This document shows positions 1-64,000 of a stretch of 64,000 nt of DNA, one piece after another. A program made the position numbers and the translations under genes. The stretch's first letter is position 1; each line of letters begins with the position of its first letter. Source of the stretch: Tubulanus polymorphus (lineage: Eukaryota; Animalia; Nemertea); contig NC_134027.1 of the NCBI RefSeq assembly GCF_964204645.1, forward strand, positions 19,678,560-19,742,559, written 5' to 3'. A model generated the notes under the pieces. It was not told where the DNA came from, did not search any database, and saw only the letters and a program-made list of their open reading frames with translations.

Positions 1-636
1 TTTGCGTTCCAAATTGTTGAACGTTCTTCAATGGTAAAATATTTAATATACTAGAATTATAAATTGTATCTTTAGTTGCTTCAAATGTTTTTGTAGGATT
101 AATTAAATTGCAATAAATATAAAAATGTGTGTAAGGTATTAAGTTTGATCTACCATATGTGTTATCGACAATAAGTTTATCTGGAGGAATTCCTAACAGT
201 TTAGCAAAAGGTTTTTTAACACGTAAGCATGTCTTCTTGTAAATGAAGCAGGATTCATATTTTCATCATCAAACTTTACTTTAATTTTATTAGAGCTCTC
301 ACTTTTTATGAATTTAATATTAAATTTAGAATCACTACCTAATATAATCCGAGCTTTTCTATTAATTTCTTGAGATAATGTTTCTAAATTATATAATCCT
401 GGTGTTAGATAAAATTGATTCCATTCATGTTTAATTTTATCAAAAATAAAAAGGCTTCTATGTTCATCAGTTTTATCTGATATATTATAAAAAGAGTTAC
501 ATAAACTTATATTAACTAATTTCAAATCAACACAATTCTTAAATTCTCTATCTAATTGAACTAGTAAATAATGTGATTTATAATTTGTAAGTCTTCTAGA
601 ATCAACATATATTCTGTATTCTTTTAATTCACCCAT
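1..636 (-). pseudogene. Minor capsid (penton)-like protein of the Polinton, frameshifted near 195
   Basis: ORF 193-636 has SLCNSFYNI...LTPGLYNLETLSQEI. A second frame continues to the window edge with FYIYCNLINP...ILNILP. Both patterns are typical of Polinton penton proteins. Confidence 0.55.
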
Positions 637-657
637 TATTTATAACACAAAAAAACT

Positions 658-697
658 ACTCTCATCACCACTAGTAATTTTTTTCCCTAATAAATGG
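658..697 (+). promoter_or_regulatory. Shared viral promoter-like motif upstream of the ATG at 694
   Basis: CTCATCACCACTAGTAATTTTTTTCCCTAATAAATGG; a near-identical copy lies on the minus strand at 7037-7074, in front of the pPolB ATG. Confidence 0.6.
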
Positions 698-1299
698 ATG
701 AGAAGATACCATGCGAAATTTGTGGTGAACTTCTAAGAAAAAGTAATATGGCTCGACATATGAAAAAACATGATGAAAATTATAAACCCCCTAAAATAAA
801 CTGCCCAAAATGTAATAAATTATTCTCAAGAAATTATGTTAAAAAACATTCAGAGAAGTGTAAAATAAATGGCGCAACGGCTAATGTTGATTGTAACGAA
901 AGTAATAGTAATTCTGTTGAAGTTGAACCTGAAATTATTTGGAAAAGACCTTTCTTAAACTATGATAAGGATAATATAAAAGATCATTTCCGTGAGCCTT
1001 GTCGAATAAAATATAGCCCTGAAAATATAGAAGATTGGGAGAATCATCAATTTCGTAAAATACATATAGATAAAATTTCTAATAAATTTGAAACTGAATT
1101 CAATGAAAGAAAAAATTAAATATTAGAAAAAATAAAATATGAGAAAACGTTACCAGATAATAAAGAAACAGTTGAAAAGTTAGAAAAACAATATAATGAA
1201 TTAACAAGAAAAACATATTATTGTAAATATTGTAAATTGATTATTACAACAAGTAATTCAAATCTACATAATAGAACAATAAAACATAAGAAAACGTAA
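694..1299 (+). pseudogene. C2H2 zinc-finger protein of the Polinton (ORF 694-1119 plus frameshifted continuation)
   Basis: CEICGELLRKSNMARHMKKH and CPKCNKLFSRNYVKKHSEKC, then YCKYCKLIITTSNSNLHNRTIKH after a frameshift. Confidence 0.65.
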
Positions 1300-1339
1300 G
1301 AAAATACCAGGAGCTTAATGAAGATCTATTACCAATAAA

Positions 1340-2012
1340 TTATAAACAAAAATGCCCACAATGTAATTATGCGACCTTAAGACAAGAAGGTACTGTGTTA
1401 TTTTGTAATGAATGTGGATGGCAAAAGAATTTATGGGGTGATGAAAAAACTAGAAATATTCTTATAGATCCAAAATTAAATTATCTAGATTTTTAAGGTA
1501 TTTTCTACGGAAGATCATACACCAGAATATATGCAATGGCTTGAAAAAATGAAAATAATAGAAAATAAAAATGGTGAATAACTAAAAAAGATATTTTAAA
1601 AACAATTATTCCATCAACATTTAACACAAAACAAAAGAAAATGTATTTATATTTATTATTTAATGATTATTATGAAAAACCTAAATCAACAGAAGAAGAT
1701 ATGGAAAATATAAAAAAAACATTCAAACAAATATTAATGTATCATTTGGAAAATAAAATAACAGATTCAATTAATTATGAATTCTTTTTAAATACGATTG
1801 TAAATTATTTAAACATCGATATTATAATTCCATTTGACGAATTAACAAACAAAAAGAAACAAAGAGAGCGAGATGAAATGTGGAATAATATAGAACTTTA
1901 TCTAAATGAGAAAAATGAAATGGAAGAGCCTAAACAAATTATACAAGAACAATTAAATGAAAAAGAAGAAACCAATAGTGATTTCGAGTTTGATGATATT
2001 GATCCATTTTAA
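1340..2012 (+). pseudogene. VLTF3 (poxvirus A2L-type late transcription factor)-like gene, frameshifted
   Basis: Zn ribbon CPQC...FCNECGW (about 1350-1420), then ITKKDILK, then ORF 1641-2012 with FKQI...INYEFFLNTIVNYL...IP..L..KKQRERDEMWNNI, resembling the VLTF3 C-terminal pattern. Confidence 0.45.
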
Positions 2013-5000
2013 TAACCATAAGGTAATGTTTTTATACCATCATCTGAAATATGTCTTTTATCATCAAATGGATTTAAACTAGTTTTTTCAACTTAATTAA
2101 TGTACATCTCGTGATCTTCTCATCTTAAACAATTCATTTTATGTTTCATTACAATTGAGTTATATAAACACTTTATATAATCTTGAAATTCTATATGTTT
2201 ATCAACCACATGTTTTGTTATTTCTTTTAACTTTTTAGCTTCATGATCTTTTGTTCTATAACTATACATTTTACTTCTTATCCCAACAAATTCAATCATT
2301 TCATCACCCCCTAATTCATCTTTAAATTTACCAGGAATCTTTTTATTATCATTGCTAAATAGTTCATGATCTTTGGGATAATTGCTAAAATCAAAATGAT
2401 GTTTTAATGTTTTAAAGTCTTTTGTTATGTCATTTGTCTTGATTTTTAGTATGTAACTGTCAGTATTGAAGCAAATTAATGGAAATCCACAGTTAAATGT
2501 ACCATCATCAGTTGATAAATCATAAACATAATCTGTTGGGTTATATATTTCAAATAAATCTTTAACTTCTTCAGTTAAATCTTTTTCTGTGTGGCTTAAA
2601 TTAAAGCAATTTGGTTTAGATTTAATCAATCCAATATTCATATTGAAGCCTAATGAATTAAATAATATATTTAACCCTGATATAGCAACTTTTCCTTTCT
2701 GTGCAAAGGTTATCTTTCTATCCTTTGTAAATTTTTTAGCACCATCTGCTGCGTAGAATCCAATGAAGAACCATTTTCTTAAATTATTTTTTGCATTTAA
2801 TACATAATCTGGAACTATCTTTTCTTTAGTTGAAGTATTACTTTTCACTATTGCATGAATATAGAATTCATCATTATATTTTATAGCAAAATCTTTAGAA
2901 TTATTTACAAGTATTCTATAAACTGCTGATGATTTCATAACATCCATGATTTTAAATGTTTTATTTGGATAAACTTCTTCACAATATTTCTTTATTCTTT
3001 CTAATAATATCAAATCTTGATTGCATAAATACCAACAATATTTATTACCCCAAACATATTTATACACACCTGCTGAACCATCTCCCATAAAAAATCCTTT
3101 GATAAAATATTCTTTTTCTTCTAATGTTTCAGGTTCTATATTATAAATATTATCAATTATTTCATCAAATGACATATGATTCATTCTTTGGAAAAATCTT
3201 TTATGTAATAATTCATCTCCGATTTTTATATCAGTTGGTTTTATTTCATCGCCATTTCGTTTAATTAAACTATGATCTTCTGTAACATCTACAAACCCTA
3301 ATTTAGTTCTAACTCTATAGATTTTCTTATTTGTTTTATGCCTAATAATATTCTTTAATTTTTTTCATCCATTTCTTGTCCACACATCCATTAATCCATT
3401 TATTTGTATTAATTCTTTTTCACCATATGAAATATAACATTCATTGTGTTTTGGAATTATCTCTGAAATTCTTCTTATCAATATTTTATCATTACATTTT
3501 AATAATATTGGGGTGTCAGCTGTTACAGAATCAAAATATAATATTTCAATATGCTTTTCCCCAAAAAGTGGTTGTAAAACATTATAATAAAAATCATACA
3601 TTAATAATGTTGATACTTCTAAAACAGTTGAACCAATGAATATAGGTTTATTAAATTTCATTGACGTTCTTTTTAATTTAACTGCTGTTAAATAATCTTC
3701 AAATGTTGAAATGACTTGATTGTAAATGTCTTAATCTTACAGAATTATTTACTAATTCAATATCATTTCTATTTCTAATATTTTCACATGTTTTACCATA
3801 AAAACTATTGTTCATTAATTTAAAAAAATCTTTTTCGAAATCTGTTTTTTATATGGTTATCTGTTGAGTATTGAAATCTATATATTTTTCTAACCACTTC
3901 GATTGATTAAATTCAATATATCTATGCACTTTCTTTAATTTCATTCCTTGTTTTAGATAAAATCTTAACATTCTATAAAGAACAATAAATTTGTATTTAT
4001 TATTTTGAGTAAGTATTAATTTTTCTGTAAAAACATGATCTTTCGGTTTTATTTTCTTCTGGTATTCACTTAAATAAGTATCATCTACGGTTAAATGTTC
4101 TGGGCAATAAGGTAAGTTTCTTGTTTTAAACTTTATATTTTCAGGATATTCTAAATCAACTACAAAGAAATAACCAATTGGTGCTTCATCTTTTAAACTC
4201 GCAATTGCGCTTTCCCAATCAGTTTTATCATCATTTTCAACTTCTGTTAATATAAAATTTTTATATGGGTGAGGTTGCATCATTGCCCAACCATATAAAT
4301 TATTGGCGTCAATATATAATAATTTATATTCGTCATTTGCTTTAAAATACCTATCTCCCATAACACCACTAATTCCACTTTAATTGATTTTTCAAATAAT
4401 AAAACCATGTCTGGTTCTTTTAATAAATCTAATTCTACATTTGTATATTTTTAACCACATTGCCAGGTTAAACCAGGACTTGAATAACAATAACAAGGAT
4501 CAACATTAAAATGATTTAAATTAACTTCTCTAAATTTTTCAAATATGTCAGCCAATATCATAACATCTGATTTTAAATATAAATCAACTAATTCACCATG
4601 ATTTTTCATCTTAAAATGGTTCCAAATATTTAATGTTCTATTAAACACTTCATCTTTCACATACTCCTCTTTTAATTGATCTTTAAAATTGATCTTTTAA
4701 TAATTCTGTTACATTAAAATCATTGTGTGTTTTATAAAATGAATAAGGAATTGCACCTTTATATCTCAATACTTTAAAATCTTGTTCATTTGGATAATAA
4801 TATCGAGTTATAACAAAATCATTATCAACTAAACTTTTTGATAAATTATCTAATGAACTTGCTAGAAATCTATAAGAATCTAAAAATCTAATGCAACCAA
4901 ATTGAAATGAAATATAATTTTCAGATGTTTTAGCTAATAGTTTAAAATCATATTTTCTTACATTTACACCATTCATAGCATTATATTCTTCTATTTCTTG

Positions 5001-7040
5001 ATTAATTGCACCCAATTTTCCCGATAATTGTTTTATCAATAGATGGGTATCATAGCCTGATAAATTATGAAATAATATTGGTACGAAATTAACTTTCTTA
5101 GCTTGTAAATTGCAATCTTCATGAGCAGCTCCACGATATTTTGAATTTAAATGATCATGATCTCTAACTTTTTTATCAAATGAATAAAAACGTTTTTCAC
5201 AATAACAACGATGAGTTGCATAATTAAAATCAATTTCATCTTCTTTTGCCATAACTATTCTTTTATTTTTGTTTAATAATTTTGCAAAATCACTTTCTAA
5301 TTCAATCATTTTGTCACAAAAATCATTAACTACATTTTCACCTCTAAAAGAAATATATTGACTTTCATATAATTCAGGATAATTTGATTTTATATAAATT
5401 CCATAAGCAGCAGCTCTTTGATGAACTTTTTTAATTGTATTTATAATTGGCGGGTCTTGTGTTGTGTCTTCATTTAATTCATTTCCTTTATCCATTGATT
5501 TTAATAATTGCTTTTTGTTATATATTTCTTTTCTATCTTGATCAGTTAATTCTTTATTCACCGAATGGAATGAATTACAAATGGAACAATATTTTTGAAT
5601 TTATGATTAGTAAATTTCAATTTATAATCTTTTTCTGTTGGCATTATTAATTTGCAAAAATCTTTATTATCACATAACTCTTTATGTTTTAGTAACGCAT
5701 TCTCAGTTCTAAATTTAGATAAACATTTTCTACATAGATAAATTTTATGACTGTTAAAATCACTTTCTGTTCTAAAGAATAAATCAATTTGTTTTAACCA
5801 CATACAATGTTCATTTTCATCTTTTTTGTAATATAACAAATCTATAGCATTTTCATCATCATAATATTCTGTTCAATATAAAGCTTCCAATGTATAATCT
5901 TTAATATTTTCACCTTTTGTCTTTGGTAATTGCATTAATTCGAATACATTTATTTTTAACTTATTAATTTTTTCTATTTTGGGTATCATTTTTATAGTTA
6001 CTGGATATTGATCAATTTTATATAATGTTTCATATTTCCGGTAATTTATTATTCTAAAACTATGGGTAATATCTTCTGTGGGGTGTAAACAACTAATAAT
6101 TGACCATAGAAAACATTTATTATCTTCATTTTGAACATTTATTACTGCTTTTGTTGTAAATGGTAATTTAATATAAGATGATGCTTTAATATCCTTTCCT
6201 GTTGTAAAGTTTGAATCATTTTTAAACATTGTTTTACTTTTTGATGTTTTATTCCTTTTTGTATTATAAACATTTAGATCTAAAAATATAATTTCATTTA
6301 ATGATAAACCAGAACCCTCAAAATATCTTTCTTCAATATGACGTTTAAATTCATTAAATACTTTTTCTAACTTCTCTTTTATTTGTGTTTTTGTAATTAT
6401 TTCTTCTGAGAGTGTTTGAATATTATAATCCATTTTCTCTTCTGACTTTAAAAAACTTACTTTCCCAGAGATACTAATTTTTGGATATTCAACATCTGTT
6501 ATCAAATCTAGTATTTTTTCTACTATTTCATTAAATTTAATATAATCTTCTATTGTTGTACCTTTAAAAAATCTAAATATAATAGCTGCAGGACCAATTT
6601 TACTACGTAATGTTTCTAATATTTCAATTGTATCTTTTATTTCTAGAGAATCAATATAATTTCTAACATTTTCCATGTAGGGTTTATTTGAAATGGATTT
6701 GGTTTTTTTACTTTTTGAGGTTTATCATCGAAATAATCTTTTCCTAAAACATTATTACTCAAATTTTGATGGTGTTTTTGTGATTCGAGATGTCTATTAT
6801 AATTCCTTTTTACTATATATTCATTACAAACTTCACATTTTATTTCATCCACATTCATATTTTCTAATCGTTCTTTTCTTTCATTGGAATTTTCTGAAGT
6901 TTCAAAATCTATAAATTTTTTATATGATTTGAAGATTTTTCATGACGCGATTTTTGAGATTTATCAATGTATTTTTTACAATATGGACAATAATATTGAT
7001 TTTCATTAACATCAATTTGTTCTGTCTTATTCTCTCCCAT
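2009..7040 (-). pseudogene. Protein-primed family B DNA polymerase (pPolB) of the Polinton, with an intein; multiple stops and frameshifts
   Basis: From ATG 7040: N-terminal Zn fingers, INVQNEDNKCFLWSI, endonuclease VII-like KVRDHDH..YRGAAH..CN, exonuclease FHNLSGYD and YLKSDV, motif A YIDANNLYGWAM, motif [13 protein letters not shown], motif C YFD|TDS, then KMYSY and LNPFDDKR...TLPYGY* (stop 2009-2011). Confidence 0.92.
2465..3529 (-). other. Intein with LAGLIDADG homing endonuclease inserted in pPolB motif C (YFD|TDS)
   Basis: 355 codons in frame. Block A SVTADTPILL, block B VDVTEDHSL (TxxH), LAGLIDADG motifs IKGFFMGDG and FIGFYAADG, block F YVYDLSTDDGTF, C-terminal Asn followed by +1 Thr. 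One in-frame TGA at 3365-3367. Confidence 0.93.
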
Positions 7041-7074
7041 TTATAAGGAAAAAAAATTACTTGTGGTGATGAGT
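7037..7074 (-). promoter_or_regulatory. Shared viral promoter-like motif upstream of the pPolB ATG
   Basis: Minus strand reads ACTCATCACCACAAGTAATTTTTTTTCCTTATAAATGG, matching 658-697. Confidence 0.6.
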
Positions 7075-7109
7075 GGGGATTACTTCCCCTTGTATATAAC
7101 AAGCTCGCT

Positions 7110-7310
7110 ATTAACCGTTCTCACCCAAGCCTCACAGCATCTATTTATCCGGGCACAGTTGACACGCAATCACTGTACTACAGTAATAGCACACACGTTA
7201 ATAACCGTTCTCAGTAGCGACTCACAGTATCGATCTATCCACGCGCAGTTGTTGTTACGCGCACTCACTGTATATGTGTATCACAGAGCAATCGTCCGTT
7301 CTCACTAGAG
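7110..7310. repeat. About 92-bp imperfect tandem repeat in the presumed Polinton terminal region
   Basis: CCGTTCTCA recurs near 7115, 7205 and 7296, with similar CTCACAG.AT...TATCC...CAGTTG...CACTGTA sequence after the first two. Confidence 0.6.
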
Positions 7311-7377
7311 CCTAGCTGTGATGAGTGGTGTCTCGACCTCTCGACCTCTGGTATGAAAACGCCATCTTCTAATTACT

Positions 7378-10300
7378 AATAATAACGACTATTTTCTGGA
7401 GGAATATAAATTACACCTAAAAGTACATGTTTGTCGCGATTAAATAAATCTTTATCTAATAAATACTTAGATACAAACTGAGAGTCAGTCAAAATTGGTT
7501 TTATTTTATTTTTCAAGAACTTCCTATATATGATACCGACGCCACCTGATCCTTTTTTTGAAAACTTTTTCCTATTTTTCAAGTGCGCCATATGGGAGCG
7601 GTTCCTGAACTTCGCTGAAAAAGCTGAAACACTGAAACGCTGAAATAAGAACGCTGAAATTTCAGGGAATTTCCGAAAAACGCCGAAATTTCAGGGAATT
7701 CCCGAAAAACGCTGAAATCGTGCTAGGTACCGACAATACACGTTTTGAAATGTTTTCCGGGCCGGTGTCCGCTGACGAGTCCTGAACCGTGTTTTATGCT
7801 CTACTTTCGGTTACAGAGACATGCCTTAAGGTCGTCGTCATGTTCGACTTGATCGATTGCGGATTGCGTGGATTGTTAGCTGGTTTTTTTGCCATAGTTT
7901 TATGTGCATATACCGGTACGATCTAACAATGAAGTTATCACTTCATTTGAATAAATTCTTAATTACAGTAATATTAATTCAAAATATTTTTTCTTTTGTT
8001 TGGTGATTTCTTGCAACTTATCATTGCCAAGTTTCATACAAGTTGTAGCTGAATGAAAGTACAGTTAGGCTAAACCCGATAACCCAAATAAAGTGCTAGC
8101 ATGGAACTTATGATTATCTTGATTCTATTTTCGGTGTCATTGAAATTCGTTAATAAAGGTTCAACCGTCATAGTATATTGTACTTAGCATTGCTACGATT
8201 GGGTGTCATATTTCTACAAGGAGGAAGGAGTCTTTAAGTGTCTTTGTTCCCGGGTAGGGTACGGGGTAAAACCTGGTTTACTTTCTCTTTCAACTTGCCG
8301 GAGACTACTATCTGCAATGTATTGCATGCATTGATTTGTCTGGCTTATAGGAGTCGAACGACATTTTCCCATACGCAGGCATGGCTTGAGTGTAGATGAA
8401 GGCTAGGCACTGCACATTGTGCATTGACTGGAACTCTAAACTCACAAAATTAAACGAGTCAACAAGAAAGATTCAATAATTGGACGTTTGTCTAACTATA
8501 TTATTTAACAGCTTGAAATAATACAACACATTTTGCAAGAGTACACATAGGAAATCAGTTCTTACATTATATCAGAATCAAAAGTTCGTTTAACTCGGGC
8601 TAGAATTCTGGTTCCATTGCTTCATATTCTAATGAAATCCACTAGCATACCTTAGAATATCGCTTAGCTTAAGACTAAAAATTTGGTACCAGGAAACAGG
8701 GAAGAAAAGTGGGTGTACTGTACATCCGCAATTGACTTATTTCTCTCTGGTTGAATCAAGTTATTATTGAAATAGCATTCGAATAGCCATTTTATTTCTA
8801 AACATTGTGTCGTTCAGCTATCCTGCTGCAAATTTCGCAGTTGAAGTTTACTGGTGCCAGCTGATTTCTCAGTATCTCAAAAAATTTGCACATTCTAAGT
8901 CCGAGTCTAAAAATAGAAAAAGGTGCATTTAAGTAGGAAATAAAAGAATAGTGGCTAATACACCCTGGACTATATAGCCTATGGGGTGGGCCTAGTTTGA
9001 AGCACTGAGGTCCGAGGGAACAGCACTTAGTAAATAAATACTGAAATTAAACTTACAAAACACCCAGTACTTAAGATGATGTACTTGACAAGAAGTGTCT
9101 CCAGCTAAGCAAATCAACTTTGTCTATGACTCCTCCTTTTATAGATTCAGTAGTAGTCTAAAAATAAGAATCGGTACATTTTTCTAATAGTTGGTATGTC
9201 ATTTCTTCAAAAAAAAACTAATTATTATCACACCACAGCAAATAACTAGTTGTTGAATGGTTTGCCCGATTAAGATTAATTGGTTGACGCTAATTAGTAT
9301 GACCCATATGTAGGGGCCTACTGCATGCCGTTGGCGTCAATCCATTCCATTCCATTCCACAGTGATTTAAAAAGAAATTTAGTTAGATCCCTTTTGCCAA
9401 AAAGCTGCATCATTTATTTAACTAGCTGTCAAAATTAATTTACCTCCTACAGAGAATACCATAGTCCGTCGCCCATCAACGTGTTGACAAAAGAAAAGTT
9501 GCTCCATGTTTTATACATGAACGTTCAAATATGATATTTTGCGTCTTGCAGGGAATATTGAGCATACTCATAGTGTTTAAGTTGGCTTGCACGGTTTGTG
9601 AATGGGTTTTCCTCATTATGCTGCCTGTATATGTATGCATTAAAAATCCGGATTTCAAGCGAATTAATTTGTCCAAAAAGTGGACCTCTAGAAGTATACT
9701 CCACACATACTGTCCATTTGTTGTTGTTGTGTTTCCTTTTGTATTCTCATGTCTGTATACCCTACGTTTTATATGTTCTTTTGTAATTGCTTTATTATTT
9801 GTATACCTATATAACTCGTATTATTTGGTCAATAAAGTTAATCGTAATCGTAATCGTAAATTGTCTCTGTAACCGAAGGTAGACACTAAAACACGGTTCA
9901 GGACTCGGCAGCGGACACCGGCCCGGAAAATATTTCAGAACGTGTATTGTCGGTACCTAGCACGATTTCAGCGTTTTTCGGGAATTCCCTGAAATTTCGG
10001 CGTTTTTCGGAAATTCCCTGAAATGTAAGCGTTTTTATTTCAGCGTTTCAGCGTTTCAGTGATTCAGCTTTTCAGCGAAGTTCAGGAACCGATATGGGAG
10101 GCGGGCAAGCTACAACCTAAATTACCGTCTAAATCATCTAAGTTAGTTTCAGTGAGACATGTGATGTCATTATTGCTAATAAATTCACTAAATTCTGGGA
10201 TATCGAGTTTAGCTATAAGGCCACATACATTCAGCGTAGAAAACTTTAATGATGATTCGATACAAGACATTTCACTTATGATTGCTGCATTTGCTGTACT

Positions 10301-10743
10301 AGTTAAATTTTGCTTATTTAAATCAGAAGTGTCAACATTTCGTATATTTACATCAGAAATGACAATGTTAGGAGTTACATCAGGTACATGATTGTTACTA
10401 TTTACATCAGGGTATGTATCTAGAGGATTTACATGCGGGCCAACGATATTTCTATTTACATTTGGATTACTGTCACATAAGTTTACACTATTTACAAATT
10501 CAATAACATAACAACAACTTCGAGATACAAGAACAGTCCGGTCTACGAATTGTGCGTATAGTCCCTCCGCTGGTTCCTAGTGGCTGTCCATCGGTACGCG
10601 GTCACGGTTTTCGCGGATAACGAGTTTGTCCCGTACAAAGAAAGCTTGTTTTCCGTTTCGCTTTCGCGGCTCTCAGCTCGGGGAGCTTTTCGCATCTTCT
10701 CGCCGCCCATTTCTCAGGCACCTGCCCATTTATTCCTAAAGAC
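7378..10743 (-). mobile_element. Non-LTR retrotransposon (LINE) fragment: end of ORF1 and APE endonuclease of ORF2, split by a TIR element and cut by the Polinton
   Basis: LKFSTLNVCGL...NDITCLTET (10101-10270) joins GSGGVGIIYRK...LLGVIYIPPENS (7378-7590) once 7599-10091 is removed. ORF1-type LPELRAA...GKQAFFVRDKLVI at about 10600-10700. Confidence 0.75.
7599..10091. mobile_element. Non-autonomous MULE/foldback-like DNA transposon with about 225-bp TIRs and a 9-bp TSD
   Basis: TIRs 7599-7821 and 9862-10091 (CGGTTCCTGAACTTCGCTGAAA..., internal GCTGAAA repeats). ATATGGGAG is duplicated at 7590-7598 and 10092-10100. No transposase ORF. Confidence 0.9.
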
Positions 10744-11332
10744 CATCTTCACCCGTCAAGGGATTCGAACCCACTACGCTAAAGCTGTTCCCCGAACCCC
10801 TTGCGACCTCACGAGTCGTTGGAGTCGTTACTAGCCGACCAGAATCCGGTCGTACCAATCACAGCGCTTGTAACAAACCGACAGTAGACTTCTGTTTGTT
10901 TTCCCGTTAAATGGACCAATCAGCGAACGTTTAACCGAACAAGGAAGTATTTCGCAAATCGATATATGACGTCATGCGCAACAGCGCCAGTAATGAAATC
11001 ACGCTACGTGAGGCCAGGGGTCAGGTATCACTCCCGAACTCGCTTCCACCAGCCCCCTGGCCTCACGAAGCGTGATTTGATTACTGGCGCTGTTGCGCAT
11101 GACGTCATATATCGATTTGCGAAATACCTCCTTGTTCAGTAAAACGTTCGCTGATTGGTCTATAATAACGGGAAAACCAATAGAAGCCTAAAGTCGTTTG
11201 TTAAGCGCTGTGATTGGTACGACCGGATTCTGGTCGGCTAGTAACGACTCCAACGACTCGTGAGGTCAAGGGGTTCGGCGAACAGCTTTAGCGTAGTGGG
11301 TTCGAATCCCTTGACGCCGACGGGTGAAGATG
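10744..11332. repeat. Large hairpin: about 280-bp inverted arms with a 33-bp loop, upstream of PIG-T
   Basis: 10744-11020 is the imperfect reverse complement of 11054-11332. Each arm has CCAAT boxes, TGACGTCA and GGTTCGAATCCC. Confidence 0.9.
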
Positions 11333-11552
11333 AGCATCATTCATCATAGAGGATAAAGATAGATACCGGCAACCAGTCTTGTTCTTCTGTAATAAAGTGC
11401 TTTTGAAATTCTTTGAATTTGAATTTGGCAAGGAGAATCTTCACCCAGCACTGGCAGTGGTTGTCTCCACCAGTGATCTCCGTCGCTCTACGATCCTAGT
11501 GTAACCAACTCAGTGGTACATCAGACACTAAGGTTCTTGGTGAAGGAGAATC

Positions 11553-11739
11553 ATGGCCGCCTCAAACGGCATTCCCGCTCAATTGATCGTTTTAGTTGTA
11601 TTTGTATCAACCTCACGAGCAATCGACGACGAATTTCACGAAGAATTACTCATCAAACATTTACCTAATGGCCAACTTTATCTGAACTTTCAATTTTCAA
11701 CAATCTGGAACTCTACATCAAGTGGCGAACTACATGAAA
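11553..11739 (+). CDS. PIGT: PIG-T exon 1
   Basis: Signal peptide, [23 protein letters not shown]; donor GTAAGT at 11740. Confidence 0.92.
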
Positions 11740-14700
11740 GTAAGTACTAAAGTAGTAAGACTCTTCACATTTGTATGGAAGCCCTGAGATAGGGATTTCA
11801 GGTCACGTGATCAAAATGTGTCATAATTAGCGTTTTCCACGCTTCAAATTTTCAATCGCTCATAAAAAACGTATTCTATATCCGATTGAAGCCAAACTTG
11901 CTCAGTATACTCAATTTACCGGTTATTTGATGTGGTGTAAATTTCATGAGTGTATCTTGCCTAGTTACGGAGCAATAAGTCGTAGTTCAGCGCGCGTCGG
12001 CTCATTTCTAGGAAACAAGATGGCGGCCATGTTTGTTCATGCATTTTTCAAACACGTGAAAAACGCATGCAATTTTTTGGGTCAAATCCGCGAGCCGGCT
12101 GCTGATTGGCTGGATATTTGACCTCAGAATATTTTAAGAACATGTTTCAAGTAGAGCATGTCGGTGCGTGCAAGTTTTGGTAGGCCTAGTTAGTCACCTA
12201 ATCGTTGGTGGTAAGCTTTTTATAATCGGATGGGCTTATACCAACGTTAGGGATGACAAGGACCAAAACACGGTTGAAAAAAGTAACACTTCTAAAATAT
12301 ACTTTCTATTCACTTCAGTCCACAATTAATGGCTTAATTCACAAACTAACACAGGTAGGCCCTACCTTTCGAAATAATCCAATTTTATGTATGTTTCGAG
12401 TGGTTAATCAACATTATTTTGAGAAATTAATTAATTTCTCCACCAATTTCGCCATTAGCCGCCATTTCTCTGTATTGCACATGTGGCATGATAAGACAAG
12501 GGGACCTACAAGGATTTATATAAAACTTCCAAGACGAAACGACAATTTTTATTTTTGATGGTTTTCCAACTTATATTTCAAATCTTCATGTTTTCAACAA
12601 TAAATAATGAAATAATAAATTCTGGTAAAAGAAAAATGTGAATAAGTGTTGATTTCTTAATTTTTTTTTCAATTTCGTCGTTTCGCTTCGTTAGTTTGTG
12701 CTGTTGTCCTGGCCTCACTCCACAGGTGCCAGCACCTCCAGTAATTTTCAAAATGGCAGCTGTTGAGGGTTTTTACTCTCACTTCACAGCCGATTTGCAC
12801 ATGGATTAAGATCGTCAGGTGAGGTGTTATAGGTATCAGACAAACTACGAATCTGTTGTGCGTCGATTACAACAAAAATTAGACGGATATCTTAAGAGAC
12901 AATGAAATGCCAGGCAAATTACTCGTCAGTCAAATTGGCTGACGAAGATTTCATACAAAAATGACCTTCCCATTCCTGACTGTGGTTTGTGAAAATATCC
13001 GATTGTGAAACTAAACCACAGACAGGTTACTGACTATGGGTAGGCCCTGTATCACTCGGAAAAAGTCGTAAACATAATTCAAAGTGCTCATACGCTAAAA
13101 TTAATAATTTTAACAACTTGCACTCTACTACATGATAAAATAAGATACTTTATATATTGTTTTCAATTATTACTTTTAAGATTGATTTAGTAGTCTTTCG
13201 CGGATTTTGACCTAAAGTCGGCAAGGCGCTTCAAATTGTTTACATCCGGGTCACTGCGGGCTCACACCGGCTGCCAGCTGATCAATCAAAACACTTCCTG
13301 GTTCATTTTTACCATTCTAAATGTCAATTTAGCAAGTAAAACGTCACTTTCACTCAATAAACTCATACTTTATTACGAAATCGGCAATATATAAGACGAA
13401 TAATGGTTAGTCCTACCCAATTTAAAAACTTTGAGTGTTTTGCACAAGAATCCAAGTTTTGTCTAAATTTTAGCTCATTTTTTGCTAAAAAGAAATTTTA
13501 TTTTTCCTATCTGCTTCACCTTTAGGTAATCATCTCATCTTGAATACTAGGATGTCCCTCTGAAAAGCAGTTGTTATTCATTTGTTCATGGTTTTTCAAT
13601 TCCAATTGTCGACCCTTTCGCTAAATAACTGCCGCTGCTAGGCCTAAAATACCCACCAACCAATGGTTAATCAAATAGATTCTAGAGGATTATATTATCA
13701 ATTTTCTTTTTCATTCGAATGACTTGCCTAGAAGGAGACCTTTAATTAGATAACAAACATGACATACTTTTGTAAAATTGACTTTCCGCAAAACAAGATG
13801 GCCGCCATTCCTCGAGCCTCAATTTGAGATATCATGATATAGATATTTCATGGGTAAATCTGTTAGGGCCTAGGGATCTCTAAAGAAGAGCAAAGGATTT
13901 TCCATTCATTTCAATTTGATTTAATTTCGGAAAACCATGTAGTACGTAGATCTCTTCAACGCTTTATCCTATTCTTCTGCGGCAAGTGAGTATCTGAAAT
14001 ATAATGATATTATTAGTATCTTTTATTTCAGAAGGCTTTAAAACATTTAACTTATCCACTAAGATTAGTTATTTCAAATAATAAAGGTCTATAAGGCCAT
14101 ATCGAATCAACTAAATACATTAAAGATGTAGTTAATAAGATTCAAGATGGCCGCCTTGATACTTACCTTATGGTTACCGTGGTAATCGGTATCACCCTGA
14201 TGCACGATATCTTCGGTATATTATCTCAAAATTGATATTCCATGTCTTAAGTATCATTTATCTTGAGAAATAAACTAGTATTGCGTTAATGGTTATAGAA
14301 GTGGGTATTAATTAGATAATTAGTATGCATATTAGCCTAATTTACATATTTGTGCAATTACTTACATGAATCTAAACAAACTTTGTATAGACAACATACT
14401 GACCAAGTTTGGTTTTAAACAGATAAATATTCTCGGAGTTATATTGGTTTTAATGTTGAATTTAATTCCTTTATCTGGCTAAAAAGCAGCAAAACCTAGA
14501 CACTTCCTGTCTGATACTTTCATTGGAAATGAACTAAAGTGTATTGCGCAATCGAATGACAAAATACCCCAAATTTCCACCCTTGGATTGCTCATAACTT
14601 TTGAACCGCTTGACCAATTTTGATTCTGTAAAGTGCTGTATGCTTATGCTATCCCCTTCTTCATTTTAAGCTATTAGAAAGACACATAGGACACAGAAAT

Positions 14701-17700
14701 TTTCAACCTGAAATCCCTACCTGAGACGACATCTTGGGTTTATGAGCTCCCCAGTTCATAACTTCCTGAGTTTATGAGATTTCGAGTTTATTTGGGCATG
14801 CACAACACTATGAAATTACGCGCCTTAAAAAAATCATATTTTAATGATGTCAAATCCTTTTTCGCCATGAATAAGCCTAACTACAAAAATGATGTCCCAC
14901 ATCGATCAACCTAGACTGGTTGACTGTGTCCAATTCTGCACTGGCAGTCAACTAATGGTAGACCGGTAACTAGTCTATCATCAGCCATCTGCTTTCTTGA
15001 TGGTTTATAGAAAACTAATAGATGTTAAAAATGTCTACTAATGAGCGTTTGTTATCTCTGTTATCTTTTAAACCTGAACAGACACATCGAGATTCGGCGG
15101 TGAATCGGAGTCACCCCCCTCACTACCGCGCACAGAAAATCGGAGCCACTCGAACTACCTGCCAGAGGCAGAACGGAGGCGCCATTGTCCCTTCAACATG
15201 CCATTAATTGCTGGTTATTCAGTGTCGTCTTAGTCCGAGACGCGGGCCTTTCATAGAACTTCGCGTTTACGTTCGATGTTTAAGTATCGGCGGCTTTTTG
15301 TCATTAAACAAACCCAGGAATTCATGAACTTGAGAACTCAGGAAGTTATGACGCAGAACTCATGAACTCAAGATGTCGTCTCAGAGCTTTCATACATTTG
15401 ACAGCACAGGCACTCGCCGATGGGGTAGTAGGTCTACTAAACACCGACCAAAACCTTCCAATACAGACCAAAAGCTGTCCAATACCGACCAAAAGCTGCC
15501 AAACACCGACCAAAATCCTCCCAACCAAAATTCCCGGAAGATTGGTCACATTTGACGGTTAGGATAAAATCAGTGGAAATCTTGCCCAAACACCATCCAT
15601 GACCATGAATTCGTTCCGTCTAGTGGCGCCACTTGAGAGCTTCGTCCTTGGCCAAATTTAGTTTTCCATTCCCAAAGCCGAATGAAAATCAAGAATTAAA
15701 ACTGTAATAAAACTTAGAAATTTTTACGACCGATCAAAGCTAATAGGCCTACAATAATCATAGAAAAATTTGTAGAGTTGCATTTGCTTTCACACCCCGA
15801 GACAGGTATTATTTTACTTTTGGTCCGTAATAAAGTTATTTTTGGTCGGTATCATAGTTTTCTTTTTGTGGTTGTTACAATTTGGGTCGGTACTAATTTC
15901 ACTTATGTTCGGTATTGGACGGCTTTTGGTCAGTATTGGACGGTTTTGGTCGGTATTTAGAACCACCGCGCCGATGGGCTTGGGATACAGTTTCTGGGGT
16001 TTTTGATAGTGTATTTGTGTTTTCACTCGTTATTCTGCAATAAATCTGAGAACAAACGTCTTGGTACTGATACGTTTAAAAAGATAAAGGCCGCTGGCTC
16101 CACACACGGCGACCTCACAAAATACTGAACAAACTGCATGGAGCAAGTTTAGAAATGGTTGGCAGCTGCTAATAACGTGATAGGAAAATTGAAAATCACT
16201 GGTAAAATACTTGAGAATATTGAATTCATGTAATGCAGTAAGAACTATTATACAGTAGTGTTCTCCATGGGTCAAATTTATAGCAGGGCACAGTAAGAAA
16301 TATTAAACTTATTCTGCAACGACGATGCAAGCGCCGAAGGTGCGAAGCCATTGCGGGTGGTTTTGGGGTCCTCTGCCAAGAAAATTTTTTAATTTTACGC
16401 TCCTCAGAGTGTCTGAGACAGAAAACCACACTGGAATTCGTGAAAAGTCACATATGGTTTTAATGCTGGATGCCAAATATCACAAACTTCCTTTGTACAT
16501 ACATTTATTGATGATCTACAGACGCTAAACAAACTTTATTGATCAGAGACACTGCTATATGCAGCGCGCTCTCGTAGATACTGATAGTAGGCTCCGAACA
16601 CTGAGCTGCCAATCATAGAAGTTGCCTACGTTCCAACTACTAGAACATTTCATGCATCCGATTTCACAACTTTGTAGGCACATCGTGATTTAGCTTCCCT
16701 TAAATTACGCATACGACAATGAAAACAATTTAAGCAGGGCCGTAAAAACATTAGGCAGGGTGCTGAGTTTTGAGCATGGCGGCATATAATTTTAGCAGGG
16801 CGGCCCGCCCTGCTAAAACAGCCCGTGGAGAACACTGTATGGGAAAAATAGTGATATGATAATAAGCCCCACTGCTATGAAAGTGGATGCAACTGACTGT
16901 CGAATGATACTTACGATAAAATCAAACCTGCAGCTCTGCTCAAACTTACTGTGTCAATTTAGCCCCACATATTAAAATAGGTGAAACTGGATATTTATAT
17001 ATTTTCTACTTTCAGATGACCATTACCATTTATTCCCGAAGTCGCTGGGTGAAATTTTAGCCAAGTACTCTGTGCAGGAATTACATTTAAGTCTTACTCA
17101 AGGAACTTGGCGGTATGGTAACTGGGGATATCCGATACAAAGTGCACCACCTGGTGCTGAATTGCTTGTTTGGTTTTTGCCATCGGCAACCAGGTAAATT
17201 ATATTCATAACGGTACCCACACATCCGGAAAAATGGGGGGTTAAGTTTTTATGGTAGGTGATATTCCCTGCTAATCGGGAAAAGTTTTAATTTTTAGCCC
17301 ACTTGGGACTTTAGTCCCAGCGGGCTATTGCGTTCACTTTTCGTCTGTCCGTCTGTAAACGGAATCCAGTTATTTTGGGAAGTTTTGAAGACGCTTCAAG
17401 GTAATGTCTTGATATTTAGTTTATACATGTGTCTACCCTAGACACATCTTCAGCCCAAAAACTGGCCCTCTCAGATTCAAGATGGCCGACTGGCAGCCAT
17501 TGTTCTTCGTCAAAATCAGCACTTTTTGAACTTTTTGAGGGAAATTTTGAAGACGCTTAAATCAATTACCTTGATCTTTCATATATATTTGAATCACCCA
17601 GGGCCCATCACCATTAGAAAAATTGGGTCGATCGGACTCAAGATGGCCGTCATATGACCTTTTTAGTGCCCAAAAATGTCAATTTTGGCCCAAATTCTGA

Positions 17701-20700
17701 GTCCTGTAGCTTCCTACTGGTTTGCCATTTCTCATTGCAATTTTTGATGGGTATTCCTTGGAAAGGGTTGTTTTATACCTGAGCCAGGTATTTTTGATCG
17801 GCCAATTGTGACGCAATTGGCGGCCATCTTGGTATCATCAGTTCTCATTGGTAGGTGGGAAAAATTATTCCACATTATATTGATACCTAAGCATATTTTG
17901 TTACCATAATTAATTGCAAAGTTGTTGCTCATGACATCATCTATGATTGTGGTGAGTTTCAAGGACATTAGTTATTCTAAATGGTCACCAGGGGGCGTTG
18001 AATAGTAGAATAACTTAGTATTTCCTTATTAGATTGGTACCTAGGCATATTTTGTTACCATGATCAATTGCAAAGTTGTAGTTTATGACATGTTCTATGA
18101 TTATGGTGAGTTTTAAGGTCATTGGGTTTTGAATATGGTCACCAGGGGGCGTTGAATAGTAGAATACTTAGTATTTCCATATTAAATTGGTAACGAGACA
18201 TATTTTGTTATCACAATCAATTACAAAATCATAGCTGCTGACATGTTCTATGATTGTGGTAAGGTTCAAGGTCATTGGTTTTTGTATATGGTCACCAAGT
18301 GGCGTTGAACATCGAAATTGTTAGATCGTTGAGCATTGGAAACCACTTCCCAAGTGGGCATGGTGTCCCTGGACCCCTAGTTGTGTATAACATTTCTTGT
18401 TCACGATGGATATTTTGTCATTATTTTCTATAGAATTGGGCATCTAACATAATTTCCATCATTTCCAATTAATGGAACATTGGGATATGCGATGTGGTAA
18501 TGTCAATTAAATTCAATTATATTCAACCACAATTATCAGCATGCTAGTACCACAACTTCAGCTGGTAGTGCCACCTACGGGAAATGTTGTAAGTTATGGA
18601 ATGCTGCCTGTCAAACTGGATTTCTCGACTCGTTTTTGAAAGGTTACTTGCCTGTAACAAATGATACAAACTCAGCCTCAGAGAATACCTGATGATCAAA
18701 CCAGTCTGTAGTGGCTGGTTAGTGATTATTACAACGAATATTAATCAGCGATATTTAGCCTGCAATTTTTGCTGAATATTTTTCTTATGACTCAACTAGA
18801 GACATTTTTCAGGTTGGACCGTGCGGGATATATTTGTGTGTTGTTAGCACATAGGCCTATGTATGTTTGTATGCTTTAATTTGGTCGCAGGAGGCGAGGG
18901 ATATTGTCGTCGCTGTATGTTGTTCCCGCTGTTTAGGGGCTTAAGTTTTTGGTTGATTTTCTTGTGACTTAGGTATGTTTGTTTTAGGTATGAGGAGGAT
19001 GAACCCTATTGTTTTTGACATATATAAGTCATCCAAGATGGTCGTCACAGTCATTTTGATGTGTAAAATAGCCATTTTGGAGCTTGTTTCCGCTCTACAG
19101 TCTACAGTATCTGAACAATTTTCCAATTACTTTATCTGTGGTTTTATGATAGAGGGAGGATGAGCCCTATTGTTTTTGACGTATAGGCCTATAAGTCATC
19201 CAAGATGGCCACCACAGTCATTTTGGTGTGTGAAATGGCAACTTTGGAGCTTGTTCCCATCCTACTATTTACAGTTTCAGACCAATTTTCTTATTACTTG
19301 ATCTACGGTTTCATGATAGAGGGAGGATGAGGGATCGTTTTTGACATATATAAGTCATCCAAGATGGCTGCCTGCCACTATCATTTGGTTGTGTAAAGCA
19401 ACTTAGGCGGTTGTTCGCAATCTACAGTCTACAGAACTTTCTTCTTACTTGGTCTGTGGTTTATGGTAAAAGGAGGATGACCTCTATTGTTTTTGACATG
19501 TCAACAATTTCGTATCACCTAGAAGGCATGACTTTACAATCATTCTAGGCAAACAAAAGTGCAACATAAATGGCAAGCTGATGTAATATGAGTTGTATAC
19601 TTCGCAACACGGAAATTTGATTTTACTGATTTGAATTGAACTTGAAAGATGTTTCCTTTTCCACAAATACCTTACAAATGGTGTTGAATGAATAAACTAC
19701 TGACTGAATAAAGTTACTTCTTACAAATTTTGTACCATACTACATGTCTTATGAACGAAATCATCATTGGTAAATGCTGGTAATACACAACGCTGCTCAT
19801 CATTGGACCCTTCCAATTAAGTTGTTATAAACCTGCAAATGAACCCCACTTTTCTTAAAGAGTAGGATCATGCTTACTTTACAGCGCCCGAGAATGACAA
19901 AGATTGTCAACGTTTTGTAGTCCATTTGTATACATCAAAGTAAAGACAAAAATTATCAAAATCATGAATATCGCGGAGACTAAATATTTTTGAACAGAAT
20001 AGTTTCTTATTCCTGTAGAGCTAGAAAAAGAATGTCAGTCACCCTTTGAGCTAATGGTTTCTGTGATCACTGGGAGTGTTGACTATTGAAATTGGTAAAT
20101 TGTCAAGCGTTTAATTCATACCATTTCCCAAGTGAGCATGGTGTCCCTGGACTTCTAGCTTTGTCTTGTGATGATCTAAGAGGCTTGATTTATCGCATCC
20201 TCATGATCCGGTATCACTAACGACATATCGCCCTTTTTTGGAATTTAATGAATGCTTAATTCATTGCACACATGCCATTTTTTTTATCTGACAATTTTTG
20301 AGACATATAATGGCACCCTTGAAAAGAGCACCCAGTTATGGGCAACCATCCCCGCCAAATAGACTTGTATGTTCTTGATACTCTTTGTTTTCATCTGCAC
20401 AGATAATCAGGAACGATCACGCAGGTCAAGTTACAGGGCAGCCCACAAAACCCACAAATTCATTGGACAACAATTTAATTTTCTTCCTCTTCTGTAAAAT
20501 TGGTAGCATGATCTGTTTGTCTTCGGTGTTGCTTCTTCAAACAGGATTTTAAAGATCGGGGAAATCAGAGAATCCTGGATTTTCAGCAAAAGTCACCCTC
20601 AGGGAATTTTAATTTTTGATGTCTTTGTTGTTGCTTGAATGGCACAAGGGACCACTCGTGAATAAACAGAGCAAGTGAGGATAATCTGGAAATTCAAGTG

Positions 20701-23700
20701 GAGGGTTCAGGGATTATTAATAATTTTTGACTCTGAGCTATACCTTCCTTTTCATACCTACAAAAATATTATATACGCTGCTTGCCTGCTGGAAAGTCAT
20801 GGATTTCCATTTAACAGAATCAACAGCTATCAGATGAAATATATCCGACCACCTTTTCATGAGGGGGGCATACTGTATTCACTTCGTTGTCTGTCCGCAA
20901 AGGTTTCTGTACCCTAGCACCTAAACCTTTTGACAGATTTTTCTGAAATTCAACAATTGACCTCAGGTAAATGATTGCGGGTCCTGTAAGTAAAAAAAGT
21001 CAAGTTTACCAGAAGCTGTTTTGTATTTTTCATGTCCGGGCTTTAACTCATAGGAATTTGGAGACATTTTTTGGATGGGTTATCCTAGAGACTAGCGTAA
21101 CTTATACCGGTATGATTCCAGGTCCTGTAGATCAAAGGTCAAGTTCACCGGAAGCTGTTTTGTATTTTCCATTTCCGGGCTCTAAATCACAAATAGTTGA
21201 GATAATGTGTTGAAATTTTATGGATGGTTTAGCGCAGAGACCATATGCTTGGGGTGTATTTACAATTTTACACTCACCTGATGTGGGAGTATTAGTCGTT
21301 GTCTGTGACATTCTAGCTATTTTGGTGTACCTTTGCCAAAACAACTGCAAAGTAGAAGCAGAGGCCCTTTAGGTGTTAACAGATTATGTGGACCAATGAA
21401 TCAGGTGTTCAAAATGTTCAAAGCAGCCTGCAAGGAAAGAATCATGTATTTATCTTAAATTTGACGTAGAACACAAAAATATGAATGAACAAAAACGAAC
21501 TTTATATGCCAGCCTGCCATTTATTATTTGGTGGAAAATCCTTCACTGTGCAAGAATATTCATCAAAATATGCCCACAAACGTTAAGAATATGCTCTATT
21601 TAAGAATCTCTGACTTCAGAAGTAGCCCCTTGTTGACATGTATTCTTTATTTCATCGCAGTCTCAGTAAGATATGGACTGAATTGAATAACGCATTGTCT
21701 GGACAGATTTGCGCATCTTTGAATTTCATGGACGCTAAATCAACAGTCATACCGAAGTGGTCATTTCGTCCCCGCGGAGCTACGCACAAGAATTACAAGC
21801 GCTTATTTCGTCATGTTCGTTACGCTGCTCTACCACGTGAAGTCGTCTGTACAGAGAATTTAACGCCATGGAAAAAACTGCTTCCATGTTCGTCAAAGGT
21901 GAAATAAATTTTCCAAACCTTACTGGGTCCCGATTTTACTTGATTGTTTGCTTTTTGAAGTTGCGATCACACAAAAGTCTTTTTGGGTCAAATAAAGGCC
22001 TGTTTCAGATGAGGACAGGGCCAATCGTTTACACTAGCGTCAACTCAGTCTGTGGCTAGTTATTTGATTGAATTGTTAAAAAGTTAGTTATTTAGTTTTC
22101 AAATTAGACACATGCTAAATATGACTAGGGCCTGGTCCAGGCCTGTTAGTCTCGGGCCAAATCATCTGCGGGTGATCGTGACTGATGCTTAACCTTATGC
22201 CCAGAGTTTCTAGAGAGAGCAGTGTTTTCCATTCCTTGCGTAGCACAATGATGGAAAAAATACATTATGGTTTGAATATCAATAGCGCTGCAGGGTAAAA
22301 AGTTTTTAATTTTTACAATTGGTGAGATACGTTCATAAAAATACTGATCAGGCTGGAAAAGTAATACAAACATATTTTCAGGCTTGCAATTATAGAGGAT
22401 GCTGGAAATTTAGGTAGTGAGATTTAGATTTATATAGGAAACAATCTGTCCCATAAAAAGTTTAATGGAGAACACTGGGATTAATACCTGCTTTAAACAA
22501 CTCATATTTAGGCAAATCCAGGAAGAAAGACACTAAATATTTGGATGAATATATGAAAGCTGTGGGTACTGGAGTGTGTAATGGGTAGTGTAGTGTGATC
22601 TGTGTGCATTTGTGGCTAGCACACAGATCACATTGTTCATTGGGGTTTGGTCCAGGACTCGCGAGATTTTCAACAACACGGAAGTAACGTGTAATAAATT
22701 ATGACTTGAATTGCATGACTACCTACCACCCCTCATTATTGTTGGAAAACTAAACGTTCCCCACTGACTAAAAATTAGTAATAACGTTTTAGAAATGGCC
22801 AGAATTTTAACTTGGGTTCTATCTCATTTTTATTTTACAATTGCTTTTGGTATAATTTTTTTTTAAACGGCCGTTAAGGCTTCATGTTTCGTCTGCAATT
22901 CACTGCAAATAGTTACGCAACTACGCACATTTCAGTGTTTTTGGCAGCTGTACACTCAATCGGCACCGTTCGTGACTAGCTTCACTGCGGAATTATCATT
23001 AATTAACATCGCCATATCACATCATCAACTTATATTGTGCCTTAAAACCCTAACAGCCGAAATAATTGAAATGCACACACGATTTCTATCATTGAAAATT
23101 GAGAGAGTGGCCATGTTTGTGTTCTGCTGCTTCTCGTAAATCCCGCGCGGTGGCGCAACCGCATGGAGTGGGGCCAATACGTCTAGAACACTGGTACAAA
23201 ATATGTGCCAAGATCAATGGAGACCGATCGCATGGTAAATATACAATCATCAGTTGTAAGGAGCTTGTGCAGGTTGCAACTGGTGATGATTGCTCTGCCT
23301 CATTAAAATCACAACATGTGAGGTAGATTTTCGTAATAGATTAAAGTAATATCGGCTCAGCGTTGCTCCAAAATATACTGGTCTGAGAAAGTATTTTTGG
23401 CCTGTATGAGGTGCGCAGCCTGTGTTGTATCATTGTGCTACATATCTGAATCCCTGATTCTGGAGCTGGTTAATCACAGCTCAGATTACAGCCTATAGGC
23501 TTGGATTGATTCAAGTTATGATAAATTGTTGAGAATTTGCTCTTTCCAGGTTGGTTTAGCAACTTTATTCAACGCTGTGAAGTTGTATGACAGTAAATAT
23601 CACTCATTAAGTATCAACGTAAGATCTGTTTGTCACAATACGAATTGTTCACAAACTTCATTGGAACTTGTCCAAAGTTTGGCTGTTGTTTTCGATCTTC

Positions 23701-26700
23701 CTGCTAAAAATTTTGGCCGAGCTGGTAAGGAAACTTTTCTTGTATTTTCAAGTCGAATTACCTAATAGACCTAATAAGTCTAATAATTCACCACTTTGAA
23801 TGCTATAGGCTAAGTGTAGTAAATATTGTCGAACTTTGACTGTGAATTTATAGCTATTTCATGTCTCATAAGGTTAGCGCTTATAAAGCTGAGCTAGCCT
23901 CATAGGGTTAGGGTTATGATGAAAGAATAGAATATTGGTAACTTGGGAATGTGAGATGAAAATTGAAATATACCTTATGATTAACAGTACATGATTCAAT
24001 CTTTAAGTTTAGATTTGTCAATTTCAGGTCCATAACTTTAATTGATGAAGATATTGTCCATGCATTTTTGTTTTGTTCTATCATCATTGCATTACCCTAA
24101 TGAGAATTTACCTAAAAAATTATTGTTAGGCTATTTAGTCTGGGTCGAGCTTTAAGCTTGACCTACTGTAATATTCTTTTCAGATTGGTCTTTCAAAAAG
24201 TTGTTTGGCCGAATGTTAGCATCAACCTGCCCTCTAGCAAAAACCAGTTACATTTATGTCGATGCAACAAATAATCAGGTAAAGTGAAATATGTGGAAAT
24301 GGAATTTTATCATATCGAACTCAGATATTGAGCATTATATACTGCATATTTCTGCAATTTACTACAAACTTGATGAATGATATGTTGAACAGCTTAGAAT
24401 TACTTAACGTAAATCGGGTATCATTTGCGTTTTGAAAGCATCCACAAATTCTGGAGAGAATGTAATACTGCACTTATGCCTTGCAACGATCTTTTTTATA
24501 TTCCTTTTTTGCAGAGTTCAGCGCCCTATCATTTGACAGTAGAGCCAACATTAAGAAGAACATTTACCAGGGGTGGATACACTAGACAAGTTGCTGTTTA
24601 TGACATACACGATGTTATTGGTCGAGAACGATTAGTGAATCTTGGGGCTAATTTTGACCATGCAGTAAAATTCGTTGATGTTAAACCACTTCCTTTATAC
24701 GCGCATCGTTTTACTACAGGTAAATTATGGGAAGCTATGACACCAGCTATTCCACCAGATGGCGTGAGCGCTTAGTCTTGTCAGAATCAGTTCATAAGCC
24801 CTCAACTCTGAACTGAATATTAAGGCTTCTGACTCCAAATACTGTCAGGACTGTCTAAAAATGTCGGATGAATTTCTACTCAGTGTATGGTACTCAATAT
24901 CGATTGATTTATAGAATTGAGAGATGTGCGCTCGATTTTAACTGAAATGTAGATCAGATTGGATTTGGAAGAAGGGGTAATACTAGCAATCCTGGTTTAT
25001 CCTTACAACGTATGAAATTTATCGTATTATTTTTTCTATTTGCTTTAGGATATGGACAGGAAACAGGAGGGATATCTACACAGATTTATAATAATAATGA
25101 TCAGGAGTTATCTATAATTTATATGGAATCAGCTCCATGGTATATACAAGTATTCTTACATACCATGAAAATTGAGAGCAATGGACAAATAATCAATGCA
25201 AGTAAGTTGGCTGGCAATACTGGCTGACTATATTCAGTCTTAACTGATGAGACCCTTCTAAGATTCATCTGACGCAGATCATCTTGTACAGAACTTATGT
25301 TTTAAGTTTTAAGCAAACAGTGAAACTCGCTTAATCCGGATCAGTTTAATCTGTATTTTAATCAAATCCGAATGTCATTTAGGTCGATCTCTACTTATAT
25401 GTTTCTTCTGGATGGATTTCATGAAGGTTGGACTGATCCAAATTATGCGATGTCCACTTTAGAATCTTTGTTTTGCTTTGTTTTCAAATGTTGTTTCCCT
25501 CAAACATTATATACACCTTTGACATTCCTCACAGACAAGTTCATTATACTCATTCGAATGTTTTTCAGTGATGGGCAATCTGCAGGGGCAGATCCAGAAC
25601 CCAAAAAAATGGGAAGAGCTAAGCAAAATGCACATGTATAATCAATGAGGCCGATGGCATTGTACATACTATGATCCACAAATATCAAGTGCCGTAGGTT
25701 CAAGCCCCTCCCCGAGAAAATTTGAAAAAGAATACATTATTTTCTAGAGCATATAGAGTGATTCTAGAACAAAAATATATGCAATATATAGCATATTTGT
25801 GATGTGAAGCAGTATCATTGATATAGCCTCTGGGGGAATAGAAATTTATGGTTTATTGTCGTGGATTCAAACCTTACGTACCGTATTTACCGGCCGATAA
25901 GCCGATTATCTAGCCTAAGCTGCAATCTGACCTAAAAATCACTTAAGATGGTTCCAATGATTGTCAAAATCAAAATCAAGAAAACAGTCTGTATTAATTT
26001 GAGGTCAATATTTACTACCATTTATCAGTTTGAACTGTTTTGTTCCTTTTATCATCACCTCACAGCAGCAATGTAATACATCTGTAGGCCTATATATGCG
26101 CGTGAGTCTATACGTATATTGTACCACCACTAAGCAATGAAAGTTTACAGCATTCTCGCACATCAGTGGCGTGTATTGTGCTATTGTTTGTAAGACCCTT
26201 AATTAAAGCAAACTTATAGACAAATCAGTGAATTAACTAATGGAAATTAATTGGTTTTCAATTGCTTAACTTAGGGAAATTAATTGGTTTTCCAATACAT
26301 GTTATATGAAACCTGAAATACGCTGAAGACATATACATGTCCAAGACCATACTATCTCTACTGCCATGGATATAGTCCCATAATGCTATATCATATATAA
26401 CTGATAATCTGATAAAAAATGGACTGTAACGCGTCATTTGCCTGTATCCATGATCCTAGCTATGACTATCATAGCCTGTTGTATTTAGGTTCCCAAAATC
26501 GTGATGAATTATGAAAAGTTTTGAAGGGCTTACCTTTCAGTGCGCTATTACTATAACATGTACACTAACTACATTGTCAGACACGCATTTTATTATTGAA
26601 ACAGTTCATTACATTGAAATAAACTAAAATAAGAACACTCATGCATCCACTCACTACTATGTAGTCAATTCTAAACAGTGTTTTCGACCATATGGACCTT

Positions 26701-28842
26701 ATGGTCCTCTTATTTTGATGACTTGGTATATGGCTTGCTTTACCACATGTTGAATTTAGCCATATTATTGCTGTGCAGTTCATATGATACTTGCCACTTG
26801 CCTTGTCCTTGACTAGTTGGTTTCTGTATTCGTTCACCAGATGCATTGAAAACGTAATAATAACATGATATTTCCATATATTGGTACCTATATACAATGG
26901 TGCATATTTTGTACCCACAATCTATTGCAAAATTGTAACTCATAGCATGTTTTATTAATGCTGTGAGTTTCAAGGATTACTGAATTTGTTCAGCAGCTGG
27001 TTTTGTATAGTGCAATTTGAAGTTGTCAAGCATTTCATTAAGTGGGCATGGTGTCGTTAGACCCGAGTTTCCTATATTTTGAATCGCAATGAATTGCCAA
27101 GGCAGTGAATTATGTATTTAAATTAAATTTTGCATTGACCTTGATAATGATATAACTGCAATGATGATTCCAGGAATTTTTAGTGGATAATTCCTTTGAA
27201 TATATATATCTCTGTATATTTCAATAGATCTGCTAACTGGATTCAATACACTTATAAGGTATTTTGAATATCTTTCTTGTATTTCAGCGAGAATTCATTA
27301 TGAACCAGGGCAAACTCGAAAAAAGCCATATCTACTAGAAGTTGTATTTACTTTACCCCCTCGATCTGTCACAAAATTCAGTATCGAATTCGAAAGGGCT
27401 TTATTGAAATGGACTGAATACCCACCGGATGCTAATCATGGATTTTACATCAATTCGGCTGTGATAAGTTGTATATTACCAGATGGAAGATTCTACGAGG
27501 CAGCGTCGATCCATAATTCAATCATGGCAAACAGGTGAATAAATGTATCGAAATAATTTAGAGGGCCTTACTGAATTATTTGGCCTACTGCCCTGATCAA
27601 AGTCTAGTGGAACCTCATTTTAGCAAACTGCTTGGGCAAAAATTAAAAGTTCATAGTATTCATTGGTTTGTTAGATCAATTTGACATTATAAAGTTTACT
27701 TTCATGGTAACACTTGTGTAGAACATCATTTACACAAAGGAAACACCCCCTGGTGGGATGAAACACTAACAAACAGGTTTTAGACTTTTTAGAAATGAAT
27801 ACTATCGGTATTCACTGAGGGACAACTATAAACTATAACATCAATTGAAATAGAATATTAATGTAAATTATGTAAAATAGCAGATCCTCTCTGGTAACTT
27901 AGAGTGGTAAAGAATGGTTGTTTGGAGTCACATGTGTATAGACAAATCCCGCTAAGTCCAGTCCTTTGGCATTTTCAACCTTGACTCCTGTGATATTTAT
28001 ATTCTTTTCTTCCTATTTGTCAAAACTGCGCTTTTGTTATGTTGATTGAACATTTTAAGACTTCAGATCGTGTTATAGTTTCCACGGCGAAACAATTGGA
28101 AGAATTTCTGCTAATTTTACGTTTTCTTGATGTTTATATTTCAACCGTGTTGGATGGCAGCTGGCTTTACAACAACAATGGCTTCTATTGGGCATCCTAA
28201 TTACAAACAGAAAGCAATCAAAATTAAGAATCTGTGACAGCGTTTAGACCCTTTCTAATGACTTGGATAATTCATTCTATTCACGGCTAAATAACAGGGA
28301 TGATAATTTTCCGCTGTTCGGCAGTTTTTTCGCCTTTTCAATCAATTTTTATCATTTCTCAGATCGATGCAAATCCGTTGAAAAAAATGGGGGGGTGAGG
28401 ATAATGGCATCTTAAGGATAGATTGGTACGACCGTATGGCTGGTATGACTGGAAAATTCAGCATTGACTAGCGTACCTTACCTGGTGGATATTCCCTTGC
28501 CACAAACTAAATCCTATAATGCTACAGTCTGAATTCATTTCATTATGATTTTTTATTTCTCATTTCAGTTTTGAGGACAATTCAACTTTTTTTGTTCGTC
28601 TACATACAGAAAGCTTGCTAGTGTCACTACCAACACCAGATTTTAGTATGCCTTACAACGTTATATGTTTAGTTTGTACAGTGGTAGCCATCGCATTTGG
28701 CTCGGTTCACAATATGACCACGAGGAGATTTACTATTGCTGATGAAAATGATAATCTTGGATTTTTTGCGAAACTAAAGAAGAAATTGATGGGAAAACCA
28801 AATGAGCAAGAGATGACTGAATCAAAGGAAAAGCAATCGTGA
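11553..28842 (+). CDS. PIGT: GPI transamidase component PIG-T, 9 exons, 583 aa
   Basis: Exons 11553-11739, 17016-17193, 21661-21898, 23550-23724, 24184-24278, 24515-24719, 25049-25201, 27288-27534, 28569-28842; all GT-AG, phases consistent, 1752 nt. Signal peptide, [68 protein letters not shown] and a TM helix. Confidence 0.96.
11773..15395. mobile_element. Non-autonomous TIR element with a 4-bp ATTT TSD (Sola-like), left TIR split by a hAT-like insertion
   Basis: GTATGGAAGCCCTGAGA[insertion]CGACATCTTGGGTTTATGAG pairs with CTCATGAACTCAAGATGTCGTCTCAGAGCTTTCATAC. ATTT at 11769-11772 and 15396-15399. Confidence 0.7.
11790..14719. mobile_element. Non-autonomous hAT-like element with 14-bp TIR and 7-bp TSD
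   Basis: TAGGGATTTCAGGT ... ACCTGAAATCCCTA. CCTGAGA at 11783-11789 and 14720-14726. Confidence 0.85.
15425..15969. mobile_element. MULE-like MITE with repeat-built TIRs and a 9-bp TSD
   Basis: ACCGACCAAAA arrays at the left end are inverted at the right end (TTTTGGTCGGT). GCCGATGGG at 15416-15424 and 15970-15978. Confidence 0.75.
16256..16837. mobile_element. hAT-like MITE remnant
   Basis: TAGTGTTCTCCA...TGGAGAACACTG termini with AGCAGGGC subterminal repeats; no clear TSD. Similar termini at about 22221-22478. Confidence 0.5.
17016..17193 (+). CDS. PIGT: PIG-T exon 2
   Basis: [50 protein letters not shown]; flanked by AG and GT. Confidence 0.94.
17291..18382 (+). mobile_element. Helentron/DINE-1-like non-autonomous element with three approx. 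154-bp internal repeats
   Basis: TTTTTAGCCCACTTGGGA start, GTCTGTCCGTCTGT microsatellite, subterminal inverted TCCCAAGTGGGC, and a 3' end followed by TT. GGTCACCA recurs at 17983, 18137 and 18290. Confidence 0.8.
18985..19500 (+). repeat. About 160-167-bp tandem repeat, roughly 3 copies
   Basis: TCATCCAAGATGG at 19029, 19196 and 19355, each preceded by GAGGATGA...GTTTTTGAC. Confidence 0.75.
21661..21898 (+). CDS. PIGT: PIG-T exon 3
   Basis: [18 protein letters not shown]...[20 protein letters not shown]. Confidence 0.95.
23550..23724 (+). CDS. PIGT: PIG-T exon 4
   Basis: [22 protein letters not shown]...[12 protein letters not shown]. Confidence 0.92.
24184..24278 (+). CDS. PIGT: PIG-T exon 5
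   Basis: [27 protein letters not shown]. Confidence 0.92.
24515..24719 (+). CDS. PIGT: PIG-T exon 6
   Basis: [11 protein letters not shown]...AVYD...[10 protein letters not shown]. Confidence 0.9.
25049..25201 (+). CDS. PIGT: PIG-T exon 7
   Basis: GYGQETGGI...[18 protein letters not shown]. Confidence 0.93.
27288..27534 (+). CDS. PIGT: PIG-T exon 8
   Basis: [14 protein letters not shown]...[27 protein letters not shown]. Confidence 0.95.
28569..28842 (+). CDS. PIGT: PIG-T exon 9 (terminal)
   Basis: [37 protein letters not shown]...KEKQS*. Confidence 0.95.
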
Positions 28843-31533
28843 TTTGAAATGTCATTCCATATGTCTCAATTCAATAGGTGGAAAATTACATTCCCACGGA
28901 GTCAGGTTTTTTGGAATTAGACCAAGGAAACCACTAGACTGTAAGAGTAGCATATCGTCATGTTTCACAAATCTAGAATGATCCTTAATTTAGGGAGTGT
29001 TTGTATCTGCAGCCTACTTTTCCAAAGCCACTGACACATGAAATAAAGGTTAAGATCTGGCAAGAAGAAGGACAAAGAAAAGCATTTCATTAATTATAAA
29101 ATTTTCAGGATACCAATTTTGGAAAGATTAAGGTTTCTGTAGTTTAAGTAGTTGAAGTTGACACTGCTGAAGTCTGACCTTTTGAGACTGTAAATGTTTC
29201 AAGAAGCATAGATTGTTAAAACAGTTTTGACTAGATCCAACTTGAACAGCAGTTTCTGTGTAATGCCTTGATTCATTGATGCCGGTTATATCAGCTATTG
29301 CACTGCTCTTTCATAAGTTTGAAGAATCCAGTTGACTAGAATCTCAGATACTGATCACATAACCTTATGGTTCATCTGAAACCTTCATTCTGTTAGAGAT
29401 TCATGTATCCTGGGCATAGCAGCTATTGTAGGGGGTTGTTCTTGGAAAGTGGAAGTGGAGCAACAGTATACTCTCGACTCAAGTTGAATCTCTTGGGACT
29501 CAAATCAAGCCGAACCTGAATGGAATTATAAACCAATTTTCAATGAAAACTTTGGCTTACTGTTGGCTTAATATGGTTATTATAGCAATAAAGCTATTAC
29601 CTGGACAATAAGAATGATTAACTACTTCGATCATGTTTATCTGATTTCCAATGAAAATCATTATTTGTTCTGGTAACATATGCCAGAACAACTTGGTTTC
29701 ATCTTAGTCATAGAAATGGGAATTCATATAGGTCATAGGGTTTTGGTCATGAAATCCCACTTGTCAATATCTGCTTACCTTACACCTATCGCATCGTAAC
29801 ATTTCTTGACCTGGGTTATTCCATGGCACGGTTTAATCATTCAGTTCACATTTGTGTTATCTCAGTTTTATCATCATTAACAAATTCTTTAGTAAAGAGC
29901 TGTGCTTTTGCTCTTACTCATCAAGTGTCTCCATTGATCAGTAGGTCAGGTTGCTGCTGGATGAACTCTGCGAACCAATACATCATCTACATCTTCATAC
30001 TTAAAATTGTAGGCCCTTGTCAGATGAGCTTTTTAGTGCCGATGTATATCGTCGGTCGGATTCAGGCATTATTTTATGACAGAAACATTAATAATTTGCT
30101 TCCGAGATAGCAGCAGCCTGTAGAACCAATTAACAAATTTTTTGTGTAATGATTGTAAATTTCTGTCAATTTTCAAATACATTTTTGTATAATTCAAGTT
30201 ATGATAAACTTCTCTGTTTTGTCGTATTCTTTGATGAGTTCTTCAGGAATGCTGCACAAGATGGAAATGATTTGCAAGCATTTATGGTGGGATTGCATAT
30301 TGTTCAGTCAGGGTTTTCAGCCATTCTAATGTTAACATGTGGTCTAGGCTGTAATTAAAACTTCCACGGAGTAGTTCGTGTCTCGTGCAATTCATTCATT
30401 CATTGAGATATCACTCGCAGAGAGAACCCGCCCTATACAGAGTTTATTGGCTAACGTTTATGGACTATACCATTATGGAAAATAGTGTGGGTTGGACTAC
30501 TGTCTCGGCGATTACACTATGCTTTGTAAGGAAGGTAGGTATGGCCTATGTGCTATTGCTACTACATCTATGGCCATGCATTTTATTATTAAAACAAATA
30601 GTTGCATTGAAATGAACTTTGTAAAGTCTTGAAAAATGAATTTCTTTTCTCAATTCCTTAGAGGAATTTTTCAGAATTAGGAGAAAATGTCCCTTAACGG
30701 AAGAAACAAAAACAGCAGCACGGAAACTCTGTTAGCCGAAGCATATTGGTTTTCCTATCATTAACATCAGATTCTTTCTGCGTAGAAATTTAGGGGGGGC
30801 GCATTTTCATTGGGAACTGTCAAAACTGGCAACTTAGGCATTCGCGGAAAATTTTACACGATAAAAACTTGTATTCCCAATCTCTTCATGCTTGTTTTTA
30901 CAGCATCTTAATTTAAACATGTATCTATAAGAACAAGATAGAATTCACATACATTGATTTTCTTATATGATTGTCATAATCATTCATCTGAAATTGCAGT
31001 ACATTTAACAGATATGTGAATAGAATACAAATAACAAACATAAACATCATACAGAGCCTTTTGATCATATGGTATGGTACTATTTACTTATGCCACACTA
31101 GGAAACAATTACAAGTTTTGGTTTAAGGGGCCCGAACCTCTGTGAAAGTCTCAATCAATTAATCAAATGACACTGTTGTTTAGTTAGTTACAACCGAATA
31201 ACCGTAACAATTACTAATTGGCCTTTATTAGTTATGTATTTATCCTTCACTTTGTTTATGTAGTTCACCTATAAAGCTTGCAGTTGAGTAAAAAACAAAG
31301 TTCTTTGATGGCGCAACGGAACACCAATGCCACTTTATTCAATGGTATAACTGGATTCGAATTCAATTTTATTCAATGCCAACAATTCTGAAGTATATAT
31401 TCTATTGGGGTACCTTAGATCTAATATTGTGCATGCTCTTTTAAAGGTCCATTGGTATGAGCAGTAGATAACCGGTTGGTAAACAGTCAGCCCCTCCCAC
31501 TACAGCTGAGTCAGTGTGATGCTGTAGTGATTG

Positions 31534-32395
31534 TTTTTAGCCTCTTGGGACTTATTCTGAGTCCTGTAGCTTCCGACTGGTTTGCCATTTCATATTGCAA
31601 TTGCTGATGGGTATCCTTTGGAAAGGGATGTTTTATACCTGGGACAGGTATTTTTGATCGGCCAATTATGAAGCAATTGGCGGCCATCTTGGTGTCATTA
31701 GTACTCATTCGTAGGTGGGAAAGAGTTTTTCAACATTATATTGATACCTAAGCATATTTTGTTACCACAATGATACCAAAAAGTGTATCTTATAACGTGT
31801 TCTATGATTGTGATGAGTTTCAAGGTCAATGGTTTTTGTATATGGCCACCAGGGGGCATTGAATAATACAATACCTTAGTATTTCAATATTATGTTTGTA
31901 CCAATGCATAATTTGTTACCACAATCAATTGCATAGTTGTAGCTCATGACATCATCTATGATTGTAGTGAGTTTTAAGGACATTATGTATTCTATATGGT
32001 CACCAGGGGGCACTGAATAGTACAATAACTTAGTATTTCCTTATTATATTGGTACCTAGGCATATCTTGTTAGCATGATCAATAACAAAGTTGTAGTTCA
32101 TGACATGTTCTATGATTTTGGTGAGTTTCAAGGTCATTGGGTTTTGAATATGGTCACCAGGGGGCGCTGAATAGTAGAATAACTTAATTCCATATTAAAT
32201 TGGTAACAAGGCATATTTTGTTATCGCAATCAATTACAAAATGATAGCTGCTGACATATTCTATGATTGTGGAGAGTTTCAAGGTCATTGGTTTTTGTTA
32301 ATGGTCACCAGGGGGCGTTGAATATTGAAATTGTAAGATTAATGAGCATTTGAAACCACTTGCCAAATGGGCATGGTGTCCCTGGACCCCTAGTT
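31534..32395 (+). mobile_element. Second copy of the Helentron/DINE-1-like family, internally deleted, four approx. 154-bp repeats
   Basis: Same termini as 17291-18382. Repeat anchors at 31844, 31998, 32152 and 32303. Further 3'-end fragments near 20090-20160 and 26860-27070. Confidence 0.8.
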
Positions 32396-32499
32396 ACCAC
32401 TTGAATTCAAACTAATAAACTGTCATGGCTAATTTAAATTGTTCACATTATATCAGACTAGAGGATTAAAGAATAAAATGAAATCAAGTTTTAACAATT

Positions 32500-34100
32500 T
32501 TTAACACTGACTCTTATAACCGTAGTACGATAATAGTTTGAATAGTCAAATGTGCAACTCTTACCGGTTTATGTTTTTTTCTGTTTTTTCTACAGTTTTT
32601 ACTGTCTCCTGGCAGAGTTCTGATAATGGTGTAAGCTTGGTCAACGTTTTCATTCCAGTAGCAAACAGCAAGATTTGCCCTCATGTTACATTGTTCATCG
32701 CTGAATGATATGCATTTGTCTTGAAACAAGTTCATTACATTGTTGAAGGATTCGACATAAAACAAATCCCTACAGTAGATGAAATATGCTGGAAGTTTGT
32801 TCAAATAAGAACTGTGGATAACATTTCTCAATGGATTTTCTGCCACTGTTGATGTAATAACCACCATTGATAATTCGTAACAGCGCGATTCTGTGCTATA
32901 ATTTTAATGTTCTTTTTTACAATGATTCACTGGATTGTCCAAGGTGTTTTTGAATCCAGGTGACAGTTCCCTGATTGCCTACTCTGCATGTGGGTTCCAA
33001 TTGCTTTGGCCTTATCTTGGAATTGTTCATGCCAAGTGTTTCCATGGTTTTTCTTAACAATGGCTGACACTTTCAATCCTTTTCAAGGCCTTTTTTTATT
33101 TCGTGCCACATATCGTTTTGGTTCGTAGCCTCTTGATTTCTCGCGAATTTATTAACTGATGCACTATTGTCATGGCAATGAAATCCTATCTTCAAAGAAA
33201 CCTTCGTTGTCATTTGTTGATCTTATGTAATTATAAATGCGCTCTGTACCTAAACCCTCATGATGCTGAGACATTAGATCATCTGATTTGATGTTCACAG
33301 TGTAAAACGTTTTGACTTTTTTTCATGAACTGCCACAACGCAGATGTCTTTGGAATCTTTGCGCCACCTGTGCTGTGCGTCAGTCATTATATTGATCGTG
33401 TATGGGTCCTCATACATCGCAATATCTTCTAAAAGAGCTGTTTTAAAACTCGAATCGTGTTCTTCCTGCATGGCATCTACCTAATTATTTTGAATCTCTA
33501 GAAATTTTCCCGATACCACTGCCTTCTGTAACAAGTTGATAGGCTATGTATATGATCCTTGGAGCAAATAATCCATGTACCAGTCCAGCGTTTACTTAGA
33601 AATCACCATTTGTGAGGACAATGAGTGGAATTTTTTAAGTCTGTTGACAATGAAGATTTACTCGTGCAACATGCCTATTGTTTTGCATATTTTTGAACTG
33701 CATCAGGCAGTCACAAAAGCGCCCATGTATGCTTGCCATCTCAATCTTCTCAACTGCAGATTCACAAGTAACCATTAATTTTTGATCAATGTCTCACTTG
33801 TTTGTGTTTACATAGTTCACTACATCAACATTGGCAGTATCTGGAGAATTGTGTGCAAGCCAGTGATCCAACATATTTTCCATTATAGTAGCAAAATTGG
33901 CTATTTTATTCGCTTGCTTCAACATGATATCCTTCACTTTCTTAATTTTGCTCTAAAATGTACTTTTCCACGGTATCTCCAGGTTTTTCGAGTTTGAAAC
34001 GTTTCGATCACCTTTTTGCTGAATCACCAGTATTTTCCATTTTGAAAAAAAGGTTGTCTTAGCTTTGAGTTAATTCAAAGAGATTGAAAATGCACTAATC
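32500..34100 (-). pseudogene. Decayed DDE transposase, Kolobok/Mutator-like
   Basis: Minus-strand fragments IMTDAQHRWRKDSKDICVVAV, DDLMSQHHEGLGTERIYNY, HGNTWHEQFQDK, YVESFNN and RANLAVCYWNENVD; many frameshifts. Confidence 0.55.
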
Positions 34101-35812
34101 TGTTATCCCTAAATGTCAGTTAGATTAACTATGGATTTGGCCATGGACTTATTATAAAATGCTATTTAGGGAATTTTGAGTCTTATTCGCTATTATCATC
34201 GGCCTGTGATTTCAGTGTGGTTGCATATAGTCAGTGTTAAAGTATGCCCCTTCCAAGTGAGATAATTGCTCAAATTTCTAATGTAAATGCATATATTAGC
34301 TGGATCCGGTGAAGAAAGTGATTATATAAAACAGAAAATAATGGAAATGGCTCACAGAAGCGTAAGTTTTGTATAATGGTATACCCCAGAACAAAAAGAA
34401 TCTACACGCCATTTCATAAATTTCAACTGTTGGGATATTGATGAAGTACCATCCTCCGAAAATTGCTGTTTGGCATCGGGGAGATATGTTACCAGACTGT
34501 GCGCTAAAATGTGTACGATGGTTGTATCCAAATTTTGCTGATCATCCATATATGGCACTAGTGGAAGTAAATCATCTTATTATTTATGTTCTTACAATTC
34601 TTACAATGATTATCTTATTCTTATTATTATTTACAATTTTGAAATTATTTCTGCAATAGTAGTTTACATGAATTGCATTAGATAATTATTAAAATAGTTC
34701 CAAGGTATGTCACGACTTTTACTATGGGACGCTGTATGGATCATTTCATTGGCTAGTATCCAGTATCCATGCCTAATGGATCATATTAAATCATGCAGAG
34801 AACCACATGAGGCCGTGATGGGTTTGTTTGTCAAGACACTGATAACAACGACTTATGAACCTTTCCTCAGCCATAGTGGGAGGAGCTTGAGTGGTTCCAA
34901 ATATTAGTAAATCCAACTTCAAAATTCAAATTTTTGGCTGGTTGGCTGCATTTGAGGTAGAGACGACATTAAATAACGCCACGCACAACATTCATTTATC
35001 TTCCTTGACAAAAAAAGTAGAGAAAATTTTAAAACTCGAATCATTTTCTTCCTGCATGGCATCTACCTAATTTTTTTGAATCTCTAGAAATTTTCCCGAT
35101 ACCACTGGCTTCTGTAACAAGTTGATAGGCTACGTTTATGATCCTTGGAGCCAATAATCCATGTACCAGTCCAGCGTTTACCAAGAAATCACCATTTGTG
35201 AGGACAATGAGTGGAATTTTTTAAGTCTGTTGACAATGAAGATTTACTCGTGCAACATGCCTAGTAGTGTTTTGCATATTTTTGAACTGCATCAGGCAGT
35301 CACAAAAGCGCCCATGTATGCTTGCCATCTCAATCTTTTCAACTGCAGATTCACAAGTAACCATTAAATTTTGATCGATGTCTCACTTGTTTGTGTTCAC
35401 ATAGTTCACTACATCAACATTGGCAGTATCTGGAGAATTGTGTGCAAGCCAGTGATCCAACATATTTTCCATTACAGTAGCAAAATTGGCTATTTTATTC
35501 GCTTGCTTCAACATGATATCCTTCACTTTCTTAATTTTGCTCTAAAATGTACTTTTCCACGGTATCTCCAGGTTTTTCGAGTTTGAAACGTTTCGATCAC
35601 CTTTTTGCTGAATCACCAGTATTTTCCATTTTGAAAAAAAGGTTGTCTTAGCTTTGAGTTAATTCAAAGAGATTGAAAATGCACTAATCTGTTATCCCTA
35701 AATGTCAGTTAGATTAACTTTGGATTTGGCCATGGACTTATTATAAAATGCTATTTAGGGAATTTTGAGTCTTATTCGCTATTGTCATCGGCCTGTGATT
35801 TCAGTGTGGTTG
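33441..35812 (+). repeat. Direct duplication of about 785 bp (33441-34223 and 35027-35812)
   Basis: Near-identical sequence; the duplicated spurious ORFs MYQSSVY... and MI(N/D)VSLVC... appear in both copies. Confidence 0.95.
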
Positions 35813-36769
35813 ACCTAGTTTTAAAGAAAACGAGGAAAATATGTAACCAAGCGCCGTAGCTCAGTCCTAAGAGAATAAGCTGTGTGATAAGGCATCCTCT
35901 GACATAAGGGTTTTATGCTGCTAGTGGGCCTTTCAGTGGGCTTTTGATCCAAATCGTAAGGTATCTTCATATCAAATACTAAGATCTATTCTTCATTTAT
36001 AACTGATTCAAAACTTTTTGAAATACACCTTGAAAGTTTGAATGGCGTGCAGTGCTCTATGAAACCAGTCTAAAACTGTGTGGAGGTTGTTTTGTATTCA
36101 GTTACGTAGCTCTACAGTGGTTCTCAGTCCCTTCATTTCATCATTTCAACGTACATAGAGAATTACTTTTTAAAGAAAAGTTCCTTGTGCGACACATATA
36201 TTGAGTCCTGTCCCGCAAATTCACATTATATGTGTAAATTGCAATAGGTGAAAAATTTAATATTTTACACAGGATGACGTCATTGATGGGCCCCTAGACC
36301 TGCATTAAGTAATCAAGAATTTGGTAACTAGACTTTCAAATTGGCGCTTTTTATATTCTTATATGTACCAATAAATTGACCCTTCTCCAAGGCATATCAT
36401 ACCCTCCATAGTCGTACAAAATCTCGTGCATTGCAAAAGAAAGCAAAATGCGGTATGCCATGTTCATCCCTAACTTATTTTGGTCTTGCATTCTCCTTTC
36501 CGTTCCAGCCATCATTTATCAGTCTTCCCTAACTGCCGTCATTACGTGATGCATCAATACTGACACAAGACATAGATGAAATCATACTTCATCACCATTC
36601 TTTAGGGGATTGTATCGTTATTGAAAAAATAGATATAATCAACTTTTTCTGTGAATGAGTCACTGGTTAACTTTGTCTCCCCTCTGTACTCTGCAATAAA
36701 TTCAAGTCTTGACCAGCAAAAACACCAAAACCTAAAGATATGAATAAAAACAAATACAACTTAACATAT

Positions 36770-38940
36770 GTTTCATTGTAACCCAGTGAGCAATCGTAGG
36801 GTTAGCTAAATACTGAGAAAGATTGGTTATTTACAACAAATATCAGGGCGTGTGCATGACATAGCATACACTAATGAACCTACAGCCTGTCGGTATTTTT
36901 CATCATTTTTACTATATTGAAGCTTTTGTTCACACAGGGTTTTCCTTGGCTTAAGATCACTCATACCATATTTCTCTGCAGTTTTTTAACGTATGACCTT
37001 TGACTTATAAATATAGACACATCATCCTGTTCAAACTCCATACCCAGGAAATCATCTAATATGCCCAAATTTTTCATATTGAATTTAGATTTCAACATGT
37101 TTTTCGTTTTGGACAACGTTGATCCATAATTGGCTGCAATTAATACATCATCGACCCAGATCAGTAGAATAATCAATTGATTTTCTATAGTCTTAGTATA
37201 CACACATGGATCGACTAGGCTTTGTTTGAACTGGTTTTTGGCGAGATGCTCCTGCAGTGAATTGGTCAATTTTTTTAACTTTGTTTAAGCCCATGTATCG
37301 ATTTCTGCTATTGACAATACAATTTTTCTCCTGTTTGTGATTTAACTTCAAAACCCTCTGGTAGTTCCAGACAAAGATCAAAGTCAATAGAAGCATTCAT
37401 TGATTTTACTGAAGTTATTTTGATTTCACTCATGTTATTTTGAGCGGCTATTGCATAAAAATCTGAACTGAAGATAATTTTGCCATTTTTTTAATGAAAA
37501 TGTCTCCTTGTAATCAACCTAGCCGTTTACAGCTCCAAACCACTTGGTTTTGATTGTAAATACCCATCTCCCGACTGCTGATCTACCTGCTGGTAGTTTT
37601 GTCGAAGAGAAAGTCTCGCTTATCTGCAGGGATTCCATCACTTCCTGCGTGGCTAACCATCGTTTTTGAATCATGTGGTTTAATTGCATCTTGGTAATTA
37701 CTAGGGTCTCGTATCTCTGCAGGGAGTCCATTTCTTCCTACATGGCTTCTTACCATTGTTTTAAATCATGGGATTTGATAGCAACTTGGTAATTACTAGG
37801 GTATTCATCATTAACTTTAGGTATATTACCCAACATATTGTCAGACAACATTTTATCATTAGAATCAAGTGCATTATCTTTTAAATAGTGTGGTGTTTGG
37901 CGCTCTCTGTGAGGATGTCTTGTTTGTGATTCATTCTCCGAGGTTGCCTTGTTTCATCTCTGGTGCTTGTTTGTTCACAATTTGGTTTCAGTGAACGCTC
38001 ATTCAATTAATCATCTTCATAACTCATTTAGTCGATTTTGCACCTCAGCACTTTTCTTAGAACGAAATTTCACAATCCTTTATCTCATGACTTATTTGTA
38101 CTAGGAAAGTACACAAGAAATGATGGGCTTTTTTATCATATGCGACAAAAATACCTTTTGAGACCTCTGGTTTCTAATTTGGTCTTCCTTTGCTGATAAG
38201 CAAAACACTGATCCAAATAATCTTAAATTTCGAATCATTAGGTTTCCTGCCAGTCATAGCTTAAAATGGGGTCTGTTTTAACCTGTGATTAAAACATCTC
38301 ATTGAGACCTCTGGATTCTAATTTGGTCTTCCTTTGCTGATAAGTAAAGCACTCTGATCCAAACAATCTTAAAATGTTGAATCAAGTTTCCTGCCAGTCA
38401 TACCTTAAAATAGGGTCTGTTTTAGTCTGTGATCATCTCATATATGCCGTTTCTCATATGTGTCGGCTCCTTTAAAGCATAAGGCCATATTTCGTTGGGT
38501 TATGAACTCTCAAAAAGTAAACAACAACCTATTTCAAACAATGTACGTCAATGCTTTTCAGAAGTGACAATTTGGTTAAACCATGAGGAGCATTAGTTCC
38601 ATGGTGTATTCCATTTTTCCTCATCAAATATGAAATCATTGCTAATAAATTCACTGCCGGTGTTGGAGCATATTCTTTTAACTTTCCCAAAAGGAGCCAT
38701 ATCAGCAAAATAGCGTTCAGTAACAATTGCTGTCTTTTTTTTTGCATTTGAAAAAATAAACACAAACTGCTCCAGAATAGTCATCGGTAAATGAAACCCT
38801 AAACTTTGAGATGGGATCAATTGGTCCAGCTAAGTCTGTGTGAATGGTCCCACTAATGCGGTATGAACCAAATGAAAAACTGATTTTGCACCGACATCAG
38901 GCTTTCGGTTAATTTGGTTCCATTATTTTCCTGCTTTTTT
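36770..38940 (-). mobile_element. Ty1/Copia LTR retrotransposon remnant A (integrase-RT), heavily decayed
   Basis: QSLVDPCVYTK...ILLIWVDDVLIA...KFNMKNLG, LPAGRSAVGRWVFTIK, integrase IHTDLAGPI and ICSNTGSEF. Confidence 0.85.
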
Positions 38941-41900
38941 TCAATCGAACCATGTCTGGCTTTAAAAATCCTTATAGAATTAATGTATGTATCTGTTTTA
39001 AAGAACTCGCAACTCCAGGTGAATGGCTCTGCTGGCCATTCATGTTAAGACTACACTGTAATCATTCGCTATGCTGTGCCCTGCTTTAATGTCGGGGAGT
39101 CCGAAATAATTCATTCCGATATTTGTGAACAGTAAGTCGGTCTCTGCCTCGCAGGTAGAAAGGGAAACAGTAGGCTGTTTTTTACTCTTCCAGGAAATAT
39201 AACTACTATCATTAGACAACTTAAAACAGTATCCACTGATACTCTTCCTGTCACACGATGATGCCCAATCAGCATCACAGAATCCAGTGATCAGACCTCC
39301 TCAGTGTTAAACATCTGTCTTTAGTTGCTTTCAAATAACCACATGTTTCTCTTCTCTTAACACTAGTAGGTTTTTTCATGAATTGTGACAGGTAAGTTAC
39401 AATATAGCACAAATCTCGTCGAGTTGCACACATAATGTATATCAGACTACCGACCATTCTCTGATACAATGTTACATCGTCACTATCCAGAGGTATACAA
39501 CTTTCAGAATTGTCACGATATATCTTAAGATCTGACACTTCACATGGTGTATGTTTAATCTTCCGTTCTTCCAATTTGAACTTTACCAGGATTTTCTCAA
39601 TAAAATCTGACTGACACTTAGTTACAACAGAATTGTCAGGATCATAGGTAAATTGGATACCTAGAAGCACAGAGATTTTACTTAAGTCTTTCATCTTGAA
39701 TCTTTGACTCATCGAGGTCTTGAATTTGTTCAATCCATACACGTAACTAGAGACAATTATCAAATCATCACCCCAAACTAGAACAATCATTCTACACTCA
39801 CTTGTGTTTCTAGGATATAGACAATAATCGGCCTGGGACTGGATGAAACCTTGGTCTAACAGATAACCATGCAATACATTATTCCAGTTCCGACCAGACT
39901 GTTTTAATCCACATAGCGGTTTTCTCAGTTTATGTACTAATGGCTCTCCATTTTCATCGGTAACAAGAACCCTCAGGTTGATACATAAACAACTCTGTAT
40001 CTAATGGAGCATTGAGATAAGCAGATTTGACATCCTGCTGGTGTACAAACATTGATACATAAACAACTCTGTATCTAATGGAGCATTGGGATAAGCAGAT
40101 TTGACATCCTTCTGGTGTACAAACATATTGTTCTGTACAGCTGTATGCAGTAGCATACGTACATAAGATAAACGTGTGTCATTTTCCCTAAGTGCCCTTA
40201 TTTCTTCATCCATGGCACTCTGCCATTTATCTGACTCTTGAGATGACATAGCTTCACTATAACAGCTAGGGGATGTACTTACAGCGTAGTAGTAATCTAT
40301 ACAACAATTGGCTACGTCATTCTCATCTAAATCTTCCACATAATCCTCTAAATACCTAGGCTTCGTCCTCTCTTTCGTGGGATACCTTTCTTTACTCCCA
40401 TCAGTTTGGGCATCTCATGGGACTCATAATGAGTAGGATTAGGAATATTGGGTACATGTACTCTATCTCTAGACATGTCCTTCTCGCTAGAATTACATCA
40501 GACCGTGAACATAACACATCTTACAGCTCCAACTGTACCAGTATCTGGGAAAAATACTGAATATGCAGGGCTTTTCTTATCATACCCAATAAATATACCT
40601 CTTTGAGAGCGTGGATCAAGATTTTTCTTATTTTTAACATATGCGTACCACACGCTTCCAAACATATGCATTATACTCAAATCTGGCCTTTTTCAGTGGC
40701 CGCTTCAAAAGCAGTTTTACCAAAAGGATTATTAAAACATCTATTCCGAATGAATGCAGTGCTTGGACAGCGTAAGTCCATAATACTTTTGGAATACCCG
40801 CATCAATGATAAGGCATCTGGCCATATCGAACAATGACCTCCAACTCCTTTCCGACGTCCCATTTTGATGGGAGGCAGATTTCTCAAATTTTATCTTGTT
40901 TTTCACAAGTACTGCCATAAATTCGTTAGAGATAAACTCTCCCCCTCCATCACTACGCATTTAACCGTGCCATAACGGGCAATATCAGCAAGAAATCGTT
41001 CTAACGCATGTACACTATCATCTTTGTGCTTAAGAAAGTAGGGTACAATCAGACCTGAATAGTCATCAACAAAACTTATAGCATAACTATGACCAGTTTT
41101 AGACATAGGCTCAATCTTTCTGGTGAAGTCACAGTGTACAAACTCAAAAACGTTTGCGCCTTTACATCCGGCCGCCTATTACGGAACTGACACATTTTAC
41201 CTTTGGTGTTGGTTTTACACTGAAAATCTGAATAACTCGGATTTTCATATTATCGACACAATTCTCAAGTTTTACAATATCATGGATATTACAATGACCC
41301 ATTATCTTATGCCATTCCTCTAAAGTATGGGACTTATTGAACGCAGCAATTGTGTTATACATATAATATAATCGATCTTATTCTCTAACAGGGAACACTG
41401 TTCCGTCCTTGGTTACAAGTGCACCTGAATCACCACGAAAGGTTACACTGGCTCCGTGACTAGCAGCCATTCGGACGCTAAAGATATTCTGCTTCCACGA
41501 AGGTATCAAAAGCACGTTTTTCATGTTAACCTCACAGTCGTTGCCTTTCGAATCACGAATATTAACTTTCGCAGTACCCCTTCCGGTTGCTAGGATGTTT
41601 ATACGGCTACTGTCGGCTAATTCAATATGATGTTCAACTAACAAACTTATTTATGTCAGTTAAAATGTGTTGTAGTGCCGCAATCGACTAACAACGGATC
41701 CTTGCGTCCTACTTCATAACCCACTGAAGTGATATGTTTTACGGTCATCCTCATCGTTGACAGACTTCACTTTCGAGCTTAGGTGTGGTCTATGATTTCT
41801 GCACTGTTTCACGAAATGACCAGGTTACTGGCAATTATAAAATAGTCGCGGTTCTCGCTCCCATGATTAACAGGGTATTGATTCTTCGGCCTGGCACCAT

Positions 41901-42580
41901 AATACTTCGCTTTTCCGTGGTTTTGGAATTTTAATACGTTATCATCGCTGGGACTACTATTCTTATCAAGTTAGGACTGATGTGGACGCTCAGTCTCGTC
42001 ATAGTTCCGTAATGCCAACTTAAACTCGACGAAATCAACAGTTTCCTTTTGAACAATAACAGTTACAAATGGTTTGTATGAATCTGGGAGGCCTTTCAAA
42101 ACCATCGAAACTAGCAGGCACTGTTCCGACACTGTTTCACAAGGCCCTTGTGGTTTCTGCTCTAAGAACATAGTCAGTAATGGATTCGTCATCCCGTTTA
42201 CTGAGACAAGTTAATACGTGATACAATGGGATAATTTTCGGTTTGCTTTTACCAAAATTATGCTCATCCAGGGTTCTCAATGTTTTTCAACCATTATCAG
42301 CAGCATCCCGTATGATCAGTGATAGACTATGGTCGTCTAGACATTGCATTAATTCTGCATAACAGTCTTTGTTGATCTCGACGTTGGTGGGCTCGACCTG
42401 GCTCGTGATGATGTCATGCAATTTCAGAATGCGCATAAAACCAAGGAATTTTACCTTCCAAAGTTCGTATTTCGATTCATCTACGTCGAGCAAAGGAGTT
42501 TGTATCCTGGGCCCATAACCGGTTGAACTTGGTCCTCCACCTTGGGCCATTTTGGACAGATCGCTTCATGAAACAAACAC
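38941..42580 (-). mobile_element. Ty1/Copia LTR retrotransposon remnant B (gag-PR-IN-RT-RH), GalEa-like
   Basis: gag MAQGGGPSSTGYGP...YELWKVKFLG, GAG-pre-integrase WHKIMGHCN, integrase FVDDYS / RSDGGGEF / QNGTSER, RT LVWGDDL, RNase H DADWAS...SWKSKKQPTVSLSTCEAE. PBS GGTTATGGGCCCAG at 42507-42520. Confidence 0.92.
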
Positions 42581-44591
42581 AAAGACTGAGGTTCTCTCAC
42601 ATCTTACAACACAACTTTATTTCCGGTTGAGTGCACGTATACAAAAAGGACAAACTATTTACCAGCATGAACTATGATCTTACAGTTACTGTATTCTTCT
42701 TCCTATCATCCTTTCTGCTTTCTTTCCCTCTCTTCTCAACTCTCTCCTGTTCCCTCCGGCTCTCTCCCTGAACCAAAAACCTTGGACTTACTAATTTGTA
42801 CATTTCTGACGTTCCTAAACCATGACCCCACCCGCTTCTAACCTAACCCTATTTGGTATGTTCAGTCTGGCTCCTTCTTTTCAACTCCCTCCTGAACAAC
42901 GCTAACCATCTCTTACGAGTCCCTATATTTTGATAATAGCGATTAAATGCTCCTACTTTTCCAACGAAACTCCCACCTTGTGATCTGAGCCATTTGGGCA
43001 CCAGCACACAACTAGTGTGTGCTATTTTCCACACTGCAGACACCTACTTTCTTACTCATACGATTATATTGCCTCTACACTCCCCTGTTTGAAGACATTG
43101 ATAAATGTACGTGATGATGTGTGATGGGTGTCACATTGTATTTACCAAATTTGAATGATGTATCCTCAGATGAACGCCATGTTTCGATTGGATCAGTAGA
43201 AAACCTTTGGATGTCATGACAGGAGTCGTTTGAAAAAGTCATTTCAGTCACCGCCAAAATTGCATCGTTATTGTAATTGTGAATTGAATCTCGGCGTAGT
43301 TTGATATTCTGTAGCACGGAAGCAGTTGGCCGATCACTGGAGGATGGAATATTCACTTTTCCACCTGTTTCACGTAGAACTGATGTAAAAGATTCAGATG
43401 AACTCTGACCCCACTCCCTGAGGTAAATTTCACGGAAGAACTATTAACGGGAAAACCTGGGCTAAAATGAAACGGAATATCTGATTGGCTAATAATTACA
43501 TCATCTAAGCTGCGCATGTAGCTGCACACTCAGTCTAGTGTGGCAGGGTTTCATACCGTGGCAATCTCGATGCCATCAGGTTCAAATTCTTGCCGTGGGA
43601 GGATGTAGGCATCAGACCACCTTGTCTTTTTGACTCTCAGAATCCCATCTTCTCACGATTACTTTGGGTAACTTGGGCCTAACTGAGCTAGTAAAAAACC
43701 AACTACACTACTCAAGACTATCCAGATCCTCCGTCGCCGGCGATGACGTATGGGATATGCTTGCTTTGTCGAATACAACTTTGTTGATTTCCGCTGTAAT
43801 GTCACCGTATCGAGACACCTATGTCTCTGCACATCTTCATATGATTGGGCTAGCACAATTTTTAAGTCAGTTCGCCATCAAGAGATATAATGTATCTTTT
43901 CTGCAGTTTTGTATCCTAGCTTTTTCACTTCTTCCGTGACCAGCTCCAGCCATTGTTGAACTTTTGGGATCACACCCTTGAACACAGGGACTTTGTGGAC
44001 AATATCCGTATAAGTTGGTCACCAGGGAATCCTCCACTTGAGTTTAATGACGATACAGAACTCTTCTCATCATCATCTTTTATCCGCTTTTGTATATTAC
44101 TCATAACCATATTGATTTTGGAGTCAACAGTATTGTAATCATCGTCGTTCCTCACTTTGTTCTTCTCCCTCTTCACTACCGCAGATAATGTAACCCACCT
44201 CACCAGGATTCGAGCCCAATGTCATCAATTAATTCAAATGAAATCGGTATTAGAGGCTGTTAGAGTTACTAATCCTCACTCTATGAGTAAAAATTGGAAC
44301 TAAGTTGAGGCAGACAAGCCTATAGTACGGCCACACACCAGCGGTGCAATGGCTCACCACACCAGCAATTGTAGTAAATGAATATATTTGCGACGTAAAT
44401 ATATGTCACGCATGGTAGCGAAGAGGTTAAGCAATCTCTCAGTAACATCTGGAAAACGCTTTTCAATATCATCATGACAATCCATGGTAGACTGTATTTC
44501 ATTCAATGACTCGTAGATCTTGACTAATTCTGGCTGACTGTTGACTGCTACCTATACTTTTTGATTGAACATCTTCATTATTATTCCGTAG

Positions 44592-44694
44592 TGAATAAAT
44601 CTGGAGCAAATGCTAGCTGAAGGCAAAAAAAGTTATGATTGATTTTGAATAAATCTGGAGCAAATGCTAGCTGAAGGCAAAAAAAGTTATGATT
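44592..44694 (+). repeat. About 55-bp tandem duplication
   Basis: TGAATAAATCTGGAGCAAATGCTAGCTGAAGGCAAAAAAAGTTATGATTG occurs twice. Confidence 0.85.
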
Positions 44695-47600
44695 GGTTTT
44701 ATAGTCTGTAAATGAATAAATCCTTACAGGTAAATACATGTTTGTGGTTTGATATTTTTTCAAAACAGTTTGATGACACTTTGTCTTGTCATTTGAGAAG
44801 ACAACATAGGTTTCTATGAATTATGGGTGAAATTTGGAAGGATGGATTGAAAAGTATTTCAAAGAATTCATCACAAGAATATCGGATGCATTGAATCTTC
44901 GAAATTGAAAGTCAACTTAACCCTGATTAATATCTCCGCTGCAAGGCATAGCATATGGCACCCGTTACATGAGTTTTCAACAGTTCATTAGGGGAAAATT
45001 CCTGCAAATAGTGTTAACCATTAAAAGAATGTGTAAATTTCATCTGGAAAGATTGTTGTTTTAATTAACGACGACCTCAAACTAACCTTAGGAACTGAAC
45101 CGGTTAAAATAAAGAATGTAAGTTTTCTTCTGATCCAGCCCATAGATAATTAATGATAATATAGCATTGTGCATTAGCTTTCGCACGATTACTTCTGACC
45201 ATGTATGCCCGTCTATCAATTCGAAATAAAATTCAATTCCATACTATGAATGTCGACGTCAATCATTGATATCATTGAATCTGGAATAAATCTGTATAGA
45301 GCATCAATTACTCAAATTCAACAAAACGTGTTTATGTATATCTAATGACAGTGCCTTTCAAAAGCCTACGTTCCTTCTCAAATGCAGCCACCATTGGAAT
45401 GTTGGCCAAATGTGGAAAAATATCTAGTTGCCCATAATCTTATACATAACAGAAATGCATGCCCGTATTAAGGAGGGTCAGGGTTCACTTATTCATTAAG
45501 TTCCACTCAAGATGTCAGCCTAAAACTTGAGCATGACTCATTTTTGTAAGTGCTCGCTCGAATAGGTTTCAAACTTACTCAATTAGATGCAGTTTTTGGG
45601 GACAGAAGCAGTGAATGTTGCACCTTGTTTCATCTAATCTTTTAATGATTTTCTGGCGTGGCATTACATGCTTATGTGGCGTATTCATCCCATATGAGAC
45701 AAACTTTCCTCAAAATCCAATGCCCTAAGACAGGACAGGCAATGGGTCTGAAATGCATTATCTTATATGTGCATATGTTATCTGGTTGTATTGAATTTGT
45801 CTCAAGCTTTTAATACGATCTTTCATCGCTGGATCCATTGTTGCTTGCATCTTCTGATTTAGGACGCAAGTTGTAAATTTTTTGAAGGCATTTCCCTAGG
45901 AAATATATAGAATTTATCAACAATTACGAATTTCCAAATGAGTGAAATGGTTTGCACTTTAATGATGAAATTGGCTGGATATAACTAACTTAAGTGATTT
46001 AATTAGTTTGAGTAAATATCTTCTTCGCTTACCTTACAGATTTGAACATTTGGGAAAGATTGTTTCCATTACTGAAGTCCGCTTAAAGTATGGCAGGTTA
46101 TGTTGATCTCTTTTCTTCCGGTAAAATTTTCAGACGTCGACTTTCCGAGTTGCGGATGGAAGCCATGCTTCACCTTTGTGGGGGCATGCTCAGCATTTTC
46201 GGTCAGCTATTTTTAACCAAGCCGATGCTTCGACATTGACAGCTTTTTTTGAACGTGCACCGATCTTAACAAGGATTTTACCGGAGAGAACATCGCTCAG
46301 TGTCACTGCATGAATACTCCGAGTCATCAACCAAGCCTTCCGACACACTCGCACACCTTTCACTGAATAACTCTTCATACTGCCCAATGAATCTTTGATA
46401 AACTGATGACGTTCTCGCCACGATCTCGACCAATAGCTTCGAGGAATTTCCAGAATGTCTTCTCTCAAGAAGCTGTTGCAGTGCTTCTATTTACAGCAAA
46501 GCTTTAAAGCACATGCTATTTGCTTTGCTGCTATTTTCTTCTGTAGTAAGTTTGGTCTAGGATTTGATGAACCTACATGTGATTGCAATATATGTTTAGA
46601 TCTTGATTAGTATTCATCAAGTAACAAACTTAAACATCATCATTGTTTTGTCTAAAAATACTTCTATTTCATATTGATATATTGATATTGTGAATGAGTC
46701 AATAATTCTGAGATAGAATATGTTCTCAGTTTATATTTTACCCTACATTATTTTTACGAATTTACTCCAGTGAACTCCTCCTCCTGCAATCAAGCGTATG
46801 ATTAGTGGAAGGAAGCCTGTGCACTTAGCAATAACTATATCCCCTTCTACTAGTTATCCTGTCCCTTGACTGAAATCCTCCACGACACCACGCTGTTTTA
46901 CATGCAGCAGACCTGAGGGATCATGTGCCCCGCCCATTTTTCGCTTTTCGGACTACTAGTCCTCTTTCTTGTACGGTAAGTATAATTTTGAACCCATATA
47001 TTGAACCCATATTTTGAACCCGTATATTGAACCCATGAGTTTATTAATTTATTTAATGACCCCATAAGTTTAATTAAGAATTAGTGGTTAACAATCTCCT
47101 ATTATGATAATGATTATGGGCACCTTTTTATCTCATAAAATTAGGATTTGACATTAAGATTATAATTTTCTTAGATGGATTGCTTAGCGTGAACTTCCCG
47201 TGTAGATGTTCTAAGAATCTTAAGCTATGGCAACATTCGTCTGCGAGCTGGTGTGCAGATTTGAAGTTTCAACCAAGAAGCAGTTCCAGAAACCATCGCC
47301 CTGCCCAATAAGGATATCGTCCATAATGGTCGTGCTTATTCAAAATTCTGATGGACATTTCGGTCTTCGAAAATCTACATTTGCACATTGATGTGGGGCA
47401 TGAAACCACGCTTCGCTTCTCCCTTTTTTGTTTGCTGTTTATATCACTAAGGATCTGTGTTACCTCGTCGCTAGCTATACTCCCGTATTCTTTAGTCGAC
47501 TTCTGGTGGAGCTGAATTCCAGCATTTACTTTTCCAGTAGAAATATCATTACTACCAACTACTCAAAATGGATACATTAGCCGGATAACTGATGGCAGAA

Positions 47601-47787
47601 AAACCACAACACAAACTAAAGGACTGTATTGATATATAAAGAAACAATTAAAAAATGTATTGTGTATTATAAGTTTATATTATCATTTACATCAAAATCT
47701 ATTGTCTGTTACAGTAATAAGATCATACATTTCGGTTCACCCAACAAGATGATTTGTTATTATTCATGAGTTCATCCGTTCTAACAG

Positions 47788-48620
47788 TTAAGCGTCCAAC
47801 AAAACATTTATTTTTTCAGCTTCACTGACTTTATCTTTCGATGTGGCCCTATGACTGTTTGATTTTGCTACTAAGTTTTGTAGAGCTTTGAAGCTCTTCA
47901 CCGATTCCGCCTTATTTGAGAATTCATCAGCAGATTTTATCAAAGCATCTGCCTCACATAACAGCCTACGTCTCTTAACCATCAGTTCATCAATGTCATC
48001 TCTTTAGGCTTTGCGTTTCATTGATTCATAAGACTTTTTTTCTCTGTCTCTCAGCGTCCAGATAAGCATTGTATCTCTGCCGTGAAGCAGACCCGACATG
48101 ATGAGTTTTTTTGGAAAATTTAAGGTTCAACATGCCACCAATCGGTATTGCTCTTTTATGATTGAAAATCCTCGCTCAATGCCAGCCTGGCCGTGCGATA
48201 GCAGGAGCAAATCCCTACATACACACCATAATTCAACATTTTTGTGATCTTTTGCTATAAGCTGATATGTAAATTCATCAATGCGACATTTATCACTTAG
48301 GTGGTCAAATAGTTGGAATTCAGAGATATTTTCATGAATCTCATCTAAGAACAATACATATTGGGATTTTATGTCATAGCAATCCTGAATTTTCACTTTC
48401 TTCAAATCAACAAGGACCTTGAGGATACGATCGAAATATTCCCTAGATTCACTTTTGTTGTGAAGAAGTTCTTTAGAATCGAGACTTTTTACAGCATGCA
48501 CTAATGGATATTTTGCTGGACATTTGGCTATCAGTTTGGTAATTAAATTTAAAACTGCAGCTTGACAGTCTGAACGAATATACTTTTTTGCGGTTATAAG
48601 TGATTTCAGCGCCTTTCCTG
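47788..48620 (-). pseudogene. C-terminal fragment of a hAT-like transposase
   Basis: LWCVCRDLLLLSHGQAGIERGFSIIKE matches the hAT dimerization-type SxAxxERxFS motif; broken frame. Confidence 0.7.
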
Positions 48621-48779
48621 CAGCAAACGGCCTATAAAGTTACGGAGCCATTTTTTGATTTATCCCCCAGGGGCGTCCCTGGGGGTGTAGTTTCTATTTC
48701 TTCAAATCACTACCAGTCCTGAGGAGAGAATCCCACAATGATAATAAAAAGTCCGAAAATGAAACTTCGAGATAGTAGT

Positions 48780-48825
48780 TTATTCAACGTTTCGACTATA
48801 TCCTAATAGTCATCTTCAGGAATAA
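48780..48825 (-). ncRNA. Minimal type I hammerhead ribozyme (Penelope pLTR)
   Basis: TTATTC-CTGAAGA-T-GACTAT/ATAGTC-GAAACGTT-GAATAA on the minus strand. Confidence 0.85.
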
Positions 48826-49134
48826 TGAGATACTACAGAAATTATGAGATATATATACAATCCAGGGACAAAGAGACTAATTCAAGTAATCAGAGTTGAT
48901 ACAAACTAAAGGAAAATTAACGTAGAAAAAGTTACACGCTAAAATAGATTAAAGGGAAGCAAACTAAGGGGTGATTATAAACAACAATAGTGAGTATAAA
49001 TATAAATGAAACTTAAAGTCAGTAGTAAAAAGAAAGACAAACTAAGGGGCACTTAAATTAAAACAAAGGTGAATACAAGTTAAGTCAGAGACGAAATTGA
49101 TGAGAGAACAAATAACAAATAATCAAAGGGGAAA

Positions 49135-50208
49135 TCAAGTGTTGAGTTTAACCAGTTTACAGAGGAATTTTGATATAAGTTTATTATGGGGTGAAAAACC
49201 ATTGTTAAGGTTTACAACGTTGTTCGAATTTTCAATAATTAATGCAGATTCCAAAATATGTCTTCTAGTTTTATCGCTGCAAGGGTAAACTAATTCAGCA
49301 TTAGCAAAATCAAAATTGTGTGAAGTCTGAAAAACATGACTAGCAACTCCGCTTTCAGGTTTAAAGTTTTTTACATCTAATTTATGCTCTTTTATGCGTT
49401 GATTAAGATTCCGACCTGTTTCTCCTATATATACTTTGTCGCAAACTTTACAAGGTATTTTATAAATTCCACAGTTTAGGGATTCGGTTTTCGGTTTGTT
49501 GTTAATCAATATGTTACTAAGTTTATTATTGTATTTAAAGATGAGTTGTTTATTTAGTGACCGAAGAGAAACTTTAGAATTCTCGAGGAAAGGTACATAC
49601 GGTACAATGATAGGCTGTTTATCGGTAGCCAACGTAGGAGTTCTAAGGTTGTTATTTCTAAAATGCGTAGTACGAGCTTTAAGTAGAGCTTTTTTCAATA
49701 GGAAATCGGGGTAGGCAAGTTTTTTGAGAGATTGGTTAATATGGTGAATTTCATCGGGTAGAAATGAGGGGTCGCAAATTCTCAAAGCGCGAAGAAATAA
49801 TCCTTGAGCTAAACCGAGTTTAATATCCGGAGAAGTAAAAGAGAAGTAATGGAGGTAGGATTCAGCGTTGGTAGGTTTCCTATAAACCGCGAATTTCAAA
49901 AAGGATCCACAGTTAAAAATCAAAACATCCAGAAAAGGTATTTTACTATTAGATTCCCATTCATACGTAAAAGCCAGAGACGGGTAAAGGGAGTTTAAAT
50001 ATATAAGAAAGTTATCAACATTGAAGTCAAAGGGAACCAAAGCCAGAACATCGTCAACATATCTGAGCCAGATTTTAGGGTGAATATCAGTGTAAAGAGG
50101 CAATATTTCAGATTCAACATGTTCTAGGAATAAATTAGCTAGAATAGGACTTAGAGGATTTCCCATAGCGATACCGAATGTCTGTTCGTAAAAACAATTG
50201 TTGAATTC
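49135..50208 (-). pseudogene. Penelope RT (C-terminal part) plus GIY-YIG endonuclease, 5'-truncated, left copy
   Basis: GIAMGNPLSPILANLF, RYVDD, PFLD, VYRKPT and GIYKIPCKVCDKVYIGETGR...RIKEH. Confidence 0.93.
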
Positions 50209-50244
50209 AAAAAAGGAGTCCTTATCTCTATTTGTACGACGGAC

Positions 50245-51271
50245 TCCTATTCTAGCTAATTTATTCCTAGAACATGTTGAATCTGAAATATTGCCTCTTT
50301 ACACTGATATTCACCCTAAAATCTGGCTCAGATATGTTGACGATGTTCTGGCTTTGGTTCCCTTTGACTTCAATGTTGATAACTTTCTTATATATTTAAA
50401 CTCCCTTTACCCGTCTCTGGCTTTTACGTATGAATGGGAATCTAATAGTAAAATACCTTTTCTGGATGTTTTGATTTTTAACTGTGGATCCTTTTTGAAA
50501 TTCGCGGTTTATAGGAAACCTACCAACGCTGAATCCTACCTCCATTACTTCTCTTTTACTTCTCCGGATATTAAACTCGGTTTAGCTCAAGGATTATTTC
50601 TTCGCGCTTTGAGAATTTGCGACCCCTCATTTCTACCCGATGAAATTCACCATATTAACCAATCTCTCAAAAAACTTGCCTACCCCGATTTCCTATTGAA
50701 AAAAGCTCTACTTAAAGCTCGTACTACGCATTTTAGAAATAACAACCTTAGAACTCCTACGTTGGCTACCGATAAACAGCCTATCATTGTACCGTATGTA
50801 CCTTTCCTCGAGAATTCTAAAGTTTCTCTTCGGTCACTAAATAAACAACTCATCTTTAAATACAATAATAAACTTAGTAACATATTGATTAACAACAAAC
50901 CGAAAACCGAATCCCTAAACTGTGGAATTTATAAAATACCTTGTAAAGTTTGCGACAAAGTATATATAGGAGAAACAGGTCGGAATCTTAATCAACGCAT
51001 AAAAGAGCATAAATTAGATGTAAAAAACTTTAAACCTGAAAGCGGAGTTGCTAGTCATGTTTTTCAGACTTCACACAATTTTGATTTTGCTAATGCTGAA
51101 TTAGTTTACCCTTGCAGCGATAAAACTAGAAGACATATTTTGGAATCTGCATTAATTATTGAAAATTCGAACAACGTTGTAAACCTTAACAATGGTTTTT
51201 CACCCCATAATAAACTTATATCAAAATTCCTCTGTAAACTGGTTAAACTCAACACTTGGTTTCCCCTTTGA
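50245..51271 (+). pseudogene. Penelope RT (C-terminal part) plus GIY-YIG endonuclease, 5'-truncated, right copy
   Basis: Same protein from PILANLF onward; the stop reads TGG here, extending the frame by WFPL. Confidence 0.93.
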
Positions 51272-51568
51272 TTATTTGTTATTTGTTCTCTCATCAATTT
51301 CGTCTCTGACTTAACTTGTATTCACCTTTGTTTTAATTTAAGTGCCCCTTAGTTTGTCTTTCTTTTTACTACTGACTTTAAGTTTCATTTATATTTATAC
51401 TCACTATTGTTGTTTATAATCACCCCTTAGTTTGCTTCCCTTTAATCTATTTTAGCGTGTAACTGTTTCTACGTTAATTTTCCTTTAGTTTGTATCAACT
51501 CTGATTACTTGAATTAGTCTCTTTGTCCCTGGATTGTATATATATCTCATAATTTCTGTAGTATCTCA

Positions 51569-51614
51569 TTATTCCTGAAGATGACTATTAGGATATAGTC
51601 GAAACGTTGAATAA
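51569..51614 (+). ncRNA. Minimal type I hammerhead ribozyme (Penelope pLTR)
   Basis: Stem I TTATTC/GAATAA, core CTGAAGA, stem II GACTAT/ATAGTC, GAAAC-GT-T. Confidence 0.85.
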
Positions 51615-52052
51615 ACTACTATCTCGAAGTTTCATTTTCGGACTTTTCATTATCATTGTGGGATTCTCTCCTCATCGCGTCAACACGGATATTGTGTTTT
51701 TACCTATCGTGACTACCAGTCCTACAGTTGTAATGATATCAATTCCAAATTTGGTATGAATGTTTTATGGACCTAGGCCTATAAAGTTACTGAGCCATTT
51801 TTTGGATTTGTCCCCCAGGGCGCTCCTGGGGGTGGAGTTTCTATTTCAAATTGCTATCAGTCCTACATGTTTAATCAGATCAATTCCAAATTTGGTATGT
51901 TCTATGGACCAAGGCCTATAAAGTTACGAAGCCATTTTTTGGATTCGTCCTCCAGGGGGCACCTGGGGGTGGAGTTTCTATTCTTTCACTACGCGCTAAT
52001 CGCTACTTGTCCTACAGTTTTAATGAGATCATTTCCAAATTTGGTATGAATA

Positions 52053-53594
52053 AATGAAGAAATCCCACAGTTCGAATTTTAAAATTATACAATCAAATTT
52101 ATTATAATGAAACCACAACGTTTCGGCTGTTGACTAACAGCCATCATCAGGTGGAATGAGCAGAAAAACAAGTAACAAAGCATATAAACTCACAGGATCT
52201 AAAATAGAAGCAGTGTGTCGAAACTAAAGATAAGCAGACCAAGCAATAAAACATCAAGGGGTACCGTAGAAACCACAGCAATTCTAAACAGTTCAGAGTA
52301 AAAACAAATTATGTAACTAAGTGAAGTGGACTGAAGAGGTTAGCGATAACAGAGTGACACATAGTGACATTAACCCAAATCTAATAAAGAGTTGATGTGT
52401 CTGGATAATAATTGATTATGTGGAGAAAAACCAGTATTTAAATTAGTAGATACATTGGATTTCGAAAGCTTACATATTAGGGCTGATTCCACTATGTGTC
52501 TCTTATGAATATCTTTACAAGGATAAATAAGTTTTGGTTGTAAAGACATGATTTGCTATTCCACTCTCAGGCTTTTGGTTGCTGATATGTATTTTGTGTC
52601 CTTTAATACGCTGACTAAGATTACGTCCCGTTTCGCCGATGTACATCATATTACAGTCTTTACATGGTATCTTATAGACCCCGGACTCAATCAGCTCACT
52701 TTTGGGTTTATTTTTGGTTAAAACATTAGTGACTTTGTTATTATACTGAAAGACTAATCTAGTGTCGATGGTGCTTAATGTGGATTTAAAGCGTTCCAAA
52801 GTATGTAAATACGGGATTATAATATTCTTATGAGCTCTGCATTTTGTTATCAGGTCATTACGTCCAAAGTGAGAAATTCGGGCTTTGAAATAAGCTTTGT
52901 TCAAAATTTTGTCTGGATAGGCTAGTTTCTTGAGAGCAGTTCTTATATGTTCGATTTCTTTATCTAAAAACATTTGATCACAAATACGTAGAGCTCGAAG
53001 AAATAATCCTTGGGCTATTCCAATTTTGATGTTCAAAGGAGTAAATGAGAAAAAATGAAGATAAGCTTCAGCATTAGTCGGTTTCCTATATACAGAGAAT
53101 TTCAAATTTGTTTTGAAATTATGAATGAGTACATCGAGAAACGGGATGCAGTTATTTTCTTCCCACTCAAAAGTGAAGTTCAAAGTAGGATATAAAGAGT
53201 TCAAATAATGTAAGAACCCATTCACATTAAAATTGGGGGAAACTGAACAAAGAATATCATCAACGTAACGTCGCCAAATTTTGGGTCTACTTTCGGTGTA
53301 AAGAGGAAGAATTTCACATTCGACATGTTCCAAAAATAAACCAGCTAGAACAGGGGAAAGTGGATTCCCCATAGCCATATCAAAAATCTGTTCAAAAAAG
53401 TTAGAACCAAATTGAAAATATAAGTTTTTTGTACAAAGCTCAATTAAGTCCAAAAGACAATCAACCGGTATGTCAAAATGAAAATCTAAAGTAGGTACCT
53501 TTCTCCTAAGAAAGTCCAAAGTAGGTTCTAAAGGAACATTAGTGAATAAGCTTGCAACATCAAAAGATGTAAATTTATCATGCCCAGGAATAAC
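52053..53594 (-). mobile_element. Second Penelope family copy, 5'-truncated, 14-bp TSD
   Basis: FTSFDVASLFTNVP, MAMGNPLSP, RYVDD, GVYKIPCKDCNMMYIGETGR (ORF 52515-53519). ATTTGGTATGAATA at 52039-52052 and 53595-53608. Confidence 0.92.
52113..52154 (-). ncRNA. Minimal type I hammerhead ribozyme (second Penelope)
   Basis: CCAC-CTGATGA-T-GGCTGTT/AACAGCC-GAAACGTT-GTGG. Confidence 0.85.
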
Positions 53595-56034
53595 ATTTGG
53601 TATGAATATTCTATGGACATAGGCCTATAAAGTTGCTGAGCCATTGTCTGTCTGAAAAATTCCAAACATAATTTTCAGATTTATCATGTTGAAATAATGG
53701 TGGAAAATTAAATCGCTTTTTATTCGAACTTGAGCATGGAAATAACGTGTAGAAAATAACTGCTCTATAAGTCATGCGTATAATCAATACCTTTTGGGGC
53801 CATCGATGTCAGTGTGGGTTGCCTCATCCACAAAGCGAGACTTGACCTTTCTGCTGCAATAATTTGAATGCAAAACACATTATTGTACATGCCAACAAAT
53901 AGATATTGTATTATAAAGTGATGAAATTTTCAATCTATTCTTTTATGATTAAATTGGCGATAGAGATTGTAAATACATTGTATTTTGAATGACCTGTCTC
54001 TCTTTGCAGGGTTTTTGTTTCAGGTACTGCTGACCTGCTTTAATAATGGTGTTAACGTGACCATCTGATTTCTATAATCCTACACTCTCAAGAACCCGTG
54101 GAATACATGCATATAGATTGAAAATTAAAAAAAAAAACCCAAAATATTATTTTGAAACAAAATTTACAAATCAAAAAACTAAAGAGACATGACATTTCAG
54201 ACTTGTAATGGTCACTGGTCACTTCTACATGTAGTGACCATTTTCAAAGTGTTTGTAATAAGAATCTCCTCATATTCGCTCATATGTTGATATCTCATCG
54301 AATATTGTCCCCTTGAAAATTCGGATCTTAAACAAATCATGTTTTTAACTATTGAATTTGATGTAGTTCTTTTAATCATATTATGGATTGCATAGTTACA
54401 CCGGCTACAAATTTCTATTACATTGGATGAATTAACTTTGAATAGTATGATTCAATTAATATGTGAAATGCCAAACCACTAGACTACCTCAGACATGGCC
54501 ACAGGTGTTAAGACACTTGTGTTTATGCTTGGGTCTCTGACCTTGGGTATGTATTTGTTTGTATGATACATTATCTTCGTACGTTATATTGCACTGTGCT
54601 TTTACAATGGCCGTTACATCATTCCATATTGATTTCCAGAAAAATTTACCATGCCAGCCCAATCAATCACAATAGTACGGCGTGGCTTCGATCTTCACAC
54701 AATGTAACCTATACACCGATGAAGGTTGATTATCATAAAGAGGGATTAGATTTGGACGATCAACCCCTTCATACAAAGCCTTTGTAAAATGAATACCCTC
54801 TACCTCTTAACTCATTCACTCCGGAATATCCAAATTCAAAATCGCGCGCAGCATACGGAATTTCCGCCATTTTGATTAACAGGGATTCCCCTCTGGTACT
54901 TACCATGATCAATAGTGTCTGTGACGCGTTGCGTCGGGGCTTCCATGGAATTCCCTCACATAATTTATGATAATAATGTTTACTTGCATTCTGATTGGTT
55001 AAAATCACGTGTAGTTTGAACGTAGGCAGTGTTTACATTTGTGACGTCATGAATGCCGCTTTCAGCGGCTTTCCGTGTGCAACGGTAACGGCGAGCGGCT
55101 TAACATAGTCATTGAGTTAATTAGGCAAAAGTTGACGATTTGAAAAAATAGCAGAAAACTGGGTTGAACCTCACGCCAAAGACTTTCACCTAAATTTAAC
55201 GTCCAAGTAAAAAACAGAAACTTACACTATTTACAAACTCTTTTGTTTTCTCACGCGTGGTGCGTTTCTTCTTTCCTATTCTTGTAGGTTCATTTAGTTT
55301 ATTGTTGAGTGAAAAATTTTCTGATAGGGAGAGTTATCTTGTTATTATTCCGCATAATGAATTATGAATATTTCACGAAGTGAAACAAGATTGAGATACA
55401 TTCCTTGTGCACTGAAATTTTGAATGCTGATACAGCCTACCTCGGATTTAACTAGCAGTTGGGACCAGATAATATATACCGTAGAAACTTCGTTATATCC
55501 GAATGTCATTTAAAACCAAGGGATATCCATGCATTCTTATGGTGTGCATAAAAAAACTTCAATGCGTTGAATGATCATTGAAATAAAATATGAAATGAAA
55601 TAACAAGTTGGTCGAAATAAGAAATGAAATAACAAAGAAAATATAAATCGCACCTTGGTGTTTTAAGTTTAGACAGACAATTTTCCTGAAATCATTTTTT
55701 CACGATTGGACCTATTTAATTCGATTAGCGAGGTACATAAGGGAAGAAATTTTGAACCCGATAATTTTGATTAGATAATACACCTCCCAAAAGTCTTTTA
55801 ACTCCCCGATGTTTAACTACCATAAATCGGCACAAGGACGAATGAAATGTCAATTATTGATCCCTTGTCTCCTAGCTGCGCACACGTGTATGGTGGATAC
55901 ATTATATACAATGCAGGCTTATACTGTATTTAGCGCGTGATAACGTCATAAAGTTGGCTTGCGCAAGCACCAGCAGCTAACAATTTACTACGCAAATCTA
56001 CTTTGCTGGATTTTGGATAACAAAACTGTCTGCT

Positions 56035-56702
56035 ATGATGCGAGTCTGCTGGTCAATCAAGGGTTACCACATCTACAGACGTCGACCAACTGTGGGTACA
56101 GAGCTGATTGTATATCCTGAAGTCGGAAACAAACACGAAAAGGATGCGATGATTGTAAAGACAGTAAATGACAAGATTGTCGGAAGAGTGCCAGCCAACC
56201 TGTGTCGAGTCTTCGCACTCATGTTACAAGCCGGATACACAGATGAAGTCACCTGGTACGGTATTATTTAAAAAAAATTTATTTTGGTTTTTATCAGCGC
56301 AAGGGGTCGGGTACAATAGGCCCTAATGATCCAAATGTGTTCTAGTATTTTTGCAGATGTCAAACATGTAGACACATACGTTATCATTATCAATTAACAT
56401 GAATTGATAATAATGTAATGTCTATTTTTTATTGACAGATCCTGACAGGTCCTGTCACACTATGTTTATTAATACCACTTTTCTTTTATAATTTCAGCGT
56501 CTACACAGAGGAAGTGTTTTCCAGAAAAAAGAAGTTTACATCATATCGCAGATCAAGAAGTGGAAGAATGGATCGTGAAGGTGGAGGAATGGAACTTGCA
56601 TGCGAATCCACTGCCGAATACAATTTTGAAGATAGGGGAAACATTCAGGAAATAATCAACAAGAACATTAAGAATTTAGATTTGGAGAAAATTAATCTAT
56701 AG
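56035..56702 (+). CDS. Stand-alone HIRAN-domain protein, 2 exons (56035-56255, 56498-56702), 141 aa
   Basis: IKGYHIY...GTELIVYPEVGNKHEKDAMIV...VGRVPA...C|VYT...GGGMELAC. The GT-AG intron restores an uninterrupted frame. Confidence 0.7.
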
Positions 56703-56780
56703 TGTAATACATGCACATGAATTTATTCTTGAAATAAAGTACATGTAGCTTACATATTCAATTAGGCATACATTAAAATA

Positions 56781-57660
56781 TTACGCGCCTTGAAAAAAGT
56801 CTGTGATAGTGGATTGCTTTGCTCTTTTAGGTATCTCTGTCATTACGAGCGATTCGAACTTCATTGCCATCCCCAAGTATGATTCGACGTCAATATTTTC
56901 GCAACTTAGACAGAATCTTCGCACGATGTCGATGGCGGCATTGACTTCTTTCGTTGATGGGACTGCATTGGGCTCTGGAGTCGGAATTTCATCATCGGAA
57001 GAGGATTCCTTATCTAAAGCTACTCCATAAATTTCGGAATTCGTTGTCAACTGTTTGTGAATCATCAGTGCTATTCTGGTTCGCATCACCTTCCGTCGAT
57101 GACGAAAACAGTGAGTCGTGTCTTGGGCTGTTTTTCCCGTGATGCTTCTCTCCTATGAAGCCCAGCCTATTTTCCGGGAGCATCTGCCAGAATACCCCGG
57201 TCTCGTAAGCGTTATAAATATTTTTGGGCAAATAACGTTCGAGCAAGTATTTTAGTTTTCCATTTTTCCGCTCAGAAACTACTTTGTTATTGACGCCGGC
57301 TGATTCTCCACACTTTGAAACTTGATCAATCCCGTATCTTTTTTAAAATCTGTCAATCCATGAGGCAGACATGGTTTCTGTATATCCGAATTCCAAAGCA
57401 AAATCTCGTGCTTTACTCAGTAAGGCATCACCATCAATTCTAATGTCCGGCAAAGATGATTTCTGTTTGAACCATAAATACAGAGCGGCAGCAACATCTT
57501 CATATTGAGGTTTACGAGCCCGTTTAATTTTTCCCTTTCTAGCATCATCAGGAGATTCAACGACTTTAAAGATCTGTTCCCGCTGTTTTATGAAACCTCG
57601 GTGCAACATCCTTTTTCTTTTCTTGATAACTAATCACCTTTCTTTTTATAGAAGCCATTG
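56781..57660 (-). pseudogene. pogo/Tigger transposase, frameshifted, most of the DDE domain deleted
   Basis: CENP-B HTH DVAAALYLWF...SASWIDRF, IYNAYETGVFWQMLP and C-terminal KQSTITDFF. Confidence 0.85.
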
Positions 57661-60419
57661 TAGTGCTTTAAAACTCAACTGATGCGAGGTGTGACAGTCG
57701 TTTGACGACACAGTCATTGAACTCTGAGAATTGCGGGTGTGTCGGCAGGTCACAGTGGGTTAACATACAGTACCCCCATATGCCATCTATCTGACTTCCA
57801 ATGAAGTTCAAATAGCTTGCGTGTATGCCTGGTAGCCCTGGTAACAGTTAGCGTGCGTGAAATCTATCTAGGCCAGCACACCCGCCTTGATATGCCTATA
57901 TGTGAGTTTTGTGATGGAAAATATCGATCACTCGACATGGCTCGAGTGCGTACAGTAGTAGGGATATTGCATTGTACTAACATTTTCGATTTTAACTGTT
58001 ATATTTTTTTAGATTTTTGCGATTCGTTGTATGCGAGGATAATTACGTGATTTGACTAATTGGGACCAAATAATTTATACGATATAAGCGATCTACGATA
58101 TAAAAATTACAGTATATTCGAGGTCTTTTTAAGGCCTAATAGAAGGAAACAAGAAAATTAACTTTAATAAATTATTTGACGCCCGCGAAAAAATGTAGAA
58201 TTTCTGGTATAAGCTAATGTGGAATTGCAAATTTGAAATCGAAGTTTTAAGAAATTTCGGGAATTATGAGATTTGGCGATTGGGTAGATGATACAGTCTT
58301 CGACTGGTCTAATTTTAAAAAAAATTGTCAACTTGTGACTTCGATTCACTTTTGCCTCTAAGCTGGTCTGCAACTTCATTGCCTCCATGGTTAAAGAAAG
58401 AGCTCTTCTGATGCCTGCTTCATCATGACTTGAGCATATAGCGTGTAGCCAGCCAGCCCGGTCCTGGGGCCCGGTCTGGCTGTCACTTGATATCCTAGAC
58501 TTGAGTCTGGGTAGAAGTAGACATTGTCATATAATTAACTTATTCATGTTATTCTGTATGAATTACCCGTGTGTCTTGTATTTTCTTATTTTAAAATTTG
58601 TAAATGTATTGATTTTTGGAATTTTATCCCGGAATTTCAATGTAATAAGGATCAATAAAGTATTGAATTTAATTGTCATCTTATACACATGCCATCAGTG
58701 GACGCGGAGCCGTATATGACAGCTATGCTATTATAAATTGCTAATCTCATGAAACCTGCATACGTCTAATATCGAACATATTTTCTAAAACATTTGAATA
58801 TTGAAATTATATGTTTACACGTTTTTATATAGACCGCTTGTAGCCGCCGATGAAATTCACGCCGGCCCAACTCAGATTGTAGATAGCTTCGTCATTCCAC
58901 TAGCATCCCCATGTCAGGGTCTGACTTTTATATCAGACTTCCAAATCGTGTATACATCCGCCATTTAACCGAATAATCCGATTTACTTATCATTTCTATT
59001 TATCCCTGCCGCCCCTGATATAATCATACATCCTTTACTATTACAATACGTCTTCTCGTGATATTCAATGCGATATAACATTTCAACGTTCAAATAGAGG
59101 TCATTACATAATCCCAGGGAGCCATTCTACATCTTTATCAATAATATTTTGCCAAATAGCTTGTATGTGTACACATAAACCTGTGACGTTTTGCACATCG
59201 ATTTACGGTTGTCGTTTGTAAAATGACGCTGAATGGTTATCATTGTTTAGGTTTCATAATGGTAACGTTTTATAAGGCGTCAAAAAATTGGGACCTGGGA
59301 AATAATACGATATAAGTAAATCTACGGTATATCCAACGACGTTACATCCGAGGTAGACTGTACTCACCAATATATTTTTTCATCACTGGGCCATTTTTGA
59401 GGCTTTTACTAGCTTCTTTGCAGCCAAACAAGCGGAACTCACATCTGTGTTTTGTCTCCATTGGAACGAATCAATCGGTGTACTCATTAAATGAGAGGCT
59501 CGTTTGACAGGCGTACAGGGAGATGGGAATGTTTGAACATTTGTCTCTTTGAAACTTCGTTTCTTGGGCGTATTGCAATGATTGCCCCTCGAAGCTGGAG
59601 GAATGGCTATAGTGGCCATAATTCTGATTTCAGATTTTTAATGACTGACCGGATGCTCGTGCTGTGTTTCATTTGCACTTAGACATATAGGCAGATAATT
59701 ACTTTGAACCTCATGGTCATCATATTCTTCATATACATTATAAGTTATTTCAAAAGAATTCTTTTCTTGACAAACTCTGCTGCATCAACAGACCAGTTAT
59801 TATTTCATTCTGAATAATCATTCAAAGCGCTCTTGCAGCATTATAACCAAAAATGAATTCATCCAGAGTTAACAGTCCATTTCAAACTATTTTTGATAAC
59901 AATGAAAATTGGTTGAATGTTTTGGAGTGTTGTGACGCAGATTGTTTGAGGCTACGTGGATACGAAGTGGTGAGTGAGGAAGACAATGAACATGAAATTG
60001 TTTTTTTCTCCTTGTAGAATAAAGATATTACTTAAAACTGTCCAACGGAAAGCGATCCTTTTAATGTTGTCGCCTGCCAAATGAAAGAAAGAGATTTCAA
60101 AAATGCTTGTCGACTGGCAATATTGAAGGCACTCAGTGTTTCCCAACCTCGCCATTTACCATTCATGCAAGGGAGAATTTTGCCTAAAAATGATGGATGG
60201 GGGAGGAATGACAATCAGTATGTTACTGCACCAGAAATCGTGAATATGGTATGTAGTGATTACCAATCATCATTCACATATAAACAACAAGTATTGGCAA
60301 ACAAAACATTCATTATCAGACTAACAAAATATTTTCCGTTTCAGGTTTTAGATCACATTAATCATATGAACTGACAGAGACTCACTATGGTTGTACTTAA
60401 ACAAACAATAAATATCTAC

Positions 60420-61520
60420 CATCCCATCTTAATGTGGTAGAACTATACAAGGGATTTTTATGACAAACGGATCCACTAGCTCATCACCGTCCAGTAACAC
60501 TGTCCATCTACAGGAAAATTTTCAATAAAATGAACCTTTCTCTTTTTCTATCAACGTTCTGAGTTCTTGTAATGTCGATACAGTAGATTCAGTGAGTGAT
60601 TTGTGTATTTAGACGGTTCGACAGTTTTATCATGATTAAAGAAACCAGCCCTAGAAATCGCGGTAATATTCCTCTGATTTTCCTAATGAGATCACACCCC
60701 GAGTATGACTTTCCAGTACATCATTAAAACGCATATCTACGTTCGATTCTGGCCTTGGTGTATCCAAAAGTGCTCTCATACGGGCATTTATGATTTTATG
60801 ATTTTGCCCATACCCTTTTGTCAAGAGTTCAAGAGATTGTTTGTGATTGTTGTTCAACAGTGATAGTCCCGATATCGTTTGCTTGCTTCGTCATCGAGTC
60901 GAGCTTGAAGATATTGAAATTGTTTTGGTTGTCCGTAGGCTGGTTGTTGTCGTGTACTGCCAATTTAAATGCGTCGATTCGTGATATCTCCGTTCAATTT
61001 GGGTCATTGAAGTTTCTGTAATTTTGTGTTCTGGTGATGTTGCGTTGGCGTCAGCATGCGGATTGAATTTGGTCTGGAACTGGAATGAGGCTTGCTCACG
61101 TTGAAGTGAACCACGGCTATTTTTTGTTCACTTTGGTATTAAAATCATCTGCATCCGCTTTCGTGATTTCCAGATTGGCGTTGCTAGTTGATGATTTCCT
61201 CGTTCGATATACGCTGATTTTCCCTCTGATTTTGTTGAGTAGAGCTGATTTCTTGTCTTATGGTTTGTTTGCGCTGTGTAGTTGATCATCCGTTGTTCAT
61301 AGTTTCGTCGATTGATTGGTGAAGTTTTAACAGCATTCGTATCATCATCTATCCTGGTAACGGCACCAAAATGTGGTTATGCACAGCATGATAAGTTTTA
61401 GAGAAGATGACAAAATAGCGATATAGAGATAGACAATATATGCTGTACTGAACTTTATTGCACAAGACAATGAGGCATGAACAAGAGTACGTGCTTAATA
61501 GGACATATGGTCATTCAGTA
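60420..61520 (-). mobile_element. BEL/Pao LTR retrotransposon 5' remnant (LTR end, PBS, gag)
   Basis: LTR end ACA followed by TTTTGGTGCCGTTACCAGGAT (tRNA-His-type PBS, 61351-61368). gag fragments DAFKLAVHDN and LELLTKGYGQNHKIINARMRALL...LESHTRG..SLG. Confidence 0.75.
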
Positions 61521-61984
61521 CTAAAGTCTATCCCAGTGGTTATGACCGCAGCATTTCACTCTCAAAGAGCCAGTATCAACAACAATTTAATTGATACTAA
61601 CAGCTGTAAGTGGCAAAACTCACACTGAGCATCGCCGGTCCCAGCTGCTTGTTACTATGGTTACCGGCAAGAGTGAATAAAGAGCAAAACTTTTCCAAAC
61701 TTACCCACGAAAATAAAGAAATAAGCTGTTAAATTTCAGTTTTGAAGTCTTGTTGCATTCAAGAGTGAATATTTTCGCAGTATACTGAAGTCAGTGTTTA
61801 CATTACCAAGTATCAGAACTAATTTCCAAGTTGAGAGATAATATTAAGACTTTAGACGGTGTTTTCAAGCAAAATATTATCACACGACTCTTCCAGATAA
61901 CGATTATAAGTAAATCCAGTCCACGAATATATATTAGACATTTGTAAAAGTAATATTGTATCCATGGACTCTGAAGAGACGAAA

Positions 61985-63100
61985 TTAATCCACAAAAGCT
62001 TGAATTCCAAGAGTGTTTATATCGTAATCGTAATCCCAGGACTCCCCCCAGTCACTTGCATTAGAATCTGACTGGTCTGTGTCACTGTCTCCAAGATGAA
62101 TAATAAACTTCTCAATCACTGTATCTAAGATTCCTTCGAGCACGATCATTTCATCTTCAACTTTGATGACATGATTGATATATTTGAGCCAGTCTGCCGC
62201 AGTAACACCATCAATCGCTTCCATCAGCAAAATTTTCACGTCATCCAATTTAAAAGTAGTATCGTTTGATGAATAATACGATTTGATTTTAGCCCAAATC
62301 ATCTCATTGGGTTTCAGTTTGCAGGGGTACGGAGGCAGTCTTAAAACATGGTGTCGATTTTCATCAGCCAGAACATCTATTCTATAGGATGATAGATATT
62401 GTGGTTTGCGCTGAAGAATCTTTTTGTATAAGACTGGCTTCGGCATATCAGGAGCCCAAAAAATTGATTTTGACCTGAGCCAGACTTGCATGTCTTCTTA
62501 GCTGGAATTCGCTCAGTTTGCACAAAATGGTAGCTGGCATTGTCCATAACGATAACACTATTCGGAGGCAGCTTTGGTAATAATTTCGCCGTGAACCAGC
62601 GCTCAAAATTGTCTCCATTCATGTCTTGGTGGCATTCAGCATTTTTTCCACCAGATTTAAACACTAAATCAGCCACATCAACGAATCCATCAGTGCTGCC
62701 AACTTGTAGAATGATTAGTCCTTTTCCAGTAGGGTCTTTCAAACTGCACGACAGTCCATTATTTTTGTGTCGTACCATATCTTATCTGGAACTGATCCTG
62801 CATTTAACCAAGTCTCGTGCAAATAATATATATTTCTACCTTCACACCTGAATTGTTATACGTCCCTTAGATATTTATAGTGCCAGCTTACGATTTCATC
62901 CTTTCAATCAGTAGAGAATACCTGCTTCTTTTTGGTTTACCTTTGTCATCGATATGATGTTGGCATTGAGCCAATTCATGTAAAATCGCGGTACGTTTTT
63001 TATGTGAGCATTTGTTTTATTGGTTCTCGGTTTAAACGACGTATAATCGATGCGATTGAAGACATGGCGAACCTCCATCGATGACATGGTCAACTGAGTT
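61985..63100 (-). pseudogene. Tc1/IS630-like DDE transposase, frameshifted
   Basis: IYYLHETWLNAG, YHxxM-like CHQDMNGDNFERWF, VIVMDNASYH and LRLPPYPCKLKPNEMIWAKIK. Confidence 0.85.
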
Positions 63101-64000
63101 AAAATTCTACGAAAAGCTGTTTTTGGCGGAAAAATTCTTAGCTCTCGCGTATGAAATTGCAATGACCTCGATTGGGGGGCGTCGTCTCTACGAGCGAATG
63201 GGATTGGCTGTTTCGGGGATATACGGGGAATACACGGAGAATTTCCGGCGCTACTAAAATAATTATGGGAAAGCCATAGAATGGCTTACGTTTCATTTAG
63301 GAGCCGTATACGTGCGAATTTCAAATTCTCATTGCTGGTGAGGATGTAGTTATTTCACACATCTGCCATAGGTATTGTTTCATTTTAATACTTGGTAATT
63401 GTTTTGATTGACATTGAAGTGTAATCAAACATTCACTTACACGAGGCCTCCACGTGTGCGGAGTGCTACACGACACACACACACAAGCTCGGACAGTACA
63501 CTACTAAAGGTGATGCTGTAACGTGTGCACGTTTGACATGAAAATAGGCTGAATAATCGCAGCAGAAGATGGGCGCTGTTTTCTGTTTTATAGAATTAGT
63601 AATAAATTGTAATTTCTTGTGACCTGAAAATATTAAGCAGCAAACTACTAGTATAGTTCGAGGTCTGAATAATGTAGTGGTAAATTCCAGGATTTAAAAC
63701 GATCTAATAGCCGATTTCTTCTGTACCGGTATTTTAACTTCCGCGGCCAACATTGGAAAAGGTTTCCAAGACCCAATATTCAGCCACTGATATGTGACAT
63801 CATATGAATTTTAGGCCATCCCATATTAATGGTCTGTTTGCCGTAACCCGACCGACCCGAATTCAAAGGGACCGAGTGAAAACTTTTTTTCTGCGATTCA
63901 TTGTAATAAATTTTTTTTTTGATAAAAAGGGCCGACCGACCGACCCGACTATGAGCTACGTATGTTTGAATTCAAGTGTGCATCGTGTGAAAACATGCCT

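Follow-up and report, generated by a model that had tools for sequence, protein, structure and literature searches.

How did an intein of the type known from giant-virus DNA polymerases come to interrupt the catalytic motif of a Polinton polymerase in an animal genome, and does it still move there? The window analysed here is a 64,000-nt stretch of the nemertean Tubulanus polymorphus (contig NC_134027.1, positions 19,678,560 to 19,742,559). A first-pass annotation, made from the letters alone, had placed in it a 355-codon in-frame insert at 2465..3529 that splits YFD|TDS, and we found both coordinates and flanks to be as claimed. The features used below are as follows.

2012..7040, minus strand: decayed Polinton protein-primed family B DNA polymerase (pPolB), located by tblastn with two intact relatives
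3530..3538, minus strand: polymerase motif C, N-terminal half YFD
2465..3529, minus strand: putative homing intein of 355 codons, a split Hint domain around a two-motif LAGLIDADG endonuclease
3266..3292, minus strand: intein block B VDVTEDHSL, with Thr83 and His86
3074..3103, minus strand: first LAGLIDADG motif (block C), with acidic D150
2738..2770, minus strand: second LAGLIDADG motif (block E), with acidic D262
2465..2530, minus strand: intein blocks F and G, with Asp337, penultimate Phe and terminal Asn355
2456..2464, minus strand: polymerase motif C, C-terminal half TDS; its Thr (+1) is the predicted splicing nucleophile
7033..7358, strand not given: probable inner part of a terminal inverted repeat, from read depth and loose read ends
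11544..28839, plus strand: PIG-T (Gpi16) host gene, with seven exon-bearing frames in order and kilobase introns

An intein in polymerase motif C

The insert comprises 1065 nt (3529-2465, minus strand), is in frame and interrupts YFD|TDS of the pPolB, with ILYFD| before it and |TDSYILKI after it. Every element that the annotation had read from it was present, namely a Ser nucleophile, block B VDVTEDHSL, two LAGLIDADG motifs, YVYDLST, a terminal Asn and a +1 Thr. By residue number, Ser1, T83/H86, D150, K237 (the block D Lys), D262, D337 within the YVYDLST of block F, N355 and the +1 Thr are all in place, and a single in-frame stop at intein codon 55 (3365-3367) was translated as X. In profile searches, the insert passed TIGR01445 (intein N-terminus; 30.6 bits against a cut-off of 24.5) and Pfam LAGLIDADG_3 (24.6 against 22.5), and scored under the cut-off of Pfam Intein_splicing (29.9 against 35.8).

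At its C-terminus, the window intein has Phe in place of the usual penultimate His, and its block F is without His. A penultimate His is usual in class 1 inteins and not obligatory. The C-terminal pairs of 293 full-length relatives included HN (150), KN (117), SN (13), and FN (8). Residues T83, E84, D85, and H86 were unchanged in 16 of 16 aligned rows. Among full-length Polinton inteins, both catalytic Asp residues, the block F Asp, and the terminal Asn were kept in 23 of 23, and block B in 22 of 23.

The best solved sequence relative of the insert was the archaeal PolB intein PI-PkoII (E 7.8e-7). A structure predicted from the 16-row alignment (pLDDT 87, pTM 0.88) matched the PDB entries TliVMA (E 2.9e-17), PhoVMA, PI-PkoII, and PI-PfuI over full length, with E values from 3e-17 to 2e-12, and a fold search also matched it to PI-SceI (E 7.5e-11) and I-DmoI. 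Among viral models, the six best fold matches shared 20-32% identity and were either giant-virus PolB entries or models with no name, and Megavirus PolB was 26% identical to the window intein in the fold alignment.

These results confirm that the insert is a genuine intein with Hint and LAGLIDADG domains, placed at pol-c in a Polinton-type pPolB, and its insertion between YxD and TDS agrees, as the annotation had stated, with the site described in the available text of PMC549080. Its in-frame position at a conserved site, its splice-motif residues, and the predicted Hint fold point to a class 1 intein, while two helices with acidic residues and the block D Lys identify a LAGLIDADG endonuclease for which cutting is predicted. 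Two other identities were rejected. A spliceosomal intron is at odds with a skip that occurs in DNA reads and with insert ends that are not GT-AG, and a Hedgehog-type Hint domain is at odds with the internal endonuclease, the empty alleles, and the terminal Asn-Thr.

With the canonical splicing pathway as a model (PMC7765530, from its available text), an acyl shift at Ser1 in an intact copy would be followed by transesterification at Thr+1 and cyclisation of Asn355, which would rejoin YFD to TDS and restore the catalytic motif required for the polymerase to work. The LAGLIDADG nuclease would cut the empty site, and repair from a copy carrying the intein (a plus copy) would install it, with homing taking place between Polinton copies that share one nucleus, whether integrated or replicating. 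We consider it probable that the insert is a homing intein lodged in motif C of a Polinton pPolB, predicted to self-splice in intact copies, with a nuclease likely to cut empty ones. A spliced junction peptide would prove that the Polinton polymerase is made in animal cells.

Plus and empty copies and their chromosomal setting

Raw DNA reads from another study of the same species (run X6, of which ~12% was read) contain copies with and without the intein, as the annotation had envisaged. Thirty-seven reads with 27 start points join 2464 to 3530 and so skip exactly 1065 nt; 32 further reads make the same joint but with eight other C-side letters. Loose read ends were found at the two insert borders in 93 and 101 reads. 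Because read depth was 580-750 in the exteins beside the site and 130-270 inside the intein, roughly one third of the copies that are at least 80% alike carry the intein, and the rest are empty. The codon-55 stop is private to the window copy, since 199 of 202 reads have other letters than the window at that position. Because the same species has copies with and without it, the intein, a kind of parasite found chiefly in microbes and giant viruses, is likely copying itself between Polinton copies of that species. With plus and empty copies present by the dozens per genome, single assemblies would be enough to study how homing proceeds, the conversion tracts it leaves, and target escape.

Among proteins, the three polymerases nearest to the window extein pieces (67-79% identity) were uninterrupted (YFDTDSYILKIK). 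Marine metagenome reads gave short scattered pieces only in run X5, which were not used, and none in run X7. Two types of empty site occur around 2456-2464. The first has the window's C-side flank; the second departs from it by four synonymous changes in the three codons that follow the site, among them a switch of serine codon family, and leaves TDS unchanged.

In-frame stops near 6911, 5875, 4453, 3851, 3367, 2122, and 2095, seven in all, together with six frame changes show that the window pPolB copy itself is dead. This copy is 51-74% identical to the intact, intein-free polymerase P0225, and its pieces are 54-67% identical to P0052, which passes Pfam DNA_pol_B_2 (PF03175) at 62 bits; the same profile found no match in the broken window pieces alone or in P0225. 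We infer that the family of the window copy was under selection as coding sequence. Of the variable intein sites listed, 18 of 27 were third codon positions (p 4e-4), a count drawn from 40 of 159 sites picked by read support.

Depth at 7033-7358 was two- to threefold that over the pPolB, and hundreds of reads diverge at 7033 and at 7358-7377. This stretch is probably the inner portion of a terminal inverted repeat, truncated by a retroelement fragment. The Polinton continues beyond position 1 of the window, and its second end lies outside; its integrase, packaging ATPase, protease, and major capsid genes would be expected on that side, to the left of the window. GC content was 24% in region 1-7000 and 37% in the flank. 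The intein (0.25) showed no compositional step against the exteins (0.23-0.27).

An intron-rich PIG-T gene lies 4.5 kb from the pPolB. Three of its exons scored 82-92 bits against PIG-T and 43-55 against GPI16 among PDB entries, which we take to be the human and yeast proteins. Penelope and Copia pieces follow beyond the gene, in a flank annotation based on 85 scanned frames and proteins that covers 73 of the 103 listed frames. From gene likeness and the genome build, it is very likely that the intein-bearing Polinton resides in an animal chromosome; the argument for an animal host concerns the window copy and does not extend to the hosts of its relatives. The alternative would be a free virus, a symbiont, or a mis-join outside the chromosome. 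Against such an origin, private stops and frameshifts are numerous, a pattern consistent with integration followed by neutral decay, and four sequencing runs of the one species contain 40-49% of the sampled words. Moreover, reads at least 99% alike to the window number only 94 of 4591, and the remainder range down to 80%, like a dispersed repeat family. We give a non-chromosomal element almost no credence.

Several minor features surround the polymerase and the host gene. A minus-strand ORF at 193-639 may be a minor capsid fragment (a weak DUF5901 match, E 0.06; model pLDDT 42), a broken C2H2 zinc-finger protein at 694-1500 (plus strand) is a further Polinton ORF, and an uncharacterised 144-aa ORF at 1578-2012 (plus strand) converges on the pPolB. 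A 44-nt motif that ends in TAAATG occurs at 661-704 (plus strand) and 7030-7073 (minus strand), 89% alike, and lies at the start codons of the C2H2 ORF (694) and the pPolB (7040). It is likely a shared promoter or translation signal, and reads suggest further copies near 7318. Farther along, a Penelope-type RT with GIY-YIG forms a perfect 1430-nt inverted repeat (48720-50149 and 50245-51674, with a 95-nt spacer), which is either a recent inverted insertion or an assembly artefact. Arrays of a ~154-nt unit are common to 17685-18386 and 31545-32399, one of them within a PIG-T intron.

Relatives and origin of the intein

Protein searches with the intein returned 49 and 309 matches (the best 120 listed) and 1967 cluster representatives (the best 150 listed). 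Among the matches listed, the top ones were pPolBs with an insert at the identical site, and Polinton inteins were the nearest relatives, at 40-73% identity overall: 63% for P0052, 65-73% for the fragments P0005, P0007, and P0012, 49% for P0053, 47% for P0055 and for P0057, and 42-43% for P0059-P0061. By their exteins, 42 rows were pPolB, window included, and the full-length ones fall into nine lineages at 75%. The P0053 family has 136 cluster members and is found on contigs that reach 1 Mb. P0059 comes from a genome bin labelled as a clam symbiont and is likely host DNA.

Inteins of RNA-primed polymerases were at most 41% identical to the window intein among the matches listed. Their carriers were giant-virus MAGs (33-41%, the best at 41%), phage-type enzymes, and the Pol delta of Chloropicon (33%), and some relatives occupied topoisomerase II or pol-a sites. 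The annotation had put segments of the insert very close to the Mimivirus PolB intein; the nearest values obtained for giant viruses were this 41% and, in the fold alignment, the 26% of Megavirus PolB. Most "NCLDV" labels were assigned here from a YGD site and RNA-primed exteins, and only IMG/VR loci are named giant-virus MAGs. Contig scans found intein relatives at 37 viral loci and at least 80 metagenome loci (at least 117 in total), none of which was classed as pPolB, and a scan of genome contigs with P0059 gave no match. A phage collection yielded one weak match (28%), and an Atlas search yielded leads only (best scores 0.84 and 0.82).

Other carriers of the family were seen in passing. 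The phage-type polymerases P0064, P0066, P0068, and P0370 (PHROG 262; E under 1e-150 for the first three) carry the same intein family at pol-c, and their inteins are nested with strong support among giant-virus-type inteins, a second cross-realm jump. The type II topoisomerases P0058, P0143, P0162, and P0171 have intein relatives inserted at D|TDG or D|S, with at least two such inserts in P0058. In P0052, residues 1181-1183 before the intein read YGD, the RNA-primed consensus, and its empty relatives have YQD, YLD, or YFD.

For phylogeny, two careful trees were built from hand-picked rows (38 of 115 and 41 of 293). All trees used LG models without mixture and excluded rows under 300 aa (mini-inteins and fragments). 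The intein tree was rooted on P0050 and P0051, taken as archaeal-type by an inferred label. Polinton inteins formed a single clade throughout, with support of 100/100 in the 38-row and 41-row trees, 99 in the 221-row tree, and 100 in the 115-row tree. The rooted tree places them among the inteins of RNA-primed polymerases, with a sister group that varies with sampling, and a placement outside all RNA-primed ones was rejected at the borderline only (AU 0.044 and 0.074).

The annotation had proposed that an intein moved between an RNA-primed NCLDV polymerase and a protein-primed Polinton polymerase, perhaps during co-infection. A direct transfer to the window element in recent times, with a Mimivirus-like giant virus as the source, would account for a pol-c site identical to that of the Mimivirus intein (PMC549080, available text) and for the 41% identity to inteins of giant-virus MAG polymerases. 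It does not fit a window intein that joins nine Polinton lineages in one clade (100/100) and is 63-73% identical to other Polinton inteins, nor the level composition of intein and exteins. It is also at odds with the 18 nt around the site: across 69 viral and metagenomic loci, an average of 11 of these positions match, and 14 at most. We hold such a transfer to be highly improbable. The outcome that the annotation had set against its transfer claim, a Polinton intein clade apart from NCLDV inteins, is largely what we found, and branching within this clade follows the polymerase tree.

What survives of the proposal is an older event. Our best account, drawn from sequence comparison, is that the clade began with a single old jump from an RNA-primed to a protein-primed polymerase, at the clade base, from a donor that varies with the tree. 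Entry from an RNA-primed PolB is suggested because pol-c of other RNA-primed polymerases accounts for 188 of the 221 dereplicated rows and Polintons for 9; the jump would be old because composition is level and the 18-nt site matches only ~11 positions on average. The founder would have come from a giant-virus-type family B polymerase with a YxD|TDS site, and between such distant targets Ogata et al. proposed a chain of small steps (PMC549080, available text). One shared motif would thus be a route for an intein between RNA-primed and protein-primed polymerases, and the transfer implies that at some time Polintons and a large DNA virus, or a similar donor, were present in the same cell.

A phage-type or cellular (Pol delta) polymerase as first donor, or movement in the reverse direction, would draw on the intein family in P0064, P0066, and P0068, which fall in the sister group in the 38-row tree, on the intein of Chloropicon Pol delta (PMC10710043, available text), and on the borderline rejection of the tree with Polintons outside. 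However, the preponderance of rows in other RNA-primed polymerases, the nesting of phage rows among viral-type rows, and the naming of loci as giant-virus MAGs all favour a giant-virus-type source, and we judge these other donors very unlikely.

The closest known systems are the pol-c inteins of Mimivirus R322 and of archaeal PolB (position III), which share the motif C YxD|TDS site, a length of ~350 aa, Ser1, terminal Asn, +1 Thr, and two LAGLIDADG motifs (PMC549080, available text). Those inteins sit in RNA-primed PolB, whereas the window intein sits in a protein-primed Polinton polymerase and belongs to a clade of its own; unlike them, its family also has many copies in one eukaryotic genome, plus beside empty. 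The endogenous giant-virus polymerase inteins of algae and labyrinthulids likewise place a viral-type polymerase intein on a nuclear chromosome, and the Chloropicon Pol delta intein is a relative of ours (33%), but as far as the available text of PMC10710043 goes, the hosts are protists and algae and the enzymes RNA-primed, in contrast to an integrating Polinton in an animal-type genome.

Nuclease domains within Polinton pPolBs have been described as HNH/VSR inserts (bioRxiv 10.1101/2023.08.22.554363; PMC11161782) and were suggested to derive from intein invasions (PMC11161782, available text). The available parts of these sources attribute neither a Hint domain nor a splicing motif to them, and "intein" and "Hint" occur 0 times in that of the bioRxiv paper. 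By contrast, the window insert combines Hint and LAGLIDADG domains in a complete intein, interrupts the catalytic motif, and has empty alleles. Fungal VMA1 (PI-SceI) and Prp8 inteins are also nuclear and LAGLIDADG-bearing, with plus and empty alleles, but they home between homologous chromosomes at meiosis, whereas the Polinton target is multi-copy, so that dispersed or viral copies would serve (PMC7765530 and PMC5784728, available text).

Eukaryotic inteins have been reported in fungi, algae, protists, and giant viruses (PMC5784728, PMC10710043), and inteins are also known from an insect iridovirus (PMC549080); the available portions of PMC5784728 and PMC10710043 name neither an animal chromosome nor a protein-primed polymerase as an intein carrier. 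In a search of open-access papers, we found no report of a Hint-bearing intein in a Polinton. The intein allele is a known one; its carrier is new, as very likely is the host kingdom, and the case places a complete homing intein in both an animal chromosome and a protein-primed polymerase.

Proposed homing and inheritance among Polintons

After the founding jump, we propose that the intein would have persisted through homing, loss, and re-invasion. In a 57-row polymerase tree, one starred clade contains all but one of the 14 plus rows (13) along with 23 empty rows, and plus and empty polymerases are interleaved, with nine changes on the tree. The annotation had looked to incongruence between intein and extein trees for support. 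The main splits of the two trees agree, which gave no such support, and the incongruence that does exist is the intein of P0055, found in an unrelated pPolB. The P0055 polymerase shares no more than 21% identity with the others, and BLAST gave no match between it and the intein-free P0225 below E 0.4; its intein nevertheless shows 38-47% identity to the Polinton clade. A jump between unrelated pPolB classes would therefore be needed wherever P0055 branches, its position inside the Polinton clade being weakly fixed (AU 0.144).

The P0053 family carries the most local marks of movement. Fourteen members of its cluster were read, of which six were full-length plus copies, six were empty, and two did not cover the site. 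Because the six plus copies are nearly identical (1537-1539 aa), they suggest that plus elements multiplied recently. The empty P0182 and P0184 are 99% identical to the plus P0053 upstream, with 0 of 90 residues differing from -100 to -11, and differ at 8 of 20 residues within 10 of the site. By contrast, the plus P0056, from another subfamily, differs from P0053 at 18 of 90 residues upstream and at just 3 of 20 near the site. In this family the flank appears to track the intein, which fits co-conversion or target escape. The signature is not general, since the plus P0189 and the empty P0192 have identical flanks.

These patterns bear on whether the intein is a mere passenger that entered once, splices, and is inherited with its polymerase, with occasional loss by recombination and little or no homing now. 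The shared main splits of the intein and polymerase trees would follow from such a history, and the match between deep trees limits the homing reading because plain descent with losses also predicts it. The presence of the intein in just 3 of the best 120 polymerase matches and the emptiness of about two thirds of related copies within the species point the same way. Against inheritance of this kind, the endonuclease acidic residues are kept in 23 of 23 full-length copies despite 40-74% divergence, flanks in the P0053 family are mosaic, and P0055 would have acquired the intein by a jump between classes. We consider a passenger unlikely. Our best reading is that one old jump into pPolB was followed by homing and loss among Polintons and by one move into an unrelated pPolB class.

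A stronger claim is that animal genomes host live, Polinton-specific homing of a pol-c intein that spreads among copies, has crossed two pPolB classes, and has driven escape of the motif. We hold this as a tentative possibility, a little more doubtful than not. Of 50 empty polymerases in the most intein-rich clade, 37 have DCDS, DTDA, or DTDG in place of DTDS, compared with 1 of 47 elsewhere. These counts serve as a lead, since the rows are kin and the Fisher test is not taken as a probability, and they come from a motif pattern that missed 21 of 118 rows, 15 of which show DTDS. The DCDS and DTDA variants are possibly an escape from the endonuclease. Within the P0053 family, the empty members P0178, P0180-P0185, and P0241 have DCDS or DTDA and differ from plus members almost solely beside the site.
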